NCBI GenBank assembly: GCA_020049465.1
Contig: JAIFKS010000024.1
Span: 210 to 64,209 of the forward strand
Direction of reading: 5' to 3'
DNA length: 64,000 nucleotides
From: a bacterium
Lineage (GTDB): Bacteria > Krumholzibacteriota > Krumholzibacteriia > LZORAL124-64-63
In this document: in pieces, positions 1 to 64,000 of the stretch
How the letters are laid out: each line of letters starts with the position of its first letter
Position numbering within the stretch: the stretch's first letter is position 1
Program-made: the position numbers and the translations under genes
The notes under the pieces: model-generated
The model's input: the letters and a program-made list of their open reading frames with translations, nothing else
Database searches by the model: none
Told to the model about the DNA's origin: nothing

Positions 1-1115
1 CCGTACAGGGCTTCAGTTCGCTGCTCCGCGACGGCGACGATCTGCTGGCGCTGCAGGACAACGGCCTGGGCACCATGGCCAACAGCGCCGACAGCCCGCT
101 GCGCTGGTATCGCCTGCGGCCGGACTGGGCGGCCGGCTCCGTCAAGCTGGACGGTTTCGTCGAACTGACCGACCCCGACCGCCTGCTGCCGTTCCCGCTG
201 GCCGGCGCGGAGAATCTTCGCGAAGGCCGCCGCCTGTCGGGCGCCGACCTGGACCCCGAAGCCATGGTGGCGATGGACGACGGCACGTTCTGGATCGCCG
301 AAGAGTTCGGACCGTCGCTGGTGCATGTCGACGGCAACGGCGTGGTGCTGGAGAAGCCGGCGCTGGTGTTGCTGCCGCCGTCGCTGCGCGCGTTCGGGCG
401 CGGTTCGCCGTACCTGCGCACGCCTGACCACCCGGATCTGCGCGGACTGCGCGCCGACGCGTCGCGTCGCGATCTGGCCAATCTGCCGCGCAGCGGCGGC
501 ATCGAAGGTCTGGCCCGTTCGCCCGGAGGTGACCGCCTGTACGCCGCCGTCGAGAAGGGCATGCTCGACGACACGGACGGGCAGCGTCGCCTCATTCTCG
601 AATTCGATCCCGCGCGCCACGGCTTCACCGGCCGCTGCTGGTTCTACCGCGCCACTGCGGCAAACGTGTCGATCTCGTCGCTCGACAGCGACGGCAACGG
701 CGGCCTGCTGGTGCTCGAGCGGGACCCGGGCGAAGGCCGCGCTGCCGCCATCAAGCGCATCTACCGCGTGGTGCCCGGGCAGGTCGACGATACGGGGTAC
801 CTGGCGCGCACGCTGGTCTGCGACCTGCTGTCGCTCGACGACGACCGCGACCTGACGCGCCATGAACGCGGCTCGATCGGGCTGGGCCGGCATTTCAAGC
901 TGCCGTTCGTAACCCCGGAGTGCCTGCTGGTGGTGGACGCCTCGACGCTGATCGTGGCCAACGACAACAACTACCCGTTCAGTTCCGGCCGCCGGCCCGG
1001 CGAACCGGACGATACGGAGATCGTGCGTCTGCGGCTCAAAACGCCCCTGAACGCAGCGGGAGCGGCCGCTGTGGCGACCGCCCCCGTCGAATCCGCTGCG
1101 TCGAAACCTCAGTAG
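1..1115 (+). CDS. phytase-like esterase family protein (5' end outside window)
   Basis: Frame stays open to the window edge upstream of the listed ORF 75..1115. GC3-rich. Motifs GIEGLA, LLVLERD and ANDNNYPF resemble the esterase-like-activity-of-phytase propeller family. Confidence 0.55.
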   Translation, partial: VQGFSSLLRDGDDLLALQDNGLGTMANSADSPLRWYRLRPDWAAGSVKLDGFVELTDPDRLLPFPLAGAENLREGRRLSGADLDPEAMVAMDDGTFWIAEEFGPSLVHVDGNGVVLEKPALVLLPPSLRAFGRGSPYLRTPDHPDLRGLRADASRRDLANLPRSGGIEGLARSPGGDRLYAAVEKGMLDDTDGQRRLILEFDPARHGFTGRCWFYRATAANVSISSLDSDGNGGLLVLERDPGEGRAAAIKRIYRVVPGQVDDTGYLARTLVCDLLSLDDDRDLTRHERGSIGLGRHFKLPFVTPECLLVVDASTLIVANDNNYPFSSGRRPGEPDDTEIVRLRLKTPLNAAGAAAVATAPVESAASKPQ

Positions 1116-1573
1116 GGCGCGGACACGATCTCGCCCACGTCCGGGCTCGCCTCGCTGGGCTTCTTCACCATGTCGGAGCTCCGGCCGCTCGAAGGATGTT
1201 CCGACCCGAGCAGCTGGACGTTCCAGCCCACGAACGTGTCGCCGAAGCGCGGCCCCATCACGAGAACATTGCTGCCCTCCTGGAGCACCGCGCCCTGGCC
1301 ATCCGGTCCGGTGACCACCGACTCACGGCTCATCTGCAGCTGGTAGTCGCCCACGCGCCACCCGCTCAGGCCGTCGCGCCGGAGCACGCCGGTGTGGAAC
1401 TGCATCGACGGCAGCAGGTCGAAGCGGTGCGCCTCCTTCATCTCCGGCGGCATCTCCGTCCGGTTCGGGCTCAGCCTCTTGTTGTCCGGTTTCCGGCCCG
1501 CCTGGGCCTCGGTGGTCGCCGAGACGCCCAGCACCAGGCACAGCGACAGCGTGAGTGCGAGTTTGCGTTTCAT
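1109..1573 (-). CDS. hypothetical secreted protein, last gene of the pilus minor-pilin operon
   Basis: Internal ATG at 1573 gives MKRKLALTLSLCLVLGVSATTEAQA, a signal peptide. An AGGAGG RBS lies 7 nt upstream. No recognisable domain. Confidence 0.55.
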   Translation of the reverse strand: MKRKLALTLSLCLVLGVSATTEAQAGRKPDNKRLSPNRTEMPPEMKEAHRFDLLPSMQFHTGVLRRDGLSGWRVGDYQLQMSRESVVTGPDGQGAVLQEGSNVLVMGPRFGDTFVGWNVQLLGSEHPSSGRSSDMVKKPSEASPDVGEIVSAPY

Positions 1574-1652
1574 GGCCGATCCTCCTGTATGTCTCCCGGC
1601 GTCGGCCGCCGGCGCGCGAGGCGCCGCGCGGCCGCCGCCGTCGAGTCGCGGA

Positions 1653-4391
1653 CTACTGCACATCCGGCGCGGGCTGGACGTGGTCGAAATTCTCCTGCCA
1701 CGAGCGCACGTTCATGCGCTGGAACTGGGCCGCGATCGGCACCACGGAGATGCTCGCGTCGCTGGACTGCACCACGACGGTACCGGTCGAAAGGTCGACC
1801 ACCGGGTACGACGCGATGCCGGTTCCCAGCTCGGTGATCCGGTCGCCGAGCGAGTCCTGGTCCTCGGTCGTGCCGCCGTCCTGGTAGCGCATCTGGTAGA
1901 GGAACGAGGTTCCACCGGCCACGCAGGCATCCATGTCGGGCGCGAACGAGGTGAAGATCACCGTCTCGGCCACGACCACCGCCGGCTGGGTCACGCGCTC
2001 GCCGTCCAGGCGGTTCAGGTTGACGTACCAGCCCGTGGCCGTTCCCATCGTGGCGACGGAGCTGGTCTGGTCGCGCATGCCGGCCAGGGTGGCGGTGGCG
2101 CCGTCGTGCTTGTCGATCACGCAGATGAACTTCTGCGCGGTCGTGGTCATCATGTCGTCGTCATCGAGGTAGGCCCCGGTACCGAAGTACACGTAGACGT
2201 GGCCGTTCGGACCGTAGGAAACCGCCGGGTTGGCCGTGATCTCCACGGTCCCGCTGTAGAGCTTCGTCATGGTCCAGTTGTCCGGGTCGGAGCTGCCGCG
2301 GGTGGCCATGCGGTACACCGATCCGAGCAGGTCGGCCGCATAGACCAGGTCGACGCTCCCGTCCAGATCGACGTCCACGGCGACCGGCCGCGTCGTCTTG
2401 TTGCGCGTGAACTTGGTGGTGACGCTCAACTGCTTCGAGCCCAGCAGCGTTCCGTCCTGGATCCGGTACCCGTGCACCCACGACTCCATGTTCGTCTTGT
2501 CCAGGCCGCTGCCGACCAGGGCCACGGCCTCGCCGCCGATGGTCACGATCTCGACGTCCGAAGTGTACGTCATGCGCGTCGGCAGCGTGTTCTGCCACAG
2601 CAGCCGCGGGCTGTCCGGATCGGTCACGTCCAGCGCAAACACGTCGGCACCGCCCTGGCGCCCGCCGGAGAGCAGGACCGTCCGCCAGTCGCCGTCGAGC
2701 TGCACGTCCTTGACCGTCACCGTCTGGTCGACCGAGTACTTGTGGCAGTAGAACGAGTCGGCCATGACCGCGAAGACCGGCAGCGCGAACTCGGGCACGA
2801 AGGCCCACCGTTCGTCGCCGGAGTTCGCGTCGAACGCGTGGAGCATGCCGTCATTGGCGCCCACGTAGACCATCTTGCGCCGGCCCTGGTGGTCCTGGTA
2901 GAACTGCTGATAGCTCTCGGTCACCAGGAAGTTCGCCGGCGGTCCGACGACGACCGGCGTCGAGTGCACGATCGGGCCCAGGATCCAGCCGCGCCGGTTG
3001 CGCAGACCCAGGACGTCGTCGCCCCGGCCCCAGTTGATCAGGTCGGCGGCCTCCAGGTCGGTGCCCACGTTCATGGCCGCGCGCAGGTTGGTCGCGTTGG
3101 TCGACTGGAAGTCGAAGCGGCTGCCGCCCAGCGCGGTGAAGATCGTCCGCGACGCGGTCGTGCGCTGGCGCAGCAGTTCGCCGGCCTCCCACAGGGCGCC
3201 GTCGCCCTCCGAATACGGCAACTGGTAGCACTCCATGAAGCCGTCCCAGTCGATGGGCATGAACTTGCCGCGGTACAGCCGGTCGTCGGTGCCCTGTTCG
3301 GTCGACACCACGGCCACGGCCGAGCCGGCCGAGATGCGCCGCAGGATGTCCTGCACCGCGAACTCCAGGCTCTGCCGCAGCTCGGAGGCGTTCGTGGCCT
3401 GGAAATACAGGCCGTCGCCCTTTTCCGCCGCGGACTGCAGGATGGGCAGGTCGATGTCGTACCCCACCACATAGGTGGCGATGGTCTGGTCCCCGTCCAT
3501 GTCCGGCCGCAGGTCCTTGTGGGCCATGTACCAGATCACGTCGTCGAAGTACTCGCTGCAGTCGTAGCTGTTCGGCAGTGTCGAGCCGACGCTGGCGCAG
3601 TCACCGGGATCACGGCCGTCGCCGTCGGCGTCCTGCAGGTACGGGCTCACGTCCAGATCCATCGTGGGCTCGCCGTCGGTCACGACGATCACGAAGTTGT
3701 ACTGACAGGGCACCGTGATCGGCGCCGTCGGGCCGTCCTCGGTGAAATAGTCCAGAATGGTCTCGGACGCTTCGGCCAGCGGCGTCCAGGTGTTGGCCGT
3801 GATGCCGGCGATCTGCGCCAGCAGCGAGGTCGGGTTCACGCCGCATTGACCGATGATGCTGCCGCCATGGTCGTTCTGGAAGACCGTCAGGCCGAAGTCC
3901 AGGCGGTTCGAACGGTAGATCAGGTCCGACAGGATGACCTTCAGCAGCTGGATGCGCGTCTGCTGCGGGATCGCGGCGCGCTGATCGGCCGTCGCGTGGT
4001 AGAAGATCCAGTTCAGGTAGTTGCCCTTGTAGCGGCCGTCCTCGCCATTGTCCGAGTTCACGAGGTAGGCCGAGGGCGACGTCGCCCAGGTGGACTTGAA
4101 GCTGCTGGGTGTGTAGAGCTTGTCCTTGGTGACGTAGTAGTCCGAATTGGCGGTGAACCCGCCCGCGTAGACGATGTCCTGGTTGTAGGCCTCGTGGTAG
4201 ATGGGAGCGTTCATCGACCCCGAGTTGTCCGCCAGGATCATCACGTTGGCCCCGTTGAGTCCCTGCTTCACGAACAGCGGGATCTCGCAATCGACGGCCT
4301 GGGCGCGCACCGCCGGAAGCAGACACAGCGCCGCCAGCAGCGGCACCCATGCCGCCCTCGACAGCGTCCTGATCATCGTTTCATGTCTCAT
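1653..4391 (-). CDS. pilY1: type IV pilus tip adhesin PilY1-like (vWA domain plus PilC/PilY1 beta-propeller)
   Basis: Signal peptide MRHETMIRTLSRAAWVPLLAALCLLPAVRAQA. vWA-type MILADNSGSM. Propeller motif VGANDGMLHAFDANSGDERWAFVPE. Follows pilX in the operon. Start at 4391 chosen by RBS-like GAGAGAGG. Confidence 0.8.
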   Translation of the reverse strand: MRHETMIRTLSRAAWVPLLAALCLLPAVRAQAVDCEIPLFVKQGLNGANVMILADNSGSMNAPIYHEAYNQDIVYAGGFTANSDYYVTKDKLYTPSSFKSTWATSPSAYLVNSDNGEDGRYKGNYLNWIFYHATADQRAAIPQQTRIQLLKVILSDLIYRSNRLDFGLTVFQNDHGGSIIGQCGVNPTSLLAQIAGITANTWTPLAEASETILDYFTEDGPTAPITVPCQYNFVIVVTDGEPTMDLDVSPYLQDADGDGRDPGDCASVGSTLPNSYDCSEYFDDVIWYMAHKDLRPDMDGDQTIATYVVGYDIDLPILQSAAEKGDGLYFQATNASELRQSLEFAVQDILRRISAGSAVAVVSTEQGTDDRLYRGKFMPIDWDGFMECYQLPYSEGDGALWEAGELLRQRTTASRTIFTALGGSRFDFQSTNATNLRAAMNVGTDLEAADLINWGRGDDVLGLRNRRGWILGPIVHSTPVVVGPPANFLVTESYQQFYQDHQGRRKMVYVGANDGMLHAFDANSGDERWAFVPEFALPVFAVMADSFYCHKYSVDQTVTVKDVQLDGDWRTVLLSGGRQGGADVFALDVTDPDSPRLLWQNTLPTRMTYTSDVEIVTIGGEAVALVGSGLDKTNMESWVHGYRIQDGTLLGSKQLSVTTKFTRNKTTRPVAVDVDLDGSVDLVYAADLLGSVYRMATRGSSDPDNWTMTKLYSGTVEITANPAVSYGPNGHVYVYFGTGAYLDDDDMMTTTAQKFICVIDKHDGATATLAGMRDQTSSVATMGTATGWYVNLNRLDGERVTQPAVVVAETVIFTSFAPDMDACVAGGTSFLYQMRYQDGGTTEDQDSLGDRITELGTGIASYPVVDLSTGTVVVQSSDASISVVPIAAQFQRMNVRSWQENFDHVQPAPDVQ

Positions 4392-4446
4392 GATCGCCTC
4401 TCTCGCCGGCATGCCGGTCGTGCTTCGATTACCCCCGAAACCCAAC

Positions 4447-4908
4447 TCAGTAGCCTTCCTTGTACAGGCGGCTGACAACCACCTGCACGCCGCTCTGGCC
4501 CTGGCGGCTCGCCTGTCCCTGCGAGCCGATCTGGTAGTCGTAGTCCAGGTAGTCCACGCCCCAGCCGGGCTTGGGACGCTTTCCGGTGAAGTTGACGTCG
4601 TAGCTGAACTGCTGCGTGCCCTCGAGCACCGTCGTCGGCTCGTTGCGGACGGCCATGGTCCCGAAGTCCAGGATCTGCGGCGGCTGGTTGGAGACGCGCA
4701 CGAAGTTGATCGCCGCCTCGCCGCCGGCGTCGGCCGAGAACACCGAGCGAAGGTGCGTCGCCTCGGCCGCCGTCGTCTTCTTCTCGGATGTGGCCAGCCA
4801 GGCAGCCCCCACCGCCAGCACGCTGAGCACCAGCACCACCAGCAGCGCGGTCACCATGGCGAAGCCGTCACGGCCGGTTTCTCTTGCGGTAGTCGTCGCG
4901 TTCATCAT
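4447..4908 (-). CDS. pilX: PilX-like type IV pilus minor pilin
   Basis: Start MMNATTT at 4908. Hydrophobic N-terminal helix GFAMVTALLVVLVLSVLAVGAAW. Position between pilW and pilY1. Confidence 0.65.
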   Translation of the reverse strand: MMNATTTARETGRDGFAMVTALLVVLVLSVLAVGAAWLATSEKKTTAAEATHLRSVFSADAGGEAAINFVRVSNQPPQILDFGTMAVRNEPTTVLEGTQQFSYDVNFTGKRPKPGWGVDYLDYDYQIGSQGQASRQGQSGVQVVVSRLYKEGY

Positions 4909-4922
4909 GCTGCCATCCCGCC

Positions 4923-5522
4923 TTACTCGTTGCGCACGGCGATGCGCGTGGTGTAGGTGACCGGCTCGTGCTTGTCGGTCTCGCCGACCATGACCAGGTC
5001 GACCGAACGGATGCTGGCGCGGTCGGTGGCGCTCAGCGGCACGGCGTTCAGCAGGTTGCCGTCCTCGTCGAAATAGTTGAAGTTCACGTTCGTCAGCCCG
5101 CGCAGGATGACCGTCGCGCCGGCGCCGACATCGCGCGACAGCTCGCCGGTGCCCGGATTGAACGCATAGGTGATGTCTTCGTCCGGGTTGGTATCGATCG
5201 CGTCCGTGTCGGCGTTCAGGTCCATGCGGCAGCGGAACTGGTTGACGTCGGCCACCGGAAAGCGCTCGAAGCCGGATCCGCGCGGATCGCAGCCCGCCGA
5301 ACGCACCTCGCGCGTGACCAGCGACATCACCGCGCGCAGACCCTGCTGGTACTGCGCCTTCTGCCGCGTGCTGGTGTAGCTTTCGCGCGCCTCGGTCAGG
5401 AAACCGAACACCACGCCGATGATGACGCCGAAGATGACCAGTGCGACCATCAGTTCGACGACGGTCATGCCCGCGCGCCGCGCCTCGCGACCCGGCCGTT
5501 CCTTGTCCTGCGCCATGTCCAT
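4923..5522 (-). CDS. pilW: PilW-like minor pilin (prepilin-type N-terminal cleavage/methylation domain)
   Basis: ATG at 5522 preceded by GGAGG. N-terminus has AGMTVVELMVALVIFGVIIG. Confidence 0.7.
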   Translation of the reverse strand: MDMAQDKERPGREARRAGMTVVELMVALVIFGVIIGVVFGFLTEARESYTSTRQKAQYQQGLRAVMSLVTREVRSAGCDPRGSGFERFPVADVNQFRCRMDLNADTDAIDTNPDEDITYAFNPGTGELSRDVGAGATVILRGLTNVNFNYFDEDGNLLNAVPLSATDRASIRSVDLVMVGETDKHEPVTYTTRIAVRNE

Positions 5523-5545
5523 GCCGGCTCCTCCAGTGTGCGCGA

Positions 5546-5947
5546 TCAGCGCATCGAGACCAGGTCCGAGACCACCAGCGATTCGACGACACTCTTGTTC
5601 TGCCAGGTAGCGGTCACGGTCAGGCGATCGAGCCCGAAGCTCACATTGGCGACCTGCGCCACCCAGGTGATGTTCCCGCTCACGCCGTTCTCGTTGACGA
5701 TGTTCCCGAAGCCCTGGCTCTTCAGCCGCTCGACCTGCATCTGCGCCACGGCGATCGCCTGCGTGTGACGATCGGCCTCGCTGACTTCGCTGCGCGCCTG
5801 ATGCTGGACCACGGCGATCGGCAGCACGCCGACAGCCAGGATCACCATGACCATCATGATCTCGACCAGCGAGAAGCCCTGTCGGTCCAGGCCCCCGCCG
5901 CGCTGCGCGAACCGCGTCCGCGCCCAATGCTGCAACCTGCGCCACAT
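5546..5947 (-). CDS. pilV: PilV-like minor pilin
   Basis: Prepilin motif QGFSLVEIMMVMVILAVG. 133 aa. Operon position. Confidence 0.7.
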   Translation of the reverse strand: MWRRLQHWARTRFAQRGGGLDRQGFSLVEIMMVMVILAVGVLPIAVVQHQARSEVSEADRHTQAIAVAQMQVERLKSQGFGNIVNENGVSGNITWVAQVANVSFGLDRLTVTATWQNKSVVESLVVSDLVSMR

Positions 5948-5950
5948 GGT

Positions 5951-6367
5951 CTACTGCACCTCCACGAGACCGGTCGGCATCACCGTGATCTGCTTCGTGC
6001 CGTGCTGGTTCGTCAGCGTGAAGACCGCGGGATCGGCCATGCCCCAGGGGAAGAAGTCGGCCGACTGCTCCTGGTCCAGGCCCAGCCCGTGGTCGAAGTT
6101 GGCTTCGCGCAACACGACATCCGTCACCGGATTGACCAGCTGGTAGCCGGTCTCGGTGACGGAAAATCGAAGGATCTGGGAATTTGCGACCGACAGGGAG
6201 CGTGCGTATTGCAGGTCCGCGACCATGCGATCCGCCTGCGTGGCCAGCCGGTTGGAGGCCAGGTACCGGAAGAACGGCGGGGCCGCCATGGCCGACATGA
6301 CCCCGACGAGAGAGATCACGAGCATCATCTCCACGAGGGTAAATCCTTGTCGCTGTGCGCGTTGCAT
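5951..6367 (-). CDS. fimT: GspH/FimT family pseudopilin
   Basis: MQRAQRQGFTLVEMMLVISLVGVMSAMAAP followed by ASNRLATQADRMVADLQYARS, typical of FimT/FimU/GspH. Confidence 0.75.
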   Translation of the reverse strand: MQRAQRQGFTLVEMMLVISLVGVMSAMAAPPFFRYLASNRLATQADRMVADLQYARSLSVANSQILRFSVTETGYQLVNPVTDVVLREANFDHGLGLDQEQSADFFPWGMADPAVFTLTNQHGTKQITVMPTGLVEVQ

Positions 6368-6486
6368 CGGTACACCCTTCCCTTGCGGGATCTCCGCCGA
6401 AGCCGATAGGCCCTGCCGTCTGGTCCCGGACAGGGCTCTCCCTCGGACCTCTATCGGCCGGCAAACCGGAATCCTCAGTGAATTTC

Positions 6487-6502
6487 TGCAAGGGGTGTGC
6501 CC
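6487..6502 (-). promoter_or_regulatory. sigma-54 type -24/-12 promoter upstream of the fimT-pil operon
   Basis: Minus strand reads GGGCAC-ACCCC-TTGCA. The GG to GC offset is 12 nt, as in the TGGCAC-N5-TTGC consensus. It lies about 120 nt upstream of the fimT ATG. Confidence 0.45.
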
Positions 6503-6532
6503 CGATCCGGGGCCGGGCGGGCAATGTTGATA

Positions 6533-7873
6533 TTAAGAGTCAGCGATGAGTTCGGCGCCTTCGCGGGAGAGCAGGCGGTTCAGTTCGATTTCCGACAGCC
6601 GCAGGGTGGCCAGGCAGAAATCCCCCTCGAAGGACTGTTCGAGCACCGACTGCGTCCGGTGGAACGAGCTGAGCACGCCCAGCTTCGCCAGCGGCAGGCG
6701 CACCGTGCGGATCATCTCGCCGCCCAGACGCCGGTCCAGGATGGCGTCGCGCACCGCCGCGCCGCCCGCCGGGTCGACCCCCGAGACGAACAGCGCGCCC
6801 GGGTACATCCGGCCGTAGCGGTTGGCGAACAGCTCGCCGTCGACCAGATCGATCTTGTTGAAGACCATCAGCATCGGCTTCTGCAGCGGCTCGACGTTCC
6901 CGGCCTTGGCCTTTTTCGGCGCCAGCTCGCGCAGGACCTTGTCGACCGACGCGATCTGGTGCGCGGGATCCTCGGCCGAGGCGTCGATCACATGCACCAG
7001 CAGGTCGGCATCGCGCACCTCCTGCAGCGTCGCCTTGAAGCTCTCGACCAGATGGTGCGGCAGCTTGCGGATGAACCCCACCGTGTCGGTCAGCAGGAAC
7101 CGCCGCCGCTCGTCGACGTCCACCCGCCGCGTCGTGGCGTCCAGCGTCGCGAACAGCTGGTCCTTCACGTAGACGTCAGCCTGCGTGATGGCATTCATCA
7201 GCGTGGACTTGCCGGCGTTCGTGTAGCCGATCAGCGCCGCCTTGAAGACCTCGTCGCGCGACGCGGTCTGCGTGCGGCGGTTCGACTCGATCTCCTTGAG
7301 CTCGTTCCTGAGCACGGCGATGCGCCGGCCCAGAAGCCGACGGTCCGTCTCCAGCTGCGTTTCGCCGGGTCCGCGCGTGCCGATGCCGCCGGCCTGCCGC
7401 TCCAGATGCGACCACAGCCGCGTCAGGCGCGGCAACAGGTACTGCAGCTGGGCCAGCTCCACCTGCAGACGCGACTGCCGCGTGCTGGCATGCTTGGCGA
7501 AGATGTCCAGGATCAGTTCGGTGCGGTCCAGGATGTTGACTTCCAGGTGCTTCTCGAGATTGCGGCCCTGCGCCGGCGACAGGTCATTGTCGAAGACGAC
7601 CAGCGTGGCCTCGCGCTCGACGACCATCTCCTTCAGCTCGGCCAGCTTGCCGGAACCCAAGAATGTGGCCGACTCGGGCTTCGGCCGGGTCTGCTCGATC
7701 CTGCCGACCACTTCGGCGCCGGCCGTGTCGGCCAGGGCCGCCAGCTCCGGCAGGTCGCAGGCGCCGCCCTTGCCGCCCAGCCAGGCGTCCGGCAGGTTGA
7801 CACCGACGACGATCGCGCGCTCGCGCGGCCGTTCGGTGCTGAAGCCCGCCTGTTCGTCCTGTCTGGTTCCCAT
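6533..7873 (-). CDS. hflX: GTPase HflX
   Basis: Start MGTRQDEQ at 7873. Motifs LVVFDNDLSPAQGRNLE, LQVELAQLQY, ALIGYTNAGKSTLMN and DTVGFI. Confidence 0.9.
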   Translation of the reverse strand: MGTRQDEQAGFSTERPRERAIVVGVNLPDAWLGGKGGACDLPELAALADTAGAEVVGRIEQTRPKPESATFLGSGKLAELKEMVVEREATLVVFDNDLSPAQGRNLEKHLEVNILDRTELILDIFAKHASTRQSRLQVELAQLQYLLPRLTRLWSHLERQAGGIGTRGPGETQLETDRRLLGRRIAVLRNELKEIESNRRTQTASRDEVFKAALIGYTNAGKSTLMNAITQADVYVKDQLFATLDATTRRVDVDERRRFLLTDTVGFIRKLPHHLVESFKATLQEVRDADLLVHVIDASAEDPAHQIASVDKVLRELAPKKAKAGNVEPLQKPMLMVFNKIDLVDGELFANRYGRMYPGALFVSGVDPAGGAAVRDAILDRRLGGEMIRTVRLPLAKLGVLSSFHRTQSVLEQSFEGDFCLATLRLSEIELNRLLSREGAELIADS

Positions 7874-7875
7874 GC

Positions 7876-9823
<1,948 letters not shown>

Positions 9824-9825
<2 letters not shown>

Positions 9826-9959
9826 TTCCGGCCATGGGTGTCGGTGTGGCAGAGGTCCAGTGCAGGGGGTTGCCTGGACAGTCCTCGTCGCTGCGCTCCT
9901 GCGGATAGTCCAGGCAACCCCCTGCACTGGACCTCTGCCGCGCGGCCATGGCCGGAAAT
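9824..9959 (-). repeat. conserved-loop hairpin element, copy 1
   Basis: Outer 14-bp stem 9824-9837/9946-9959. Inner perfect 32-bp stem 9848-9879/9908-9939. The 28-nt loop 9880-9907 reads TATCCGCAGGAGCGCAGCGACGAGGACT on the minus strand. Confidence 0.8.
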
Positions 9960-10059
9960 CCGGCGCTGGCGGAGGCAATGGTCGTCTTTGGGACGGGAGT
10001 TGTCCATAGGGTTGCGAGGGCGCCCACCGACGGAGTCGAAGGCCACCGTGTCTCCGGGG

Positions 10060-10077
10060 GCTTGGGTCGGCGCAAGT
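10060..10077. repeat. 18-bp palindrome family, degenerate copy O (15/18)
   Basis: GCTTGGGTCGGCGCAAGT, just downstream of the hydrolase stop. Confidence 0.5.
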
Positions 10078-10090
10078 TTTGGTGGGGCGG

Positions 10091-11410
10091 TCAGTTTGAC
10101 GGGGACCTGCAGCCTCCCAGCACGAACCCTGCGATATCGTCGATGACCACGGGGGCCACCGGGCGCGGGGTGGCGTAGTCTTCCGGGGTGGCGCGGCCCT
10201 CACCGGCCCGCATCAGATGGTCCAGGTTTTCGTAGAGCTTGAGGCAGGCTTGCGGCCGCCCCTCCAGCGCCGCCTGCCAGCGCGCGAAATCCACCTTCGT
10301 CACCTGGTAGTCGCGCCCGCCCTGCAGCACCAGGATGGGGATGTCCAGCGCGGCGGCCTCGGTGGGGCCGTCGTGGGCCTCGAGGTCGGCGAAGTAGCCG
10401 CTCGGGACGCCCAGGGGGTCGCCGACCGCGGGCTCCGGCCCCCGCAACGCGGCCACGGCGGCCTTCAACTGGGCGAGGTGCGCCGCTTCTTCGGCCGTGA
10501 CCGTGTCGTCCAGTGCGACCAGGTACTCGGTCTGTTCGACCATGATCTCCGGCAGCGGCCTCGCGGCGCCCGCCATGATGATCACGCCGTCAGCCTTCGC
10601 CTCCGTCGCCAGGCGCGGCCCGACCATGCCACCCAGCGAGTGCCCCAGCACGAACACGCGCGCGGGGTCGATCTCCGCCCGGTTGCGCAGCAGCGCGACG
10701 GCCACCACCGCGTCGTCGATCGTCTCGTGCTGCACGGTCAGCGCCGCGCCGTGGGCCGTCAGCGATGGCAGGTTCGCGTAGCTGCGTTTGTCGTAGCGCA
10801 GCACGGCCACCCCGCGCGCGGCCAGCCCATGGGCGATGTCGCGGAACGGGCGGTTGCCCATGATGTTCTCGTCGCGGTCGCTCGGACCGCTGCCGTGCAC
10901 CAGCACCACGGCCGGGAAGGGTCCGTCGCCGTCGGGCAGCGACAGCGTGCCCGGCAGCGCGCTGTCCGCGGGCCCCACGGACACCTCGATCTCGCGCGGC
11001 CCCGCCGCGGCCGCCGGTTCGGGCGCGTGCGGCAGCAGCCCCAGTCCCGCCACGCGCGCGTCGGCATCGAGCACGACCTGGAAATCGATCGTCGTTAGTT
11101 CGCCCACCACCGGCACCCGGTACCGCCGGTAGACTCCGACATTGTCGTCATGCCACGCCGCGCCCACCGACTTGATCGCACCGGTCTGCGCCGTCACCGC
11201 GCCGAGCAGCTGCCCGATCGAGGCATCATTCATCGCCTCGCTCATCTGCGAAGTGCCCATCGCGCGCGCCGCCGCCCCGTCGCTCTTGACCAGAGCCTCC
11301 GAAAACGACCGCGCCACAGCCTCCGGCTCCGCCGCTCCGACTTGCGCCGGCGCAAGTCCCGCAAGCACCCCAATAATGAACGCCCCCGCGATCCCCAGTC
11401 CCATCCGCAT
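10091..11410 (-). CDS. secreted alpha/beta hydrolase
   Basis: Signal peptide MRMGLGIAGAFIIGVLAGLAPAQVGAA. Motifs VLVHGSGPSDRDE and nucleophile elbow GHSLGG. AAGGGGA RBS. Confidence 0.8.
   Translation of the reverse strand: MRMGLGIAGAFIIGVLAGLAPAQVGAAEPEAVARSFSEALVKSDGAAARAMGTSQMSEAMNDASIGQLLGAVTAQTGAIKSVGAAWHDDNVGVYRRYRVPVVGELTTIDFQVVLDADARVAGLGLLPHAPEPAAAAGPREIEVSVGPADSALPGTLSLPDGDGPFPAVVLVHGSGPSDRDENIMGNRPFRDIAHGLAARGVAVLRYDKRSYANLPSLTAHGAALTVQHETIDDAVVAVALLRNRAEIDPARVFVLGHSLGGMVGPRLATEAKADGVIIMAGAARPLPEIMVEQTEYLVALDDTVTAEEAAHLAQLKAAVAALRGPEPAVGDPLGVPSGYFADLEAHDGPTEAAALDIPILVLQGGRDYQVTKVDFARWQAALEGRPQACLKLYENLDHLMRAGEGRATPEDYATPRPVAPVVIDDIAGFVLGGCRSPSN
11340..11357. repeat. 18-bp palindrome, exact copy A, inside the hydrolase signal-peptide codons
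   Basis: ACTTGCGCCGGCGCAAGT. Confidence 0.95.
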
Positions 11411-11492
11411 GCCGTGTCCCCTTAGAGTGGAAGCCCCGCCTCCAACCCTACCACCCCGCGCCCCAAAAATCGCTGTTCTCCTGTATACGTCC

Positions 11493-11580
11493 GGTGGCCG
11501 GTGACAGGCAGGGGGGCTGGACTATCCGCAGGAGCGAAGCGACGAGGACTGTCCAGCTCCCCTGCCTGCCACCGGCCACC
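11493..11580 (+). repeat. conserved-loop hairpin element, copy 2
   Basis: 30-bp stem 11493-11522/11551-11580 with 2 mismatches. 28-nt loop 11523-11550 reads TATCCGCAGGAGCGAAGCGACGAGGACT. Confidence 0.8.
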
Positions 11581-11586
11581 AGCACC

Positions 11587-12972
11587 TCACCCTTTTTGCA
11601 GGGGAGCCACACGCTTGAAAGTGAACGCAACCTTCGCCTTCACCGTCTTGCCCTCCACCTCGAGCAGCGGATAAGCCAGGAAGTTGATGGGCCCTCCGGC
11701 CGGCAGCGGGTCGACCACCAGGTCGCGCCCGCGCGACATCTCGATCCGGTTGGCCGGGTGATGGCCGAAGTAGTAGGTCGCCAGGCTGGAGTACTTGTCG
11801 GCCTCGCTGATGTCGACCGGCCACCACTTGCCTTCGGCGTAGAACTCGGCCCAGCAGTGGTAACCATCGACGCCGCCGGCGTCGCGCTCGGACGGGATGC
11901 CGGCGCCGATGGCGAATCGCGCGGGGATGCCGGACGCGCGCGCCACCCCGATGAAGTAGGCGTGGAAATCGGTGCAGTTGCCGGTCTTCACGTCGCAGGC
12001 GTAGGTGGCGTCGCCCTGGCCCCAGCCCTCGCCGTTCTTGATGTAGGCCATGCGGTCGATCACATGGTCGTAGATCGCGCGTGCGCGCACGAGGTCACCC
12101 GTCTTGCCCGCGACCACCGCTTGCGCGATGGCCACGAACTCCGGGCTGGCCGGCACCAATCTGTCGGGCGCCAGATACCGTGCCGCGTCGGCCTCGGCCG
12201 CCTGGTAGGGCGACTTCTCGATCCGCGTGACGTTCATCCGCATCTCGACCACGCCGCCGCTGTCCTCGGGGCCAAGCTCGACGTACAGGATCCGGTTGCC
12301 CCCGTCGCGGTCGCGGATTTCGCGCTGCACGCCGGGCGTCGTGACGGACAACATTTCCACGGTCTGGAACGCATCGGTCTCGGGCAGCGGCAGCCACATG
12401 CGCGCCGGCGCCGCCAGCTGCGGCAGCACGGCCCGGTAGGTGAATTCGAACGCGTCGGTGCCGCGCGTCACGCCCAGGTGGGCCTCCGAAGCGCGGTCGA
12501 CCGGAATACGCTGCCACGTCCCGTCATCAGCCTGATCCCAGGCGTAGTAGGGCTGCCCGTTCAACTTGTGAACGGTCGTGGCCGTGACCGTCATGGCGCC
12601 CGGATCACCCGCCATGAAAAAGTCGACGTCATACAGGTCACCGCTGGTGTCGGCCAGATCAACACACGCGAAATGCTCGCGCGGCCCCAGATTCGCCAGG
12701 TATTCGGTATGCACCCGCACCAGCTTCAGCCGCAGCGCCTGCCCCTCGTGGTCCAGCGCAAACGTGCCCCCTCCGGCCTGAACCTGCTCATCAACGTACT
12801 TCTCGATCCCCTTCTGGATGTCGGCGGTCACGACCGCCGCCGCCGGAATCGCGTCCCCCGCATCCGCCTTCCCGCTGATGATCCCCGCCCCGATCGCCCC
12901 GACCGCACAAACCGCCACAACCAACCCCGACCAGCGCCCCGCGCCCCCAGTCGTACTCTTTTCTTTCTTCAT
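11587..12972 (-). CDS. transglutaminase-like domain protein
   Basis: Start MKKEKSTT at 12972 with a GGGAGAG RBS. Membrane anchor. Core GNCTDFHAYFIGVARASGIPARF...GYHCWAEFY. Confidence 0.8.
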   Translation of the reverse strand: MKKEKSTTGGAGRWSGLVVAVCAVGAIGAGIISGKADAGDAIPAAAVVTADIQKGIEKYVDEQVQAGGGTFALDHEGQALRLKLVRVHTEYLANLGPREHFACVDLADTSGDLYDVDFFMAGDPGAMTVTATTVHKLNGQPYYAWDQADDGTWQRIPVDRASEAHLGVTRGTDAFEFTYRAVLPQLAAPARMWLPLPETDAFQTVEMLSVTTPGVQREIRDRDGGNRILYVELGPEDSGGVVEMRMNVTRIEKSPYQAAEADAARYLAPDRLVPASPEFVAIAQAVVAGKTGDLVRARAIYDHVIDRMAYIKNGEGWGQGDATYACDVKTGNCTDFHAYFIGVARASGIPARFAIGAGIPSERDAGGVDGYHCWAEFYAEGKWWPVDISEADKYSSLATYYFGHHPANRIEMSRGRDLVVDPLPAGGPINFLAYPLLEVEGKTVKAKVAFTFKRVAPLQKG

Positions 12973-13075
12973 CTCTCCCAACCTCTTTCCGCAGCCCGCG
13001 CCCAAGTGGTGGCAATTCCATTTTCACGCTCCGCCAAGCTACGCAAGCCCCCTCCATCCTGCACCCCCTCCGCGC

Positions 13076-13093
13076 ACTTGCGCCGGCGCAAGT
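13076..13093. repeat. 18-bp palindrome, exact copy B, intergenic
   Basis: ACTTGCGCCGGCGCAAGT, 13 nt from hairpin element copy 3. Confidence 0.95.
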
Positions 13094-13105
13094 CGCGGCG
13101 TCAGC

Positions 13106-13170
13106 CAGGCGTGTCTCGCGAACTATCCGCAGGAGCGAAGCGACGAGGACTGTTCGCGAGGCACATACCT
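13106..13170 (+). repeat. conserved-loop hairpin element, copy 3
   Basis: 13-bp stem 13111-13123/13152-13164 with one G-T pair, plus an outer CAGG/CCTG. 28-nt loop 13124-13151 is identical to copy 2. Confidence 0.75.
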
Positions 13171-13211
13171 GTCTGATGCCAGCACCATGCACCCATCGAT
13201 GATCCAGCGTT

Positions 13212-13257
13212 GGGGAAAAAGGAAAAAGGCCCCCCGACTCAAGGGGAGGCCTTTTTC
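13212..13257 (-). terminator. intrinsic (bidirectional-looking) terminator after the AraC gene
   Basis: AAAAAGGAAAAAGGCCCCCC-GACTCAA-GGGGAGGCCTTTTT. A GC stem flanked by an A-run and a T-run. Confidence 0.65.
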
Positions 13258-13279
13258 AATTCAGCTCGGCTAGTAAACG

Positions 13280-14254
13280 TCAACCGACCGGATGCGGGCT
13301 CTTTCTGAACTTCAGGGGAGACATCCCGCAACGGTCCTTGAACGTCCGCGAAAAGTGAGCCAGGCTGTGGAAGCCACAGCGCTTGCTGATCGCGTCGACC
13401 GAGAGGTCGAAACGGCGCAGCAGGCTCTTCGCGTTCTCGACGCGCACCTGGATCAGATAATCGCTGAAGCTCATCCCCACTTCCTGCCGGAACAGGTTCG
13501 AGAAGTAACCCGGCGACAGGTTGACCATTTCGGCCATCTTGTCGCGGTTGATGTTCTCGTGGAAATGCGCCAGCACGTAGCGGCACGCGTACTCGGCCCT
13601 GTAATCCTGCAGCATGTGCGACGCGTGGATCGTGTTGCCCTGCTCGTCGACCAAGACGATCTCCGGCAGGTTCTCGCTCCACAGATCTTCGTCGCCCGGG
13701 ATCGTGTGCGGCCCCGTGTCCAGCTGCTGTCCGGCGGTCTTCTCGACCAGCGGATGCACGCTGCCGGGATGGCCGGCCGTCATCGCGTTGAGGAATTCTG
13801 TAACCATGCGCGCGGCTTTGACCACGTTGGACTTACGAGCCACGAGCATCGGTGCGTTCGCCTGCGTGACGGTTCCCACCAGAGCAGCCCGCAGCGCATC
13901 GGGCGTCTCGGCAGCGTACACGAAGACCAGAGAAGCTGCGGCCATCGACTCGGTCGTTTCGCCCTCTTGCATCCGGTGCATGAGGATCTGCGAACCGAAG
14001 AGTGCCAGGCACAGCTCCGTCGTGTTGGTTTCAGCCCGCGGACAATAGAAAAGAATCCGCTGACTTTCCTCCCTTCCCTGGATCAGGTGCTTCGGATAAG
14101 TCGGAAACTCAATCACGAAACAGGTCCACGGTTCTTTGAGAGGTTCGTACCTTTCTTCCACAATTAAACCCCCAAGCGAGCACATTCTTGGGCAGCGCAT
14201 CGGTGTATTGAACAACAAATTTTCATGCCGGACGTGATATAGCATACTAGTCAT
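13280..14254 (-). CDS. AraC family transcriptional regulator (start uncertain)
   Basis: C-terminal double HTH: FHENINRDKMAEMVNLSPGYFSNLFRQEVGMSFSDYLIQVRVENAKSLL...GFHSLAHFSRTFKDRCGMSP. Visibly lower GC than neighbours. Confidence 0.8.
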   Translation of the reverse strand: MTSMLYHVRHENLLFNTPMRCPRMCSLGGLIVEERYEPLKEPWTCFVIEFPTYPKHLIQGREESQRILFYCPRAETNTTELCLALFGSQILMHRMQEGETTESMAAASLVFVYAAETPDALRAALVGTVTQANAPMLVARKSNVVKAARMVTEFLNAMTAGHPGSVHPLVEKTAGQQLDTGPHTIPGDEDLWSENLPEIVLVDEQGNTIHASHMLQDYRAEYACRYVLAHFHENINRDKMAEMVNLSPGYFSNLFRQEVGMSFSDYLIQVRVENAKSLLRRFDLSVDAISKRCGFHSLAHFSRTFKDRCGMSPLKFRKSPHPVG

Positions 14255-14452
14255 TGCGGGGAGTTGTCCATGAAAAAAACAATATGATTACGTTTTATTT
14301 CTCTCGATAGCGCCATAATGCGGCCGGAATGTGGTGGATATTTGTCGGGTTAAAACAAGATAAGTGTGCCCATGAAGCGCATTTGCGCACCAAGTGCAAA
14401 AAACAGACGCAGCGAGGGCCACAAACTGGCTGAATCCCTGTCAATGCAGAAC

Positions 14453-15133
14453 TTACGGCTGAACCCGCGACCCCGTCGCGACCGCCTCAAAGAAGGCGCG
14501 CAACCGTCCCGGATTCAGGTGTCCTTCTGACCTGACGCCACTGCAGACATCGACGGCGAATGGCCTCACGGCGGCGATGGCCGCGGCGACGTTTTCGGCC
14601 GTCAAGCCACCCGCCAGGAAGACCGGCACCGGCGAAGCCTGCACGATACGCCGGCTCAGGGCCCAGTCGTGCACGCGCCCGGTGCCCCCCAATTCGGGCA
14701 CTTTCGCCCCAGGATTACCGGAATCCAGCAGCAGCGCATGGGCTTCGAGAGCCGCTTCGCGGGCCTGGTCCAGGGCCTCTTCCCCGGTCACGTGGATGAC
14801 CTGGACCAGGCGGATTCCCGGCAGCGCGGCCTTCAGTTGGCGCCTGGCCGCCGGGGTCACCGAGGCCACCAACTGGATGACGGAGGTGCGGCAGCGCCGG
14901 TGCTGGTTGATGATTTCTTCAGGATCACGAAGAGAGGTCAACAGGAAGGTCGCCACCGGCGGCGGCACGATGGCCGCGATCTCGGCAATGCGCTCTTCGG
15001 GGATCACGCCCGGCCCGCTCGGCATCGCCGACACGAGCCCGAGCGCCGAGGCGCCGGCGTCGATGGCCAGGCGTGCTTCGGCGGGGGTTTCGATGCAGCA
15101 GATCTTGATGCGGGGAGCAGGCGTCGTGGCCAC
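14453..15133 (-). CDS. trpF: phosphoribosylanthranilate isomerase
   Basis: GTG start at 15133 with AAAGGAGG 7 nt upstream. Motifs IKICCI, ALGLV, LLDS..GGTG and FLAGGL. Confidence 0.85.
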   Translation of the reverse strand: MATTPAPRIKICCIETPAEARLAIDAGASALGLVSAMPSGPGVIPEERIAEIAAIVPPPVATFLLTSLRDPEEIINQHRRCRTSVIQLVASVTPAARRQLKAALPGIRLVQVIHVTGEEALDQAREAALEAHALLLDSGNPGAKVPELGGTGRVHDWALSRRIVQASPVPVFLAGGLTAENVAAAIAAVRPFAVDVCSGVRSEGHLNPGRLRAFFEAVATGSRVQP

Positions 15134-15437
15134 GGACCGGCCTCCTTTTATCGCGTTGTCCGGTCGGCTCAGTTCCCGCGCCCCACAATACCTCTGCGGC
15201 GAAGCGTGCAGAACGGGAAATGAGGGCCTGGTTTTCTTTGAGCTCCGTGTTCCACCCGTGCCGCCGTAAGGAGATCTGCGGGTTATCGATGGCTTCGACG
15301 ACGACGGCGGCGGCTCCGAGGGAAAGCAGCACATCCTTCAGGTCGCACCCGACCACGCCAGGCAGACGGTTCCTGCGCCCTGGCCCGCAACCCGATATCC
15401 GGCTGTCCTGGCTCAACCGTGAATCAATTGAGGCCCC

Positions 15438-15758
15438 TCAGACTATAGGCCAAGAGAAGACAGGCGACGAACGGCCAGGCCCCGTGATGACGATGATGTC
15501 AAGAGAGTCGCCGAGTGCCGCGATGGTGCCCTCGTAGCGAACCCCGGCCACCGTGGTCAGCCTGATGCCGGCGCCCGGGCGAGCCGGCCGCCACGAGTCC
15601 GGGGTGGCTGGATTTCCCGTCGGAACCGCCAGATGCCCGAAGGTCGGCGTATAGCCGGCGCTGCAAAGCATCCAGATCAACGAGATCGTCAGAGTGGCGT
15701 AGTCAAACGGCACCGCTTCCCAAAGCCCGCCAAACTCAAACGAATTCATGAGGCGCAA
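15438..15758 (-). CDS. hypothetical ORF or possible gene remnant
   Basis: TTG-initiated ORF. The frame is open a further 41 codons upstream with no ATG/GTG/TTG. No domain recognised. Lower GC. Confidence 0.2.
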   Translation of the reverse strand: MRLMNSFEFGGLWEAVPFDYATLTISLIWMLCSAGYTPTFGHLAVPTGNPATPDSWRPARPGAGIRLTTVAGVRYEGTIAALGDSLDIIVITGPGRSSPVFSWPIV

Positions 15759-16095
15759 GTAGGGGTAGGAGTAGCCGGAATTCGGCAGGTTGGCGCAATC
15801 CAGAGACAGGAGGACGCCGAACGCATCGTCAGCGGAATCGTGACCGCTCTCAAAATAGAGCCGATACAGGTCGCCGTCGCGATACTAGTCACGAGCTGGG
15901 TTCGTGCGCGCAGGAAATCGTTCCTGTAGGCGGGGCTTGGGCCTGAAGCTCATCCCGCAGGCCCGTGCCACCACCCTGATGACCAGCTTCGCCCGGGGCG
16001 ACCGCGTCGGCTTCCATGCCCCGGGCGGCGTGCATACATGGGCTGTACTGGAACCGGCGATCGGGCTTTCGGCATGCCGCCCGTGAGCCCGGGGC

Positions 16096-16113
16096 GCTTG
16101 CGCCGGCGCAACA
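16096..16113. repeat. 18-bp palindrome family, degenerate copy C (15/18, core intact)
   Basis: GCTTGCGCCGGCGCAACA. Confidence 0.7.
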
Positions 16114-16231
16114 TTCGGCGCCACCAACGGAATCGCTGTAGTCCGACACCGCCCCCGCCGCATTTGCCAGGCACGCCTCGTCAACACTCTGGAAGCAGAA
16201 CACCGTCAAGCGGGTGCGCGCCAGGGGCGAT

Positions 16232-18931
16232 CTACTCCGCTTCGTCGTCGGGCATCAAGTCGTCGGGCATCACGTCGTCCGGCGCATCATCACCGGCCAC
16301 CTCGTCATCCCCCAACTCATCCTCCACGACATCCGCGTCGACCTCCACCGGCCCCGCCGCCCGCCTCTCCGCCGCCGCCGCCACCGCCGCCGCCTCTTCC
16401 GCCGCCTCCGCGTCCTCCCGCGAAATCTTCGCGGTCGAAGCCACGAGGTCGCCCTCGTTCAGGTTGATGATCCGCACGCCCTGCGTGTTGCGCCCCTGCT
16501 CGCTGACTTCGTCCAGCCCGATGCGGATCATGATGCCGCGGCGCGTGATCACCATCAGCTCGTCGCCGGGGTGCACGTCGCGGATGGCCAGCAGCGGGCC
16601 GTTGCGGTCCGAGCACTTGATCGTGATCAGGCCCTTGCCGCCGCGGCCCTGCAGGCGGTAGTCCGCCAGCGGGGTGCGCTTGCCGTAGCCGTTCTCGGTG
16701 ACGGCCAACAGGGCGCCGCTTTCGTCCTTGGCGCTGACGACGACCATGCCGATCACGCGCTCGCCGTCTTCCAGGCTGATGCCGCGCACGCCGCGGGCGG
16801 TGCGGCCCATCGAGCGGGCCTTTTCCTCCTCGAAGCGGATCGACATGCCGTCGCTGGTGGCCAGGATGATGTCGCTGGTGCCGTCGGTTTCGCGCACCGC
16901 CACCAGGTGCTCGCCATCGAGCAGGCTGATGGCGCGGATGCCGGCCGCGCGCGGCCGGGCGAATTCGGTCAGCGGGGTGCGCTTGACCTGGCCCTGGTCA
17001 GTGGCGAACGCGAGGTAGCTGTCCTTGCTGAACTCGCGCACCGGCACGACCGCATGGATGCGGTCGCCGGGCTGGATCTGGATCAGGTTGACCAGCGGCT
17101 GGCCCTTGCTGGTCCGGTTGGTCTTCGGGATGCGGTGCACCTTCAGCCAGTGCAGTTGGCCGCTCTCGGTCAGCACCAGCAGGTACTGGTGCGTGGTGGC
17201 GATGAACAGGTTGTCGACGAAGTCCTCGTCCTTCGTGCCCATCGCCGTGATGCCCTTGCCGCCGCGGCCCTGCTGGCGGTAGGTGTCCACCGGAATGCGT
17301 TTCGCGTAGCCCTGGTTGCTGATCGTGACGACCATCGGTTCGTCGGCGATCAGGTCCTCCAGGCCGATTTCGCCTTCGTCCTCCACGATCTGCGTGCGGC
17401 GGTCGTCGGCATAGGCTTCGCGGACCTGCAGCACTTCTTCGCGGACGATCTGCAGCACCAGCGCCCGGCTGGCCAGGATGGCCTTCAGCCCGGTGATCTT
17501 CTCGATCAGGTCGCGGTACTCGTCCTCGATCTTCTGGCGCTCGAGTCCGGTCAGCCGCGCCAGCCGCAGGTCCAGGATCGCCTGGGCCTGGATCTCCGAC
17601 AGCCCGAACGACTCCATCAGGGCCGTGCGGGCAGCTTCGGTCGAGGCGCTGGCCCGGATCAGGGCGACGATGGCGTCGATGTTGTCCAGGGCGATGCGGT
17701 AGCCCTCGAGGATATGGGCGCGTTCCTCGGCCTTCCGCAGTTCGTAGCGCGTGCGGCGGATGACGACTTCCTCGCGGAAGTTCAGGAACTCCTGCATCGT
17801 CTCCTTCATGGACATGATCTTCGGCTGGCTGCCGACCAGCGCCAGGTTGATCACGCCGAAGGTGCTCTGCATGAGCGTGTGCGCGTACAGCGCCTTCAGG
17901 ACGACCTGCGGGAAGGCGTCCTTCTTGATGACCACGACGATGCGCATGCCTTCGCGGTCGCTCTCGTCGCGCAGGTCGCTGATGCCTTCGATGGTGCCGG
18001 CCCGCACCAGGCCGGCGATCTTCTCGATCAGCGTGGCCTTGTTCACCTGGTAGGGCAGCTCGCCGACAATGATCTGGGAGCGCCCGTTTTCCAGCGGTTC
18101 GATCTCGCTGCGCGCGCGCACCAGAACGCGGCCGCGGCCGGTGGTCACGTAGTCGAAGATGCCGCGGCGGCCGTGGATGACGCCGCCGGTCGGGAAGTCG
18201 GGGCCCTGCACATACTGCAGCATCTCGTGCGGCAACATGTCCGGGTTGTCCATCAGCGCGATCAGGCCGTCGCAGATCTCGCCCATGTTGTGGGGCGGGA
18301 TCTTCGTCGCCATGCCCACGGCGATGCCTTCGGAGCCGTTGACCAGCAGGTTCGGCACGCGGGCCGGCATGACCGACGGCATCATGCGCGAGCCGTCGTA
18401 GTTCGGCACGAAGTCGACGGTTTCCTTGTCCAGGTCGTCGAGCAGCTCGATGGCGAACTTCTGCAGGCGCGCCTCGGTGTACCGCTCGGCCGCCGCGGAG
18501 TCGCCGTCGACCGAGCCGAAGTTGCCCTGACCGTCCACGATCGGGTACCGCAGGCTGAAGTCCTGCGCCATGCGCACCAGCGTGTCGTACACCGACGCGG
18601 TCCCGTGCGGATGGTAGTTACCGGTGGTGTCGCCCGTGATCTTGGCGCTCTTGCGGTACGGCTTGCCCGGCGCCAGGTTCAGGTCGTTCATCGCCGTCAG
18701 CACGCGGCGGTGCACCGGCTTCAGTCCGTCGCGCACGTCCGGCAGCGCGCGGCTGACGATGACGCTCATCGAGTACTCGATGTAGCTCGAGCGCATCTTG
18801 CCGACGATACCCGCGTCGTTGATCGTCTCGCCGCGCGAAGGCAGCGGCAGGCCGGCCAGGGGGGACTCGGGCGTGGCGCCATCCAGGTTGTCGCCGCCGC
18901 CGATGCCGTCCGGATTCAGATCGTCCGCCAT
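16232..18931 (-). CDS. gyrA: DNA gyrase subunit A
   Basis: Motifs [30 protein letters not shown] and [11 protein letters not shown]-terminal beta-pinwheel repeats. Long acidic tail. Confidence 0.97.
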
Positions 18932-18943
18932 GTGTTCCCTCTA

Positions 18944-21327
<2,384 letters not shown>

Positions 21328-21337
21328 GTGTGCCGCG

Positions 21338-22534
21338 TCAGTCTCCGGCCGTGATCGTCCCGACTTCATCCGTGGAGCCGGCGGCCGTGAAGCGGCCACC
21401 CTCCACGCGCCACGCGCTGAGACCCCCGGGCCGCCAGCCGGCGATGTCGTCGGTCCGCGCCGTGGCGACGAACACCTGGTGCTCACGCGATGACATCTCC
21501 TGCAGCCGCCGGGTCCGCTCCCGGTCCAGCTCGCTGAAGATGTCGTCGAAGAAGAGCACCGGCCGCATCCGGCGCTGGCCGAACAGCACGTCGCTGCGGG
21601 CCAGGATCATGGCGATGGCCGCGGTGCGCGTCTGTCCCTGCGAGCCGTACACGCGCAGATCGACCCCCTCCAACACCAGATTGAAGTCGTCGAACTGCGG
21701 CCCGGTCAGGGGCCTTCCGCGCCTGATTTCCGTGTCCATAATATAGTCGATTTCATCGAAAATAGCGCCCGCCAATTCCGCTTCCGGAGGCAATTCTCCA
21801 CCACCGGCCACCAGGCGCCGCACGACGCTCTCCAGGCGCGGCCGGTAGTCGCAGGAGAGCGCGCCCGGGGGTCCGGCCAGCGCCTCGTGGTTGGCCTGCA
21901 GGGGCGGCTCCAGCAGGCGCGCGTAGGCGGCGCGACCCCGGCAAACCGCCGCCGCGTGGACGGCCAGTTCGCGGTTCCAGGCGGTCAGTTCGGCGCGCCC
22001 GCGGCCATTGGCCGAGTACCCGCGGCGCAGGTCGTGCAGCAGGCCGGTCTTCTGTTTCAGGGCACGCTGGCAGGCCGACAGGTGGCCCAGGTAGGTCGGG
22101 TCGAGTTCGGCCATGCCCTGGTCGGCGAACTGGCGCCGCATCTGCGGAGCTCCGCGCACCAGCCCGATCGTGTCGGGGTTGAAGACGACCGTGACCAGCC
22201 GGCCGATCAGCTCGGCGCGCTGTTTCAGGGGCTCACCATCAACCCGCAGCCGCCGTCCGCCGCGCCGGTCCAGTCCGAATTCGCAGGCTACGACGGCGCC
22301 GGAATCCTCTTCGACCGACAGGTTGACGTGCAGGGCATCCTGGCCGAAGGCGATCATCTCCTCGGGCCGGGCGCCCATGTGTGAACGCCCCAGCGCGAAC
22401 CAACCGAGCGCCTCGAGCAGGTTGGTTTTGCCTTCGCCGTTGCGGCCGAGCAGCAGGTTCACCGACGGGGAAAATTCGAACGACACCTCGTCCAAGTTGC
22501 GGAAATTCTGGAGGGTGGCCGAAAGGATGCGCAC
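21338..22534 (-). CDS. recF: DNA replication/repair protein RecF
   Basis: GTG start at 22534 with an AGGAG upstream. Starts VRILSATLQNFRNL with Walker A GRNGEGKTNLLEA. C-terminal FDDIFSELD. Confidence 0.9.
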   Translation of the reverse strand: MRILSATLQNFRNLDEVSFEFSPSVNLLLGRNGEGKTNLLEALGWFALGRSHMGARPEEMIAFGQDALHVNLSVEEDSGAVVACEFGLDRRGGRRLRVDGEPLKQRAELIGRLVTVVFNPDTIGLVRGAPQMRRQFADQGMAELDPTYLGHLSACQRALKQKTGLLHDLRRGYSANGRGRAELTAWNRELAVHAAAVCRGRAAYARLLEPPLQANHEALAGPPGALSCDYRPRLESVVRRLVAGGGELPPEAELAGAIFDEIDYIMDTEIRRGRPLTGPQFDDFNLVLEGVDLRVYGSQGQTRTAAIAMILARSDVLFGQRRMRPVLFFDDIFSELDRERTRRLQEMSSREHQVFVATARTDDIAGWRPGGLSAWRVEGGRFTAAGSTDEVGTITAGD

Positions 22535-22638
22535 GGGTCGGGGCTCCTGGAGCGTAGGCGTCTGGGGCTGCGATCGCGGCGGCTCGCCCGCGGCCCCGAA
22601 AGGATAGGCCATGCCGGGGGCGGCGTCGAGTGCGGGGC

Positions 22639-22656
22639 GCTTGCGCCGGCGCCAGC
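22639..22656. repeat. 18-bp palindrome family, degenerate copy D (15/18)
   Basis: GCTTGCGCCGGCGCCAGC. Shares the GGGGCGCTTGCGCCGGCGC flank with copy C. Confidence 0.55.
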
Positions 22657-22691
22657 GGCCGAGATGTGTGTGACGTTGATTCTTCGAGATG

Positions 22692-22763
22692 GTTGACCTA
22701 TCAACGATTCCGGGCCCACCAACAGGCAATTCACGCCCCATTTTTAGTTGATAGGTCAACGAT
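22692..22763. promoter_or_regulatory. pair of 14-bp GTTGA-N4-TCAAC boxes (candidate operator) upstream of recF
   Basis: GTTGACCTATCAACGAT at 22692-22708 and GTTGATAGGTCAACGAT at 22747-22763. They are mutual reverse complements over 14 bp and lie in a locally AT-richer patch. Confidence 0.35.
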
Positions 22764-22873
22764 CTCCGGAATTCCACATGCGTGCAGAGAGAGCCCGCGC
22801 TCTTCACGGGGCGGCCTGGCGCCCGGCCGCCAACCCGGCTCGTCGCGGTGACCACATGCGCCGGCGTAAAGAC

Positions 22874-22912
22874 CAAAAAAGCCGGCCCCGCTGCCGTCAC
22901 AGCAGCGGGGCC
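22874..22912 (-). terminator. intrinsic terminator after dnaN
   Basis: Minus strand reads GGCCCCGCTGC-TGTGACG-GCAGCGGGGCC followed by GGCTTTTTTGG. Confidence 0.75.
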
Positions 22913-22939
22913 GTTCATTTCCAATCAACACAACCGTCG

Positions 22940-24079
22940 CTAGTCCCCTGCCAGCCGCAGCGGCATCAGCAGACAAACGACACCCATCTCCTCGCCCGTG
23001 TCCTGCACCGGCTTGATGAGCGCCGCGCTCTGCGAGTCCTTCAGCGACAGAACCACCGACTCGGCCTGCAGGTTCTTCAGGATGTCCTGGAGGTAGCTGT
23101 AGTTGAAGCCGATCTCCAGCGGGTCGCCCTGGTAGCTGACGGAGATCTCGTCCTCGGACTGGCTGCCCTCGGTGCCGCGCGCGGTCAGTTCCATGCGCCC
23201 GGCCTCGATGCCCAGCTTGATCTGGCTGGTGACGCGGTCCGCGGTGATGGCCACGCGGCGGATGGACTGCGCGAAGTCGGCCTTGTCGACGGTCACGAAC
23301 TTGTCATTGTCCTTCGGCAGCACGGCCTGGTAGTCGGGGAAAGGCCCTTCGAGCTGGCGCACCTGCAGCACGGTGCTGCCGGCGCGGAACGACAACTGGT
23401 TGGCGCCGACGAACACGTTGATGTCGGTGTTCGCCGCGTCCTCGTCCCTGGCTGCCGCCGCGATGCGCGGGATCTGCCGCAGACCGTTCGTGTCGACGAT
23501 CATGTTCTTCTCGCCGGTGAACTTCCAGTCCATCTGGCGGATGCTGCGGGCCAGGCGGTGCGCGTCGGTGGCGACCATCGTCAGCGACGTCGGGCGCACC
23601 TCCCACAGGATGCCCATCAGCGCGGGGCGCGTCTCATCGCGCGACACCGCGTAGGCCGTTTCGTTGATCATGGTGATCAGCGTGTCGGCGGTCATGGTCA
23701 GCCCGGACTTCTCCTCCGGCTTCTTCAGCACGGGGTAGTCCGCCACGTTCATCGTGTTCTCGGTCAGCCGCGACTTGCCGCTGGTCAGCGTGATCTGCTC
23801 GCCCTTCTGCGCGATGGTCACCACGCCGGGCCGCAGGCTGCGTACGAACGGAACGAACTTCACCGCGGGAATGGCCACGCGGCCCGGATCCTTCACGGTC
23901 ACCTTCGTGGTCGAGGTCGTGATCGAGATATCCAGGTTCGTCGCCGAGAGCGTCAGGCTCTCCTTCGTCGCTTCCAGCAGGACGCAGCTGAGGATCGGCA
24001 GAGTGGTCTTGTTCGGGACCACGTTGGCGATGACGTCGAGGGCCTTCTGCAGGTCCTCCTGCTGGATTTCGAACTTCAC
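22940..24079 (-). CDS. dnaN: DNA polymerase III beta sliding clamp
   Basis: GTG start at 24079 with GGAGG 8 nt upstream. Starts VKFEIQQEDLQKALDVIANVVPNKTTLPILSCVLLEA. Confidence 0.95.
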   Translation of the reverse strand: MKFEIQQEDLQKALDVIANVVPNKTTLPILSCVLLEATKESLTLSATNLDISITTSTTKVTVKDPGRVAIPAVKFVPFVRSLRPGVVTIAQKGEQITLTSGKSRLTENTMNVADYPVLKKPEEKSGLTMTADTLITMINETAYAVSRDETRPALMGILWEVRPTSLTMVATDAHRLARSIRQMDWKFTGEKNMIVDTNGLRQIPRIAAAARDEDAANTDINVFVGANQLSFRAGSTVLQVRQLEGPFPDYQAVLPKDNDKFVTVDKADFAQSIRRVAITADRVTSQIKLGIEAGRMELTARGTEGSQSEDEISVSYQGDPLEIGFNYSYLQDILKNLQAESVVLSLKDSQSAALIKPVQDTGEEMGVVCLLMPLRLAGD

Positions 24080-24189
24080 GGTCCCGGCCTCCGGGGTGAG
24101 TGGCAGACGATCTTCGCGGAGGGCCATGATAGGCGATGGCAGGCAGGCAGGCAAGCGTGTGATCATCCTCTCCGCCAGGCCTCTCGAAC

Positions 24190-24433
24190 CCTCTTACATC
24201 ATGGTATTTATATAAAAGGTAGTCGTAGATATAGGGGTCGGGGATAACCGGGATAAGTGGGGATGGGTGACGGCGAAGGCATCGGTTTCACCCTTTCAGA
24301 GGTGTCGATGACGGGGACAACTTCCGGACGGCGAACGCGTAACCTGCCACCTGTCCCCCACGTCCGCGCGGACCCGTATTTGCCCCCGAACCGTACCCCG
24401 GTTGTCCCGGACTCATCCCCGAACTTATCCCAA
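24190..24433. other. candidate oriC: AT-rich unwinding element plus DnaA-box cluster
   Basis: AT-rich CATCATGGTATTTATATAAAAGGTAGTCGTAGATATAGG at about 24198-24236. Eight TyrTCCCC-type boxes at 24239-47, 24248-56, 24258-66 and 24312-20 (reverse) and 24351-59, 24402-10, 24413-21 and 24425-33 (forward). Confidence 0.55.
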
Positions 24434-24616
24434 GGATATACAGTCAACGAAACCGCATCCGGGAGGTCGCGCGGGCGGCGCCGCGACGTTCGCGAGGGCT
24501 GCCGCAGGGTTCGCGCGCAGGGCGTGCGGCATGGCCCACGGCTGTTCATACATGCGACGACGCCGGCTCCACGGGGAACCGGCGTCACGACACATGGACC
24601 GTGAGGGTGCCACGGT

Positions 24617-26020
24617 TCAATTCCTGCGTCCACGCACCTTGTCCTGGATATCCAGCACGAAGCCGCGGTAACGCGGGTCGTCGCCCATGTCCTTGCCGAT
24701 CTTCTGGCACGCATGCGCGACGGTCGAATGGTCGCGACCGCCGAAGGCGCGGCCGATTTGATTGAGGGAGGCGCCGGTCATTTCGCGAGACAGGTACATC
24801 GCCATCTGACGGGCCCGGGCCAGGTCCTGGGTGCGTCTTTTGGACTTCAGTTGATCGACGGTCACGTCGGTGGCGTCGGCCACCACTTTCATGACATCGG
24901 CGATCTTCACAGGCCCGGATGAATTCCCCTGGAAAAAGGAGGAGAGGACCTCGGAGGCCATTTCCAGGGAGATTTCACGTCCCGTCAGGCTGGCGAATGC
25001 AAGCAGGCGGATCAGCGCCCCCTCAAGTCGGCGGATATTGTCGGTAATGTTCTCAGCGATGTAGGCAATCACGTCATCGGTGATGTAAATGTTGTTGGAC
25101 TCGACCTTCCGCTTCAGGATGGCCATGCGCGTCTCGAGGTTGGGTGGCTGGATATCGGTGATGAGCCCCCACTCGAACCGCGAACGCAGCCGCTCCTCCA
25201 GCGTCGTGATCTCCTTCGGAGACCGGTCGGACGTCAGGATGATCTGCTTCTTCAGGTCGTACAGCGCGTTGAACGTGTGGAAGAACTCTTCCTGGGTGGA
25301 CTCCTTGCCGGCCAGGAAGGCCACGTCGTCCACCAGCAGCACGTCGACGCTGCGGTACTTCATCTTGAAGTCGGGCGTCCGGTTGTCGCGGATCGACCCG
25401 ATCAGGTCGTTCATAAAGTTCTCGGCCGTGATATAGGCGATGCGGCGCTGCGGGTGCGCGTCGGCGATGGCGTTGCCCACCGCGTGCATCAGGTGCGTCT
25501 TGCCCAGCCCCACCCCGCCGTGGATGAACAGCGGGTTGAAGTGGCTGCCCGGGTTCCGGGCCACGGCCGTGGCCGCGGCGAACGCCATGTCGGTGCCCGA
25601 CCCGACCACGAAATTCGCGAACGTGTAATCGGGATTCAGATTGATGGTCTGGGCGGTGCGCGGCGCCGGCGCCTGGTTCGGGGCCGGCCGGACGCCACCG
25701 CCGGCGTCGACCCGTCCGGCGGCCGGGCGCTCCTCCTGCTCCGGGGCCAGGGGCGTCAGTTCGAGCTGGGCCCCGTCCTGGATCTTCAGCGTGAAGGCCA
25801 CGTCGCGCCCGAAGCAGGCCGAGCCCGCCTCGTTCAGGACGCCCAGGTGGTGCTCGCTGAACCAGTCCATGAAGAAATGGTTGGGGCAGGAAACCTTCAG
25901 GGATCCGTTGGGTGAGTTTTCCGGCTGCAGGGGGGCAAACCACGTGTTGAAGGTCTGCAAAGCGACCCGTTGCCGGACGATATCGAGGATTTCGGACCAG
26001 TAGGCATCCAGATCGGCCAT
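24617..26020 (-). CDS. dnaA: chromosomal replication initiator DnaA
   Basis: Start MADLDAYWSEIL at 26020. Motifs FIHGGVGLGKTHLMHA, LLVDDVAFL and the C-terminal DNA-binding RDHSTVAHACQKI. Confidence 0.97.
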   Translation of the reverse strand: MADLDAYWSEILDIVRQRVALQTFNTWFAPLQPENSPNGSLKVSCPNHFFMDWFSEHHLGVLNEAGSACFGRDVAFTLKIQDGAQLELTPLAPEQEERPAAGRVDAGGGVRPAPNQAPAPRTAQTINLNPDYTFANFVVGSGTDMAFAAATAVARNPGSHFNPLFIHGGVGLGKTHLMHAVGNAIADAHPQRRIAYITAENFMNDLIGSIRDNRTPDFKMKYRSVDVLLVDDVAFLAGKESTQEEFFHTFNALYDLKKQIILTSDRSPKEITTLEERLRSRFEWGLITDIQPPNLETRMAILKRKVESNNIYITDDVIAYIAENITDNIRRLEGALIRLLAFASLTGREISLEMASEVLSSFFQGNSSGPVKIADVMKVVADATDVTVDQLKSKRRTQDLARARQMAMYLSREMTGASLNQIGRAFGGRDHSTVAHACQKIGKDMGDDPRYRGFVLDIQDKVRGRRN

Positions 26021-26065
26021 GGAATCCCCACGCCCCGAAGGGCAGAACCGCGATATCGCGCCCGG

Positions 26066-26093
26066 GTTATACACAGGGCGACAATCTCGCCAA
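26066..26093 (-). promoter_or_regulatory. possible dnaA promoter (TTGGCG-16-TATAAC) overlapping a DnaA-box-like TTATACACA
   Basis: Read on the minus strand. The -10 overlaps the box at 26067-26075. Confidence 0.3.
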
Positions 26094-26144
26094 AACACTG
26101 TCTTTAAAGGGGATAGACGGTATCCAGCCGGAAAGAACAAAAAG

Positions 26145-26174
26145 TTATCCACAAAAAACACGCCTTGTGGATAA
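26145..26174. promoter_or_regulatory. two perfect DnaA boxes TTATCCACA in inverted orientation
   Basis: TTATCCACA at 26145-26153 and TGTGGATAA at 26166-26174. A further 8/9 box, TGGGGATAA, at 26367-26375. Confidence 0.8.
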
Positions 26175-26388
26175 CTTGTTGCGCCGCCTTTTTGGGTTGT
26201 TCTCTATCCGCGGCGAAGCTAGCACGCGATTTCGCGGGCCGACAAGATTTTTCTTCGGATTTTTACGTGACCGCGCAGTTCATTTGAACAGTGCGGGTTG
26301 CGGGCCTGGAAAATTTCCAACCGCCGGGCGGGCCGGCTTTCCGGGACGGTCTTGGGCTTCGGGGCCTGGGGATAACCCGGTGTTTTCC

Positions 26389-26417
26389 TTGACACTGCAC
26401 CGGCAGATCGCTAACAT
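26389..26417 (+). promoter_or_regulatory. sigma-70 type promoter for rpmH (TTGACA-17-TAACAT)
   Basis: Exact -35 hexamer, 17-nt spacer, 4/6 -10. About 40 nt upstream of rpmH. Confidence 0.5.
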
Positions 26418-26457
26418 TTGCCCTTCGTGAAATCTGACTGCAGCCAAGGAGAGATCC

Positions 26458-26592
26458 GTGAAGCGGACGTTCCAACCGAGCCTCATCAAGCGGTCCCGCC
26501 GGCATGGCTTCCGCAAGCGGATGTCGACGCGCGGCGGACGGCTTGTGCTGAGCCGGCGCCGGGCCAAGGGCCGCAAGCGCATTTCCGCCTAG
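26458..26592 (+). CDS. rpmH: 50S ribosomal protein L34
   Basis: Not in the ORF track because it is only 44 aa. GTG start after AAGGAGAG. Translation [44 protein letters not shown]. Confidence 0.92.
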
Positions 26593-26665
26593 CATCGCTC
26601 TGGCCCACGATTCTGGCCCGGAAACCCCGGGCCATGACAGCGGCCGGGACCGCGTCGCAGGCGGG

Positions 26666-27142
26666 GTGCACATGAGCGGAACCATCGCCTGGCGATCGCT
26701 GGCCCGTAAGAGTGATTTCCAGAAGGTCTACAACGAAGGCGCCAAGTCGGTCGGCCGCCTCGTTGTCGTGTACCTGTTGCCCGCCGCTGATGCGGCTCGG
26801 GCGGTCGTCGCCAGCCGGAAGGTCGGCGGCGCCGTTCAGAGAAACCGGGCCAAGCGATTGTTGCGCGAAGCGTTTCGTAACGGTACGCTCGGCAACGCCG
26901 CCGCCGTGAGCGGCATCTTGCAGAGGCTGTCCGTCGCCGTGGAGCCCGAAGAAGGGTCCGGGGCGCAGACGCAGAACTTGTGGGTCGTGCTCGTCGCCCG
27001 CCGCAACATTCTCGCGGCCGGCTCCGCCGAAGTGCAGGCCGAGCTCGACGCGCTGCTGCGCGCGCTGCTGGAATACCAATGTCCAGAGGGCCACGGACCA
27101 TGGGACGACATCCCGTCATGGCGGGGCCCGAACCGGGCCTGA
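26666..27142 (+). CDS. rnpA: ribonuclease P protein component
   Basis: Follows rpmH. Motifs SLARKSDFQKVYNEG and RNRAKRLLREAFR. Confidence 0.85.
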   Translation: MHMSGTIAWRSLARKSDFQKVYNEGAKSVGRLVVVYLLPAADAARAVVASRKVGGAVQRNRAKRLLREAFRNGTLGNAAAVSGILQRLSVAVEPEEGSGAQTQNLWVVLVARRNILAAGSAEVQAELDALLRALLEYQCPEGHGPWDDIPSWRGPNRA

Positions 27143-27239
27143 ACGCCGTGCCGCCGTCGCCGGGCCGCCTTGCCATTCAACCGGTGCGCCACGCCCGCCC
27201 CTGTCCTTCCTGCCAGGGCGAAGCACCACACAGGACTGT

Positions 27240-27506
27240 ATGTGGCGTTTGCCATACCTGCTGATTCTCGCCTACCGGCGGGTCGTGTCCCCCTGGATGC
27301 CCGCGGTTTGCCGTTTCCACCCATCCTGTTCGGCGTATGGCGCCGAAGCCTTCCGCACGCACGGCCTGTGGCGCGGCGCCTGGCTCACGTTCCGCCGTCT
27401 GACACGCTGCCATCCCTGGCACCCGGGCGGCCTTGATCCCGTGCCGCCACCACCCGGCGCGCACTCCTGCTGTTCCAACCCCCACGGAGACATTGCCCAT
27501 GGATAG
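27240..27506 (+). CDS. yidD: membrane protein insertion efficiency factor YidD
   Basis: Motif YRRVVSPWMPAVCRFHPSCSAYGAEAFRTHG...RLTRCHPWHPGGLDPVP. Confidence 0.9.
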   Translation: MWRLPYLLILAYRRVVSPWMPAVCRFHPSCSAYGAEAFRTHGLWRGAWLTFRRLTRCHPWHPGGLDPVPPPPGAHSCCSNPHGDIAHG

Positions 27507-29307
27507 GCGCACCGTGATCGGCTTCGTGCTGATCTTCCTGATCATCATCGGCTACCCCCTGGTCATGAACAAGATCTACCCGCCCAAGCCGGTCACGCGT
27601 CCGCAAGCGACGACGGAAAGCGCGCCGGGTGCCGAAGCCACGACCACAACCGGGGCCGCGGCCGAGCCGTCGGCGCCGGCGGGGGACTGGACGGAGCAGG
27701 GCCTCCCGGCCGCGGACGTGGACGGCAGCCAGTCCGCGATGCCGCTGACCATGGCCCAGGCGCTGGAGCCGGCGCCGGCGGCCGGCGGTCCGGCGTTCGT
27801 GACCGTGACCACGCCGCTGTACCGTGCGCGCATCGACATGCAGGGCGGCGCCATCAGTGGCTGGGAACTCCTGAACCACCAGAGCTGGCGCGGCGGGCCG
27901 GTGCAGATGGTGCCGGACAAGGGCGTGGTCGGCGGGGCGGACAGGATCATCTTCCGCGCCGCGGAGCTGGATCTGGCGATGTTTCCGTACGCGTCCGACG
28001 AGGGCGACTTCGAGCTGGCGGCCGGCGCCGGCAAGCGCACTCTGACCCTGCGCGGCACCACGCGCGGCGGCCTCGAGGTGCGCAAGATCTTCACGTTCGA
28101 CCCGGCGACGTACGGCGTCTCGGTCGACCTGGAGCTGGGTGGCGACGGCGTGGCCGTCGGCAACCTGCTGACGCAGACCGGCAGCCCGGATGCGGTGCGG
28201 TTCGGCTGGAACCGCGGCATCGCGCTGGTTGAGCGTCACGAGAAGGCGGAGCAGGCGTCGTTGCGCGCGTTCGCGGGCATCGGCGAGGACCTGCACCTTC
28301 GCAAACGTGACGGACTGAAGAAGGACGTCACCAAGGTTGAAGGCCAGTGGCGCGGCTCGATCCGCTTCGCCGGCATTCAGGACCGCTATTTCGCGATCAT
28401 CGGTATCGTTCCCCAGGTGCAGGGGGAACCGGTCGAGGGCACCGTGCGGCTCGGCGGGGACAAGGATCGGTTGGCCCAGACCTGGGCGATCGACCTTCCC
28501 GCGCGCCGCGCCGACAGCGGGGGCATCGCTGCCGCGCGTCTCGATCTCTACATCGGCCCTCAGCAGGCCGATCTGCTCCGCGTCTACGGACAAGGTCTGG
28601 AAAACACCATGGACCTGGGCTGGAAGTGGGTGCGCCCGCTTTCGAAGCTTGTGCTCTGGGGAATGGATCTGCTGTACCGGTACATCCCGAACTACGGCGT
28701 GATCATCATCATCTTCTCCATCGTGACGAAGCTGATGTTCTATCCCCTGACGCAGACCTCGACCAAGTCCATGCGCAAAATGCAGGAACTGCAGCCCAAG
28801 CTGAAGGCCCTGCAGGAGAAGTACAAGAACGACAAGGAGAAGCTGAACGCGGCGACTCTGAAGCTGTATCAGGAGGAGAAAGTCAATCCCCTGTCCGGCT
28901 GTTGGCCGCTGCTCGTCCAGTCTCCGGTGTTCATCGCGCTCTACCAGGCGCTGAGCCACACGGTTTCCCTGCGCGGGCAGCCGTTTTTCGCCTGGATCCG
29001 GGATCTCTCGCAGCCGGATGCGATCGCGACGCTGCCGTTCGCGATTCCCCTGCTGGGATCGGACCTCAACCTGCTGCCCTTCCTGATGGGCATCGCGATG
29101 TACTTCCAGACCAAATACACCCCGACCACCGGCGGCGGCCAGATGGCCATCATGAACAACATGATGCCGGTGATCATGATCTTCATCTTCTACAGCATGC
29201 CGTCGGGCCTGGTGCTCTACTGGTCGGTGCAGAACGTGTTGCAGGCGTACCAGTCCTGGAGAATCCACGTGACGGCAGGTAAAAGCGGAGGCGCAGTCAC
29301 AGCATGA
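27499..29307 (+). CDS. yidC: membrane protein insertase YidC
   Basis: Start MDRRTVIGFVLIFLII at 27499. C-terminal core YGVIIIIFSIVTKLMFYPLT...MQELQPKLKALQEKYKND...NPLSGCWPLLVQSPVFIALY. Confidence 0.95.
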   Translation: MDRRTVIGFVLIFLIIIGYPLVMNKIYPPKPVTRPQATTESAPGAEATTTTGAAAEPSAPAGDWTEQGLPAADVDGSQSAMPLTMAQALEPAPAAGGPAFVTVTTPLYRARIDMQGGAISGWELLNHQSWRGGPVQMVPDKGVVGGADRIIFRAAELDLAMFPYASDEGDFELAAGAGKRTLTLRGTTRGGLEVRKIFTFDPATYGVSVDLELGGDGVAVGNLLTQTGSPDAVRFGWNRGIALVERHEKAEQASLRAFAGIGEDLHLRKRDGLKKDVTKVEGQWRGSIRFAGIQDRYFAIIGIVPQVQGEPVEGTVRLGGDKDRLAQTWAIDLPARRADSGGIAAARLDLYIGPQQADLLRVYGQGLENTMDLGWKWVRPLSKLVLWGMDLLYRYIPNYGVIIIIFSIVTKLMFYPLTQTSTKSMRKMQELQPKLKALQEKYKNDKEKLNAATLKLYQEEKVNPLSGCWPLLVQSPVFIALYQALSHTVSLRGQPFFAWIRDLSQPDAIATLPFAIPLLGSDLNLLPFLMGIAMYFQTKYTPTTGGGQMAIMNNMMPVIMIFIFYSMPSGLVLYWSVQNVLQAYQSWRIHVTAGKSGGAVTA

Positions 29308-31235
29308 GCGATTCAATCGAAACCAAGGGCAAGACCGTCGATCTGGCGGTGTCCGAAGCCCTGCTGCAGCTCGGATTGCGGCGGGATGAAGTCGACATCA
29401 AGGTTCTGGAAGAGCCCCGCGCGGGGCTGATGGGTTTCATCGGCGCGCGGCAGGCCAAGGTTCTGGTGAGCAAGAGGCGCTCGACCCGTGGGGGCCGCAG
29501 CGGCGGCCGCGACCGGGCGCGCGATGACGACCACCGTGCGCATGACCTGACGGCCGACAGTTCGTCGGGCCGTGGCCGTGGGCGTGGAGGCCGGAGCGCG
29601 CCGTCCGGTTCGGGTGGTCAGGACCGGCAGGGCGGCCAGGGTCGCGACGGCCGCAGCGATGGCCGCAATGAATCCCGTGGCGAGGGCCGCGGGGACAGCC
29701 GCGGCGGCCGCGGCGGCGACAGCCGTGGCGAACCCCGCGGGGACAACCGTGGCGGCCGTGGCCGTCGGGATGAAGCGCCCCGCGATGCGGCGCGCGAGCA
29801 GACGCCGCGCCCGCGTCCGGCCGGCGACGAGCGCACCTCCGCTCCGGATCAGGGCGACGCGCAGAGCGAGGCCCAGCGGTCGCGTCGGCGCCGCGGCGGC
29901 CGTGGCCGTGGCGGCCGTGGCCGCACGGGTTCCGGCGCTCCGCGCGAGGATCAGCTCAACGGCGCCGGAGCGGTTCCGTTCGACGGGCCGAACGGGGCCG
30001 GCGGACCGGTGGCGGGCGAGGAGCGTCAGCCCCGCGCTGACCGTGGCGAGCGCAGTGACCGCGGCGAGCGCGGCGGTCGCGGTGGTCGTGGTGGCCGCAG
30101 CGAGCGCGGCGGCCGTGACGATCGTCCGGCCCGCGAACCCGACGGCAACCGCGAGATCCGTTTCGATGCCCCCGGCGGCGTGGAGCGTGGCGACGAACAG
30201 CCTCGCGAGAACCTGATTCCGAGGGAAGAGGCGATGCCGCGCGAACGGGCCCGGGAGGAGCGCTCGCGCCGCGACCAGCACGTGACGCAGGCTCCGGATC
30301 CGATCGAGCCGCAGATGGACGACACAACAAAGGCGGCGGATATGGCGGATTCGGAAGCGGTCGACAGCCCGGTCATCGCGCCGGTGGCGCCGCGGGCCAA
30401 GCCGCGGGCGTGGGGCGGTCTGGGTGCACGGCGCGAGCGGGCGCCGGTGGCCAAGCCCCTGGTGCCGGTGCAGGAGCTTTCGCCGGCCGCCGTGGGTGCG
30501 GTCTACAAGCCGACGAAGAAGGCGGTGGCCCGCGCGGCCGCCCGTCAGGCCGAGGCGGATGCCGCGAAGAACAACGTGAGCGCCGCGCCCCGCTCCGCTC
30601 CGAGCGGGTCCGGCGGCTACGCAGCGTTCAGCGGCAACAGCGGCGGCGGCTACGGCGGTCGCGGTGGTGCCGAAGAGACGATCGCCGCGGGCATCGCGGC
30701 GACCGACTACGCCAAGCCGATGGCTCCGGTGGACGAAGCCGGCCAGCCCGCGTTGCTGACCGAACTGACCACGGGGATGCTCGCCCGCGCGGGCTTCCCC
30801 TGCGAATGCGAAACCATCCCGGGCGAGTACCACGCGGTGAAGGTTTCGGCCGATGAAGACAGCGCCGGCATGCTGATCGGCCGCGGCGGTTCCACCGCCG
30901 AGTCGATTGAGCATCTGGTGGAGCGGATGGCCAGCAACGCCTCGGGCGACCGGGTGCGGATGAACCTGGACATCAACAACTACCGGGTCGGCCGCGAAGA
31001 GGCGCTGCGCGAGCACACGGCCGAAGCCGTGGCCGAAGTGCGGGCCAGCGGCGAGCCGTACCACATGGAGCCGATGGACGCCCGCGAGCGCCGCGTCGTG
31101 CACATGGCCACCGAAGCGCTGGCGGACATCACCACCTACACGGTGATCGGGTCCGGCGGCAAGCACGTGGTCATCGCGCTCAACGACGGTTCGCAACCGG
31201 CGAACGATGGTGGTCGCGAAGGCGGCGAGGACTGA
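29304..31235 (+). CDS. jag: Jag/KhpB-type RNA-binding protein with a long Arg/Gly-rich insert
   Basis: Jag_N-like N-terminus ([29 protein letters not shown]). C-terminal KH ([15 protein letters not shown]) and R3H-like ([12 protein letters not shown]) segments. About 270 aa of RG/RGG low complexity between them. Confidence 0.85.
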
Positions 31236-31329
31236 TCGCCGTTCTTCGTACCGGATGACGAAGGAGCGGCGCGCAGGCGCCGCTCCTTATCGTAGAAGCG
31301 GAACACAAGAAGCGCGGCGGGGAGGACCC

Positions 31330-32808
31330 ATGAGCGACCCGATCGAAATGAGCCAGGACACGGTCGTGGCCAGGGCGACCCCCGAGGGCGAGGGCGGCCT
31401 GGCCGTGGTCCGCCTGAGCGGCCCCGAGGCCATGGCGATCGCCGCGCGGGTGTTCCGGGGGCCCGGTTTCGGGGGCGGTTCGGGCGCGGGCCCGGTGGCG
31501 CGCCGCGCTGTATACGGTATTTTCCATGAGCCTATTGATGCACAAGTTGTTGAAGATGGGGCGCTTGCGGTGATCGACGAAATCCTCGCGCTGCCTCTGC
31601 CGGGTCCCCACAGCTACACCGGTGAGGACACGGTCGAGTTCTTCTGCCACGGCGGCCGCCAGGTCGCGGCGCTGGTGGTCCGGGCCTGCCAGGCCGCCGG
31701 CGCGGTGGCGGCGCCCCCGGGCGAGTTCACCCGGCGGGCCTTCCTGAACGGGCGCCTGACCCTGGACCAGGCCGAGGCCGTGGCTGACCTCATCCAGGCC
31801 GGCAGCGAGCAGGCGGCCCGTGCGGCGGTGGCCCAGCTGCGCGGCGGACTGGACGCCGAACTGGGGGCGGTCGAGTGGCCGCTGCTGGATCTGCTGGTGC
31901 GGCTCGAGGGCTCGCTCGAATTCAGCGACGACGACGACACGGCCGCCGTGCCGGCGGCCGAAGTGCGCCTGACCCTGGAAGAGGCCCGCGACGGCATCGA
32001 GACCCTGCTGGCCCTGGCCCCGGCCGGTCGCCTGCTGCGCGAAGGCATCCACGTGGTCCTGGCTGGCGCCCCCAACGCGGGCAAGAGCAGCCTGTTCAAC
32101 CGCCTGGTCGGCGGTGAGCGCGCGCTGGTCGATGCCGAACCCGGCACGACGCGCGACATCGTGACCGCGCCCGTGCGGCGCGGCGGCCGACTCTATGTTC
32201 TGCACGACACGGCGGGGCTGCGCGACACCTCGCATCTCGTCGATGGAGCGGGCCGCGTCGAGACGATGGGCATCGCGCGCACGAAGGAAACCGTGGCGCA
32301 GGCCGACCTGGTGCTGCTGCTGGCGGAGGCCGGGGCAGCCGGCGGGCAGGCCTGGCCGGAGCTGGCCGCGGGCGAGGCTTCGATGGCGCCTGCGGCGACG
32401 CTGCGCGTGCTGACGAAGATGGATCTCGCGGGCGGTGGACGTGATCGCACCGGACTTGCGCCGGCGCAAGTTGACGAGAAAGCCGGCAAGCCCATCGCGA
32501 CGTCGAGCCTCACCGGCGCCGGCGTCGACGACTTGTGGGCCGCCATCGAGCGGCAGGTCGAGGCCTGGCGTCTGGACGAAGCCGTCAGCCTGGGTGTGGT
32601 GCTGAACGAGCGCCACCGGCAGCGGCTGCTCGAATGCCGCGACGAACTGACACAGATGCTGGCGCTGTACGAGGGCGCCACCCCGGGCGACGAAGTGGCC
32701 GGCACGCTGCTGGCTTCGCTTCTGGCGCGGCTGGGGGAGATCTCCGGCCGCGTCTTCACCGAACAGATGCTCGACGGCGTGTTCCGCCGTTTTTGCGTGG
32801 GAAAATAG
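31330..32808 (+). CDS. mnmE: tRNA modification GTPase MnmE
   Basis: ATG at 31330 after GGAGG. Motifs IAARATPEG-like N-terminus, [12 protein letters not shown] and DTAGLR. C-terminal FCVGK. Confidence 0.93.
32454..32471. repeat. 18-bp palindrome, exact copy E, inside mnmE
   Basis: ACTTGCGCCGGCGCAAGT, translated GLAPAQV. Confidence 0.95.
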
Positions 32809-32814
32809 GCAAAA

Positions 32815-34869
32815 TTGAACAACGGCGCCGAAAGCACTTCCCGGAGACAGCAGGCCGCACACGCCTGGGATGTCGTCGTGGTCGGCGGCGGCCACGCCGG
32901 CATCGAGGCGGCGCTGGCGGCTGCGCGCCTGGGTGCCCGTTGTGTCCTGGTGACGCATGCGATTTCCGAGATCGGCCGCATGCCGTGCAACCCCGCCATC
33001 GGCGGGCTGGGCAAGGGCCACCTCGTGCGCGAGATCGACGTGCTCGGCGGCGAGATGGGGCTGGCCATCGACGCGACCGGCATCCAGTTCCGCATGCTCA
33101 ACACGAAGAAGGGCCCAGCCGTGCAGTCGCCGCGCGCGCAGGCCGACAAGCACGCCTACCAGCGGCGCATGGGCGAGGTGGTGCTGGCGCAGGCGGGGCT
33201 CGAGGTGATCGAGGGCGACGTCGTCGACATCCTCGCGATGCCGATGGATGCCGCCTCGGCGACTTGCGCCGGCGCAAGTGATGGCGCAAGTGATGGCGCA
33301 TTGACCGGCGAAGCCGCGCCGCGCACGAAGCCCGCCTGGCGCGTGCGCGGCGTGCGCCTGGCCGACGGCCGCGAGATCGCCGGCGCGCGCGTGATCCTCA
33401 GCTCGGGCACGTTCATGCGCGGGTTGATGCACGTCGGCGCACGGCAGACCATCGGCGGCCGCGAAGGCGCCGTCAGCGCCGAAGGGCTGAGCGAGAGTCT
33501 GCGGCGCCTCGGTTTCACGCTGCGTCGCCTGAAGACCGGAACGCCGCCGCGCCTGGCGCGCGACTCGATCGACTTCACGCTTCTTCAGCCGCAACCGGGC
33601 GATGTGGACCCGCAGCCGTTCTCGCTGCGCACCGAAGTGTTCGCGCCGCGGCAGGTCGACTGCCATCAGGTGTGGACGAACGCGACCACCCACGCGCTGA
33701 TCCGCGCGAACCTCGACCGCTCGCCGCTGTACGGCGGCACCATCGAGGGCCAGGGGCCGCGGTACTGCCCGTCGATCGAGGACAAGGTCGTGCGCTTCGC
33801 CGACAAGGAGCGGCACCTGCTGTTCCTGGAGCCGGAGGGCCGCGACGACAACGAGATCTACGTCAACGGCCTGTCCACCAGCCTGCCGGCCGACGTGCAG
33901 GAGGCGATGGTGCGCTCGCTGCCCGGGCTGGAGGCGGCCCGCCTGCTCCGGTACGGCTACGCGGTGGAATATGACAGTGTGCCATCCTGGCAGATACATG
34001 ACACACTAGAGACCAAACCCGTTGCGGGACTTTATCTTGCGGGCCAGGTGCTGGGCACGTCCGGGTACGAGGAGGCCGCGGCCCAGGGCCTGGTGGCCGG
34101 GGTGAACGCCGTGCGGGAGCTGGGCGGCCACAGCCCGATGCCGCTCAGCCGGGGCCAGTCCTACCTGGGTGTGCTGGTCGATGACCTGGTCACCAAGGAC
34201 ATCACCGAGCCGTACCGCATGTTCACCTCGCGGGCGGAGCATCGTCTGCACCTGCGCTGCGACAACACGGAAGAGCGCCTGGGGCCGCTGGCCCTGGAGT
34301 TCGGCCTGCTGGATGCGCGCGGACGCCGGGTGCTTGAGGCGCGCGCCCGGTACGTGGACGGCCTGCGGGCCCTGCTGGCGGGGGTCACGGTGCGGCCGCC
34401 CGGGGGCGGCCCGGCCGTGGTCGCGGCGCAGTACCTGCGCTTTCCCGAAGTGAATCTGGAGGGTGCGCTGGCCGCCGGGCTGGCCGCGGATCCGGGCGCG
34501 GAAGAGCGACTGCACGCCCTGCGCGGCGCGCTGGCCGAAGCGGCGCCGGCGCCCCACGTGAGGGCCGGGGCCGAGGCGCAGGTCGAAAACGGTCTGAAGT
34601 ACGGGGGCTACATCGCCAAACAGGCCCGCCTGCTGGCGCAGCGTGACGATCTGGACCTGCGCGCCCTGCCGGACGACCTGGACTATAAATCCATGTCCGC
34701 CTTGAGTTTCGAGGCGCGCGAAAAATTGACCCGCATCCGGCCGGCGACCCTGGGCCAGGCCGGGCGCATCGACGGGGTGCGCGCCGGCGATCTGGCCGTG
34801 CTGACTGTCTTTCTGCGAAAGCGCCGGATCGTGCGGCGGCAAGGAGGCGGCGATGGCGGCGACATTTGA
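32815..34869 (+). CDS. mnmG: tRNA uridine 5-carboxymethylaminomethyl modification enzyme MnmG
   Basis: TTG start. Motifs DVVVVGGGHAGIEAA, NPAIGGLGKGHLVREIDVLGG and GLYLAGQVLGTSGYEEAAAQG. Confidence 0.95.
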   Translation: MNNGAESTSRRQQAAHAWDVVVVGGGHAGIEAALAAARLGARCVLVTHAISEIGRMPCNPAIGGLGKGHLVREIDVLGGEMGLAIDATGIQFRMLNTKKGPAVQSPRAQADKHAYQRRMGEVVLAQAGLEVIEGDVVDILAMPMDAASATCAGASDGASDGALTGEAAPRTKPAWRVRGVRLADGREIAGARVILSSGTFMRGLMHVGARQTIGGREGAVSAEGLSESLRRLGFTLRRLKTGTPPRLARDSIDFTLLQPQPGDVDPQPFSLRTEVFAPRQVDCHQVWTNATTHALIRANLDRSPLYGGTIEGQGPRYCPSIEDKVVRFADKERHLLFLEPEGRDDNEIYVNGLSTSLPADVQEAMVRSLPGLEAARLLRYGYAVEYDSVPSWQIHDTLETKPVAGLYLAGQVLGTSGYEEAAAQGLVAGVNAVRELGGHSPMPLSRGQSYLGVLVDDLVTKDITEPYRMFTSRAEHRLHLRCDNTEERLGPLALEFGLLDARGRRVLEARARYVDGLRALLAGVTVRPPGGGPAVVAAQYLRFPEVNLEGALAAGLAADPGAEERLHALRGALAEAAPAPHVRAGAEAQVENGLKYGGYIAKQARLLAQRDDLDLRALPDDLDYKSMSALSFEAREKLTRIRPATLGQAGRIDGVRAGDLAVLTVFLRKRRIVRRQGGGDGGDI
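33262..33279. repeat. 18-bp palindrome, exact copy F, inside mnmG
   Basis: ACTTGCGCCGGCGCAAGT, translated TCAGAS. Followed by a 12-bp tandem duplication. Confidence 0.95.
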
Positions 34870-35653
34870 AGCCGGCCGGCCGGTCAGCGCCCGGACCCGG
34901 GAGCTGTTCGAAGCCTACCGCGGCGAGTTGTTGCGGTGGAACCGCCAGATCAACCTGCTGACGCGCCGCGATCCCGAAGAGGCGGCCGACACTCTGATCC
35001 GCCAGTGCGTCGGCGCCTTCGACCTGTGGTGGGACGCCTCGGGCCAGGCGCTGGTGGGGGCGGGCGGCGCCCTGCGGGTCTATGACCTTGGCTCGGGCGG
35101 CGGCCTGCCGGGATTCGTCTGGCTGACGCTGTTGGCCGAACAGGGGGTGGCCGCTTCGGCCGCGCTGGTCGAACCGCGCGCCAAGCGGGCCTGGTTCCTG
35201 GAACGGCTTGCGCGACTGCCGGGAGGGCCACCGTTTGCCGTGTTTGCGGCCCGCTGGGGTGAGCCGGTGGCCCCGGGGGCCGTGCCGGCCCTTGCCCGCG
35301 GAGCCGGCGCCGACACACCCATCTTGTTCACTCTCAAGGCCTTGCGCCTCCCTGAAGCGGCGATTCTGGGCGGCTTGAGCACGGCGGAGCCGGTCCTGAG
35401 GTCCACGGCGGGGGTCGCCGTCGAACTGGTTCGCTTCCAGCCGACGGTGGGCGTGACGGCCGCGAAGCTGTCGCGGGCGCTGGAGATTCCGGCCCCCGGC
35501 GAGCGTTTTCAGGCGGGTGGCTGGACCTTCGAAGCCGGAGCGCGCCGGTTGCTGGTGCCGACGAAGCGCGGACAGCGGTCCGCCACGGCAGCGGGGCTGA
35601 TGGTCTCGCGGCATGTGGCGGTGGATTCGATCGAGGGCGGCGCCGGGGATTAG
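34853..35653 (+). CDS. rsmG: 16S rRNA m7G methyltransferase RsmG (divergent)
   Basis: Position after mnmG. Motifs LLRWNRQINLLT and SAM-binding DLGSGGGLPG. Confidence 0.75.
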   Translation: MAATFEAGRPVSARTRELFEAYRGELLRWNRQINLLTRRDPEEAADTLIRQCVGAFDLWWDASGQALVGAGGALRVYDLGSGGGLPGFVWLTLLAEQGVAASAALVEPRAKRAWFLERLARLPGGPPFAVFAARWGEPVAPGAVPALARGAGADTPILFTLKALRLPEAAILGGLSTAEPVLRSTAGVAVELVRFQPTVGVTAAKLSRALEIPAPGERFQAGGWTFEAGARRLLVPTKRGQRSATAAGLMVSRHVAVDSIEGGAGD

Positions 35654-35674
35654 GGTCACGGCCTCGGCTGTCGA

Positions 35675-35690
35675 TGTTCCACGTGGAACA
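35675..35690. promoter_or_regulatory. parS centromere site
   Basis: Perfect palindrome TGTTCCACGTGGAACA, which fits the parS consensus TGTTNCACGTGAAACA. Confidence 0.9.
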
Positions 35691-35785
35691 ATCGGCACGA
35701 TGGTGACCCGCCCACGTTTCAAGTGAAAATCACAGATCTCGATCTCGGCCGCCGCGCGCCGGCCCGCCGCGGCTCCAGGGTCGAA

Positions 35786-35801
35786 TGTTCCACGTGGAAC
35801 A
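35786..35801. promoter_or_regulatory. parS centromere site
   Basis: TGTTCCACGTGGAACA. Confidence 0.9.
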
Positions 35802-35897
35802 TCGCACACCCCGCGGACCTCCCACCGCCCAGGCGCACGCACACCCTTCGCATCACCGCCCTCCACCGTCACCCCGCCTTGTCACCCCCGTCGCTTT

Positions 35898-35913
35898 TGT
35901 TCCACGTGGAACA
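35898..35913. promoter_or_regulatory. parS centromere site
   Basis: TGTTCCACGTGGAACA. Confidence 0.9.
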
Positions 35914-36032
35914 TTCCCGGAGGACAACCAGCGTACAACTCCCAGCGCACCTTGACGCACCCCACCGCGCCCCGGTAGATTGTGAACTTCTGATCCAGAT
36001 TCCAGTCCAACCGGAAAGGCGGGTTGCCCGCC

Positions 36033-36830
36033 ATGACCAAGATCGTGGCCATCTCCAACCAGAAGGGCGGCGTCGGCAAGACGACCACCGCCGTCAACCT
36101 GGCCGCCAGCCTGGCCGTCGCCGAGCGTCGGACCCTGTTGCTGGACTTCGACCCGCAGGGCAACGCCTCCAGCGGCGTCGGCATATCTGCCGGTGAAAAA
36201 ACGAGTTATGAGTTCCTGGTCGGCGCCGCCGCTTTCGGTGAAGCGGTCCAGACCACGAAGCTGCCCTACCTGGACATCCTGGCCACGGACCGCCGCCTGG
36301 CCGGCGCCGAGATCGAACTGGTGGGCGAGGAGAACCGGGAAGGATTCCTCAAGCGCGCCCTGACGCCCCTGCGCGGCCGCTATGAGTTCATCCTGATCGA
36401 CACGCCCCCGTCATTGGGCCTGCTGACGCTGAACGCGCTGACCGCGGCGGATTCGGTGCTGATCCCCATCCAGTGCGAATATTATGCACTGGAAGGGCTT
36501 AGCCAGCTTCTGAGCACGGTGCAGTTGGTGCAGCGGGGCCTGAACCGCGACCTGCGGCTGGAGGGCGTGCTGCTGACCATGTTCGATCGCCGCCTGCGCC
36601 TGTCCAACCAGGTGGCCGACGAGGCGACCGATTTCTTCGGCGAGATGGTCTACGAGACCCGCATCCCGCGGAACGTGCGCCTGAGCGAAGCGCCGTCGTT
36701 TGGGCAGCCGATCTGCCTGTACGATGTGGAGTGCATCGGCTCGCAGTGCTATTTGGACCTCGCGAAAGAGGTCATTCTTGATAACCCCTTGCCACCAAAA
36801 GACTTGAAGCCTGAACCCGCACAAGGATGA
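36033..36830 (+). CDS. parA: chromosome partitioning ATPase ParA/Soj
   Basis: Starts MTKIVAISNQKGGVGKTTTAVNLAASLA (deviant Walker A). Confidence 0.95.
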   Translation: MTKIVAISNQKGGVGKTTTAVNLAASLAVAERRTLLLDFDPQGNASSGVGISAGEKTSYEFLVGAAAFGEAVQTTKLPYLDILATDRRLAGAEIELVGEENREGFLKRALTPLRGRYEFILIDTPPSLGLLTLNALTAADSVLIPIQCEYYALEGLSQLLSTVQLVQRGLNRDLRLEGVLLTMFDRRLRLSNQVADEATDFFGEMVYETRIPRNVRLSEAPSFGQPICLYDVECIGSQCYLDLAKEVILDNPLPPKDLKPEPAQG

Positions 36831-36834
36831 CGCC

Positions 36835-37782
36835 ATGAACAAGAACCGCGTGCTGGGCAAGGGGCTGTCGGCGCTCATCCAGGGGGCCGACTTGACCGGG
36901 GTGCCGCCCCGGCCCACCGATACGGGCGGCGGGGTGGCCAAGCTGCCTCTGGCGAACATCGGCGTCAACCCCAACCAGCCACGTAAAATATTTCACGACA
37001 ACGAGTTGAACGAATTGGCGGAGTCCATCCGCCAGGTCGGGATCCTGCAGCCGGTGCTGGTGCGGCGCCTGCAGCCCGGCCAGACGGCGGTGCGGCAGCC
37101 AGGCGAAGAGGGCAGCGTGGCCCCGTTGGAATATTGTGTCGTGGCGGGCGAGCGCCGCGTGCGCGCGGCGCGCCTGGCGGGCCTGAACGATGTGCCGGCC
37201 ATGGTCGTCTCCTTCGAACAGACCGAGGCGCTGAAGGTCGCGCTGCTGGAGAACATCCAGCGCGAGGACCTGGGTCCGGTCGAAGAGGCCTCGGCCTACC
37301 GTCAACTGATGAACGAATACGGCGCCACGCAGGAAGAAGTCGCGGCGATGCTCGGCAAGAGCCGCAGCGGCGTCGCGAATCTGCTGCGGTTGCTGACGCT
37401 CGAAGAGGAGATCCTCGATCTCCTGCAGGAGCGGCACCTGACGACCGGCCACGGCAAAGCCCTGTTGGGGTTGCCGCCTGGGCCGGCGCGCGTGCAGTTG
37501 GCGAAGCTATGCCGCACGCGCGGGCTTTCGGTGCGCGACTGTGAACGTCGCGTGCAGGCCGGCGGCGCGAAGCCGCGGCGGAGCGCCGCGAAGAAGCGCG
37601 CCGCGTCGGCCGATGATCCCTCGCTGCGCGCGCTGACCGAGCGCACCGAAGCCGTCTATGGTTCCCCGGTGACCATCGAGCGCGACGCGCGCACGGGCAA
37701 GGGCACAGTGAGCGTGCGGTTCTTCTCGGACACGGACCTGATCCGCCTGCTGCAGATCATGGGCGTCGATACGGAACTGTGA
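36835..37782 (+). CDS. parB: chromosome partitioning protein ParB/Spo0J
   Basis: Motifs LGKGLSALI, NPNQPRK, VVAGERRVRAARLAGL and an HTH region. Confidence 0.95.
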   Translation: MNKNRVLGKGLSALIQGADLTGVPPRPTDTGGGVAKLPLANIGVNPNQPRKIFHDNELNELAESIRQVGILQPVLVRRLQPGQTAVRQPGEEGSVAPLEYCVVAGERRVRAARLAGLNDVPAMVVSFEQTEALKVALLENIQREDLGPVEEASAYRQLMNEYGATQEEVAAMLGKSRSGVANLLRLLTLEEEILDLLQERHLTTGHGKALLGLPPGPARVQLAKLCRTRGLSVRDCERRVQAGGAKPRRSAAKKRAASADDPSLRALTERTEAVYGSPVTIERDARTGKGTVSVRFFSDTDLIRLLQIMGVDTEL

Positions 37783-37827
37783 GCGTACAGGTGAAGGCGG
37801 CGGCCTACGCGTGAGAGCGCTGGTCAT

Positions 37828-39291
37828 ATGAAGAGGATCACCAAATGGCTGGGGCGCGTGCTGTTGCTGCGCCTGTTGCTGTGGGCGCTGCTCGCGTCTT
37901 CGCTGGTGTTCGTCGTCGCCACGCTGGGACGGCTGAGCGACGACCATGCCGCCGCCGGCTCGCTGCGCGAGCTGTGGCGGGCCGAGTGGCGCGAAGGCCG
38001 CGCGCTGAGGGATCTCTTCGGCGGCGGCGTCTTCCAGTTCCTGTTCCTGGTCGTTGGCTGGAGCGCCTATTTCCGCCTGCGTCTGCGCGAACTCGGCCAG
38101 TTGCGGCTGCGGCGCTCCGAGCAGAAATACCGCAACATCATCAACCACGCCGGCGAGGCCATCTTCCTGCTCGACGCCTCGGGCCGCGTGCTGGAATGGA
38201 ACAAGAAGTCCGAGGACCTCTTCCATCATCCGCGGCGCAATGTGCTGGGCCGGCGGTTGCAGGATGTGGCGCCGCAGCTGGCGCTGGACGTCGAGGGCAT
38301 CTTCAACGATGTGGTCAAGGCGCACCGCAGCCTGTCGTTCGAGGTGCCGCTGCCGGTCGAGGGCGCCGCGCCCCGCCTGCTGGCGATGACGTTTTCGGGC
38401 ATCCGTCCCGGCAGCGGCCCGCTGGCCGATCGCGAGATGACGTTCGTCGTCATCGCGCGCGACATCACGTCGGAAAAGCAGTTCGAGAGCCGCCTCAGCG
38501 AAACCGAGAAGCTGGTGGGCATCGGCCAGCTGGCCGCCGGCATCGCGCACCAGCTCAACACGCCGCTGGGGGCCATCCTTCTGTCGGCGCAGATGCTCGA
38601 GGACGCGGCGCGCACCGAGGACGAACAGGACGACATCCGCCGCATCATCCGCCAGACCGAACAGTGCCGCGGCATCATCAAGGGCCTGCTGAATTTCGCG
38701 CGGCCCACCGGCACCGAGCGCGGCCGTCTGGATCTGGCCGCGACTGTCCGCGACACGGTCTACCTGATGGAGAAGAACCTGAAGGTCGCCGGTATTGAAG
38801 TGAACATCACCGCGACCGGCGAGCCCTGGGTCTACGGCAACCGCAACGAACTGGAGCAGGTCGTCTTCAACCTGCTGGTCAACGCGATGGATGCGATGGA
38901 CAATGCGGGCGGCGGCGGCCGCATCGACCTGGAGATCGCCGACGGCGGCGCCGGTGAGCTGCGGCTGAGCGTGGCGGACAGCGGGCCGGGCGTTCCCGCG
39001 GCCACGCGCGCCAGCATCTTCCTGCCTTTTTTCACGACCAAGGACTACGGCAAGGGGACGGGGCTGGGGTTGTCCATCGTTGCGCGCATCGTGCACGAAC
39101 ACGGCGGGCGCATCGAACTGCGCGAACACCACGGCCCCGGAGCCATCTTCGATCTGTGGCTGCCGCGTGCGCGGGACGGCAGCGGCCTCGTGGCGCTGAT
39201 CGAGGACGGCGACGGCGAACCGGATGACGTCGGCGAAGGAGGGACCCATGGGTATCCCCGCGAAGACACGCGTGACGCTGGCCAGCGCTGA
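37828..39291 (+). CDS. PAS-domain sensor histidine kinase (no adjacent response regulator)
   Basis: Two N-terminal TM segments. PAS-like region. H-box AAGIAHQLNTPL. N, G1 and G2 boxes (LLVNAMDAM, DSGPGVP, GKGTGLGLSI). Confidence 0.85.
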   Translation: MKRITKWLGRVLLLRLLLWALLASSLVFVVATLGRLSDDHAAAGSLRELWRAEWREGRALRDLFGGGVFQFLFLVVGWSAYFRLRLRELGQLRLRRSEQKYRNIINHAGEAIFLLDASGRVLEWNKKSEDLFHHPRRNVLGRRLQDVAPQLALDVEGIFNDVVKAHRSLSFEVPLPVEGAAPRLLAMTFSGIRPGSGPLADREMTFVVIARDITSEKQFESRLSETEKLVGIGQLAAGIAHQLNTPLGAILLSAQMLEDAARTEDEQDDIRRIIRQTEQCRGIIKGLLNFARPTGTERGRLDLAATVRDTVYLMEKNLKVAGIEVNITATGEPWVYGNRNELEQVVFNLLVNAMDAMDNAGGGGRIDLEIADGGAGELRLSVADSGPGVPAATRASIFLPFFTTKDYGKGTGLGLSIVARIVHEHGGRIELREHHGPGAIFDLWLPRARDGSGLVALIEDGDGEPDDVGEGGTHGYPREDTRDAGQR

Positions 39292-40048
39292 CGGCGGCGG
39301 ACCCCGACGCGAATTCAGCCTGTCGCGCCGGGCGACCGTGCTGTTGGCGGCGCTGTTCCTGATCCTCTTGGTGGTGGCGGTCCTGCAGTTGGGCGAGGCG
39401 CTGATCGCCCGCGAACAGCGCGCCACCATCGACGAGCTGGAGCGCCAACTGGCCGAGACCCGTGACGAACTGCTGAAGTCCCGCATCGCGCAGGCCGAGC
39501 TGGAGCAGACCCGCCTGCTGCAGGAAGAACTCATGGTGATGCTGGGCGTGCCGCGCTCCGATTCGTTGAGCGCCCTGGCGGACACCCTTTGCGATGTGCC
39601 GCCGGTCGGTGTTTCTGTGGATGTCCCGCCCGCGCCGGAAGCCGCCACGGCGCCACCCTCGCGGTGGCCGGCCGCCGGCGTGATCATCCGTGAATTCACG
39701 CACGGGGACTCTTCAGCGGGAGTCGAGGAGCATCGGGGCGTGGACATTGCAGGCGAGGTTGGCGACCCCGTGGTGGCGGCGGCCGAAGGAGATGTCGACT
39801 TTGTCGGGACGGATGAGGTCCTGGGCAACTACCTCGAGATCCGCCACGGGCTCGACTACGTGACCATCTACGGGCATTGCAGCTGGGTGGGCGTGGGGCC
39901 GGGCCACCGGGTGCGCGCCGGCGAAAAAATAGCGAAGATGGGCCACTCGGGCCAGACGGCAATCACGCAGCTTCATTTTGAAGTGTGGAAGCGGGGCGAA
40001 GCGGTGGATCCGCGCAAAATTCTCGCTGGCGAACCGGCGCCCCGTTAG
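39248..40048 (+). CDS. M23 family metallopeptidase with coiled-coil N-terminus
   Basis: ATG at 39248 after AAGGAGG. Motifs HRGVDIAG and GHSG....LHFEV. Confidence 0.85.
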   Translation: MGIPAKTRVTLASADGGGPRREFSLSRRATVLLAALFLILLVVAVLQLGEALIAREQRATIDELERQLAETRDELLKSRIAQAELEQTRLLQEELMVMLGVPRSDSLSALADTLCDVPPVGVSVDVPPAPEAATAPPSRWPAAGVIIREFTHGDSSAGVEEHRGVDIAGEVGDPVVAAAEGDVDFVGTDEVLGNYLEIRHGLDYVTIYGHCSWVGVGPGHRVRAGEKIAKMGHSGQTAITQLHFEVWKRGEAVDPRKILAGEPAPR

Positions 40049-40104
40049 GGCATAGTACGCAAACCGTCCCGGCGACCACCGCCAGGGCCTCAAGGAGGAC
40101 ATCC

Positions 40105-40533
40105 ATGTTCGGGAAAGAACCGGAAAACCAGACCGTCAGCGCCGGCCAGACCTCGATCATCGCGCAGGGAAGCAAATTCGACGGCAAGATCGACGTGCGC
40201 GGCACGCTGCGGATCGAGGGCGAATTCCGCGGCACCATCGGTCTGCCGGAAAGCCTGGTCATCGGCAAGACCGGCGTGGTGCACGCCAACTGCAACGTGA
40301 AGAACGCCATCATCGGCGGCCAGCTCTTCGGCAACATCACCGCCGAGAACAAGATCGAGCTGCAGAGCGGCTCCCACGTCGAAGGCGACATCAAGACCAA
40401 GCGTCTGGTCATCGACGAGGGCGTGTTCTTCGAGGGCAACTGCTCGATGGGCGATGGCCAGAAGAAGGCCCCGGGCGCGGGCGCGCAGACGACCCCCGCC
40501 GCGGCCGTGCCGGCGGAGCCGCTGCGCAAGTAG
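40105..40533 (+). CDS. bactofilin (polymer-forming cytoskeletal protein)
   Basis: ATG after AAGGAGG. Repetitive beta-helix pattern IIAQGSKFDGKIDVRGTLRIEGEFRGTI...VKNAIIGGQLFGNITAENKIELQSGSHVEGDIKTKRLVIDEGVFFEG. Confidence 0.9.
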   Translation: MFGKEPENQTVSAGQTSIIAQGSKFDGKIDVRGTLRIEGEFRGTIGLPESLVIGKTGVVHANCNVKNAIIGGQLFGNITAENKIELQSGSHVEGDIKTKRLVIDEGVFFEGNCSMGDGQKKAPGAGAQTTPAAAVPAEPLRK

Positions 40534-40548
40534 TGGCGAAACCGGGAT

Positions 40549-40566
40549 CGTTGCGCCGGCGCAAGT
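40549..40566. repeat. 18-bp palindrome family, copy G (16/18), 16 nt after the bactofilin stop
   Basis: CGTTGCGCCGGCGCAAGT. Confidence 0.8.
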
Positions 40567-40919
40567 GGGCGCCGCGGTGCGCAGCGGATCGGAATGGGAG
40601 CACCCCGGCTGGATGGCTGGGGTGCTCTTTCGTTTGCTGCGGGTGTCGGCCGACTGGAGCGTTGCCGCCAGTGGCGATTCTGACCTATGCTCGAGGGCCA
40701 TCGCGTGGAGGCGTGTCTTGCGTGGACGGGTCGCGATCGTTGCCGTTGTCTTCGCCGGGGCGCTGGGCGTGTGTGTCGGTTCGGCGCTGGGCAGCGTCAG
40801 CCTCATGAGACACGAAGAGAGAATGGAGCGCGTGCTTGTCTCCTACGAACCGATCAGGTAGGAAAGGTGGGCGGTTCGCCGCCCAGGCCGACCCGAGAAA
40901 CCAGGACAGGTGATTCCCC

Positions 40920-41270
40920 ATGACCAGCAGCGGCACGCGCATCCTCGAACGCGACGGCCACTTCATGAACATCGCCGATGCGTCCGACGGCAAACTCATC
41001 CTGCTGATCACGACCACCGAGGCGGGCATTGCCGACGGCTTCACCATCGGGCTGAACCCGGCGTCGCTCGCCGACCTGCGGATGGCAGCACGCACGGTCA
41101 CCTTCACCTGGACGAACCGAGACGGTTCGCTCCGCATCGAAGGCCACGAAACGGGCTGGACGCTGCAGTTCGCGATGACCGCACCGCCGTTCTCGCGCGC
41201 CACCGTGACGCTGACCGTGGCCGAGACGGCGCGGTTCCGGGTGGAGGTCCTCGGCGGGTCGGTGCATTGA
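40920..41270 (+). CDS. hypothetical protein
   Basis: GC3-rich 116-aa ORF with balanced composition. The overlapping antisense ORF is R/S/P-rich. No domain recognised. Confidence 0.5.
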   Translation: MTSSGTRILERDGHFMNIADASDGKLILLITTTEAGIADGFTIGLNPASLADLRMAARTVTFTWTNRDGSLRIEGHETGWTLQFAMTAPPFSRATVTLTVAETARFRVEVLGGSVH

Positions 41271-41289
41271 GCGCGCGGCGCACGCCGGG

Positions 41290-41307
41290 ACTTGCGCCGG
41301 CGCAAGT
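41290..41307. repeat. 18-bp palindrome, exact copy H
   Basis: ACTTGCGCCGGCGCAAGT, 20 nt after the stop of ORF 40920-41270. Confidence 0.95.
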
Positions 41308-41315
41308 CGCTGGTT

Positions 41316-41363
41316 GATCAAGTCGTGGGCTGAACAAGTCGGCGACCGATCAAATCGTCGGCT
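41316..41363. repeat. 3 x 16-bp imperfect tandem repeat (iteron-like)
   Basis: Units GATCAAGTCGTGGGCT, GAACAAGTCGGCGACC and GATCAAATCGTCGGCT. Confidence 0.55.
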
Positions 41364-41448
41364 AGACCGGGCGCGGGAATTGCGCTGTGCACAGGTATGC
41401 GAGTCGCGCTGAGCCCCAAGCTGGTTGAAGCCATTCGGCGATTCTGGC

Positions 41449-41477
41449 TTGACTGCAAGCCCGTTCTTGCCGACAAT
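41449..41477 (+). promoter_or_regulatory. candidate sigma-70 promoter TTGACT-17-GACAAT
   Basis: 5/6 match at -35, 17-nt spacer, 4/6 match at -10. Lies upstream of the structured leader. Confidence 0.35.
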
Positions 41478-41483
41478 CTTTGT

Positions 41484-41552
41484 CAGTCAGCCCCAGTTCG
41501 GCTTTCTGAGCCGACTGGCCCCCTCCGGGTTGCGACCCGGAGGGTTTCTTTT
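41484..41552 (+). ncRNA. candidate short structured transcript or leader ending in an intrinsic terminator
   Basis: Hairpin 41493-41518 (10 bp, one bulge) followed by the terminator hairpin. About 70 nt from the predicted TSS to the end of the T-tract. Confidence 0.35.
41521..41552 (+). terminator. intrinsic terminator 10 nt upstream of the NYN gene ATG
   Basis: CCCTCCGGG-TTGCGA-CCCGGAGGG followed by TTTCTTTT. Confidence 0.65.
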
Positions 41553-41562
41553 GGTAACAACA

Positions 41563-42201
41563 ATGAATAGAACCATTTTCCTGGTTGATGGCTTCAATCT
41601 CTATCACTCACTGCGCGCCGCCTCAGAGGATCTGAACGGGGTCACGACCAAATGGTTGGACCTCGCGGGCCTGCTGCGGTCATACCTTCCGAGTATCGGT
41701 GGCGGTGCCAAGGTGGAAAGAATCTACTACTTCTCGGCACTTGCCACACATCTGGAGCAGCGACAACCGGGCGTTACGGTGCGCCATCGCGCCTATCTCG
41801 ATTGTCTTCAGTCGACGGGCATCGTTCCTGTCATGGGGCGCTTCAAGTCCAAGCAGGTCCACTGCAGGACATGCCGACGTCAGAGTGAGCACTTCGAAGA
41901 AAAAGAAACCGACGTCGCCATCTCAACAAAGCTACTCGAGGTGCTTCATCTCAATGCAGCCGACACGGTGGTGCTCGTCACTGGTGACACCGATCTGGCG
42001 CCCGCCGTTCGTACCGCGCGGACGCTGTTCCCAACGAAGCGCATTTGGTTCATCTTCCCGTATAGGCGAAAGAACAAAGAGTTGGCGCAAATCGCGGACG
42101 GCAACTGCTACATTCGAAAAGAACGCTACGCGCAGCACCAGTTCCCGCCGGCCGTGACCCTGGCAACCGGACGGGCCGTAGCGAAGCCGGCCACATGGTA
42201 G
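41563..42201 (+). CDS. NYN (LabA/PIN-like) domain protein, predicted RNase
   Basis: Starts MNRTIFLVDGFNLYHSL. Motifs EKETDVAIS and VLVTGDTDLAPAV. CxxC-containing insert. Clearly lower GC than the surroundings. Confidence 0.8.
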   Translation: MNRTIFLVDGFNLYHSLRAASEDLNGVTTKWLDLAGLLRSYLPSIGGGAKVERIYYFSALATHLEQRQPGVTVRHRAYLDCLQSTGIVPVMGRFKSKQVHCRTCRRQSEHFEEKETDVAISTKLLEVLHLNAADTVVLVTGDTDLAPAVRTARTLFPTKRIWFIFPYRRKNKELAQIADGNCYIRKERYAQHQFPPAVTLATGRAVAKPATW

Positions 42202-42340
42202 ATCGGACAGAAACGCCCGGCCAAAGTTCGCCACAGACGATCGTCCCACCGACTTGAAAAACCATGACCGATGATTGCCCACGAACCCCAATTCGAGCGT
42301 CGCCGACGGTTTCACCATTGGGCCAAAGGCGCAAGCCGGG

Positions 42341-42358
42341 ACTTGCGCCGGCGCAAGT
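42341..42358. repeat. 18-bp palindrome, exact copy I
   Basis: ACTTGCGCCGGCGCAAGT, between the NYN and ARH genes. Confidence 0.95.
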
Positions 42359-42405
42359 CCTGGGCTGATACTGACCGCGAAGCCATCCCCCAACGGGAGC
42401 GCCCC

Positions 42406-43353
42406 ATGACCGACCAACCCGAAGCCCAACGATCCCGCGCCCAAGGCGCGCTCCTCGGCCAACTGGCCGGCGACGCCCTCGGCTCCCTGGTCGAGTTCCA
42501 GTCCCCCGAAACCATCCGCCGCCAATACCCCGACGGGGTCCGCCTCCTTGCCGATGGCGGGTACTGGGACACCATCGCCGGCCAGCCCACCGACGACAGC
42601 GAGATGGCGCTGGCGTTGGCGCGCTCCATCGTCGAGCACGGCAAGTACATTCCCGACGCCGCGCGGCGCGCCTACGTCGACTGGTACCATTCGATGCCCT
42701 TCGACTGCGGCACCACCATCTCCAACGCGCTCAACGGCCGCCCCAATCCACAGAGCCAGGCCAACGGCGCGTTGATGCGCGTCAGCCCGCTCGGCATTTT
42801 CGGCGCGCGTCACGAGCTGACGCAGGTCGCGCGCTGGGCGCGGCAGGACGCGGCGCTCACGCATCCCCACCCAATCTGCCAGGACGCCAACGCGCTGTTC
42901 GCGATGGCGATCGCCCACGCGATCGGGACCGGCTGCCCGGGCCGCGACCTCTACGACGCGATCATGGACTGGGCCGCGCATTTGAACGTGGCCCCGGCGC
43001 TGCTCGAAGCGATCGAAGGTGCCGCCGCGAATCCGCCGCGCGATTACCTCCACCAGCAGGGCTGGGTGCTCATCGCCCTGCGCAACGCGTTGTGGCAACT
43101 GCTCCATGCGCCCAGCCTCGAAGCCGGCGTCATCGACACGGTCATGCGCGGTGGCGACACCGACACGAACGCGGCCATCGCCGGCGCATTGCTGGGCGCG
43201 GTGCACGGGCGCGAGGCCGTCCCGCGGCAGTGGGTTGAAACGCTGGCGAACTGCCGACCGGAAAAGGGGCGGACCGGCGTCAAACACGCACGGCCAGAAA
43301 TCTACTGGCCGGTCGATGCGGAGGAGCTTGCGCTGCGGTTGTACGACGCGTGA
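42406..43353 (+). CDS. ADP-ribosylglycohydrolase family protein
   Basis: Motifs GALLGQLAGDALGSLVEF, TDDSEMALALA and GGDTDTNAAIAGALLGA. Confidence 0.88.
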   Translation: MTDQPEAQRSRAQGALLGQLAGDALGSLVEFQSPETIRRQYPDGVRLLADGGYWDTIAGQPTDDSEMALALARSIVEHGKYIPDAARRAYVDWYHSMPFDCGTTISNALNGRPNPQSQANGALMRVSPLGIFGARHELTQVARWARQDAALTHPHPICQDANALFAMAIAHAIGTGCPGRDLYDAIMDWAAHLNVAPALLEAIEGAAANPPRDYLHQQGWVLIALRNALWQLLHAPSLEAGVIDTVMRGGDTDTNAAIAGALLGAVHGREAVPRQWVETLANCRPEKGRTGVKHARPEIYWPVDAEELALRLYDA

Positions 43354-43431
43354 GCAAGTGGCTTGACGCCGTGAACGGGCGAGGGCACGCTCACCGCCGA
43401 GCCCGCGCCCCGACCTTTCCGCAACGAGAGG

Positions 43432-43848
43432 ATGCCGACCGTGTGGAAAAACGCCGTGATGGCCGCTCTGGCCTGCGTGATGCTGTCCGCCTGCGCCGCT
43501 ACGCGCCCGGCTCTCGAAGGCGCCTGGGAATGTGTGGACCCGGCGCCGGGGCTGGGGGAAGTCGCCGCGGTGAAGGTGCTCTCCGACGGACACTTCGCTT
43601 TCGGGCGCCCGTCGCCGGCCGGCGACACCGTCTTCGCCGGAGGCGGCACCTACGTTTATCAGGACGGGACCTATACCGAAACCGTGGCCTGGCACTGGGC
43701 TCCGAAGCTGGTGGGCCAGACCATTGTCTTCGACTGCTCCATGAAGGACGGCCTGTGGTACCACCGGGCGACGTTCGAAGCCGGCGGCGAGCGGTTCGAG
43801 ATCAATGAGATCTGGCGGCGGGTTTCGGTACCGAAGCCGGGATCCTGA
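43432..43848 (+). CDS. hypothetical lipoprotein
   Basis: Lipobox VMLSAC. GC3-rich. Possibly lipocalin-like. Confidence 0.6.
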   Translation: MPTVWKNAVMAALACVMLSACAATRPALEGAWECVDPAPGLGEVAAVKVLSDGHFAFGRPSPAGDTVFAGGGTYVYQDGTYTETVAWHWAPKLVGQTIVFDCSMKDGLWYHRATFEAGGERFEINEIWRRVSVPKPGS

Positions 43849-43885
43849 AGCCCGTCTCGCACCCCAAAAATCACAACTTCGTGAT

Positions 43886-43903
43886 AGTTGCGCCGGCACA
43901 AGT
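43886..43903. repeat. 18-bp palindrome family, copy J (16/18)
   Basis: AGTTGCGCCGGCACAAGT, 38 nt after the lipoprotein stop. Confidence 0.75.
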
Positions 43904-44083
43904 GGCGTCCCGCTTTCGGCGCGGGCCTTTGCGCCTCAATGCCCGCGTCGGAGCAACTTCCCACCCCCCACCCGGCCTAATTAGATTGTGCGGACACCGT
44001 ACAAAGTGTAAGATAGTCATGCCGAAGCCCGCTCAACCTTGCGTCCCAACGTCGGCAGGTCCCCGAAGCAAAGGACTCTTCTC

Positions 44084-45889
44084 ATGCGAACGCCCGTCGC
44101 CCTCCTCGCCGCCCTGGCCTTCACCGCCATCGTGGCCGTCTCCCCCGCCACCGCCCAGGTCGGCGGCCTGCTCTGGGAAGAGAACTTCGAATCCCTGGAC
44201 AACTGGCTGAAGATCACCGGCAACGGTAGCTGGGGCTGGGGCAATGGCGAGCTGGAGTACTACAAGAACGAGAACGTCGACATCGCCGACGTGCCGGGCG
44301 AGGCGGGCAACAAGGCGCTGCGCATCATCGCCAAGCGCGAGAGCGGCCCCGGCATCGTCGACCAGTGGGGCAATCCGCTTCTCTACACTTCGGGCAAGGT
44401 GACCACCGAATCGTTCGTGTCGGTGAAGTACGGGATGATCGAGGCGCGCGTGCGCGTGCCCAACCTGGACCTGGGTGGCTGGCCCGCGCTGTGGCTGTTG
44501 GGCACGTCCAACTACGACTGGCCGAAGTCCGGCGAGATCGACATGTTCGAGATGGGCGCTTCGAAGGCGTTCCGCGACCTGCACGACACGCACAACGGCG
44601 GCACCGGGCTGAACAACTCGACCGTCAACCAGATGACCGGCGCCAACCTGATCTATCATTCGCCGGCGGCCGTCGGGCCGGGCAACCTGTCGGGTGCGGC
44701 GAGCATCGCCTACGATCCGGCGGACATCTACTGCCGCCCGTACTACAACCAGGTCACCTCGCTGCACGACCGGTTCATCACCTATCGCCTGTACTGGGAC
44801 GACACCACGATGCGGCAGACCGTGATCGACGGCGGCGTCGAGCGCGACCTGTACACGACGCCGTTCACGATCACCGCCGACTCGGAAGAATACCGGCAGC
44901 CGTTCTACCTGATCGCGAACCTGGCGATCGGTGGCGCCTACACCGACGCGTACCGCCTGGGCGATACCAGCAGTGGCCTGCCCGTCACGATGCCTTTGCC
45001 GGCCACGATGTATGTCGACTACATCCGCGTCTACGAGTGGAATGGCCAGGGCGAAGTGCATTTCGGACCGCCGACGGCGCAGAGCGGCTCGTTCGGGCTG
45101 TTGACCGACCTGACGCCGACCAACGGCAACCTGACGATCGGCACCGACGCGAACGTCTGGGTCTGGGAAAGCACGCTGATCGACGGCACCATCCCGCCCT
45201 ACGAAGGCACCAACGGGCTCACCTGGAAGACCAACGCGAAGGGCTGGTTCGGCGCCGGCGTCATGACGGACCAGCCGCTGAACCTCTTCAGCTTCATCGA
45301 CGGCGACCTCAAGTTCAGGATCAAGATCCCTGGCTACGTGACGTTCAAGATCGGCGTCATCGACACGTGGGGGAACCAGTACTACGTCCAGTTCCCCGCC
45401 AACCAGACGAAGTACGGCCTGGTCCGCAACGGCAACTGGGGACAGGTGACGATCCCGGTCGCCGACCTGCGCGGCCTGGCCATCGACATGCGCATGCTGA
45501 GCTATTCGTTCGTGATCCTCGAGGAGAGTGGCCAGGCCTGCGAGTTCGCGATCGACGACATCTACTACACCGGCGGGTTCGTTGCCGGCGTGGACGGGCC
45601 GACCATGCTGCCGCGCACGGCGACGCTGCTGGACAACGCGCCGAACCCGTTCAACGCGAACACGGAACTGCGCTTCGAGCTGGCCGGCGATGAATCCTAC
45701 GCGATCGTCGTCTACGACGCCGCCGGGCAGCGCGTGCGCGAGTTCCAGGGTCTGGGCCGCGCGGGCCTCAACGCGGTGCGCTGGGACGGGCGCGACGGGC
45801 AGGGGCGCGGCGTCAGTTCGGGCGTCTATTACTACCGCCTCGAGACCGGGGCGGGCGCCGACACCGGGAAGATGGTGTTGGTCAAATAG
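44084..45889 (+). CDS. glycoside hydrolase family 16 with FlgD-Ig/T9SS-like C-terminal domain
   Basis: Signal peptide. GH16 catalytic EIDMFE. Ends NPFNANTELRF...SGVYYYRL...KMVLVK. Confidence 0.85.
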   Translation: MRTPVALLAALAFTAIVAVSPATAQVGGLLWEENFESLDNWLKITGNGSWGWGNGELEYYKNENVDIADVPGEAGNKALRIIAKRESGPGIVDQWGNPLLYTSGKVTTESFVSVKYGMIEARVRVPNLDLGGWPALWLLGTSNYDWPKSGEIDMFEMGASKAFRDLHDTHNGGTGLNNSTVNQMTGANLIYHSPAAVGPGNLSGAASIAYDPADIYCRPYYNQVTSLHDRFITYRLYWDDTTMRQTVIDGGVERDLYTTPFTITADSEEYRQPFYLIANLAIGGAYTDAYRLGDTSSGLPVTMPLPATMYVDYIRVYEWNGQGEVHFGPPTAQSGSFGLLTDLTPTNGNLTIGTDANVWVWESTLIDGTIPPYEGTNGLTWKTNAKGWFGAGVMTDQPLNLFSFIDGDLKFRIKIPGYVTFKIGVIDTWGNQYYVQFPANQTKYGLVRNGNWGQVTIPVADLRGLAIDMRMLSYSFVILEESGQACEFAIDDIYYTGGFVAGVDGPTMLPRTATLLDNAPNPFNANTELRFELAGDESYAIVVYDAAGQRVREFQGLGRAGLNAVRWDGRDGQGRGVSSGVYYYRLETGAGADTGKMVLVK

Positions 45890-46099
45890 TCCGGGGCAAC
45901 GGCCCTTCGATGATCGGGCGGCGGCAGGCAGAATGCCCCGGCAGGGGCGCCGAGGCCTGCCGCCGCCCACGCAGAAAGCCCGCTTCCCGCACGACCCCGC
46001 GCTTCCCCGGCGTGGCGCGTCATCCCTCCCTGTTTCCTAAAATACGGACGCGCAGCGGGTTGCCGAAACCGGCCCGCGGATGGGCGCGAACACGCCCGC

Positions 46100-46114
46100 T
46101 GGCACCGGCCTTGC
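46100..46114 (+). promoter_or_regulatory. sigma-54 type promoter TGGCAC-N5-TTGC upstream of the S8 protease
   Basis: Exact TGGCACCGGCCTTGC, 65 nt upstream of the ATG at 46179. Confidence 0.45.
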
Positions 46115-46178
46115 GATGGCGCCTGCGACGGTTGGTTCCCGGCGGCGCCCGGCCGCGTCCCCATGATCCGGAGCAGCC

Positions 46179-48269
46179 ATGAACGGTCATCGCGGTTTTC
46201 CCCGCGCGCGCGCGATCCTGCCGGCCGGCCTATCGGCCCTGTCGCTGGTCCTGCTCGCGGTGAGTCTGAAGCTGGGCGGCGAGCCGAACAAGCCCGCGCC
46301 CACGGCCTCGACCCTGGTCGGTTTCATGGGAGCGTCCGAAGACGCACCGCTCTACGCGCCCAACCGGCTGCTCGTTCAGATCCGCGACACGGCCCTCGAG
46401 CCGTCGCTGTCGTCCGTCGAAAAGACCAGGGGCAGCAGCGTGCCGCATGCCTGGACGGGACTCGACGGCATCGACCGACTGGCCCAGGATGCGGGCGTCA
46501 CCGCCATCAGCCGACCCTACGATGCGCCGCTCAGCCGCAACAAGGCCGCCGCCGCGGGCGTCGACCGCTGGTTCAGGTTCGACTTCGAGGCCGTCGACAA
46601 TCTGCCCGACCTGGCCGCGTCCTTCGCGGCGCTGGGCGAGGTGCAGGCCGTGTCGCTGGACTGGCGCGCCTTGCCGACGACCATTCCCAGCGACCCCTTC
46701 TTTGCCGCGAACTGGGGCCACGCCAACACCGGCCAGCTGCCCTCGTTCAGCGGGGGCGGCCACTCGACGCGCTCGGGTCCGGGCGTCGGCACCGTGGGCT
46801 TCGACGCCGGAACACCGCAGGCCTGGGAAGGCGCCCAGGGCTACGGCTCGGCCGACGTCGTCATCGCCATCATCGATTCCGGCGTGGACCTCGACCACCC
46901 CGACCTGCGGCTGGTCGCGGGCTACGACTTCGGCGACAACGACGCGAACCCCGACGACGACGCGGCCGACCCCGGCCACGGCACCTGCTGCGCGGGCATC
47001 GCCGCGGCGTTGAACAACGGCGTCGGCACGGTGGGCGTGGCGCCCGGCTGCAGCATCATGCCGTTGAAGGTGGCCGACAGCGACGGCTACATGTATTTCA
47101 GCGCCGTCCAGAACGCGCTCTACCATGCGGCCGACCACGGCGCCGACATCGTCAGCCTAAGTCTGGGCGTGGCGATCGCGACCGACGCCGCCACCGAAGC
47201 CGCGCTGCAGTACGCCTACAACGCCGGCGTGGTGCTGCTGGCGTCGACCGGCAACGGAAACAAGGCCGAGATCAACTACCCGGCCTGCAGCCCCTATGTG
47301 ATCGCGGTCGGCGCGGCCTCGCCGGGCGGCGAGCGCAAGCGCAGTTCGAGCCTCGAACGGGACCTGAACGCGGGCGTCACCGCCGACCCGCGCGGCGCCA
47401 CCTGCGACGGCGAACGCTGGTGGGGCTCCAGCTACGGCTCGGCCACGAAGGACGCCGCGGGCGCGGTCGACCTGCTGGGTCCGACCATCCTGCCGACCTG
47501 CGACATCGTCGGCCGCGACGGCTTCAGCGCGGACGACGTCGAACCCTATTTCAACGGCACCAGCTGCGCCACGCCATACGTGGCCGGAGTGGCCGCGCTG
47601 ATCCTCTCGAACCACCCGGACTACACGCCGGCCCAGGTGCGCGAGACGCTGACCGCCGCCGCGCGCGACGTCGTCAATGACGAATCGGTCATCGGCTGGG
47701 ACATCTACTCGGGCTACGGCCTGGTCAGCGCCCGGGCGGCGGTGATCGACGACGTGTCCTTGGCGCCCCTGGCCGCGTTCACGGCGACGCCGGTGAGCGG
47801 CGCCGCGCCGGTCGAAGTGGACTTCACCGACACTTCGACGGGTGCACCCACGTCCTGGAGCTGGAGCTTCGGCGACGGCGCCACTTCGACGGAACAGCAT
47901 CCGAGCCACGTCTACGAAGCGCCGGGCGCCTACGATGTCTCGCTGACGGCCGCCAACGACGCCGGCGCGCACACCGTGACGCTGGCCGGCCAGGTGACGG
48001 TGTCTGCGGCGGCGTTGCTCGCGCAGAACCAGCCGAACCCGTTCAACCCCGTCACGCAGATCGCCTTCAGCCTGCCGCGCGACTGCGCCGTCAGGTTGAG
48101 CGTCTACAACCTGCGCGGCCTGCAGGTGGCCAGCCTGGCGCAGGGAGAGATGAGTGCCGGCGACCACGTGGTGACGTGGGACGCGTCGGACCAGCCGAGC
48201 GGCGTCTACTTCTACCGACTCGAAGGGCCGGGTATTCTCGAGACGCGGAAGATGACGTTGGTGAAGTGA
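46179..48269 (+). CDS. S8 subtilisin-like serine protease with PKD domain and FlgD-Ig/T9SS-like C-terminal domain
   Basis: Catalytic D (AIIDSGVD), H (HGTCCAG) and S (GTSCATP). PKD-like FGDGATS. C-terminal NPFNPVTQIAF...SGVYFYRL...KMTLVK. Confidence 0.9.
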   Translation: MNGHRGFPRARAILPAGLSALSLVLLAVSLKLGGEPNKPAPTASTLVGFMGASEDAPLYAPNRLLVQIRDTALEPSLSSVEKTRGSSVPHAWTGLDGIDRLAQDAGVTAISRPYDAPLSRNKAAAAGVDRWFRFDFEAVDNLPDLAASFAALGEVQAVSLDWRALPTTIPSDPFFAANWGHANTGQLPSFSGGGHSTRSGPGVGTVGFDAGTPQAWEGAQGYGSADVVIAIIDSGVDLDHPDLRLVAGYDFGDNDANPDDDAADPGHGTCCAGIAAALNNGVGTVGVAPGCSIMPLKVADSDGYMYFSAVQNALYHAADHGADIVSLSLGVAIATDAATEAALQYAYNAGVVLLASTGNGNKAEINYPACSPYVIAVGAASPGGERKRSSSLERDLNAGVTADPRGATCDGERWWGSSYGSATKDAAGAVDLLGPTILPTCDIVGRDGFSADDVEPYFNGTSCATPYVAGVAALILSNHPDYTPAQVRETLTAAARDVVNDESVIGWDIYSGYGLVSARAAVIDDVSLAPLAAFTATPVSGAAPVEVDFTDTSTGAPTSWSWSFGDGATSTEQHPSHVYEAPGAYDVSLTAANDAGAHTVTLAGQVTVSAAALLAQNQPNPFNPVTQIAFSLPRDCAVRLSVYNLRGLQVASLAQGEMSAGDHVVTWDASDQPSGVYFYRLEGPGILETRKMTLVK

Positions 48270-48314
48270 GTCGGGTGGAGCCCGCTCGTTGTTGATCCAC
48301 TTGCTCGTTGTTGA

Positions 48315-48623
48315 TTCACTTGCGCCGGCGCAAGTGTTCCACAACGCAAGCACCCGCCGACGCGCCTGGACTGGGACCAGGGCTCCCACGCGCTGATCGG
48401 CGCCGTGTCGGTGTACCTGCGCCTGGAGACGTCGCCGTCGCTGACGATCTTCCCGGAAGTGAACCTCGGCTACATGACCGGCACCGCGAAAATCGAGGCC
48501 GTCTTCGGCGGTGGCGTCAGCCTGTTCTTCAGCGAGAAGGTGCGCCTGATGCCGTCGTTCACGACCGTCGACGGCAACACGACCTGGGGCGTCATGGTCT
48601 GGTTGGTGATGCCCGGTAACTGA
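48315..48623 (+). pseudogene. possible C-terminal remnant of an outer-membrane beta-barrel gene
   Basis: The open frame begins inside palindrome copy K. It has alternating beta-strand-like sequence and no credible N-terminus or signal peptide. Confidence 0.3.
48318..48335. repeat. 18-bp palindrome, exact copy K
   Basis: ACTTGCGCCGGCGCAAGT, 49 nt after the S8 protease stop. Confidence 0.95.
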
Positions 48624-48758
48624 GGCGGGTGGAACCGCGGCCGGGGCAACCGCCTGGGGGGCGCCGGCCGTGCGGTTGATTCCGCCCGCGAGCCCCCTTG
48701 ATCACCATAAAATAATGACATAAAAAAACATCATAATAGAATAATTCGGCACTCAATG

Positions 48759-48823
48759 TTGATAATTGCCATCTTTTTACAGACATTACCCGTCTTTGCG
48801 TTGCCATAAATTAGTGGTGGCAA
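48759..48823 (+). promoter_or_regulatory. candidate hipBA promoter/operator region
   Basis: TTGATA-17-GACATT at 48759-48787. Inverted repeat TTGCCA-N11-TGGCAA at 48801-48823. Lies within a strongly AT-rich block. Confidence 0.3.
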
Positions 48824-48871
48824 TAAACCACATTGTAGTCGAATATGTGTTCAATGAGGGGAGTTTCCATC

Positions 48872-49213
48872 ATGTCGTTCTACGCCGCCACCGACCAGAC
48901 CGTTCTGGCTGAACTGGGCCGCCGTCTGCGTCAGCGCCGCCTGGACCGCAATCTGAGCCAGCAGGAAGTCGCCGAGAACGCCGGCCTGGACCGCACCACG
49001 GTCGGGGCCCTCGAGCGCGACGGCCGGGCTTCGCTGCTGACGTTCGTTCAGGTGCTGCGCGCGCTCGGCGCGCTCGACGAACTGGACGGGTTCCTGCCCG
49101 CCACCGGCCCCAGCCCGCTGGATCTGGCGCGCCGCCAGGGCGAGGTGCGCCAGCGCGCTTCCGGTCCGCGAACGCCGCGCGGCGCGGAAGATCCCGAACC
49201 CGGAGCCGACTGA
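48872..49213 (+). CDS. hipB: XRE-family HTH antitoxin HipB-like
   Basis: ATG at 48872 after GGGGAG. HTH segment LRQRRLDRNLSQQEVAENAGLDRTTVGALERDG. Confidence 0.8.
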   Translation: MSFYAATDQTVLAELGRRLRQRRLDRNLSQQEVAENAGLDRTTVGALERDGRASLLTFVQVLRALGALDELDGFLPATGPSPLDLARRQGEVRQRASGPRTPRGAEDPEPGAD

Positions 49214-49214
49214 C

Positions 49215-50573
49215 ATGGCCCCGCGCCCCGACCAGGCCCCGCGCCCCGACCCGACCGCACGCGTCGACGCCGCCTTCGTCAACATCTGGGGCCGCACCGC
49301 CGGCGCCGTCGCCTGGGATGACCGGCGCGGCTGCGCCACCTTCGAATACGAGCCCGACTTTCTCGACAGCGGCCTGGACCTGTCGCCGCTGCACATGCCG
49401 ATCGAAGCGGCGCGCCGCGGCGGCGTGCGCTTAACGTTTCCCGGTCTGCCGCGCGAAACGTTCATGGGGCTGCCCGGCCTGCTGGCCGACGCGCTGCCCG
49501 ACCGTTTCGGCAACCACCTGATCGACGCCTGGCTGGCCGCGCAGGGACGCCGCCGCGAGGACTTCAGTCCCGTCGAGCGCCTGTGCTACGTGGGCAGCCG
49601 CGGCATCGGCGCGCTCGAGTTCGCGCCCGCGCTGCGCGCCGGCACGGACACGGCGGTGCCCGTGGTCATCGCCGAACTGGTGGATCTGGCGCGCGGGATG
49701 CTGCGCGAACGCGCCGGGCTCAGCACCTCGCTGCAGGCCGGCACCGAAGCCATCGCCGATATCCTGCGCGTGGGCACCTCGGCCGGTGGCGCACGCGCCA
49801 AGGCCGTCATCGCCATCAACGACGCCACGGGGGAGGTGCGCTCGGGACAGGTCGACGCGCCGCCGGGATTCGCGCACTGGCTCCTGAAGTTCGATGGCGT
49901 GCAGGACCGCGATCTGAATGATCCCGAAGGCTACGGCCGCCTGGAGTATGCCTTCCATCTGATGGCCGTGGCGGCGGGTATCACGATGAGTGAATGCCGG
50001 CTGCTCGAGGAAGGCGGCCGGGCCCACTTCCTGACCCGCCGCTTCGACCGCACGCCCGACGGCGGCCGCCTGCATCTGCAGACGTTGTGCGGCCTGGCGC
50101 ACCTGGACTACAACGACGCGGGCGCGCACTCCTATGAGCAGGCATTCGCCGTGGCGCGCGAACTGCGCCTGCCGTATCCCGACACGGCCGAACTGTTCCG
50201 CCGCATGGTGTTCAATGCGGCCGCGCGCAACCAGGACGACCACACCAAGAACCTCGGCTTTCTGATGGATCCGCGCGGCGAATGGCGATTGGCGCCCGCC
50301 TACGACGTCATTTACGCGTATAATCCCGACGGGCGGTGGACCAGCCGCCACCAGATGTCGATGGCCGGCAAGCGCGACCACCTGACCCGCGACGATATGC
50401 TGACGGTGGCGCGTACTGTCGGCGTGAAGAAGGCCGACGCGATCATCGACCAGGTCCGGGGCGCGCTGGCGGAATGGCCGCGTTGCGCGGACAAGGCGGG
50501 CGTGCCCGCCGAACAGGCGTCGCGCGTCGCGGGTACGTTCCGGGAATTCGGAGCCGCGCAGCCGCGGTCTTGA
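49215..50573 (+). CDS. hipA: HipA family serine/threonine kinase toxin
   Basis: HipA N-terminal coupling region. Motifs GTSAGGARAKA, FDR and NQDDHTKNLGFLM. Confidence 0.9.
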   Translation: MAPRPDQAPRPDPTARVDAAFVNIWGRTAGAVAWDDRRGCATFEYEPDFLDSGLDLSPLHMPIEAARRGGVRLTFPGLPRETFMGLPGLLADALPDRFGNHLIDAWLAAQGRRREDFSPVERLCYVGSRGIGALEFAPALRAGTDTAVPVVIAELVDLARGMLRERAGLSTSLQAGTEAIADILRVGTSAGGARAKAVIAINDATGEVRSGQVDAPPGFAHWLLKFDGVQDRDLNDPEGYGRLEYAFHLMAVAAGITMSECRLLEEGGRAHFLTRRFDRTPDGGRLHLQTLCGLAHLDYNDAGAHSYEQAFAVARELRLPYPDTAELFRRMVFNAAARNQDDHTKNLGFLMDPRGEWRLAPAYDVIYAYNPDGRWTSRHQMSMAGKRDHLTRDDMLTVARTVGVKKADAIIDQVRGALAEWPRCADKAGVPAEQASRVAGTFREFGAAQPRS

Positions 50574-50642
50574 CGCCGCGGTCCGCGCGTGCGCACACTC
50601 GACGCCGGCGACCGTCCGCCGGCCAACCATGGAGGCCCGCCC

Positions 50643-51005
50643 GTGCCCATCCTTTCCTTTCTGGCGCATCTGTTCATCACCGCGGCGCTGCTGCTGGTCG
50701 TGACCCGTCTGGTACCCGGCGTCAAGGTGGACGGCTGGAAGCCGGCGCTCATCGGCGCGCTCGTGATGGGTGTGACCAACGCGATCGTCAAACCGGTGAT
50801 GGTCGTGCTGACGCTGCCGCTGACCATCATCACGCTGGGGTTGTTCCTGCTGGTGATCAACGCGCTGATGCTGTGGCTGGTCGGGGTCCTGGTGCGGGGC
50901 ATCAAGGTCACGGGGTTCGGTGCGGCGCTGCTGGGCAGCGTGGTGCTGGCGCTGCTGAACCTGGTGGTGGAGGCGATGATCGGCGGCGGCTGGTCGCAGC
51001 TGTAG
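50643..51005 (+). CDS. DUF360 / 4-TMS phage-holin family membrane protein
   Basis: GTG after GGAGG. Motif LVPGVKVDGWKPALIGALVMGVTNAIVKPVMVVLTLPLTIITLGLFLLVINALML. Confidence 0.8.
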   Translation: MPILSFLAHLFITAALLLVVTRLVPGVKVDGWKPALIGALVMGVTNAIVKPVMVVLTLPLTIITLGLFLLVINALMLWLVGVLVRGIKVTGFGAALLGSVVLALLNLVVEAMIGGGWSQL

Positions 51006-51048
51006 AGTCGGGTGCCGCCGTCGATCGCGACGAAAGGAGGAAGTCCCC

Positions 51049-51258
51049 ATGATGAACAACAAGAGAGCCGTCGGCTATACGATGGGCGTCGTGGGCGTCG
51101 GGTTCCTGGCTTTCAACGCGGTGGATTACGTCCTGAAACGCAACGAGACGAGCGCCGGTCTGGCCGTGGCGGGCATCGCGCTCGCGGTGGTGGGTGCGGG
51201 CCTGGTGCGGCGGGCGCGCACCGAAGAGGCGGCTTCGAAGAAGGCCGGGGACGAGTGA
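51049..51258 (+). CDS. small two-TM membrane protein
   Basis: Strong AAAGGAGGAAG RBS. Two hydrophobic helices. Confidence 0.5.
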   Translation: MMNNKRAVGYTMGVVGVGFLAFNAVDYVLKRNETSAGLAVAGIALAVVGAGLVRRARTEEAASKKAGDE

Positions 51259-51265
51259 AGCAACC

Positions 51266-52045
51266 GTGACCTCGCCCGTCGACCCGCGCCTTCTTCTCGA
51301 ACTTCCCGCCGAACGGCGGGCGCACCTGCTGGGCCAACTGGAGTCGCTGGCCACGGCGAAGCGTCTGGAGCGCATGGCCACGGTGCTGGCCGCGCGGACC
51401 GGCCACCTGTCGGTCGTGTTCGAAGACGTATACCATCCCCACAACGCCAGCGCCGTGCTGCGCACCTGCGAGTGCCTGGGCCTGCAGGACGTGCACATCG
51501 TCGAGGATGCCACGCGCTTCCGGCCCAGCCGCGACATCGCGCGGGGGTCAGCGCGCTGGCTGACGCTGCAGCGGTGGCGGCAGGACCAGGGGCAGGGGCA
51601 GGAGCAAGGGCAGGGCATCGACGACTGCCTGGCCTCGCTGCGCGCGCAGGGGTTCGTGATCGTGGCGACCAGCCCGGGCGACGATGCCATCACGCTGGAA
51701 GAAGTTCCGCTGGAAAAACCGCTGGCCGTCTGCTTCGGCACCGAGGAGACGGGCCTGTCGCCGTCGGCCTTCGCCGCGGCCGATATCCGAGTGGTCATCC
51801 GCACGCCCGGGTTCACGCGCAGCCTCAACGTGTCGGTGACCGCGGCGCTGGTGATGTACCATCTGGCCGCGCGGCTGCGCGCCAGTGACCTGCCCTGGCG
51901 GCTGCCGGCGGCGCGGCGCGAAGACCTGCGGTTGATGTGGCTGGCCGACGAGAGCCGCAGCGCGCGCGGCCTGGCTCGCGAAGCGCTGAAGCAGGCGGGA
52001 ATGCTGCCGTCGCCGACACCGTTCTTCCGCGCCAAGCCGCGCTGA
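51266..52045 (+). CDS. trmH: SpoU/TrmH family RNA 2'-O-methyltransferase
   Basis: GTG start. Motifs VVFEDVYHPHNASAVLRTCECLG, CFGTEETGLS and SLNVSVTAALVMY. Confidence 0.8.
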   Translation: MTSPVDPRLLLELPAERRAHLLGQLESLATAKRLERMATVLAARTGHLSVVFEDVYHPHNASAVLRTCECLGLQDVHIVEDATRFRPSRDIARGSARWLTLQRWRQDQGQGQEQGQGIDDCLASLRAQGFVIVATSPGDDAITLEEVPLEKPLAVCFGTEETGLSPSAFAAADIRVVIRTPGFTRSLNVSVTAALVMYHLAARLRASDLPWRLPAARREDLRLMWLADESRSARGLAREALKQAGMLPSPTPFFRAKPR

Positions 52046-52073
52046 GACGACGGCGGCAGAGGGATCGTTCATC

Positions 52074-53723
52074 GTGAAGCAGCGCCCTGATTCCAGGCAC
52101 GCAAGCCGCGGCGACGGCCAGGCGCACGCGACGTGCCGTTGGCTGCCATCGGTGCTGACCGGCGTGGCGGCCCTGGCTGCGTACCTGGCGATCATGCCGG
52201 ATGCCGCCGGCGACAAGGACGCCGCCGAGTTCATGCTCGTGCTGGCCACCGGCGGCGTGGCGCACCCGACGGGCTATCCGCTGTACACTCTGTTCGGTCA
52301 TCCGTTCGTTCTGCTGCTGCACGCACTCGGAGCCGGCTGGGCCTGGGCCGCCAACGCCTGGAGCGCGCTGGGCGGCGCCGTCGCGGTGATGTTGCTGCAT
52401 CGGCTGGCCTGCCGGCTGGCCGCGGGCGCCGGAGCCGCACCGCGAGCGGCCACCTGGCTGGCCTGGGTGCCGGCGGTGCTGTTCGGTCTCGATCCCGTCT
52501 GGACCTACGAGACGACGCTGGCCGAGACCGGCTCCTGGCACGTGGCCTGGGCGGCGGGCGCGGTGCTGCTCTGCCTGCGCCTGCGCGAAAGGATGGCGAC
52601 CGTGGCCGAGCCGTCGGGCGCGGACTGGCGCCGCGGCGCGCTGGCCTGGGGTGCGGTGTGCGGCGCCGGACTGGCGCATCATCTGACGGCGCTGCTGTTG
52701 ATCGCGCCGCTGACCGCGGCGCTGCTGTGGACCCTGGGCGGCCGGCGCCCGAGGCCGCACGTGTTGGCGTGGGGCGCCGTCGGCCTGCTGCCGCCCCTGC
52801 TTTCGTATGCGTTCATCGCCTGGCGGGCTTTTCATCCCGGCGAGGTCCAGTGGTCGGTGCTGGCGCCTTCGTGGCGATCGGTTCTGGACCATCTGACCGC
52901 GGCGCAATACGGCGACCATGCCGGCCGTTTCGCGCCGTCGGGGGGGCAGGCCCGCAACCTGGCGCGCTACGTCTACCCGCTGGTGGCGGTCGCGGCCCTG
53001 GCCCTGACGCTGGCGATCCGCGCGGCCGGACGCGGTCCGCGGCGCGACGTGCTGCTGGCCGTGGCGGCCGGATGTCTGCTGCAGCTGGCCGTCATCTTCG
53101 GCTACGGCGTGCCCGATCCGTCGTCGTACTTCCTGCCGGTGCTCGCGCTGGGGCTGGCGGCGGTGGCGCCGGCGGTGGCGGGACTCGGTGGTGTGAACAT
53201 CGGTGGCGCCACCCTGGGCGGGGGAGGCCGCGGCGGCACGCGTCACCACGTGACCGCCAGGCCGGGCCCAGCGGTGCTGCTGACGGCGGCGATCGCGGCG
53301 GCCGTGCTCGGTCTGCTGGCGGTGTCGTGGCTGCGGGTCGGCGTCGAGCGGCGCGATCTCTACGTGCGGCACGAGCGGATGCTGCGGCAGATGTGGGAGT
53401 CGGTGACCATCGACCAGGCATTCGTGCTGTGGAACGACGACATGGTGCACCGGTTGCGCGCGTGGCAGGTGCTGGATGGGCAGAAGCCGGGGCTGGTCGT
53501 GATCAACCCGGCGATGCTCACGCATGCCTGGCCGCGGGAGCAATTCCGGCGCGCGCACGGATTCGATCCGGTCGCGGGGCCGACCGCCGGCGGATCCGAT
53601 TCGGAGCGCGCCGCGCGCATCAACGAGCAGTCGCCGCTGCCGGTCATCGAATTCGAGATGAAGGGGCCGTCGGTGCGGATGCTGCGCAAGGCGGTCGCGG
53701 ACTCAACCGTCCTGGAGTTTTAG
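52074..53723 (+). CDS. polytopic membrane protein, DUF2723 / glycosyltransferase-like
   Basis: Many TM helices. N-terminal DAAEFMLVLATGGVAHPTGYPLYTLFGH motif. Confidence 0.7.
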   Translation: MKQRPDSRHASRGDGQAHATCRWLPSVLTGVAALAAYLAIMPDAAGDKDAAEFMLVLATGGVAHPTGYPLYTLFGHPFVLLLHALGAGWAWAANAWSALGGAVAVMLLHRLACRLAAGAGAAPRAATWLAWVPAVLFGLDPVWTYETTLAETGSWHVAWAAGAVLLCLRLRERMATVAEPSGADWRRGALAWGAVCGAGLAHHLTALLLIAPLTAALLWTLGGRRPRPHVLAWGAVGLLPPLLSYAFIAWRAFHPGEVQWSVLAPSWRSVLDHLTAAQYGDHAGRFAPSGGQARNLARYVYPLVAVAALALTLAIRAAGRGPRRDVLLAVAAGCLLQLAVIFGYGVPDPSSYFLPVLALGLAAVAPAVAGLGGVNIGGATLGGGGRGGTRHHVTARPGPAVLLTAAIAAAVLGLLAVSWLRVGVERRDLYVRHERMLRQMWESVTIDQAFVLWNDDMVHRLRAWQVLDGQKPGLVVINPAMLTHAWPREQFRRAHGFDPVAGPTAGGSDSERAARINEQSPLPVIEFEMKGPSVRMLRKAVADSTVLEF

Positions 53724-54950
53724 GGCGCGCTGGATGAGACGTTGCGCCAGATCCTGCTGATCAGGGAACGTCGAAGCGCGCGCCAGCAGATCCAGCGCGT
53801 CGGACCGGCGCCCGAGTTCCAGCGCGCAGTAGCCCTGCATCAGCCAGGCGCGGCCGGTCTCGTCGCCGTCGGCGGCCACATGCTCGAAAGCCGCGAGCGC
53901 TTCGGCGTATTCCTTCCTCAGATAGTGGACGTCGCCGATCAGCGACCACAGACGCGTGGTGGGCGACTTCTCGAGGGCTGCCCGCAGCACCTGCAGGGCC
54001 TCTTCGGTTTCATGCGAGGCCACCAGCGCCGAAGCCAGCCGCTCGATCTCCGCGGTCGACGCTTCAGGCGACAACCCGCGGCGATAGTGTTCGCCGGCCA
54101 GCTGCGCCACGCCGGCGGCCATGAGCAGATCGCCCAGCTGCTTCTCTTCGGCGGCGGTCAGTTCGCGCAGGTGGCCCACCACGCGCAGCGCCACCGCCGC
54201 ACCCTGGAAGTCGCGCCGCGCGGCCTCGTGCTGGTACTTCAGGTACCAGGCCTCGGGGTCGTCGGGATAGGCGGCCAGCAGCCGCGTCAGTGCTCCGGAG
54301 GCCAGCTCTGGTTTCTGCAGGCGGGCGGCAGCGGCCAGATAGCCCTGCACCCAGCGGATCTGCAGCTCGCCGGCCGTGCCGGAAGTCAGCCGCTCGAAGA
54401 CGGGCACGGCCCGTTCGGGCTTTTCGGCCATGAGCCACGCCGCGGCGGCGTAGTACAGCACTTCCGCCGGCCGATCGGGCGAGACGTCGTAGCCGCGCAC
54501 GAAGGCTTCGCCCGCCGTTTCGTATTCCGTCAGATCGTACGCGGCGTCGGCCAGGCCGAACCAGCCGCGGTCCAGCCGCGGTTCCAGTTCGACGGCACGC
54601 CGGTAGTTGTCGCGGGCTGCGGCCGTGTTGCCGGCGTCGGCCAGGTTCTGCGCCAGGTGCAATCGCACCAGATAATGTTCCTGGGCGGCATTGTCGCGGA
54701 GGTGGTCGGCCAGCAGCGCCGCGGCGGTGACATGGTCGCCGCTCTTGGCGTAGAGCGAGGCCCGCAGCATGATCTTCCGTTCCTGGCGGGGCAGCAGCTC
54801 CAGATCGTACAGGTCGGGTCGGTCTGTCAGCCCGCCGCCGACCTCCACACCCGTATCGGCGGCGGGAGCAGCCGATGCCGGCGAGCCGCAGACCAGAAGA
54901 CAGGACAACGCCAGGGCGCCGCACGTGTGCAGGGTCGAAAAATTCATCAT
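53703..54950 (-). CDS. TPR-repeat protein (TtpD-like, last gene of the TonB cluster)
   Basis: Signal peptide, repeated TPR pattern, AAGGAG RBS. Confidence 0.8.
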   Translation of the reverse strand: MMNFSTLHTCGALALSCLLVCGSPASAAPAADTGVEVGGGLTDRPDLYDLELLPRQERKIMLRASLYAKSGDHVTAAALLADHLRDNAAQEHYLVRLHLAQNLADAGNTAAARDNYRRAVELEPRLDRGWFGLADAAYDLTEYETAGEAFVRGYDVSPDRPAEVLYYAAAAWLMAEKPERAVPVFERLTSGTAGELQIRWVQGYLAAAARLQKPELASGALTRLLAAYPDDPEAWYLKYQHEAARRDFQGAAVALRVVGHLRELTAAEEKQLGDLLMAAGVAQLAGEHYRRGLSPEASTAEIERLASALVASHETEEALQVLRAALEKSPTTRLWSLIGDVHYLRKEYAEALAAFEHVAADGDETGRAWLMQGYCALELGRRSDALDLLARASTFPDQQDLAQRLIQRALKLQDG

Positions 54951-54972
54951 CGCTCCTTCGGCGTCCGGATCC

Positions 54973-55662
54973 TCAATGAAGATCGAAACGCAGCGTGGTC
55001 ACCACCCATGAGGCCACGGCCTCGCCGCCCAGGCGGCCGGGCTGGAACTTCCAGCGGAACAGGGCCTGGCGGACCTCATCGTCGAACACGCCTTCGGGCT
55101 GGCCCTTGAGGATGTTGACGTTGCCGACGGTGCCGTCGGGCCGCACCAGGAACTTCACCGCGACGTAGCCTTCGATGTTCTGTTCACGGGCGCGGTAGGG
55201 GTATTCGGGCGGCACCTGCACCAGGGGCGTGGGCGCCTGGTCCAGATCCACCGAGTCGAAGATCATCTCCTGCGCGGATTCGCTGCGCGTGATGCCGCCG
55301 ATGTCGATGTTCACGGCGATGTCGCCCGCGCCGGCGGCCGCGGCGCCGAAGTCGGGCTGGAACAGGTCGGGCTGCACGTCGGGCTTGTCTTCGGCCGGCG
55401 GCGGCGGCGCTTCTTCGCGCACAGCCTCCTGCTTCGGCGGCGCGGGCGGCGCCAGGTTCACCAGACTGACTCCCATCGGCGCGGTGATGTCCTGCTCCGG
55501 CGGGCGGCTGGCGTTGATCAGGTACGAGGCCAGCAGCAACAGCACCACGTTGATCGCGCCGGCGGCGCCGAGGACCAGCAGCGCGCGCAACGCGCGGCCG
55601 CCCGGGCCACCCCGCCCCGCATTCAGGCTCGGCGAAGGCAGGGGCGCGGTGATGTCGGTCAC
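54973..55662 (-). CDS. tonB: energy transducer TonB
   Basis: GTG start overlapping the exbD stop (GTGA). TM anchor, Pro-rich linker. C-terminal YPYRAREQNIEGYVAVKFLV...G. Confidence 0.8.
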   Translation of the reverse strand: MTDITAPLPSPSLNAGRGGPGGRALRALLVLGAAGAINVVLLLLASYLINASRPPEQDITAPMGVSLVNLAPPAPPKQEAVREEAPPPPAEDKPDVQPDLFQPDFGAAAAGAGDIAVNIDIGGITRSESAQEMIFDSVDLDQAPTPLVQVPPEYPYRAREQNIEGYVAVKFLVRPDGTVGNVNILKGQPEGVFDDEVRQALFRWKFQPGRLGGEAVASWVVTTLRFDLH

Positions 55663-56078
55663 GGCGTCGCCTCGGCGCGGCTGGCGGCCAGGCTGACGTC
55701 CTTGGCGCCGGCCAGGCGGCACTGGTCCATCACGCCGACCACGGCGCCGGTACGGCTGGCCTTGTCGGCCACGACCACCACGCCACCGTCGGGGTTCTCG
55801 GCCAGGGCGCGCTCGATCAGGCCGCGTACGCTGCGCACATCGACCTGCTTGCCTTCGAAGTAGACCTGCCCCTCGGGCGAGACGCCGATCATGATCGTGG
55901 CGCGCTGCTTGAGCTCGGCCGTAGCGGCGCTGGCGCGCTGCACGTCGATGCCGCTCTCCTTGACGAAGCTGGTCGTCACCACGAAGAAGATCAACAGCAG
56001 GAAGACCATGTCCACCAGCGGACCCATGTCGATGTTCACACCCGTGCTGCCGCCGCGGTTCTTGCGCACGTTGATCAT
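55659..56078 (-). CDS. exbD: biopolymer transporter ExbD
   Basis: Starts MINVRKNRGGSTGVNIDMGPLVDMVFLLLIFFVV. ATGA overlap with exbB. Confidence 0.9.
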   Translation of the reverse strand: MINVRKNRGGSTGVNIDMGPLVDMVFLLLIFFVVTTSFVKESGIDVQRASAATAELKQRATIMIGVSPEGQVYFEGKQVDVRSVRGLIERALAENPDGGVVVVADKASRTGAVVGVMDQCRLAGAKDVSLAASRAEATP

Positions 56079-56755
56079 GAGGCAGCCTCCATCAGGCCCG
56101 TGGCGCGCGCGTCCTCGCGCAGCGAGCGGTCGAGGGTCAGCGAGAACTCGTCCAGTTGGCTCTCCAGCCGCCGCGCCCGGCGTCCCAGGGCGCCGCTGAC
56201 GAACAGGCCGGGAATGGCGATCAGCAGGCCGGTCTCGGTCGTGATCAGGGCCACCGAGATGCCGTTGGCCATGGCGCGGGCGTTGCTGGTGCCGAACATG
56301 GAAATGACCTGGAAGGTCTGGATCATCCCGAGCACCGTGCCCAGCAGGCCGAGCAGGGGGGCGATGGCGGCCAGCGCCCGGATGATCGGGAGCCGGTCGT
56401 GCAACTGGCGGCGGGCGCGGTCGGTCACGTGGCGCAGCACGGCGCGGTCGATGCCGGCACGGCCGGTGCGCGACCTCAGATAGCGCTGCAGCACCAGGCG
56501 CCGCAGGCCGCCTCGCCCGGCCGGCACGCGGGCTCCGTCGAGCACCGCCAGCGCGGTCGGCGCCTCGATGTCGTCCCGGTCCAGGCCGGCAAACGTGCGC
56601 AGGCGATCGATGATCAATGCCCACATGGCGATCGAGCCGATGATCATCGGCACCATCACCCAGCCGCCGGCCACGGCGTAGTCCCAGGTGGACCAGGCCA
56701 GTTCCGACAGGTCGAGGCCGCCGAGCGCCAGGCTCGCGGGTGCGGGCGCGTTCAA
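56075..56755 (-). CDS. exbB: MotA/TolQ/ExbB proton channel protein
   Basis: TTG start 6 nt after GGGAGG, overlapping the upstream stop (TTGA). Motif LLGLLGTVLGMIQTF. Confidence 0.8.
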   Translation of the reverse strand: MNAPAPASLALGGLDLSELAWSTWDYAVAGGWVMVPMIIGSIAMWALIIDRLRTFAGLDRDDIEAPTALAVLDGARVPAGRGGLRRLVLQRYLRSRTGRAGIDRAVLRHVTDRARRQLHDRLPIIRALAAIAPLLGLLGTVLGMIQTFQVISMFGTSNARAMANGISVALITTETGLLIAIPGLFVSGALGRRARRLESQLDEFSLTLDRSLREDARATGLMEAAS

Positions 56756-58251
56756 CAGGAGCCTCCCGCCGCGGCCATCGCCTGGCCGCCGCCGTTGCCG
56801 TTGCCGCCGGGGCGCGCGGGCGCCACGCGCGCCGTGAGCTCGTCCTCGCGCCGCGCCTGCAGGATGTTCGTCAGCTGCACGGCCTTTTCCTCCATCTCGC
56901 CGATGATATGGTCCGAGCGCCGCGACAGCAGCGTGTGCAGCAGCATCACCGGGATCGCCACGATCAGGCCGAACTCGGTTGTCACCAGGGCTTCGGAGAT
57001 GCCGCCGCTCATGAGCTTCGGGTCGCTGGTGCCGAAGAGCGTGATGACGCGGAAGGTGTTGATCATGCCCGTGACCGTGCCGAGCAGGCCCAGCAGCGGC
57101 GCGACCGCGCCCAGGACCGCGAGCACCGACAATCCCCTCTCGATGCTCGGCAGCTGGTGCAGGATCGCTTCCTGCAGCACGCTCTCCTGGGTCTCGCGGT
57201 CGCGGTCGCGCACGGCCAGGCCGGCCTTGATGACCTCGATCACCGGCAGGTGGCGCTTCGCGTGGCGGGCCACCATGTCGTCGGCCGCGGCCCAGTCGCC
57301 GCGCGCGGCCATCGAGTTGACCTCGTTCATGAAGTGGTCGGTGTTGGCGTGAATGCGGTTCAGGTGCCAGGCGCGCGTGATGACCAGGAACAGCGCCACC
57401 ACCGCTACGCCCAGGATGGGCCACACCACGGGGCCGCCCGTCTGGAACTGCTCGAGGAAGCTGATCTTGTAGGCGATCTGCCGCACGGCGTCGCCGCCGG
57501 ACAGGTCGATCGGCACCAGATCGGACTCGCCATTCAGGTATTTCCGCAGGTTGCGACCCACCGAGCCGCCCGGAAGTTCCGACGTGGCGTAGAAGGTGCG
57601 CGAACCGGCCGTCCAGTTCAGGAAGCCCGCTTCGTCCGGCAGTTCATACGCCGCGGTGAACGGACCAAGGGTCATGATCGTGCCGGCAGTCAGCTCGCCG
57701 TCACGCCCGATGAATCCGCCCTGGTGCAAGGCCACGCGGCCGTTCAGGTCGAATTCCGACAGCATTACCGAAGCCATCTTCGAGATGTCGTCGATGTCCG
57801 GGTAGTAGCCCGTGTCCAGCAGCGGGCCGACCAGCGCGACGCGCGTCGTGTCGAAGGCCGAGAAGTAGGACGCCTGGAGCATCGCCTCGAGGTCTCGCGC
57901 GGCCAGGCGCACGTTGCCGGAGATCTCGCGCGTGTCCAGCTCGCGCGTGGCCCACTGCTTCTCGAGGGCGTCGCGCCGCGCGGTGGATGTGGCAACGCGT
58001 TCCTGCGCCGCCTTCAGTTCTGTCTCCAGGCGCGTGCGCGCGGACTCCAGCGAATCGACCTCCACCAACAGGCGGCCGCGGTCGGAAAGGACGGCCTGCT
58101 CGCGTTCCGTGGCGCGGGTGCGGACGGCTTCGCGCTCCTGCTCGGCCTTGCGGAAGGCCTCGCGCAGGTCCTGTGCGGTGGCGGGGGGCGGGATCGTCAG
58201 CGCCAGCGCGAGCGCCAGCAGCGGGAACACCAGCAGGTGGGTGCGCTTCAT
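56752..58251 (-). CDS. large MotA/TolQ/ExbB family protein with long periplasmic N-domain (TtpC-like)
   Basis: Signal peptide, coiled-coil, C-terminal channel motif PLLGLLGTVTGMINTF. Confidence 0.8.
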   Translation of the reverse strand: MKRTHLLVFPLLALALALTIPPPATAQDLREAFRKAEQEREAVRTRATEREQAVLSDRGRLLVEVDSLESARTRLETELKAAQERVATSTARRDALEKQWATRELDTREISGNVRLAARDLEAMLQASYFSAFDTTRVALVGPLLDTGYYPDIDDISKMASVMLSEFDLNGRVALHQGGFIGRDGELTAGTIMTLGPFTAAYELPDEAGFLNWTAGSRTFYATSELPGGSVGRNLRKYLNGESDLVPIDLSGGDAVRQIAYKISFLEQFQTGGPVVWPILGVAVVALFLVITRAWHLNRIHANTDHFMNEVNSMAARGDWAAADDMVARHAKRHLPVIEVIKAGLAVRDRDRETQESVLQEAILHQLPSIERGLSVLAVLGAVAPLLGLLGTVTGMINTFRVITLFGTSDPKLMSGGISEALVTTEFGLIVAIPVMLLHTLLSRRSDHIIGEMEEKAVQLTNILQARREDELTARVAPARPGGNGNGGGQAMAAAGGSC

Positions 58252-59030
58252 CGGCTGATCCTCCCCAGCGGCAGCGAGACGAGGTCGATCGGACGGGTGC
58301 GCGCGGCCATCTCCATGGCCTGGGCGATCACGCGCTTGTTCCGGCCGGGCAGTTCGGTCCAGGCGGCCGTCGCGGGGTCCCAGTTGCCGACGCGCTTGCC
58401 GTCGGGGCTGCGCCAGAACAGGGCCAGCCGTCCGATGCGCAGGATGTCGGCGTGCGTCTCGCGGCCGGCGACCATGATGGTCTGTGGCTCGACCTCGACG
58501 GAGTTGCCGTACTGCGCCTCGATCAGCAGCGCCTCCAGCAGGTGGCGCAGCTTCTCGGCCGGGGCCAGGTCCGGCTGGGCCATGGTCAGGCGCAGGTTCG
58601 CCAGCCGGTCCTGACGCTCAGCGGTCAGGAACGGCAGGTCGGTCGCGACCACGGTCTCGAGCCGACCGAGCACGGCGTTGAGCGTGTCCTGGATCACCGC
58701 CTGCATGCGGGTGGATTCGATGAGTCGGCGCTCGAGCTCGGCCACCGCGCCATCAAGGGCGGCCGCCTTCTCGTTCTCGCGCGCCGTAAGTTCCTGCAGG
58801 TAGGCCACATTGGCCTGGGCGGCGCGGTAGCGGCGCTCCAGATTGGTGCGCTCCTGCGACCAGTCGTCGAGGCTGGTTTGGATCTGGCGAGCGGTATCGA
58901 CCGTTTCGTTCACGGTCGAAACCAGGGAATCGGGGGCCGAAGCCCGGCTCGTCGGCGATTGCGCAGCGGCCGGCGCCGCCAGCGCCAGCAACAGGGCCGC
59001 AGCCCCGGCACAAGCGAGAGATCGAAGCAT
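58248..59030 (-). CDS. DUF3450-like periplasmic coiled-coil protein (TtpB-like)
   Basis: Signal peptide, coiled coil. Motifs DLPFLTAERQDRLANL and ILRIGRLALFW. Confidence 0.75.
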   Translation of the reverse strand: MLRSLACAGAAALLLALAAPAAAQSPTSRASAPDSLVSTVNETVDTARQIQTSLDDWSQERTNLERRYRAAQANVAYLQELTARENEKAAALDGAVAELERRLIESTRMQAVIQDTLNAVLGRLETVVATDLPFLTAERQDRLANLRLTMAQPDLAPAEKLRHLLEALLIEAQYGNSVEVEPQTIMVAGRETHADILRIGRLALFWRSPDGKRVGNWDPATAAWTELPGRNKRVIAQAMEMAARTRPIDLVSLPLGRISR

Positions 59031-59358
59031 GGTCCACTCTTTCGTGATCGGCCCTGAACGCGAACGGGCGCGCGGCGCGGCGATGGGGACGCAGCCAACC
59101 TAACGGGGTCCTGTTAGGGCTGGGTTATGGGCCAGCGAATTGTTCGTGAATCCAGGGGATGGGGGCGGCGATTCGTGGTTGCGCTCCCGCGGCGCGGGCC
59201 TGACTGCAGGCCGCCGTGTCGCGGCCACATCTTGTTTCTGGGCAGTATGTTGCGCCACCGCCGGCGAACTACTCAGCATGTCGAGTAATGTGTCTCACCA
59301 TGACGGGCCGGCTTGAGGGCTGATTCGGGCGGCGGTGCCTTGTTCACATTTCGGCGAA

Positions 59359-59376
59359 ACTTGCGCCGGCGCAAGT
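59359..59376. repeat. 18-bp palindrome, exact copy L
   Basis: ACTTGCGCCGGCGCAAGT, intergenic. Confidence 0.95.
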
Positions 59377-59523
59377 CAACGCCGAACGCCATCCGTCCCC
59401 ACTTCAAGAAATGGCCATTGCGGCGAGAACGCAGAGAGCGGCTGTGAGTGCGGAGGCGAACAGGAGAGTCCAGATGCATGGATGCTGGCGAATGATACGG
59501 CCGGGGCTAGCTTCACCGCGAGC

Positions 59524-59541
59524 ACTTGCGCCGGCGCAACT
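59524..59541. repeat. 18-bp palindrome family, copy M (17/18)
   Basis: ACTTGCGCCGGCGCAACT, intergenic. Confidence 0.85.
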
Positions 59542-59582
59542 CTCACGACTCCGCGGTGAAAATGCGCCAGCCCACGCCGCCG

Positions 59583-59620
59583 AAAACAGAAAGGGGCGCC
59601 GGCCATTCCCGGCGCCCCTT
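59583..59620 (-). terminator. intrinsic terminator after the CTD protein gene
   Basis: Minus strand reads AAGGGGCGCCGG-GAATGG-CCGGCGCCCCTT followed by TCTGTTTT. Confidence 0.7.
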
Positions 59621-59657
59621 CCCCATGACGGCGCGGTCCTGTCTGTGCAGTCGGTTG

Positions 59658-61322
59658 CTACTTCACCAGCTGCATCTTCTCGGTGACCTCATAACCGTCG
59701 CCGCTGAGACGGTAGAAGTACGTGCCGCTCGGGAGACCTTCGCCGCTGAACTGCAGCGAGTGGTCGCCGGCCGCCAGTTCGCCGTCGACCAGGCTCGCCA
59801 CCTTGCGGCCGCGCAGGTCGAAGACTTCCAGGGCGGCCCGACCGGTCTTGGGCACGCTGAACTTGATGGTCGTGCTGGGGTTGAACGGGTTCGGCTGGTT
59901 GCCCAGGGTGGCCCGCAGCGCCGGCGTGTCGTTCACCGGCGAGGCCGGCAGCGCGTAGTCGGTGTTCTGGGGGTCGAAGTTCGACCACCAGGCGGTCCAC
60001 TGGCGGCTCATCGGCAGGGCCGGGTCGAACGCGCCGCGGTAGCTGACCTGCTGGAAGAACGGGTCGGCCAGGTAGCTGTCGGCCCAGTCGGCGGTGCCGA
60101 TCAGCACGCTGCCGGCCTGGGGCACGCCGTCCGGGGCGTTCAGCAGCTGGGACGCGCCCAGGCCCACCGACGTGTACGAGCGGGGGATGGTGTCCAGGTT
60201 GGCGTGGCCGATGAACCAGGTACCGATGCCCGCCCAGCGCGGCACGTCGTGGATGTTGTTCGGAGCGAAGCCGGTGTAGTCGCCGGTCACTTCGTTGTTC
60301 ACGAAGCGCAGCGTGTCTTCCTTGGCCTTGACGATCGAGTTCTCGCGCACGCTCAGGCCGCGCGGGAAACCGGCGATGGCCGAGTTGAAGATGCTGATGC
60401 GGCTGTTCTTGCGGAGAAGGCCCGCGTGCTGGTAGCGGTGGCCGACGGGCAGGGGATCCTGCACGTACATCGGGCCGACCGAGGTCACGTTCGAGTAGAC
60501 CGGGAACGTCTGCGGCCAGGCGCTGGAACCGGCGCTGTCATTGTCCGACTCGAAGCCGTTGCTCTCGCCGGTGGGGTCCCATTGGTTCGGATCGCGCAGA
60601 GCGAAGGCGAACTGCACCTTGCCGCGGTAGCCGAAGTCGGTGTCGAAGTCGTCGTCGGTGCCGCCGAAGGCCACCAGGTGGTGCAGGTTCACGGTGCCGC
60701 CGAAGCACTCGTAGGAGTCGTCGTCGGCGTAGCTGACCTGGACGTGGTGGATCTCGGTGCCGCGACCCACGCCGCCCAGGGTCAGACCGTTGATCTCGTT
60801 GTTCAGGGCGAAGCGGTAGCCCGGGTACTCGATGCGGACGTACTTGAAGACGCCGCTGTTGTCGTCATCGTCGGTGCCACCGTAGGTGCCCTCGGCGACG
60901 ATGCCGCCCTCGATGATCGGGTTCGGCTGGTTCACGCGGGCGTTGCCCAGGATGACCACGCCGCCCCAGTCGCCGGACAGCCGGTTGCCCGGCGCCTCGC
61001 TGCTGGTGAAGATGATCGGCTTGTCCCAGGTGCCTTCGGCCATGATCGTGGCGCCCGGCTTGACGATCAGGGTGGCGGCGGGCACTCCCTGGATGATGGT
61101 GCCGGCGGGGATGGTCAGGGTGACGCCCGGCTCGACGTAGTACAGGCCGTGCAGCGTGTACAGGGTGTCGGGGCTCAGCGTGCGGGTGACGTTCTGGTTG
61201 AAAGGTGCCAGGGGGTCGATATCCACGGTGCCGAGATCAGCCGTTCCGACATATGCGAGAACGGGCAGGGCGGCAGCCGTGGCGATCAACCCGAACAGGG
61301 CGGCGATCGCGTTCTTCATCAT
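59658..61322 (-). CDS. secreted protein with FlgD-Ig/T9SS-like C-terminal domain, downstream of the TonB-dependent receptor
   Basis: Start MMKNAIAALFG at 61322 after AGGAGGAAG. C-terminal NPFNPSTTIKF...SGTYFYRL...KMQLVK. Confidence 0.75.
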   Translation of the reverse strand: MMKNAIAALFGLIATAAALPVLAYVGTADLGTVDIDPLAPFNQNVTRTLSPDTLYTLHGLYYVEPGVTLTIPAGTIIQGVPAATLIVKPGATIMAEGTWDKPIIFTSSEAPGNRLSGDWGGVVILGNARVNQPNPIIEGGIVAEGTYGGTDDDDNSGVFKYVRIEYPGYRFALNNEINGLTLGGVGRGTEIHHVQVSYADDDSYECFGGTVNLHHLVAFGGTDDDFDTDFGYRGKVQFAFALRDPNQWDPTGESNGFESDNDSAGSSAWPQTFPVYSNVTSVGPMYVQDPLPVGHRYQHAGLLRKNSRISIFNSAIAGFPRGLSVRENSIVKAKEDTLRFVNNEVTGDYTGFAPNNIHDVPRWAGIGTWFIGHANLDTIPRSYTSVGLGASQLLNAPDGVPQAGSVLIGTADWADSYLADPFFQQVSYRGAFDPALPMSRQWTAWWSNFDPQNTDYALPASPVNDTPALRATLGNQPNPFNPSTTIKFSVPKTGRAALEVFDLRGRKVASLVDGELAAGDHSLQFSGEGLPSGTYFYRLSGDGYEVTEKMQLVK

Positions 61323-61798
61323 GGGTTGCTTCCTCCTGAGGAGTGGGCGGTCCGCCTTGCGGATCGGACCGCCCCGGAACCTTTTCACCGGCGCCCCTGC
61401 CTGGGCGCGCGTTTCCGGTGGCCATGTGTCAAGTGTGGGACCGTTGTGGTGGAAAGGCTTTGCGGCGTTCGCCCGCGGCGGCCGGCCTCCGGCTGATTCC
61501 GGCCAGCCTAGCCTCGATCAACGATGAACCATCGTTGCCGGATCGGATCCGACGCGCCTGCCGGGCGATTGCCATGTGTCGGGCCGGGAGAGAGGGGTTT
61601 GTCGAAAATTCGGGGGCTTGCCGTAGGGATTACCTGAGACGCCCTCGTTCGAACTGGCCTCAACCTCAGCGTCGACAGGCAACAGTCTAGTCGGCGAGTG
61701 TTGAGGCACGGTGAGGGGTTGATGGATTCATGGCGAGGAAGCCGTCAGGATCGCGTCAGTGGATCGTTCAGGACCGGTAAAGGCGGATCGCCTCCGGC

Positions 61799-64000
61799 TC
61801 AGAATTTCCCCGATACCGACAGCGCATAGGTGGTCGATTCCGTCAGATCCGAATAGATGTACGCGTCGCCGGCTTCGTTCGCGCTCGTCTTGAGCGTGTT
61901 GCCGGCCAGAATGTCGGTGACGGCCAGCTTCAGCTTCAGCGACCAGGGCAACTGCCGCGTCGCCACCAGATCGAGCTTCGTGCGCGGCTCCAGATACACG
62001 TATTCGAACATGTTCTCGGCCAGTTTGTCCAGGCGGCGTCCGATCCGGTTGGCCAGCACCCCGACCGTCGTGTGGGCCCCCGGATGTTCGTAGAGCAGGG
62101 AGATGTTGACCGACCACGGGGCCTGCCCCTGCAACGGGCGCTTGTTCTGCTCGACGATGTCGAGCGTGCGCGGGTTGTCGAACACGACCTCGGACCACAC
62201 GCGCGTGTAGTTGGCCGAGATCGACACGTTCCGGGTGAAGTCCAGCCAGTCCAGCTTCTTGCCGGCTTCCAGCTCGAAACCCCAGTTGCGCGCCAGCGGC
62301 GTGCTGGTGAAGGTGGCCGTGGGGCGTTCGGCTTCGGGCAGCAGGGTGTCCTCGACGGCGTCGGACATCCGCTTGTAGAAGGCGCTGGCGGCCAGCACCT
62401 GCCCGGGACCGGGGAAGTGCTCGACGCGTATGTCGTAGTTGCGGATCCGGGCGCGGGTCAGGTTCGGGTTGCCGCGCTGGTTCTCGAAAGTGCGGTAGTC
62501 GCGTCGCAGGATGGGCGAGATCTCGCGGAACTCGGGCCGGTTGACCGACGCGTAGTAGCCCAGGCGGACGTTGGTGCTCTCGTCGTAGATCCAGGTCAGC
62601 GCCACCGAAGGCAGCACGTCGCGCGTGTCGATGCGGGCTGTGTCCTGCCGGCTCGGGAACAGCTTGTTCTGGATGGAGTACACGATCTGATCGGATTGCT
62701 CCACCCGCGCGCCGCCGGTCAGCCGCAGGTCCTCGCGCCGGACGGTGAACGGCAGGTCGATCATGGCGTACCACGCTTCGAGATCGTGGATTCCCTCGTA
62801 CGAGCCGCTCAGGTTCGTGTCCTGGACGAACTCCCACTTCGTGCCGCGCCGGGGGTCGGAGATCTCGTTGTAGTTCTCCGGCCTGAAGATGGAATCGGGC
62901 GGGAGGAAGGCCAGCGCGCCGTCGAAATTCCGGCTCTGGGACTGCAGCGTGTACCACGACTCGACATCGAAGGTGCGCGAGCGGCTGTCCTGACGGTAGC
63001 CGGCCTTGAACTGCAGGTTGTGTTCCTTCGCCAGGTCGTCGTCGGTCGGCGACCACGCCAGGTCGATGCCCTTGCCCCGCCGGTGTTCGTCCAGCCAGGT
63101 CCAGGTGCGCATGTTCTCATCCATCACGCGCGGCTCGAAGTCCAGGTTGTAGGCCAGATAACGCCGGTCGGGCTCGACGGCGTGGGACTCGCCGTAGGTC
63201 AACTGCCAATCCAGGTCGAAGCCGCCGCCGGGCCCGGGCAGATGGTGGCTGCCGTCCAGCTTGTCGACGAACTGGTAGCGTTCGTGCCAGGACAGGGTCT
63301 GCCATTCGAACTTCTTCTGGTCCTGGCCGGCCATGAAGGTGATCTCGCTGTCGGTGATGCGGTTGTAGAGGTTGGTGAAGCCCAGGCGGTGCCGGCCCGT
63401 GCGCAGGAAGAGATTGGCCAGTCCGCCCAGCGAGGCCTGCGTGTGGTGGGTGACCCCGCGCGCGTCGATGGGGTTGCCGCCGCGCCGGACCTCGTTCTCG
63501 TCCTCCAGCAGCGCCTTGTTGCCGTAGGTGACCGCGCCCATCAGGCCCACGTCGACCCCCGCCAGGCGCAGTTTGTCGCCGTGCGAAAGGCTGAACGAAA
63601 GCCGGGGCGGGGCCGTGCGGCCCGTCGTGGTCCAGCGGTTGGGCAACGCGCGCGCCAGATACGGATTGCGCAGCGAGGTGGACTGGTAGACGACGGTGCT
63701 GTCCAGCAGGGCGGTGGGGAACTCGCGCCCGCCGTCGTCGATGCCCAGCCAGTCGGTGTCGCCGCGGTCGGCGTCGTACTGGATGGTCTTGCCGGTCGAG
63801 CCGCTGACCGAGCCGATCGAGAAGGAGGCCGCCGTCGTCGCGGCTTCGGGGAACTCCAGCGTGCTGATGCGCACCAGACCGCCCGAGAAGTCGCCCGGCA
63901 GGTCGGGCGTGGCCTGCTTGATGACCACGATGTTGGCCAGCAGGTTGGCCGGCACCATGTCGAAGTTGAAGCTCTTGCGGTCGCGGTCGACGTTGGCGCC
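61799..64000 (-). CDS. TonB-dependent receptor (N-terminus outside window)
   Basis: Frame open to the window edge. Beta-barrel pattern. C-terminal YALSVSGKF with terminal Phe. Confidence 0.88.
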   Translation of the reverse strand, partial: GANVDRDRKSFNFDMVPANLLANIVVIKQATPDLPGDFSGGLVRISTLEFPEAATTAASFSIGSVSGSTGKTIQYDADRGDTDWLGIDDGGREFPTALLDSTVVYQSTSLRNPYLARALPNRWTTTGRTAPPRLSFSLSHGDKLRLAGVDVGLMGAVTYGNKALLEDENEVRRGGNPIDARGVTHHTQASLGGLANLFLRTGRHRLGFTNLYNRITDSEITFMAGQDQKKFEWQTLSWHERYQFVDKLDGSHHLPGPGGGFDLDWQLTYGESHAVEPDRRYLAYNLDFEPRVMDENMRTWTWLDEHRRGKGIDLAWSPTDDDLAKEHNLQFKAGYRQDSRSRTFDVESWYTLQSQSRNFDGALAFLPPDSIFRPENYNEISDPRRGTKWEFVQDTNLSGSYEGIHDLEAWYAMIDLPFTVRREDLRLTGGARVEQSDQIVYSIQNKLFPSRQDTARIDTRDVLPSVALTWIYDESTNVRLGYYASVNRPEFREISPILRRDYRTFENQRGNPNLTRARIRNYDIRVEHFPGPGQVLAASAFYKRMSDAVEDTLLPEAERPTATFTSTPLARNWGFELEAGKKLDWLDFTRNVSISANYTRVWSEVVFDNPRTLDIVEQNKRPLQGQAPWSVNISLLYEHPGAHTTVGVLANRIGRRLDKLAENMFEYVYLEPRTKLDLVATRQLPWSLKLKLAVTDILAGNTLKTSANEAGDAYIYSDLTESTTYALSVSGKF

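Follow-up and report, generated by a model that had tools for sequence, protein, structure and literature searches.

The window, a stretch of 64,000 nucleotides from a bacterium of the Krumholzibacteriia, contains a gene run encoding an AraC protein, a transglutaminase-like protein, a hydrolase and an ABC-F protein. This order, given in the initial annotation, is correct; the hydrolase is an alpha/beta-hydrolase and all genes lie on the minus strand. The spacers of this run contain hairpins with the 28-nt core TATCCGCAGGAGCG(A/C)AGCGACGAGGACT. The three near-identical cores described before, each capping a long hairpin, were found again, with none expected by chance. No further core matches were present in the window with up to three mismatches allowed, and 100 shuffles of the window yielded 0 matches. 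A covariance model search of the window, with 17 family members as training set, returned the same three sites and no others. The features are as follows.

9824-9959, minus strand (core sense): hairpin copy 1, between the hydrolase stop (10091) and the ABC-F start codon (9825-9823)
9880-9907, minus strand: core of copy 1, TATCCGCAGGAGCGCAGCGACGAGGACT, centre base N = C, exact match
9848-9879, strandless: inner arm of copy 1, 32 nt, perfect complement of 9908-9939, inverted repeat I1
9908-9939, strandless: partner of the inner arm, pairs with 9848-9879
9824-9837, strandless: outer arm of copy 1, 14 nt, inverted repeat I25, 100% complementary
9946-9959, strandless: partner of the outer arm, inverted copy of the ABC-F translation-start region
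11493-11580, plus strand: hairpin copy 2, arms 11493-11522 and 11551-11580, inverted repeat I2
11523-11550, plus strand: core of copy 2, TATCCGCAGGAGCGAAGCGACGAGGACT
13097-13180, plus strand: hairpin copy 3, inner arms 13111-13123 and 13152-13164, inverted repeat I18
13124-13151, plus strand: core of copy 3, TATCCGCAGGAGCGAAGCGACGAGGACT

The perfect 32-bp stem and the outer 14-bp stem reported for copy 1 can both be read from the sequence. The DNA fold of this copy has an energy of -63.2 kcal/mol (z -11.8; covariance-model match 91.1 bits). Its outer arm at 9824-9837 reaches into the ABC-F start codon by two bases and also covers the ribosome-binding region; the ABC-F reading frame (MLTLTEASFDFGRERILRG...) begins at 9825 on the minus strand. 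Copy 2 (-40.0 kcal/mol, z -7.3, 86.7 bits) begins 7 nt past the stop of the transglutaminase-like gene (11587) and lies upstream of the hydrolase start (11410). The 30-bp stem assigned to it stands as far as the 30-nt arms are concerned, but it is not perfect, with 28 Watson-Crick pairs, one G.T and one A.C. Copy 3 (-22.8 kcal/mol, z -3.2, 72.3 bits) follows the AraC terminator and precedes the transglutaminase-like gene. Its stem comprises 13 pairs including one G.T, and outer pairing continues from 13097 to 13180.

An invariant tip between variable arms

These hairpins belong to a broadly distributed family with an invariant tip and variable arms. A search for the 24-mer TCCGCAGGAGCGNAGCGACGAGGA gave 76 genome stretches, which represent about 44 assemblies and no fewer than 11 phyla; inverted arms flank the 24-mer in nearly all cases. 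Core carriers amount to about 44 of 185,579 species. These loci were collected by exact core match, which decayed copies would escape. In an alignment of 91 copies all positions were near-invariant except position 13 (A 77, C 9, G 4, T 1). It corresponds to N in GCGNAGC, a DNA mini-hairpin that has this base free at its apex and is stable with any N (PMC13037366). Variation of N alone is as expected of the d(GCGNAGC) DNA mini-hairpin. A variant copy (L012:1729) has its centre swapped for GCGTAAGC, which belongs to another mini-hairpin class, GCGNNAGC. Standard nearest-neighbour folding of the isolated 24-mer revealed no special stability (z about -0.4); the fold proposed for the tip would follow from published mini-hairpin and G.A chemistry rather than from folding energies. 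Covariation of the seven proposed Watson-Crick pairs of the tip was never seen. Consequently, the sequence is read, and not the shape alone.

The stems were said to differ between the copies in a compensated manner. This is the case for 21 of 25 pairs, which change on both sides among 17 distinct subfamily copies. In these copies 90.4% of cells are paired, and the arm covariation score is 0.81, whereas shuffles reach 0.19 and slid controls about 0.15. The arm mismatches (13 G.T versus 41 other) do not favour G.T. At the locus L074 the arms form 59 perfect base pairs, and one of them repeats, in inverted form, the final 11 codons and the stop of the neighbouring gene. Thus, arms arise or grow through inverted duplication of DNA, and the selection for pairing that had been suggested does not follow from their compensation.

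At two junctions, AraC-hydrolase and upstream of ABC-F, hairpins are shared with relatives at 64-88% protein identity; the cores are intact there, and the arms have been rewritten by compensating changes. At the copy 1 junction a hairpin is also present in the relatives L003, L032, L053 and L024, and in a Krumholzibacteriia genome one immediately precedes the ABC-F gene. Between orthologous sites the tip is inverted (window and L003 versus L032 and L053; L001 versus L074). Flanking sequence serves as the template of arms, and the tip changes its orientation.

A role as RNA is very improbable for these hairpins. They would act as structured small RNA, as mRNA-stabilising or processing hairpin, or as translational regulator, with two Shine-Dalgarno-like motifs (GGAG/GAGGA) in the loop and the ABC-F ribosome-binding site sequestered at the hairpin base. 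All window copies do lie between genes of a same-strand run, in spacers that look transcribed, AGGAG and GAGGA are present in the loop, and in two distant lineages the outer arms (copy 1 and L024) pair with the ABC-F ribosome-binding site and start. However, a T-tract is missing from all three hairpins, and the AraC gene is followed by a canonical terminator of its own, directly ahead of copy 3; both findings disfavour the structured sRNA or mRNA-stability element suggested initially. RNA selection does not produce perfect Watson-Crick arms of 32-59 bp that show no G.U preference, and the tip occurs in both orientations relative to the same gene at orthologous sites with equal conservation. 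The GNA mini-hairpin is extraordinarily stable as DNA but is not known to be so as RNA, and the variable N suits the DNA form. Moreover, the same tip functions in plasmid origin regions. An Rfam search of the hairpins yielded nothing beyond generic hairpin noise, in agreement with the earlier statement that no known class can be assigned.

Mobile elements and duplex sites as alternatives

A selfish non-autonomous element of MITE or REP type is a possible, though doubtful, explanation. A trans-acting enzyme, such as an HUH/RAYT, IS200/IS605-type or other recombinase, would then bind or cleave the tip, and the likeness of the tip to plasmid initiation sites would stem from plasmid pick-up or from a common stable DNA fold. 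Bursts of near-identical whole elements occur in a Clostridiales genome (RGIG10087), a Bacteroidaceae genome, Omnitrophota and an Eggerthellaceae genome, the last with about 15 MITE-like copies sharing one common arm sequence. Arms conserved among further copies, which had been named as the mark of a MITE, are therefore found in some genomes but not in this lineage. The patchy spread across phyla points to horizontal transfer, and the copies cluster locally (three consecutive spacers in the window, two in L053, two within one spacer in L095 and in L096). At three loci an IS-like sequence abuts the hairpin exactly at either core edge, so at least one mobile element recognises the hairpin. The transglutaminase-like gene, which is missing from relatives, is flanked by two same-orientation copies. 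In contrast, an all-against-all comparison of 1,993 flank ORFs from all loci revealed no recurring transposase-like family. No target-site duplications or constant ends were seen in the window lineage, copies at orthologous sites keep intact cores while the proteins have diverged to 64-86% identity, unlike decaying MITEs, and the arms of L074 are demonstrably copied from local flanks. Insertion of a small element into pre-existing palindromes, another of the initial suggestions, was not supported; loop-less palindromes with the same arms were not seen.

Like REP/BIME sequences and MITEs, the present family consists of dispersed intergenic palindromes that occur in both orientations and in clusters, with uniform-arm bursts in some genomes. 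REPs, however, are conserved within species and not across phyla and have a 5' GTAG and a linked RAYT gene, and MITEs have constant terminal repeats and target duplications, whereas here the centre is conserved, is common across phyla and stands between locally templated arms. Integron attC sites are likewise folded single-strand hairpins that bracket genes, but they conserve structure and the stem base (R boxes) and leave the centre free. The present family does the reverse, and an integrase is absent. The conserved centre thus separates it in detail from both attC and typical REP sequences, as the initial annotation had noted.

It is rather unlikely that the tip serves as a double-stranded or cruciform site for protein binding or recombination with orientation-independent function, such as the edge of a cassette or the target of a protein of nucleoid or partition type. 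Orientation flips are indeed tolerated, and the absence of covariation at pairable tip positions, which implies sequence-specific reading, is compatible with it. Two copies enclose a gene whose presence differs between species, and the window copies lie 13-16 kb from oriC. Nevertheless, the tip is an asymmetric site of 24-28 bp that lacks an internal dyad, unlike known recombinase or partition sites, and no associated recombinase was found among the flank ORFs. The variation of the centre base is explained by single-strand mini-hairpin geometry and not by duplex contacts. We know of no universal duplex-binding protein with the specificity of the tip that would fit at least 11 phyla.

Relation to plasmid and phage initiation sites

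The core is identical at 25 of 26 positions to a hairpin tip in Arsenophonus, in Yersinia pYC and in E. coli plasmids (E = 0.01 in 7.3 Gb). In 341 enterobacterial plasmids, including IncX4/X5, Col3M and pHW126/pIGRK-like plasmids, the module lies 0.3-0.6 kb from the rep gene, and in a Xanthomonas plasmid the core is about 400 nt from repA. In E. coli the module was found at 108 plasmid places and 0 chromosomal ones. The pHW126/pIGRK-like plasmids among them show the order described for this group, namely ssi, four 22-bp iterons and rep. Deletion of this palindrome, termed ssi-like, leads to increased copy number and multimerisation (PMC6854812; bioRxiv 10.1101/2022.12.05.519187). The ssi label of the plasmid modules derives from homology and this deletion phenotype and not from a PriA assay.

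The ssi-like palindromes of pHW126/pIGRK/pIGMS31, IncX and ColE2/Col3M plasmids (e.g., Yersinia pYC) carry the tip TACCGCAGGAGC(G/A)(A/T)AGCGACGAGGAA, which equals the window core at 24-25 of 26 positions. Their short arms (CTTTGGCTG, CTTTTGCTG, GTCAGGCTG) vary with compensation, as do the arms here. A covariance model built from chromosomal copies only found the plasmid modules at full length (e.g., L078, 28.7 bits, E = 3e-5). Some plasmid versions have no true GNA mini-hairpin (GCATAGC, GCAAAGC). The plasmid sites are single-copy, lie near rep, have arms of about 9 bp and are flanked by CCGCTCGCCGCAG and AGCGAGGAAGCGGAA, whereas the chromosomal hairpins are multi-copy elements that lie between genes in either orientation, have arms of 13-59 bp and lack these flanks.

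Both flanks are identical in the pBR322/ColE1 site, which lies on the displaced strand about 110-170 nt downstream of ori and which we take to be the 'Y effector site' annotated in GenBank J01749. Three blocks of the core (CCGCAG, then GAGCGCAGCGA or GAGCG(N)AGCGA, then CGAGGA) are collinear with the displaced strand of this site (21 of 5000 shuffles scored as well). The pBR322/ColE1 site is a PriA-dependent ssiA (PMC3167613). In the F-G spacer of phiX174 the elements CCGC..AGG..AGCGAAGCG..CG..AGG are common to site and core, 40 of 5000 shuffles being as good. Similarity to these two experimentally proven PriA sites is moderate (p about 0.004-0.008) and needs two indels, since the match is broken by insertions of 10 and 9 nt. 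The tip is homologous to the plasmid ssi modules and collinear with the ColE1 site.

Sites of this phiX174-type n'-pas/ssiA class are single-stranded DNA hairpin signals and share the GCGNAGC mini-hairpin with the core. They lack the long perfect arms of the chromosomal hairpins and are strand-specific near the origin, whereas the chromosomal copies follow no strand rule. PriA dependence is proven for the ColE1 and phiX174 sites and putative for the chromosomal hairpins. A more distant resemblance exists to the ssoA-type origins of rolling-circle plasmids, which are also long imperfect palindromes with little conserved beyond short motifs and which, like the hairpins in our proposal, act on single-stranded DNA. 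One of these motifs, CS-6 (TAGCGT), is located in the loop at the end of the palindrome (PMC4598088). AGCGA is present twice in the core, with TAGCGA in IncX versions, so that the likeness extends over 5-6 nt only. An RSB motif is absent from the window copies, and ssoA, unlike the present family, is read by RNA polymerase and confined to plasmids.

Proposed function of the hairpins

Our tentative reading, which we regard as possible rather than established, is that the element is a dispersed REP-like palindrome whose tip is a signal of the single-strand initiation or primosome-assembly type. Among the three initial suggestions a single-stranded DNA hairpin read by an HUH/RAYT enzyme fits best with regard to the DNA hairpin (variation of N only, tip flips, G.T not favoured). 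The partner, in turn, is likely to be the replication priming machinery and not an HUH or RAYT enzyme, as suggested by the homology of the tip to plasmid ssi and primosome-assembly sites and by the absence of a recurring transposase-like ORF.

The functional part would be the tip of 24-28 nt acting on single-stranded DNA. When one strand is exposed in a lagging-strand template, D-loop, R-loop or during repair, the arms would pair to form a long hairpin. Above it the purine-rich tip TCC-G-C-A-G-GA-GCGNAGC-GA-C-G-A-GGA may fold so that tandem G.A pairs and a few G-C pairs support the stacked d(GCGNAGC) mini-hairpin and only A6 and the apex base N stay unpaired. This compact tip would be the same kind of signal as the plasmid and phage ssi and phiX174-type primosome assembly sites, and it may be recognised by priming or restart machinery, PriA or the primosome. 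The prime candidate is PriA, which is conserved in all phyla (PMC5778457) and is the sole restart protein found in all of them. The arms would hold no sequence information; intramolecular template switching or inverted duplication of the tip's flanks, including gene ends and ribosome-binding sites, may produce and lengthen them and maintain their complementarity, and arm-arm recombination would flip the tip.

A strictly strand-specific priming role would predict a strand bias. Because oriC lies at about 26 kb, the minus strand is the lagging-strand template at the three window copies, and the core sense is on it in copy 1 only. Among 78 copies the GC skew of the core-sense strand was positive for 38 and negative for 40. 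The missing bias counts against the priming signal favoured here.

The patchy distribution and the MITE-like bursts fit a selfish element as well as a host function, and the element may be of benefit to its host. The hairpins are probably single-stranded DNA replication signals scattered in chromosomes rather than RNA genes.

Core-bearing hairpins in the window

The initial annotation had reported three long hairpins with a shared 28-nt loop in consecutive intergenic spacers. This finding is real, and it is more remarkable than first described. The core TATCCGCAGGAGCG(A/C)AGCGACGAGGACT was found exactly three times in the window, always at the tip of a long hairpin. With up to 3 mismatches allowed no further match was found in the window, and shuffled sequence gave none. 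Folding of the DNA revealed z values of -11.8, -7.3 and -3.2 relative to shuffled sequence for copies 1, 2 and 3, respectively. A covariance model built from 17 family members matched these three sites alone in the 64 kb. The hairpins and their surroundings are as follows:

9824-9959: hairpin copy 1, core at 9880-9907 (minus strand)
11493-11580: hairpin copy 2, core at 11523-11550 (plus strand)
11587-13005: transglutaminase-like gene (minus strand)
13097-13180: hairpin copy 3, core at 13124-13151 (plus strand)
13222-13257: canonical intrinsic terminator of the AraC-type gene (minus strand)
21338-31235: chromosomal origin region with recF, dnaN and dnaA (minus strand) and yidC and jag (plus strand)
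26138-26181: inverted pair of TTATCCACA-type DnaA boxes upstream of dnaA

The stems described earlier were recovered for copy 1, whose inner 32 bp and outer 14 bp are both perfect, and for copy 3, where outer pairing is present in addition to the 13 pairs. Copy 2 indeed has 30-nt arms, but these contain one G.T and one A.C. The gene run was also as annotated and encodes, all on the minus strand, an AraC-type regulator, a transglutaminase-like protein, an alpha/beta-hydrolase and an ABC-F ATPase. An intrinsic terminator was rejected for all three hairpins, as the one terminator flagged by the scan was that of the AraC-type gene and none of the hairpins is followed by a T-tract. The canonical terminator of the AraC-type gene lies immediately before copy 3 and is conserved in the related loci L053 and L025.

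Since the dnaA-dnaN-recF origin region lies within the window, the window is chromosomal. The sign of the GC skew switches at about 22-26 kb. The three hairpins are located 13-16 kb to the left of the origin, where the minus strand is the lagging-strand template.

Other repeats were observed in the window. A parS-like palindrome, TGTTCCACGTGGAACA, is present in 3 perfect copies (35675-35690, 35786-35801 and 35898-35913; 0.01 expected) at a spacing of about 111 nt, adjoining a ParB-like reading frame near 37 kb. A 16-bp palindrome, CTTGCGCCGGCGCAAG, was detected at 15 sites when up to 2 mismatches were allowed (0.2 expected), for example at 10061, 11341, 13077, 32455, 33263, 41291, 42342, 48319 and 59360, and is also found in related genomes (L053, L025, L039 and L095). 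One copy of it lies about 15-140 nt from each window hairpin. It may represent a second family of repeats, or else an operator. An inverted repeat at 22686-22766, close to where recF ends, has the 20-nt arms GAGATGGTTGACCTATCAAC and GTTGATAGGTCAACGATCTC, which are 95% complementary and separated by 41 nt.

Evolution of the hairpin arms

Four loci from three freshwater genome bins (L003, L025, L032 and L053) are syntenic with window positions 5-18 kb, with 64-88% protein identity. Their hairpins occupy the corresponding junctions, after the AraC terminator and directly before the ABC-F gene. The cores are identical, and the arms differ at many positions, every change being matched on the opposite arm. 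In the Krumholzibacteriia locus L024, whose ABC-F protein is 64% identical, a hairpin is again located immediately upstream of ABC-F. The elements of the window lineage are old, and their tip is constrained while their arms are not. The transglutaminase-like gene, which in the window is flanked by copies 3 and 2 in the same orientation, is absent in the relatives (L053 2192-2408; L025/L032), where a single hairpin is located between the AraC-type and hydrolase genes. This difference looks like a cassette-type insertion or deletion.

The compensation between the arms was confirmed with 17 distinct copies of the sub-family in which CTA and CTG flank the core. In these, 90.4% of the arm cells are paired, and both partners have changed in 21 of 25 pairs. 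Covariation scored 0.81, whereas shuffles reached 0.19 and slid controls about 0.15. This pattern had been interpreted as a sign that the pairing itself is selected. Selection is not required, since intramolecular template switching explains both the compensated arms and the copying of gene ends into them. Such copying was seen in locus L074 (989-1137), which has perfect 59-bp arms. Its left arm takes in the end of the adjacent gene at 43..1023 (11 codons plus the stop codon); thus, the right arm must be an inverted copy of coding sequence. At the orthologous site in L001 the arms comprise 34 bp only and the tip has the opposite orientation.

In the window (9824-9837) and in L024 (4660-4820) the outer arm beside ABC-F contains the ribosome-binding site and start codon of this gene, and the far arm is the inverted copy. 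With these translation-start signals placed in or against the outer arm in two distant lineages, the hairpin could act as a translational regulator of ABC-F. In L032 and L053 the core is antisense to ABC-F, whereas the window and L003 have it in the sense orientation. Comparison of L003 with L053 revealed that the inverted segment takes in about 22 nt of unpaired flank per side, with an outer imperfect repeat at its bounds. Among the non-Watson-Crick arm cells of the 17 copies G.T occurred 13 times versus 41 other mismatches, i.e., there is no preference for wobble pairs. Searches against Rfam at gathering scores yielded no match in the window or at the elements in 18 loci. In E-value mode the region and one Bacillaceae copy retrieved just generic microRNA-precursor hairpins far below the cut-offs. 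RNA-level roles are unlikely.

The initial annotation had also considered insertion of the core into pre-existing palindromes. This proposal found no support, as no loop-less palindromes with the same arms were found and the long hairpins in syntenic loci all carry the core.

Distribution, conservation and fold of the tip

A scan with TCCGCAGGAGCGNAGCGACGAGGA, using one genome per species, detected 76 stretches in about 44 assemblies from at least 11 phyla. Carriers of the core include Bacillaceae isolates (Neobacillus, Mesobacillus, Cytobacillus, Rossellomorea and others), Clostridia, Eggerthellaceae, Saccharibacteria, Omnitrophota, Gemmatimonadota, Krumholzibacteriota, Spirochaetota, Acidobacteriota, Verrucomicrobiota, Bacteroidota and Myxococcota. 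In nearly all of these stretches the core is situated between inverted arms whose sequence is specific for the genome or sub-family. A sequencing or assembly artefact caused by a hairpin adapter was rejected because the arms are imperfect and lineage-specific and the copies lie between different genes. Copies in complete isolate genomes and from independent studies also rule out this explanation.

Over 91 copies, position 13 of the core was A in 77, C in 9, G in 4 and T in 1, and all other positions were essentially invariant; this conservation is overstated, since the loci were selected by exact core match, and diverged tips exist in the wider Bacillaceae family. In one Eggerthellaceae copy the centre is replaced by GCGTAAGC, which corresponds to a sister class, GCGNNAGC.

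Several lineage-specific forms were observed. Copies in the Gemmatimonadota (Longimicrobiales) loci L013, L030 and L047 form short tandem arrays, one of them with the expanded centre AGCGC AGCGC AGCGA AGCGA, which suggests slippage of an AGCGN pentamer. In the Bacillaceae loci L002, L037, L041, L050, L056 and L068 and the plasmid hits H26-H40 the core caps a complex palindrome of 130 nt with the purine-rich internal loops GGAGCGGAA and GGAAAGCGAAG. This palindrome is multi-copy on chromosomes and on plasmids of Priestia, Peribacillus and Bacillus, and some copies of this type carry a diverged tip, CCCGCAGCCGCACAGCGCCGAGGA, that resembles the pBR322 site.

No match was found in 50,697 GenBank phages, and in IMG/VR only 4 contigs matched, none of them obviously from an ssDNA phage. 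The metagenome scan with a 30-mer of the window subfamily likewise retrieved only 4 contigs. On one IMG/VR tailed-phage contig with terminase and portal genes (L084, 130-220) two core-like sites, GAGGAGCGCAGCGACGAGGG and CCGCAGGAGCGTAGCGACGAGGA, lie about 50 nt apart near the left end, upstream of the terminase gene. A full-text literature search for the core string found no paper, and a search joining primosome assembly with chromosomal intergenic palindromic repeats found nothing.

In the predicted fold of each window copy in context, the core forms the pairs T1-A24, C2-G23, C3-G22, C5-G20, G7-C19, G10-C16 and C11-G15. The nearest-neighbour model leaves G4/A21, G8/A18, A9/G17 and G12/A14 open. 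These positions could potentially form sheared G.A pairs, which would leave only A6 and N13 unpaired. N13 is the apex base of the motif GCGNAGC. The DNA mini-hairpin of this sequence is stable with any base N, with melting temperatures of 76, 73, 71 and 70 degrees C for A, G, C and T, respectively, and it recurs at single-strand priming sites, namely G4-type origins, RSF1010 ssiA and N4 promoters (PMC13037366). The isolated 24-mer exhibited no special stability in standard nearest-neighbour models, which leave out mini-hairpin and G.A motifs. Since the Watson-Crick positions of the tip are invariant, the tip would appear to be read by something in a sequence-specific manner.

Relation to priming sites and possible function

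A BLAST search of the extended core against 72,556 plasmids yielded matches of 24-25/26 identical positions in plasmids of Arsenophonus, in Yersinia pestis pYC and in E. coli plasmids. Each match is the tip of a short hairpin carrying CCGCAGGAGC..AGCGACGAGGA. The hairpin is part of a module resembling a plasmid single-strand initiation (ssi) palindrome, with the layout CCGCTCGCCGCAG - CTTTGGCTG - AGGCG TACCGCAGGAGC(G/A)(A/T)AGCGACGAGGAA CGAA - CAGCCAAAG - CGAGGAAGCGGAA, which is present in 341 enterobacterial plasmids. Its arms vary with compensation (CTTTGGCTG, CTTTTGCTG, GTCAGGCTG). In IncX4/X5 plasmids the module precedes the initiator gene by about 0.5 kb, and in pYC its distance from rep is about 0.4 kb. 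In a 2.4-kb plasmid it is followed by 4.4 copies of a 22-bp iteron and the rep reading frame, which is the published layout of pHW126/pIGRK/pIGMS31. On a Xanthomonas plasmid the core lies about 400 nt from repA. Among 5,426 complete E. coli genomes the module was found at 108 plasmid places and at none on chromosomes. The covariance model R1, built from chromosomal copies only, matched the plasmid modules over its full length with E values of 3e-5 to 1e-3. The tip is common to chromosomes of at least 11 phyla and to plasmid origin modules, the arms are locally templated and the tip flips. The plasmid modules are single copies beside rep or the origin with the flanks CCGCTCGCCGCAG and GAGGAAGCGGAA, whereas the window has three chromosomal copies between housekeeping-type genes which lack both flank motifs.

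The module has the same two flanks as the pBR322/pMB1 sequence CCGCTCGCCGCAG-CCGAACGACCGAGCGCAGCGAGTCAGTGAGC-GAGGAAGCGGAAG, which is found with 100% identity in many ColE1-type plasmids. Judged by the position of RNAI, this string is found on the displaced strand, about 110-170 nt downstream of the origin. In GenBank J01749 positions 2351-2414 of pBR322 carry the annotation of a factor Y effector site, which agrees with the coordinates of this string. The core blocks CCGCAG, GAGCGCAGCGA and CGAGGA are collinear in the pBR322 site with gaps of 10 and 9 nt, and this score was reached by only 21 of 5000 dinucleotide shuffles. The F-G spacer of phiX174, the original n' site, shares CCGC..AGG..AGCGAAGCG..CG..AGG (40 of 5000 shuffles score as well). 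Model R1 gave no match at the pBR322/ColE1 or phiX174 sites. At the sequence level the tie to these experimentally defined sites appears strong only via the IncX/pHW126-type module, which has both ColE1 ssiA flanks. ColE1-type plasmids possess a PriA-dependent primosome assembly site (n'-pas/ssiA) at that position downstream of the origin (PMC3167613; PMC5935869). PriA is the sole restart protein conserved across all bacterial phyla (PMC5778457), which would be compatible with the conservation of such a signal among phyla.

The best-supported mechanism is a signal of the ssDNA replication-priming or primosome-assembly type that is borne by a REP-like dispersed palindrome. We propose it tentatively, as a reading just short of probable. 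Like n'-pas/ssiA, the window copies fold as a stable single-strand hairpin (z from -3.2 to -11.8 as DNA), and 90.4% of arm cells are paired over the 17 sub-family copies. The active strand of n'-pas/ssiA is the lagging-strand template and its function is orientation-dependent, whereas the core sense lies on this strand in only one of the three window copies (copy 1). Over 78 copies no replication-strand bias was found, the GC skew on the core-sense strand being positive in 38 and negative in 40. Among the Eggerthellaceae copies the bias is opposite, 12 of 15 having negative skew. Since they differ in strand specificity and location, the elements were not filed as members of the classical primosome assembly sites or the plasmid ssi sites. 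The single-strand origin ssoA has CS-6 (TAGCGT/A) in its terminal loop; the core contains AGCGA twice, and IncX versions contain TAGCGA. The RSB motif present in the ssoA stem is missing from the window arms. A match to TGCCGAGAA in one Saccharibacteria arm (L035) may be due to chance.

Classes of mobile repeats were compared as well. Integron attC sites have conserved R''/R' boxes at the stem base, a variable centre and a linked integrase. The core-bearing hairpins are indeed the opposite, with a conserved centre, a variable stem base and no integrase nearby. REP/BIME elements are species-specific conserved palindromes with a 5' GTAG and a RAYT gene in the genome; the window copies lack GTAG, and their arms are not conserved between copies. 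MITEs have constant terminal inverted repeats, a target-site duplication and near-identical copies. The window copies and their relatives do not fit a MITE, as they share the core only and show no target duplication. Uniform arms are found elsewhere, for example in the Eggerthellaceae genome. In Eggerthellaceae and Saccharibacteria bins the hairpin is fused near the core to an IS-like sequence (...GTCCGCTTGCATCTACTCCGCTGATTCTGCAGAAC...), directly before the core in L007 (6118), about 5 nt after it in L052 (about 1040) and within the arm in L063 (3300). These junctions suggest a mobile element that targets the hairpins; contig ends truncate its coding part.

The main rival of the priming signal, and one compatible with it, is a selfish mobile hairpin with a putative trans-acting enzyme. 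A selfish repeat would account equally well for the patchy distribution, for the bursts of copies with uniform arms and for the local clustering. However, no partner enzyme was found in the flanks of the loci: no RAYT-like reading frame was linked to any locus, and all-against-all clustering of flanking reading frames revealed housekeeping synteny only, with no linked transposase. We regard this alternative as less likely than the priming signal.

The priming signal can also be formulated more broadly, in a version that we consider doubtful. The 24-nt tip would then be a universal self-folding ssDNA signal, a GNA mini-hairpin on tandem G.A pairs, which would serve practically every bacterium for loading the PriA restart primosome or a primase. 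The chromosomal copies would be programmed re-priming or restart sites, and the arms would be born and grow by template switching, which would copy neighbouring DNA, including gene ends and ribosome-binding sites, into them. Such a signal would explain why one and the same tip is encountered from Bacillaceae to Krumholzibacteriota as well as in plasmid origins. If this holds, the element would be both a replication signal and a palindrome-making engine that occasionally produces regulatory hairpins, for example upstream of ABC-F.

Primosome assembly and ssi sites are known from few phages and plasmids and are regarded as structure-specific curiosities with little common sequence. A 24-nt tip shared by at least 11 phyla and plasmid origins would supply a compact consensus for a signal of this type and, if confirmed, would connect the lagging-strand origins of plasmids with a class of repeats on chromosomes. 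In annotation, a stem with perfectly compensated changes should not be taken as evidence of a functional RNA. Bacterial genomes normally destroy long perfect palindromes; how these originate and persist there is documented by arms copied from flanking genes and by tips that flip.

Follow-up and report, generated by a model that had tools for sequence, protein, structure and literature searches.

To our knowledge, very few protein families are known in type III toxin-antitoxin (TA) systems, these being ToxN-like or unrelated single examples. As for RNA partners, the antitoxin AvcI consists of one small RNA and is not known to include a long array of repeats. The described systems to which the present locus comes closest are the type III TA and abortive-infection systems ToxIN, CptIN and TenpIN (Fineran 2009; Blower 2012; PMC3401426, PMC5086642). 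As in these, a single promoter is followed on its strand by a non-coding RNA, then a Rho-independent terminator and an endoribonuclease gene, and a large excess of RNA through termination would be expected in both. Moreover, both are solitary and mobile, appearing on plasmids, in prophages and in defence or TA islands, and relatives of the NYN gene studied here present tandem RNA units (three to at least four) before the terminator. In contrast, the candidate toxin of the window (that is, the whole stretch of 64,000 nt that was analysed) has the NYN fold (PIN-like), unrelated to ToxN, CptN and TenpN, and only one unit lies between the transcription start and the terminator in the window and in most members of the family. 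Furthermore, the units of the NYN arrays are two-hairpin elements of ~50 nt with a divergent first hairpin (P1), while ToxI consists of near-identical repeats of 34-36 nt forming pseudoknots. The AvcID system, composed of the sRNA AvcI and the deaminase AvcD, is described as type III and as a phage defence system (PMC10511110). However, the toxin AvcD is a dCMP/dCTP deaminase and no RNase, and its RNA and layout are unrelated to those of the NYN locus.

Regarding the protein, the LabA-like NYN proteins (PDB 2qip, VPA0982; TIGR00288) and the CRISPR-associated NYN protein of B. fragilis share the catalytic fold and the acidic residues. RNase activity has been demonstrated for the CRISPR-associated protein, and a bacterial NYN protein has been shown to be a Mn2+-dependent, non-specific ssRNase (bioRxiv 10.1101/2024.04.08.588522). 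These proteins are nevertheless remote in sequence (E ~0.01-0.1), and an upstream RNA partner is not reported there. In addition, the PADLOC database includes HEC-09, a candidate defence gene defined as embedded in Hma (helicase-methylase-ATPase) systems; the HEC-09 protein that was tested, which comes from P. amygdali, did not protect E. coli against phages, and no RNA partner is mentioned in that paper (Payne et al., bioRxiv 10.1101/2024.01.29.577857).

In the window, the NYN-domain ribonuclease gene was found at positions 41563-42201 of the forward strand (212 aa, ATG start and TAG stop, active site intact), and all the elements preceding it lie on the same strand. A sigma70-like promoter, TTGACT-17-GACAAT (41449-41477), presents its -35 element at 41449-41454 and its -10 element at 41472-41477, separated by a 17-nt spacer; it was the sole match within 40000-44000, where 0.2 were expected, and the transcription start predicted from it falls at ~41484-41485. 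The pyrimidine-rich, single-stranded 5' tag AGUCAGCC (41485-41492; family consensus UCAUCC) is followed by the P1 hairpin (41493-41518), of 10 bp with a bulged U41498, a UUCUG loop and a dG of -14.9 kcal/mol. Next, the P2 hairpin (41521-41544), a perfect and G+C-rich stem of 10 bp with the tetraloop UGCG at 41531-41534 and a dG of -20.2 kcal/mol, constitutes the stem of an intrinsic terminator, which the terminator scan called together with the U-tract UUUCUUUU (41545-41552). A spacer of 10 nt, GGUAACAACA (41553-41562), devoid of a Shine-Dalgarno (SD) sequence, leads to the start codon. Altogether, a co-oriented RNA lies directly upstream of the gene under one promoter and ends in a Rho-independent terminator (41521-41552), as in type III TA, but the window presents a single RNA unit and not a tandem array. 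The fold of the 88-nt leader was more stable than shuffled sequences (z = -3.5).

The preliminary description of this DNA, made from the sequence alone, had proposed the promoter at 41449-41477, the 10-bp hairpin at 41493-41518 and the terminator at 41521-41552, all of which were recovered base for base, and inspection of the sequence agreed with its placing of the ATG (41563) 10 nt past the terminator with no visible SD. Two repeats that it had mentioned do not belong to the element. The direct repeat of ~23 nt (41434-41456 and 41497-41518) was weak, being equalled in 14 out of 500 shuffles, and is missing in the homologues, while the 16-bp array corresponds to a 16-nt tandem of 2.4 copies (41303-41341) outside the stretch detectably shared with the closest relatives (41368-42201). 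Two other readings of the leader were considered and rejected. A leader peptide was discarded as no AUG or GUG was seen in the predicted RNA from ~41485 to 41562; a 57-aa ORF (41397-41570) begins before the promoter, and Pfam gave no match for it. A tRNA- or tmRNA-like element was suggested by the resemblance of P2 (GGGUUGCGAYCC) to a T-arm, but ARAGORN reported neither a tRNA nor a tmRNA, and the loop is a YNCG tetraloop and not a T-loop.

A covariance model of the leader, hereafter R1, was constructed from 68 metagenomic leaders (alignment A1). It matched the window at 41478-41552 with 70.8 bits (E = 1.6e-16), which was the sole full-length match in the 64 kb. In independent genome loci, exactly one co-oriented match directly upstream of the NYN gene was found in 79 out of 80, the 80th having no DNA upstream of the gene, and the distance from the match to the NYN start was within a few tens of nucleotides in those 79 loci, which are distributed over many bacterial phyla. 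On viral contigs, R1 likewise matched ahead of NYN genes, with protein identities as low as ~33-40%. Elsewhere in ~1.5 Mb, R1 identified two gene-less copies on phage contigs and nothing more.

Both helices were supported by compensatory changes. In A1, 96% of the cells were paired versus 80% in shuffles, compensatory changes appeared in 14 out of 16 pairs, and the covariation score reached 0.545 compared to 0.23 in shuffles and 0.08-0.14 in slid controls. This was replicated in the independent set A2 (0.595 vs. 0.231). In particular, all seven modelled pairs of P1 had changed on both sides, with 91% of the cells paired and a sequence that varied among loci, while 7-8 of the nine pairs of P2 covaried; the P2 loop followed YNCG in 66 of the 68 sequences, and its closing pair was U-A in 56 of them. 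The columns of the 5' tag in A1 (n = 68) had counts of T61 C67 A61 T49 C68 C53, and the 8 nt after P2 contained a median of six U residues in the 68 homologues. Variants of the RNA differ in this tag, which reads UCAUCC, UCAGCC or UCAACC. Among the closest relatives, the leader maintained 94-97% identity versus 50-58% at third codon positions. Across loci, the spacer before the start codon had a median length of 12 nt, and an SD-like sequence was missing in 83 out of 144. Thus, whether the NYN homologues share the leader, which the preliminary description had left to a neighbourhood analysis, was answered affirmatively by the 68 metagenome leaders and by 79 of the 80 genome loci, and the architecture that it had likened to a type III TA or an attenuator (a structured RNA, a terminator and an endoribonuclease gene) appears to be conserved in the homologues.

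No match was found in Rfam 15 at the gathering score over the whole window, and the sub-threshold matches on the leader were at chance level, the best of them, ctRNA_pGA1 (17.4 bits vs. a cut-off of 45 bits), covering the terminator part only. Likewise, a search of the literature on NYN proteins with type III TA, RNA antitoxins, RNA motifs or abortive infection yielded nothing relevant. Judging from the comparison of leaders, this is an uncatalogued structured RNA that accompanies the NYN gene wherever the upstream DNA of a relative is long enough.

The preliminary description had reported no long tandem RNA-repeat array, which is right for the window, with its one unit, but does not extend to the sister clades (30-40% protein identity), where the leader unit appears as three to at least four tandem structural repeats. 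Such arrays were found in the loci L200, L202/L203, L229 and L234, and also in cultured Sideroxydans, Nitrosomonas and Vogesella; versions of the NYN ORF from cultured hosts include those of Sideroxydans sp. CL21 (LR699166.1, at ~153.5 kb) and Nitrosomonas sp. PY1. Their units were recognised by R1 and covaried (90.5% paired vs. 69%; score of 0.645 vs. 0.205), the U-tract was present after the final unit only, and the conserved 5' tag, located at the predicted RNA 5' end, recurred at the unit junctions. This evidence is structure-aware, since the units are too diverged in sequence for TRF, which called no repeat in the arrays. The objection raised by the missing array in the window is therefore softened by the arrays of the sister clades.

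Regarding transcription, an equivalent promoter was present in 110 out of 137 homologous loci versus 5% at random anchors, and its -10 element mostly ended 6-12 nt before the conserved 5' tag. The available RNA-seq evidence, consisting of assembled contigs with neither depth profiles nor capture of small RNAs, included a metatranscriptome contig of L094 whose start coincides with the first base of the motif, 7-8 nt past the -10 element, and which reads through the terminator into the NYN coding sequence. In the array-bearing L202, an RNA contig starts inside unit 1 and spans the array and the NYN gene, with nothing upstream of it in four runs.

The NYN protein of the window matched the Pfam family NYN (PF01936) over residues 7-178 (E = 4.2e-11; 44 bits vs. 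a gathering cut-off of 24.2), and the only other Pfam match at E <= 0.1 was a sub-threshold TrkA_N (E = 0.067). The residues D9, E112-E115, D117, D142 and D144 were invariant in 34 homologues. The AF2 model (pLDDT 95.1) had 2qip (VPA0982) as its best PDB match (E = 2.9e-8), while a profile of the window NYN family matched the 2qip sequence only weakly (E = 0.09); the fold is NYN, and the protein does not belong to the ToxN/AbiQ, CptN or TenpN families. The PADLOC profile of HEC-09 (PDLC04163) aligned residues 1-212 with profile positions 1-202 of 203 (E = 2.5e-46), and both proteins are NYN/MARF1-like RNases made up of a single domain, in which three acidic residues are conserved. Judging from its immediate neighbours, the window gene is not embedded in an Hma system. 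The P. amygdali protein represents a distant clade, being 62% identical to an NYN protein of a Thermus oshimai plasmid, which in turn is 31.6% identical to the window protein. R1 gave no match upstream of this Thermus gene, and the DNA of the P. amygdali HEC-09 locus had no match in plasmids.

Taken together, we give about an even chance that the locus is a type III-like TA or defence module with NYN as the candidate toxin. A broader proposal, made more tentatively, is that it belongs to a new and widespread type III-like TA or abortive-infection family, comprising an NYN toxin, a two-hairpin RNA antitoxin of ~55-65 nt in single copy or as three to at least four units, and phage decoy copies. 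The module consists of a structured RNA of ~65 nt and the NYN endoribonuclease gene under one sigma70 promoter. The terminator would halt most transcripts and thereby yield the small RNA in large excess, and the rare read-through mRNA would be poorly translated because it has no SD and its start codon is located 10 nt past a hairpin of -20 kcal/mol. In the role of a type III-like antitoxin, the RNA would bind the NYN protein and suppress its activity, and NYN or a host RNase would separate the units of the arrays by cleavage at the UCAUCC tag or close to it. If transcription of the module dropped, either by a phage-induced shut-off or by loss of the element, the RNA would decay, and the freed NYN would degrade cellular or phage RNA, so that growth stops or the infection becomes abortive.

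RNase E, RNase III and PNPase bind or cleave their own leaders for feedback. Since the RNA always occurs in cis, a purely cis-acting role for the NYN leader, as a constitutive attenuator holding down the expression of a potentially harmful RNase, and perhaps also as a feedback site for NYN in its own 5' UTR, with no antitoxin acting in trans, is the main alternative, considered less likely than the type III-like module. The leaders of rne, rnc and pnp, as well as terminator attenuators, resemble the NYN leader in having a structured 5' UTR before a ribonuclease gene and a terminator limiting expression. Consistent with such a role, the RNA lies immediately in front of NYN in all cases, has the same orientation, shares its promoter and is co-transcribed with it; the 5' UTR contains a strong terminator, and the start codon lies near a stable hairpin without an SD. 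Moreover, no free-standing copy of R1 was found in ~775 kb of cellular flanks. However, the classical read-through attenuator with an antiterminator, which the preliminary description had offered as its alternative, is unlikely. When the 3' arm of P2 was forbidden in 140 leaders, the median loss was 15.5 of 17.6 kcal/mol, and as blocking this arm removes most of the folding energy, no competing antiterminator, that is, no alternative pairing of comparable stability, is available; furthermore, no covariation between the 5' CCCC tag and the P2 arm was detected in A1. Unlike the rne, rnc and pnp leaders and the attenuators, the NYN leader is tandem in relatives, crosses phyla and has no Rfam match. 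The strict conservation of P1 and of the 5' tag across phyla is not explained by simple attenuation either, and neither the internal array units without U-tracts nor the gene-less phage copies with their own promoter are accounted for. Finally, autoregulation would need a specific interaction between the RNA and NYN, so this alternative overlaps with the type III-like module.

A further alternative, which we regard as improbable, is that the RNA assists NYN instead of inhibiting it, serving as the scaffold, cofactor or specificity subunit of an active ribonucleoprotein. The obligate linkage and the variation of the RNA form with the protein clade are what any ribonucleoprotein would show, and the arrays would raise the RNA dose. 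On the other hand, the sole single-stranded part of the RNA is a short invariant tag, and the variable P1 is self-paired, which leaves no guide-like single strand. In addition, NYN domains of another family are active alone in vitro, and an expression logic of much RNA, little protein and no SD is more in keeping with restraint than with activation. Lastly, the possibility of an ordinary sequence, in which the terminator ends the upstream transcript, the promoter arises by chance and NYN is independently expressed, is refuted, for although intergenic terminators are common and terminator-like sites were about as numerous in the window as in shuffles, the upstream gene ends 250 nt earlier, the element moves with NYN and not with the upstream gene, its covarying conservation extends over loci of unrelated contexts (68 from metagenomes and 79 from genomes), and transcripts start at the element.

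If the type III-like reading is true, an NYN-based family present in many phyla, on hundreds of plasmids and in prophages would considerably widen the type III TA class, and a function would be provided for many proteins annotated as 'NYN/LabA/DUF88 domain-containing', along with a new structured RNA family. Moreover, if the 'native promoter region' in clones of the HEC-09 family includes the promoter-proximal terminator and the putative antitoxin, this would suggest a concrete reason for the missing phenotype and a different assay design. As for the two gene-less RNA copies on the phage contigs L185 and L259, which have their own promoter, they could represent RNA mimicry of the antitoxin, but may also be simple remnants of the cassette; if functional, they would constitute a second natural case of antitoxin RNA mimicry.

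The cassette core, comprising the promoter, the leader RNA and the NYN ORF (41426-42201, forward strand), was delimited by blastn against the closest relatives (L001, L086, L087 and L088), which showed ~80% nucleotide identity from 41426-41430 to 42201-42202, except that the L088 alignment ended at 42162, where that locus is cut short. No similarity to these four loci was found by blastn in the flanks beyond the cassette. In a MAFFT alignment of upstream regions, an additional forward-strand block, CCGGGCGCGGGAATTGCG (41368-41385), was shared, and its pattern appeared among 131 upstream regions only in the window, L001, L086, L087 and L088; this block could represent the actual left boundary of the cassette, or else an operator. 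The horizontal acquisition suggested in the preliminary description is supported by this similarity being confined to 41426-42202 plus 41368-41385 between unrelated flanks, and the comparison indicates a cassette that moved as one unit and a module that is horizontally mobile. The lower G+C content that it had noted was likewise observed, with 0.56-0.59 over 41300-42350 versus 0.65-0.71 on either side. The palindromes that it had seen flanking the gene are indeed present at 41289-41308 and 42340-42359, but they do not mark the ends of the cassette and belong to the host's own REP-like family, with nine copies in the window.

The immediate neighbours of the gene in the window are a 116-aa ORF without a Pfam match and an ADP-ribosylglycohydrolase. 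In the homologous loci, NYN is a solitary gene in variable TA, defence and mobilome settings, including plasmids and prophages, and the neighbours differed from locus to locus in those sampled. The enterobacterial relative L145 had no match in E. coli genomes or plasmids, and a distant relative of the same layout was found in more than 200 Klebsiella plasmids.

A scan of positions 40000-44000 returned TTGACT-17-GACAAT at 41449-41477 as the sole sigma70-like promoter (0.2 expected), together with the terminator hairpin P2 (41521-41544; 10 bp, UGCG loop, dG −20.2 kcal/mol) and TTTCTTTT directly 3′ of position 41544. From a base-level reading of the window, the RNA was predicted to start at ~41484-41485 with a single-stranded 5′ tag of 8 nt (AGUCAGCC), followed by the hairpin P1 (41493-41518; 10 bp with one bulged U, dG −14.9 kcal/mol), two C residues, P2 and the terminator U-tract (41545-41552; UUUCUUUU), from which a 10-nt spacer without a Shine-Dalgarno (SD) sequence leads to the ATG at 41563. 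The promoter, 10-bp hairpin, terminator and SD-less gap proposed in the preliminary description were all found in place, as was the lower GC content of the gene relative to its neighbours (0.56-0.59 across 41300-42350 vs. 0.65-0.71 on both flanks).

The NYN-domain ORF (41563-42201, 212 aa; Pfam NYN, E = 4e−11) matched end to end the profile of the PADLOC candidate defence gene HEC-09 (E = 2.5e−46). Moreover, the acidic active-site residues D9, E112-E115, D117, D142 and D144 were unchanged in 34 homologues of 56-85% identity, whose alignment, used as input, gave an AlphaFold model with pLDDT 95. The best solved structural neighbour of this model was 2qip (E = 3e−8), a functionally uncharacterised protein that matched the family's sequence profile only weakly (E = 0.09). 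The gene caller placed the start at a TTG 4 codons upstream, giving a protein of 216 aa (P0001); ATG 41563 is the likely start codon, since most homologues are 212 aa long with the N-terminus MNR..FLVDGFN. No SD-like sequence was present at the usual position in 83 of 144 NYN genes. Separately, ~23 of the 144 had no ATG, GTG or TTG at the conserved N-terminus, the apparent starts being ATC, ATA and ATT (L065, L075-L083 and other loci), as in GGGGGTCCATCGTCAACCGC, where an SD-like G-run lies immediately 5′.

Across ~80 metagenomic homologues sharing 42-67% protein identity, the 130 nt 5′ of the gene had a common layout almost everywhere, consisting of promoter, (A/U)UCAUCC, a variable-sequence hairpin, CC, P2 (consensus CCYYCGGGU-UGCG/UACG-AYCCGRRGG), U-tract and start codon, with a median of 12 nt between the last two. 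For A1, an alignment of 68 distinct leaders chosen with a hairpin finder (so that pairing was partly selected for P2 and unselected for P1), the RNAalifold structure comprised P1 and P2, with compensatory changes at 14 of 16 pairs. Paired cells amounted to 96% vs. 80% in column shuffles, and the covariation score was 0.545 vs. 0.23 (0 of 500 shuffles as high), dropping to 0.08-0.14 with partners slid by 1-3 columns; the P2 loop was YNCG in 66/68 leaders, and its closing pair U-A in 56/68. The covariance model built from A1 (R1) was applied to 80 independent loci on one-genome-per-species contigs, picked by protein similarity alone (711 kb), and gave 79 matches, one per locus, on the gene's strand and a few tens of nt from the NYN start, with none elsewhere in the 711 kb; the lone locus without a match had just 9 nt of upstream DNA. 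The set included Eisenbacteria, Gammaproteobacteria, Acidobacteria, Bacteroidota, Planctomycetes, Chloroflexi, Gemmatimonadota, Chlorobi, Thermotogae, Verrucomicrobia, Actinobacteria, Spirochaetes and Elusimicrobia, and covariation was repeated in the independent genome-locus set (0.595 vs. 0.231). Within the 64-kb window, the sole R1 match was 41478-41552 (70.8 bits), and leader identity among the closest relatives was 94-97%, compared with 50-58% at the gene's third codon positions. Instead of being an ordinary terminator, the leader is a conserved RNA that is obligately linked to the NYN gene. The same leader, for which a search upstream of NYN homologues had been advised, thus recurs in both sets of loci; as for the Rfam and covariance searches, Rfam 15 had no match to the window or the leader, and R1 was the model that found it. 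Full-text literature searches turned up no account of NYN genes with an RNA partner.

A sigma70-like promoter with its −10 element ending mostly 6-12 nt before the UCAUCC tag was present in 110 of 137 loci, compared with 5% at random anchors; therefore, the tag is the 5′ end of the RNA. RNA runs covering the locus were found for two relatives and none for the window. At the single-unit locus L094 (Acidobacteria), the first base of a soil metatranscriptome contig coincided with that of the motif, 7-8 nt past the −10 TATCTT, and the contig crossed the terminator and extended 380 nt into NYN. At the array locus L202, a bioreactor metatranscriptome contig started within unit 1, ~11 nt past the predicted start, and took in the array, the terminator and the greater part of NYN; coverage in four runs was absent upstream of this contig and stopped ~50 nt past the stop codon. 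RNA and NYN therefore share one promoter and read-through occurs, the data being assembled contigs and hence no gauge of short-RNA amount. At L094 6263-6300, ~130 nt 3′ of the NYN gene, soil metatranscriptome contigs also piled up (depth 10-100) and continued into unrelated sequence, with no tRNA called there by ARAGORN.

On viral contigs, R1 still detected the motif upstream of NYN down to ~33-40% protein identity. Three consecutive units each (UCAUCC-like tag, P1, CC and P2) were found at L202/L203, L200, L229 and L234, the U-tract appearing solely after the last unit, followed by NYN, and cultured Betaproteobacteria showed this arrangement too, the number of units being three for both Sideroxydans sp. 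CL21 and Nitrosomonas sp. PY1, four or more for a Vogesella strain and one for strain GR16-43. The earlier statement that no long tandem array is present is right for the window, with its single unit; arrays occur in these sister clades. No repeat was called by TRF on the arrays because their units differ in P1 sequence. Across 14 aligned array units, pairing was 90.5% vs. 69% and covariation 0.645 vs. 0.205, and with filters off, the 7 best R1 matches in 39 kb were all within arrays.

A type III-like model, with the leader RNA as antitoxin and NYN as toxin, is given an even chance. The short RNA would be in excess and the NYN protein scarce, the RNA would bind and inhibit NYN, a stop in transcription would release NYN activity, and processing in arrays would take place at the UCAUCC tag. 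A purely cis-acting leader, attenuating or autoregulatory, is a less probable account, which shares with the type III-like model one key step, a putative specific NYN-RNA interaction. However, repeated units lacking a terminator would not be needed by an attenuator and look like a stoichiometric RNA partner that is released from a precursor by processing. Furthermore, with the 3′ arm of P2 barred from pairing, the median leader lost 15.5 of P2's 17.6 kcal/mol, and no antiterminator pairing offsetting this loss, as an attenuator switch would require, was found in the leader folds; the terminator is strong and has no competing structure. That RNA and NYN form an activating RNP is improbable, and the chance occurrence of the leader elements is practically negligible.

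By layout, the closest known system is the type III toxin-antitoxin class, and on present evidence the NYN module would work like it, because it has its parts in that class's order and relatives carry arrays. Unlike the class, the module has an NYN toxin fold, a single unit in most members and a two-hairpin unit, and it is outside the ToxIN, CptIN and TenpIN families. HEC-09 was described as a MARF1-like NYN RNase located inside Hma systems, with no protection against the phages tested and no RNA mentioned (bioRxiv 10.1101/2024.01.29.577857). The protein tested, from P. amygdali, shares 62% identity with the NYN of a Thermus oshimai plasmid, at whose locus R1 had no match upstream; therefore, the negative phage result was obtained for a distant clade. 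In vitro, a CRISPR-associated NYN protein of B. fragilis acts as a non-specific ssRNase that depends on Mn2+ (bioRxiv 10.1101/2024.04.08.588522), an example of what the NYN fold can do.

BLAST aligned the closest relatives (~80% nt) to the window solely over 41426-41430 through 42201-42202, or as far as 42162 for the truncated L088 locus, with unrelated sequence on the flanks. This comparison indicates that promoter, leader and NYN were transferred as one cassette, in line with the horizontal acquisition previously thought probable. A block CCGGGCGCGGGAATTGCG (41368-41385), 64 nt 5′ of the −35 and common only to L001, L086-L088 and the window, may be an operator or the cassette end. Elsewhere, the NYN gene was solitary amid toxin-antitoxin pairs, NERD/UvrD, HNH and SNF2 genes, integrases and transposases. 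Distant relatives (28-40% identity) appeared on 353 plasmids, and relatives were also found on 49 IMG/VR contigs. Among the plasmid relatives, R1 gave no match except a weak one in Methylobacterium, at the right place. Hairpins were found immediately upstream of NYN at five of six plasmid loci read: Klebsiella, Pseudomonas and E. coli plasmids had hairpin(s) and a U-tract terminator (the first two leaders starting UCAACCCC), the Thermus plasmid had hairpins without a U-tract, and the Streptomyces plasmid, the sixth, lacked the layout. A distant clade on >200 Klebsiella plasmids presented a different leader of the same logic (L167 2850-2997 and L168 2850-2997; Klebsiella, Pseudomonas), with a TTGAC-17-TAGTAT promoter and an RNA start ACUCAACCCC pairing with GGGGUG further 3′, then a strong terminator. 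Two listed NYN plasmids (E. coli, P. asiatica) were just ~4 kb.

Two IMG/VR pattern scans followed by R1 identified, on phage contigs, two good motif copies without an NYN gene in the locus, both with weak U-tracts, which may be cassette remnants or decoys. The copy at L185 9215-9280 (+; 50.8 bits) was on a 70-kb Mu-like contig with Mu Gam, ThsB-TIR-like and HEPN-like genes, and was flanked by the inverted repeat GTGGCTTCAGGCC / GGCCTGAAGCCAC. The copy at L259 1480-1551 (−; 60 bits) had its own TTGACA-17-TATAGT promoter, and its contig also bears genes for a terminase large subunit and a TnpB-like protein as well as CRISPR-like 37-nt repeats. Past this motif, over ~880-1340 (−) and 29-748 (+), a second terminator-like hairpin preceded the repeats, which read GTCGCAYTCTCCSTACMAGCGATTCGGARGCTGCAAC and adjoin the TnpB/Cas12f-like ORF.

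Downstream of the cassette, 42406-43353 (+) encodes an ADP-ribosylglycohydrolase (Pfam E = 5e−65; DraG/Tri1-like by NCBIfam, below cut-offs), a gene not kept beside NYN in other loci. The palindromes reported to flank NYN both exist, at 41289 and 42340, but are just two of nine copies of a perfect 20-nt REP-like element, GACTTGCGCCGGCGCAAGTC (0.01 expected in 64 kb), the others being at 11339, 13075, 32453, 33261, 48317, 59358 and 59523. On the related contig L001, a near-identical palindrome with one mismatch, GACTTGCGCCGACGCAAGTC, follows the NYN gene. The 16-bp array of three copies described upstream is present as a 16-nt tandem repeat (41303-41341; consensus CAAGTCGCGGGCTGAA) beginning within the palindrome's right arm, but with 2.4 copies and upstream of 41368-42201, the region in which similarity to the closest relatives is detectable. 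Just 3′ of NYN, 42280-42369 is a degenerate copy (77-81%) of 41009-41052 and 41265-41318, which belong to the interior and, together with the palindrome, the 3′ end of the upstream 116-aa ORF. The cassette may have left this copy as a scar of duplication or insertion, or it may be a paralogue in decay.
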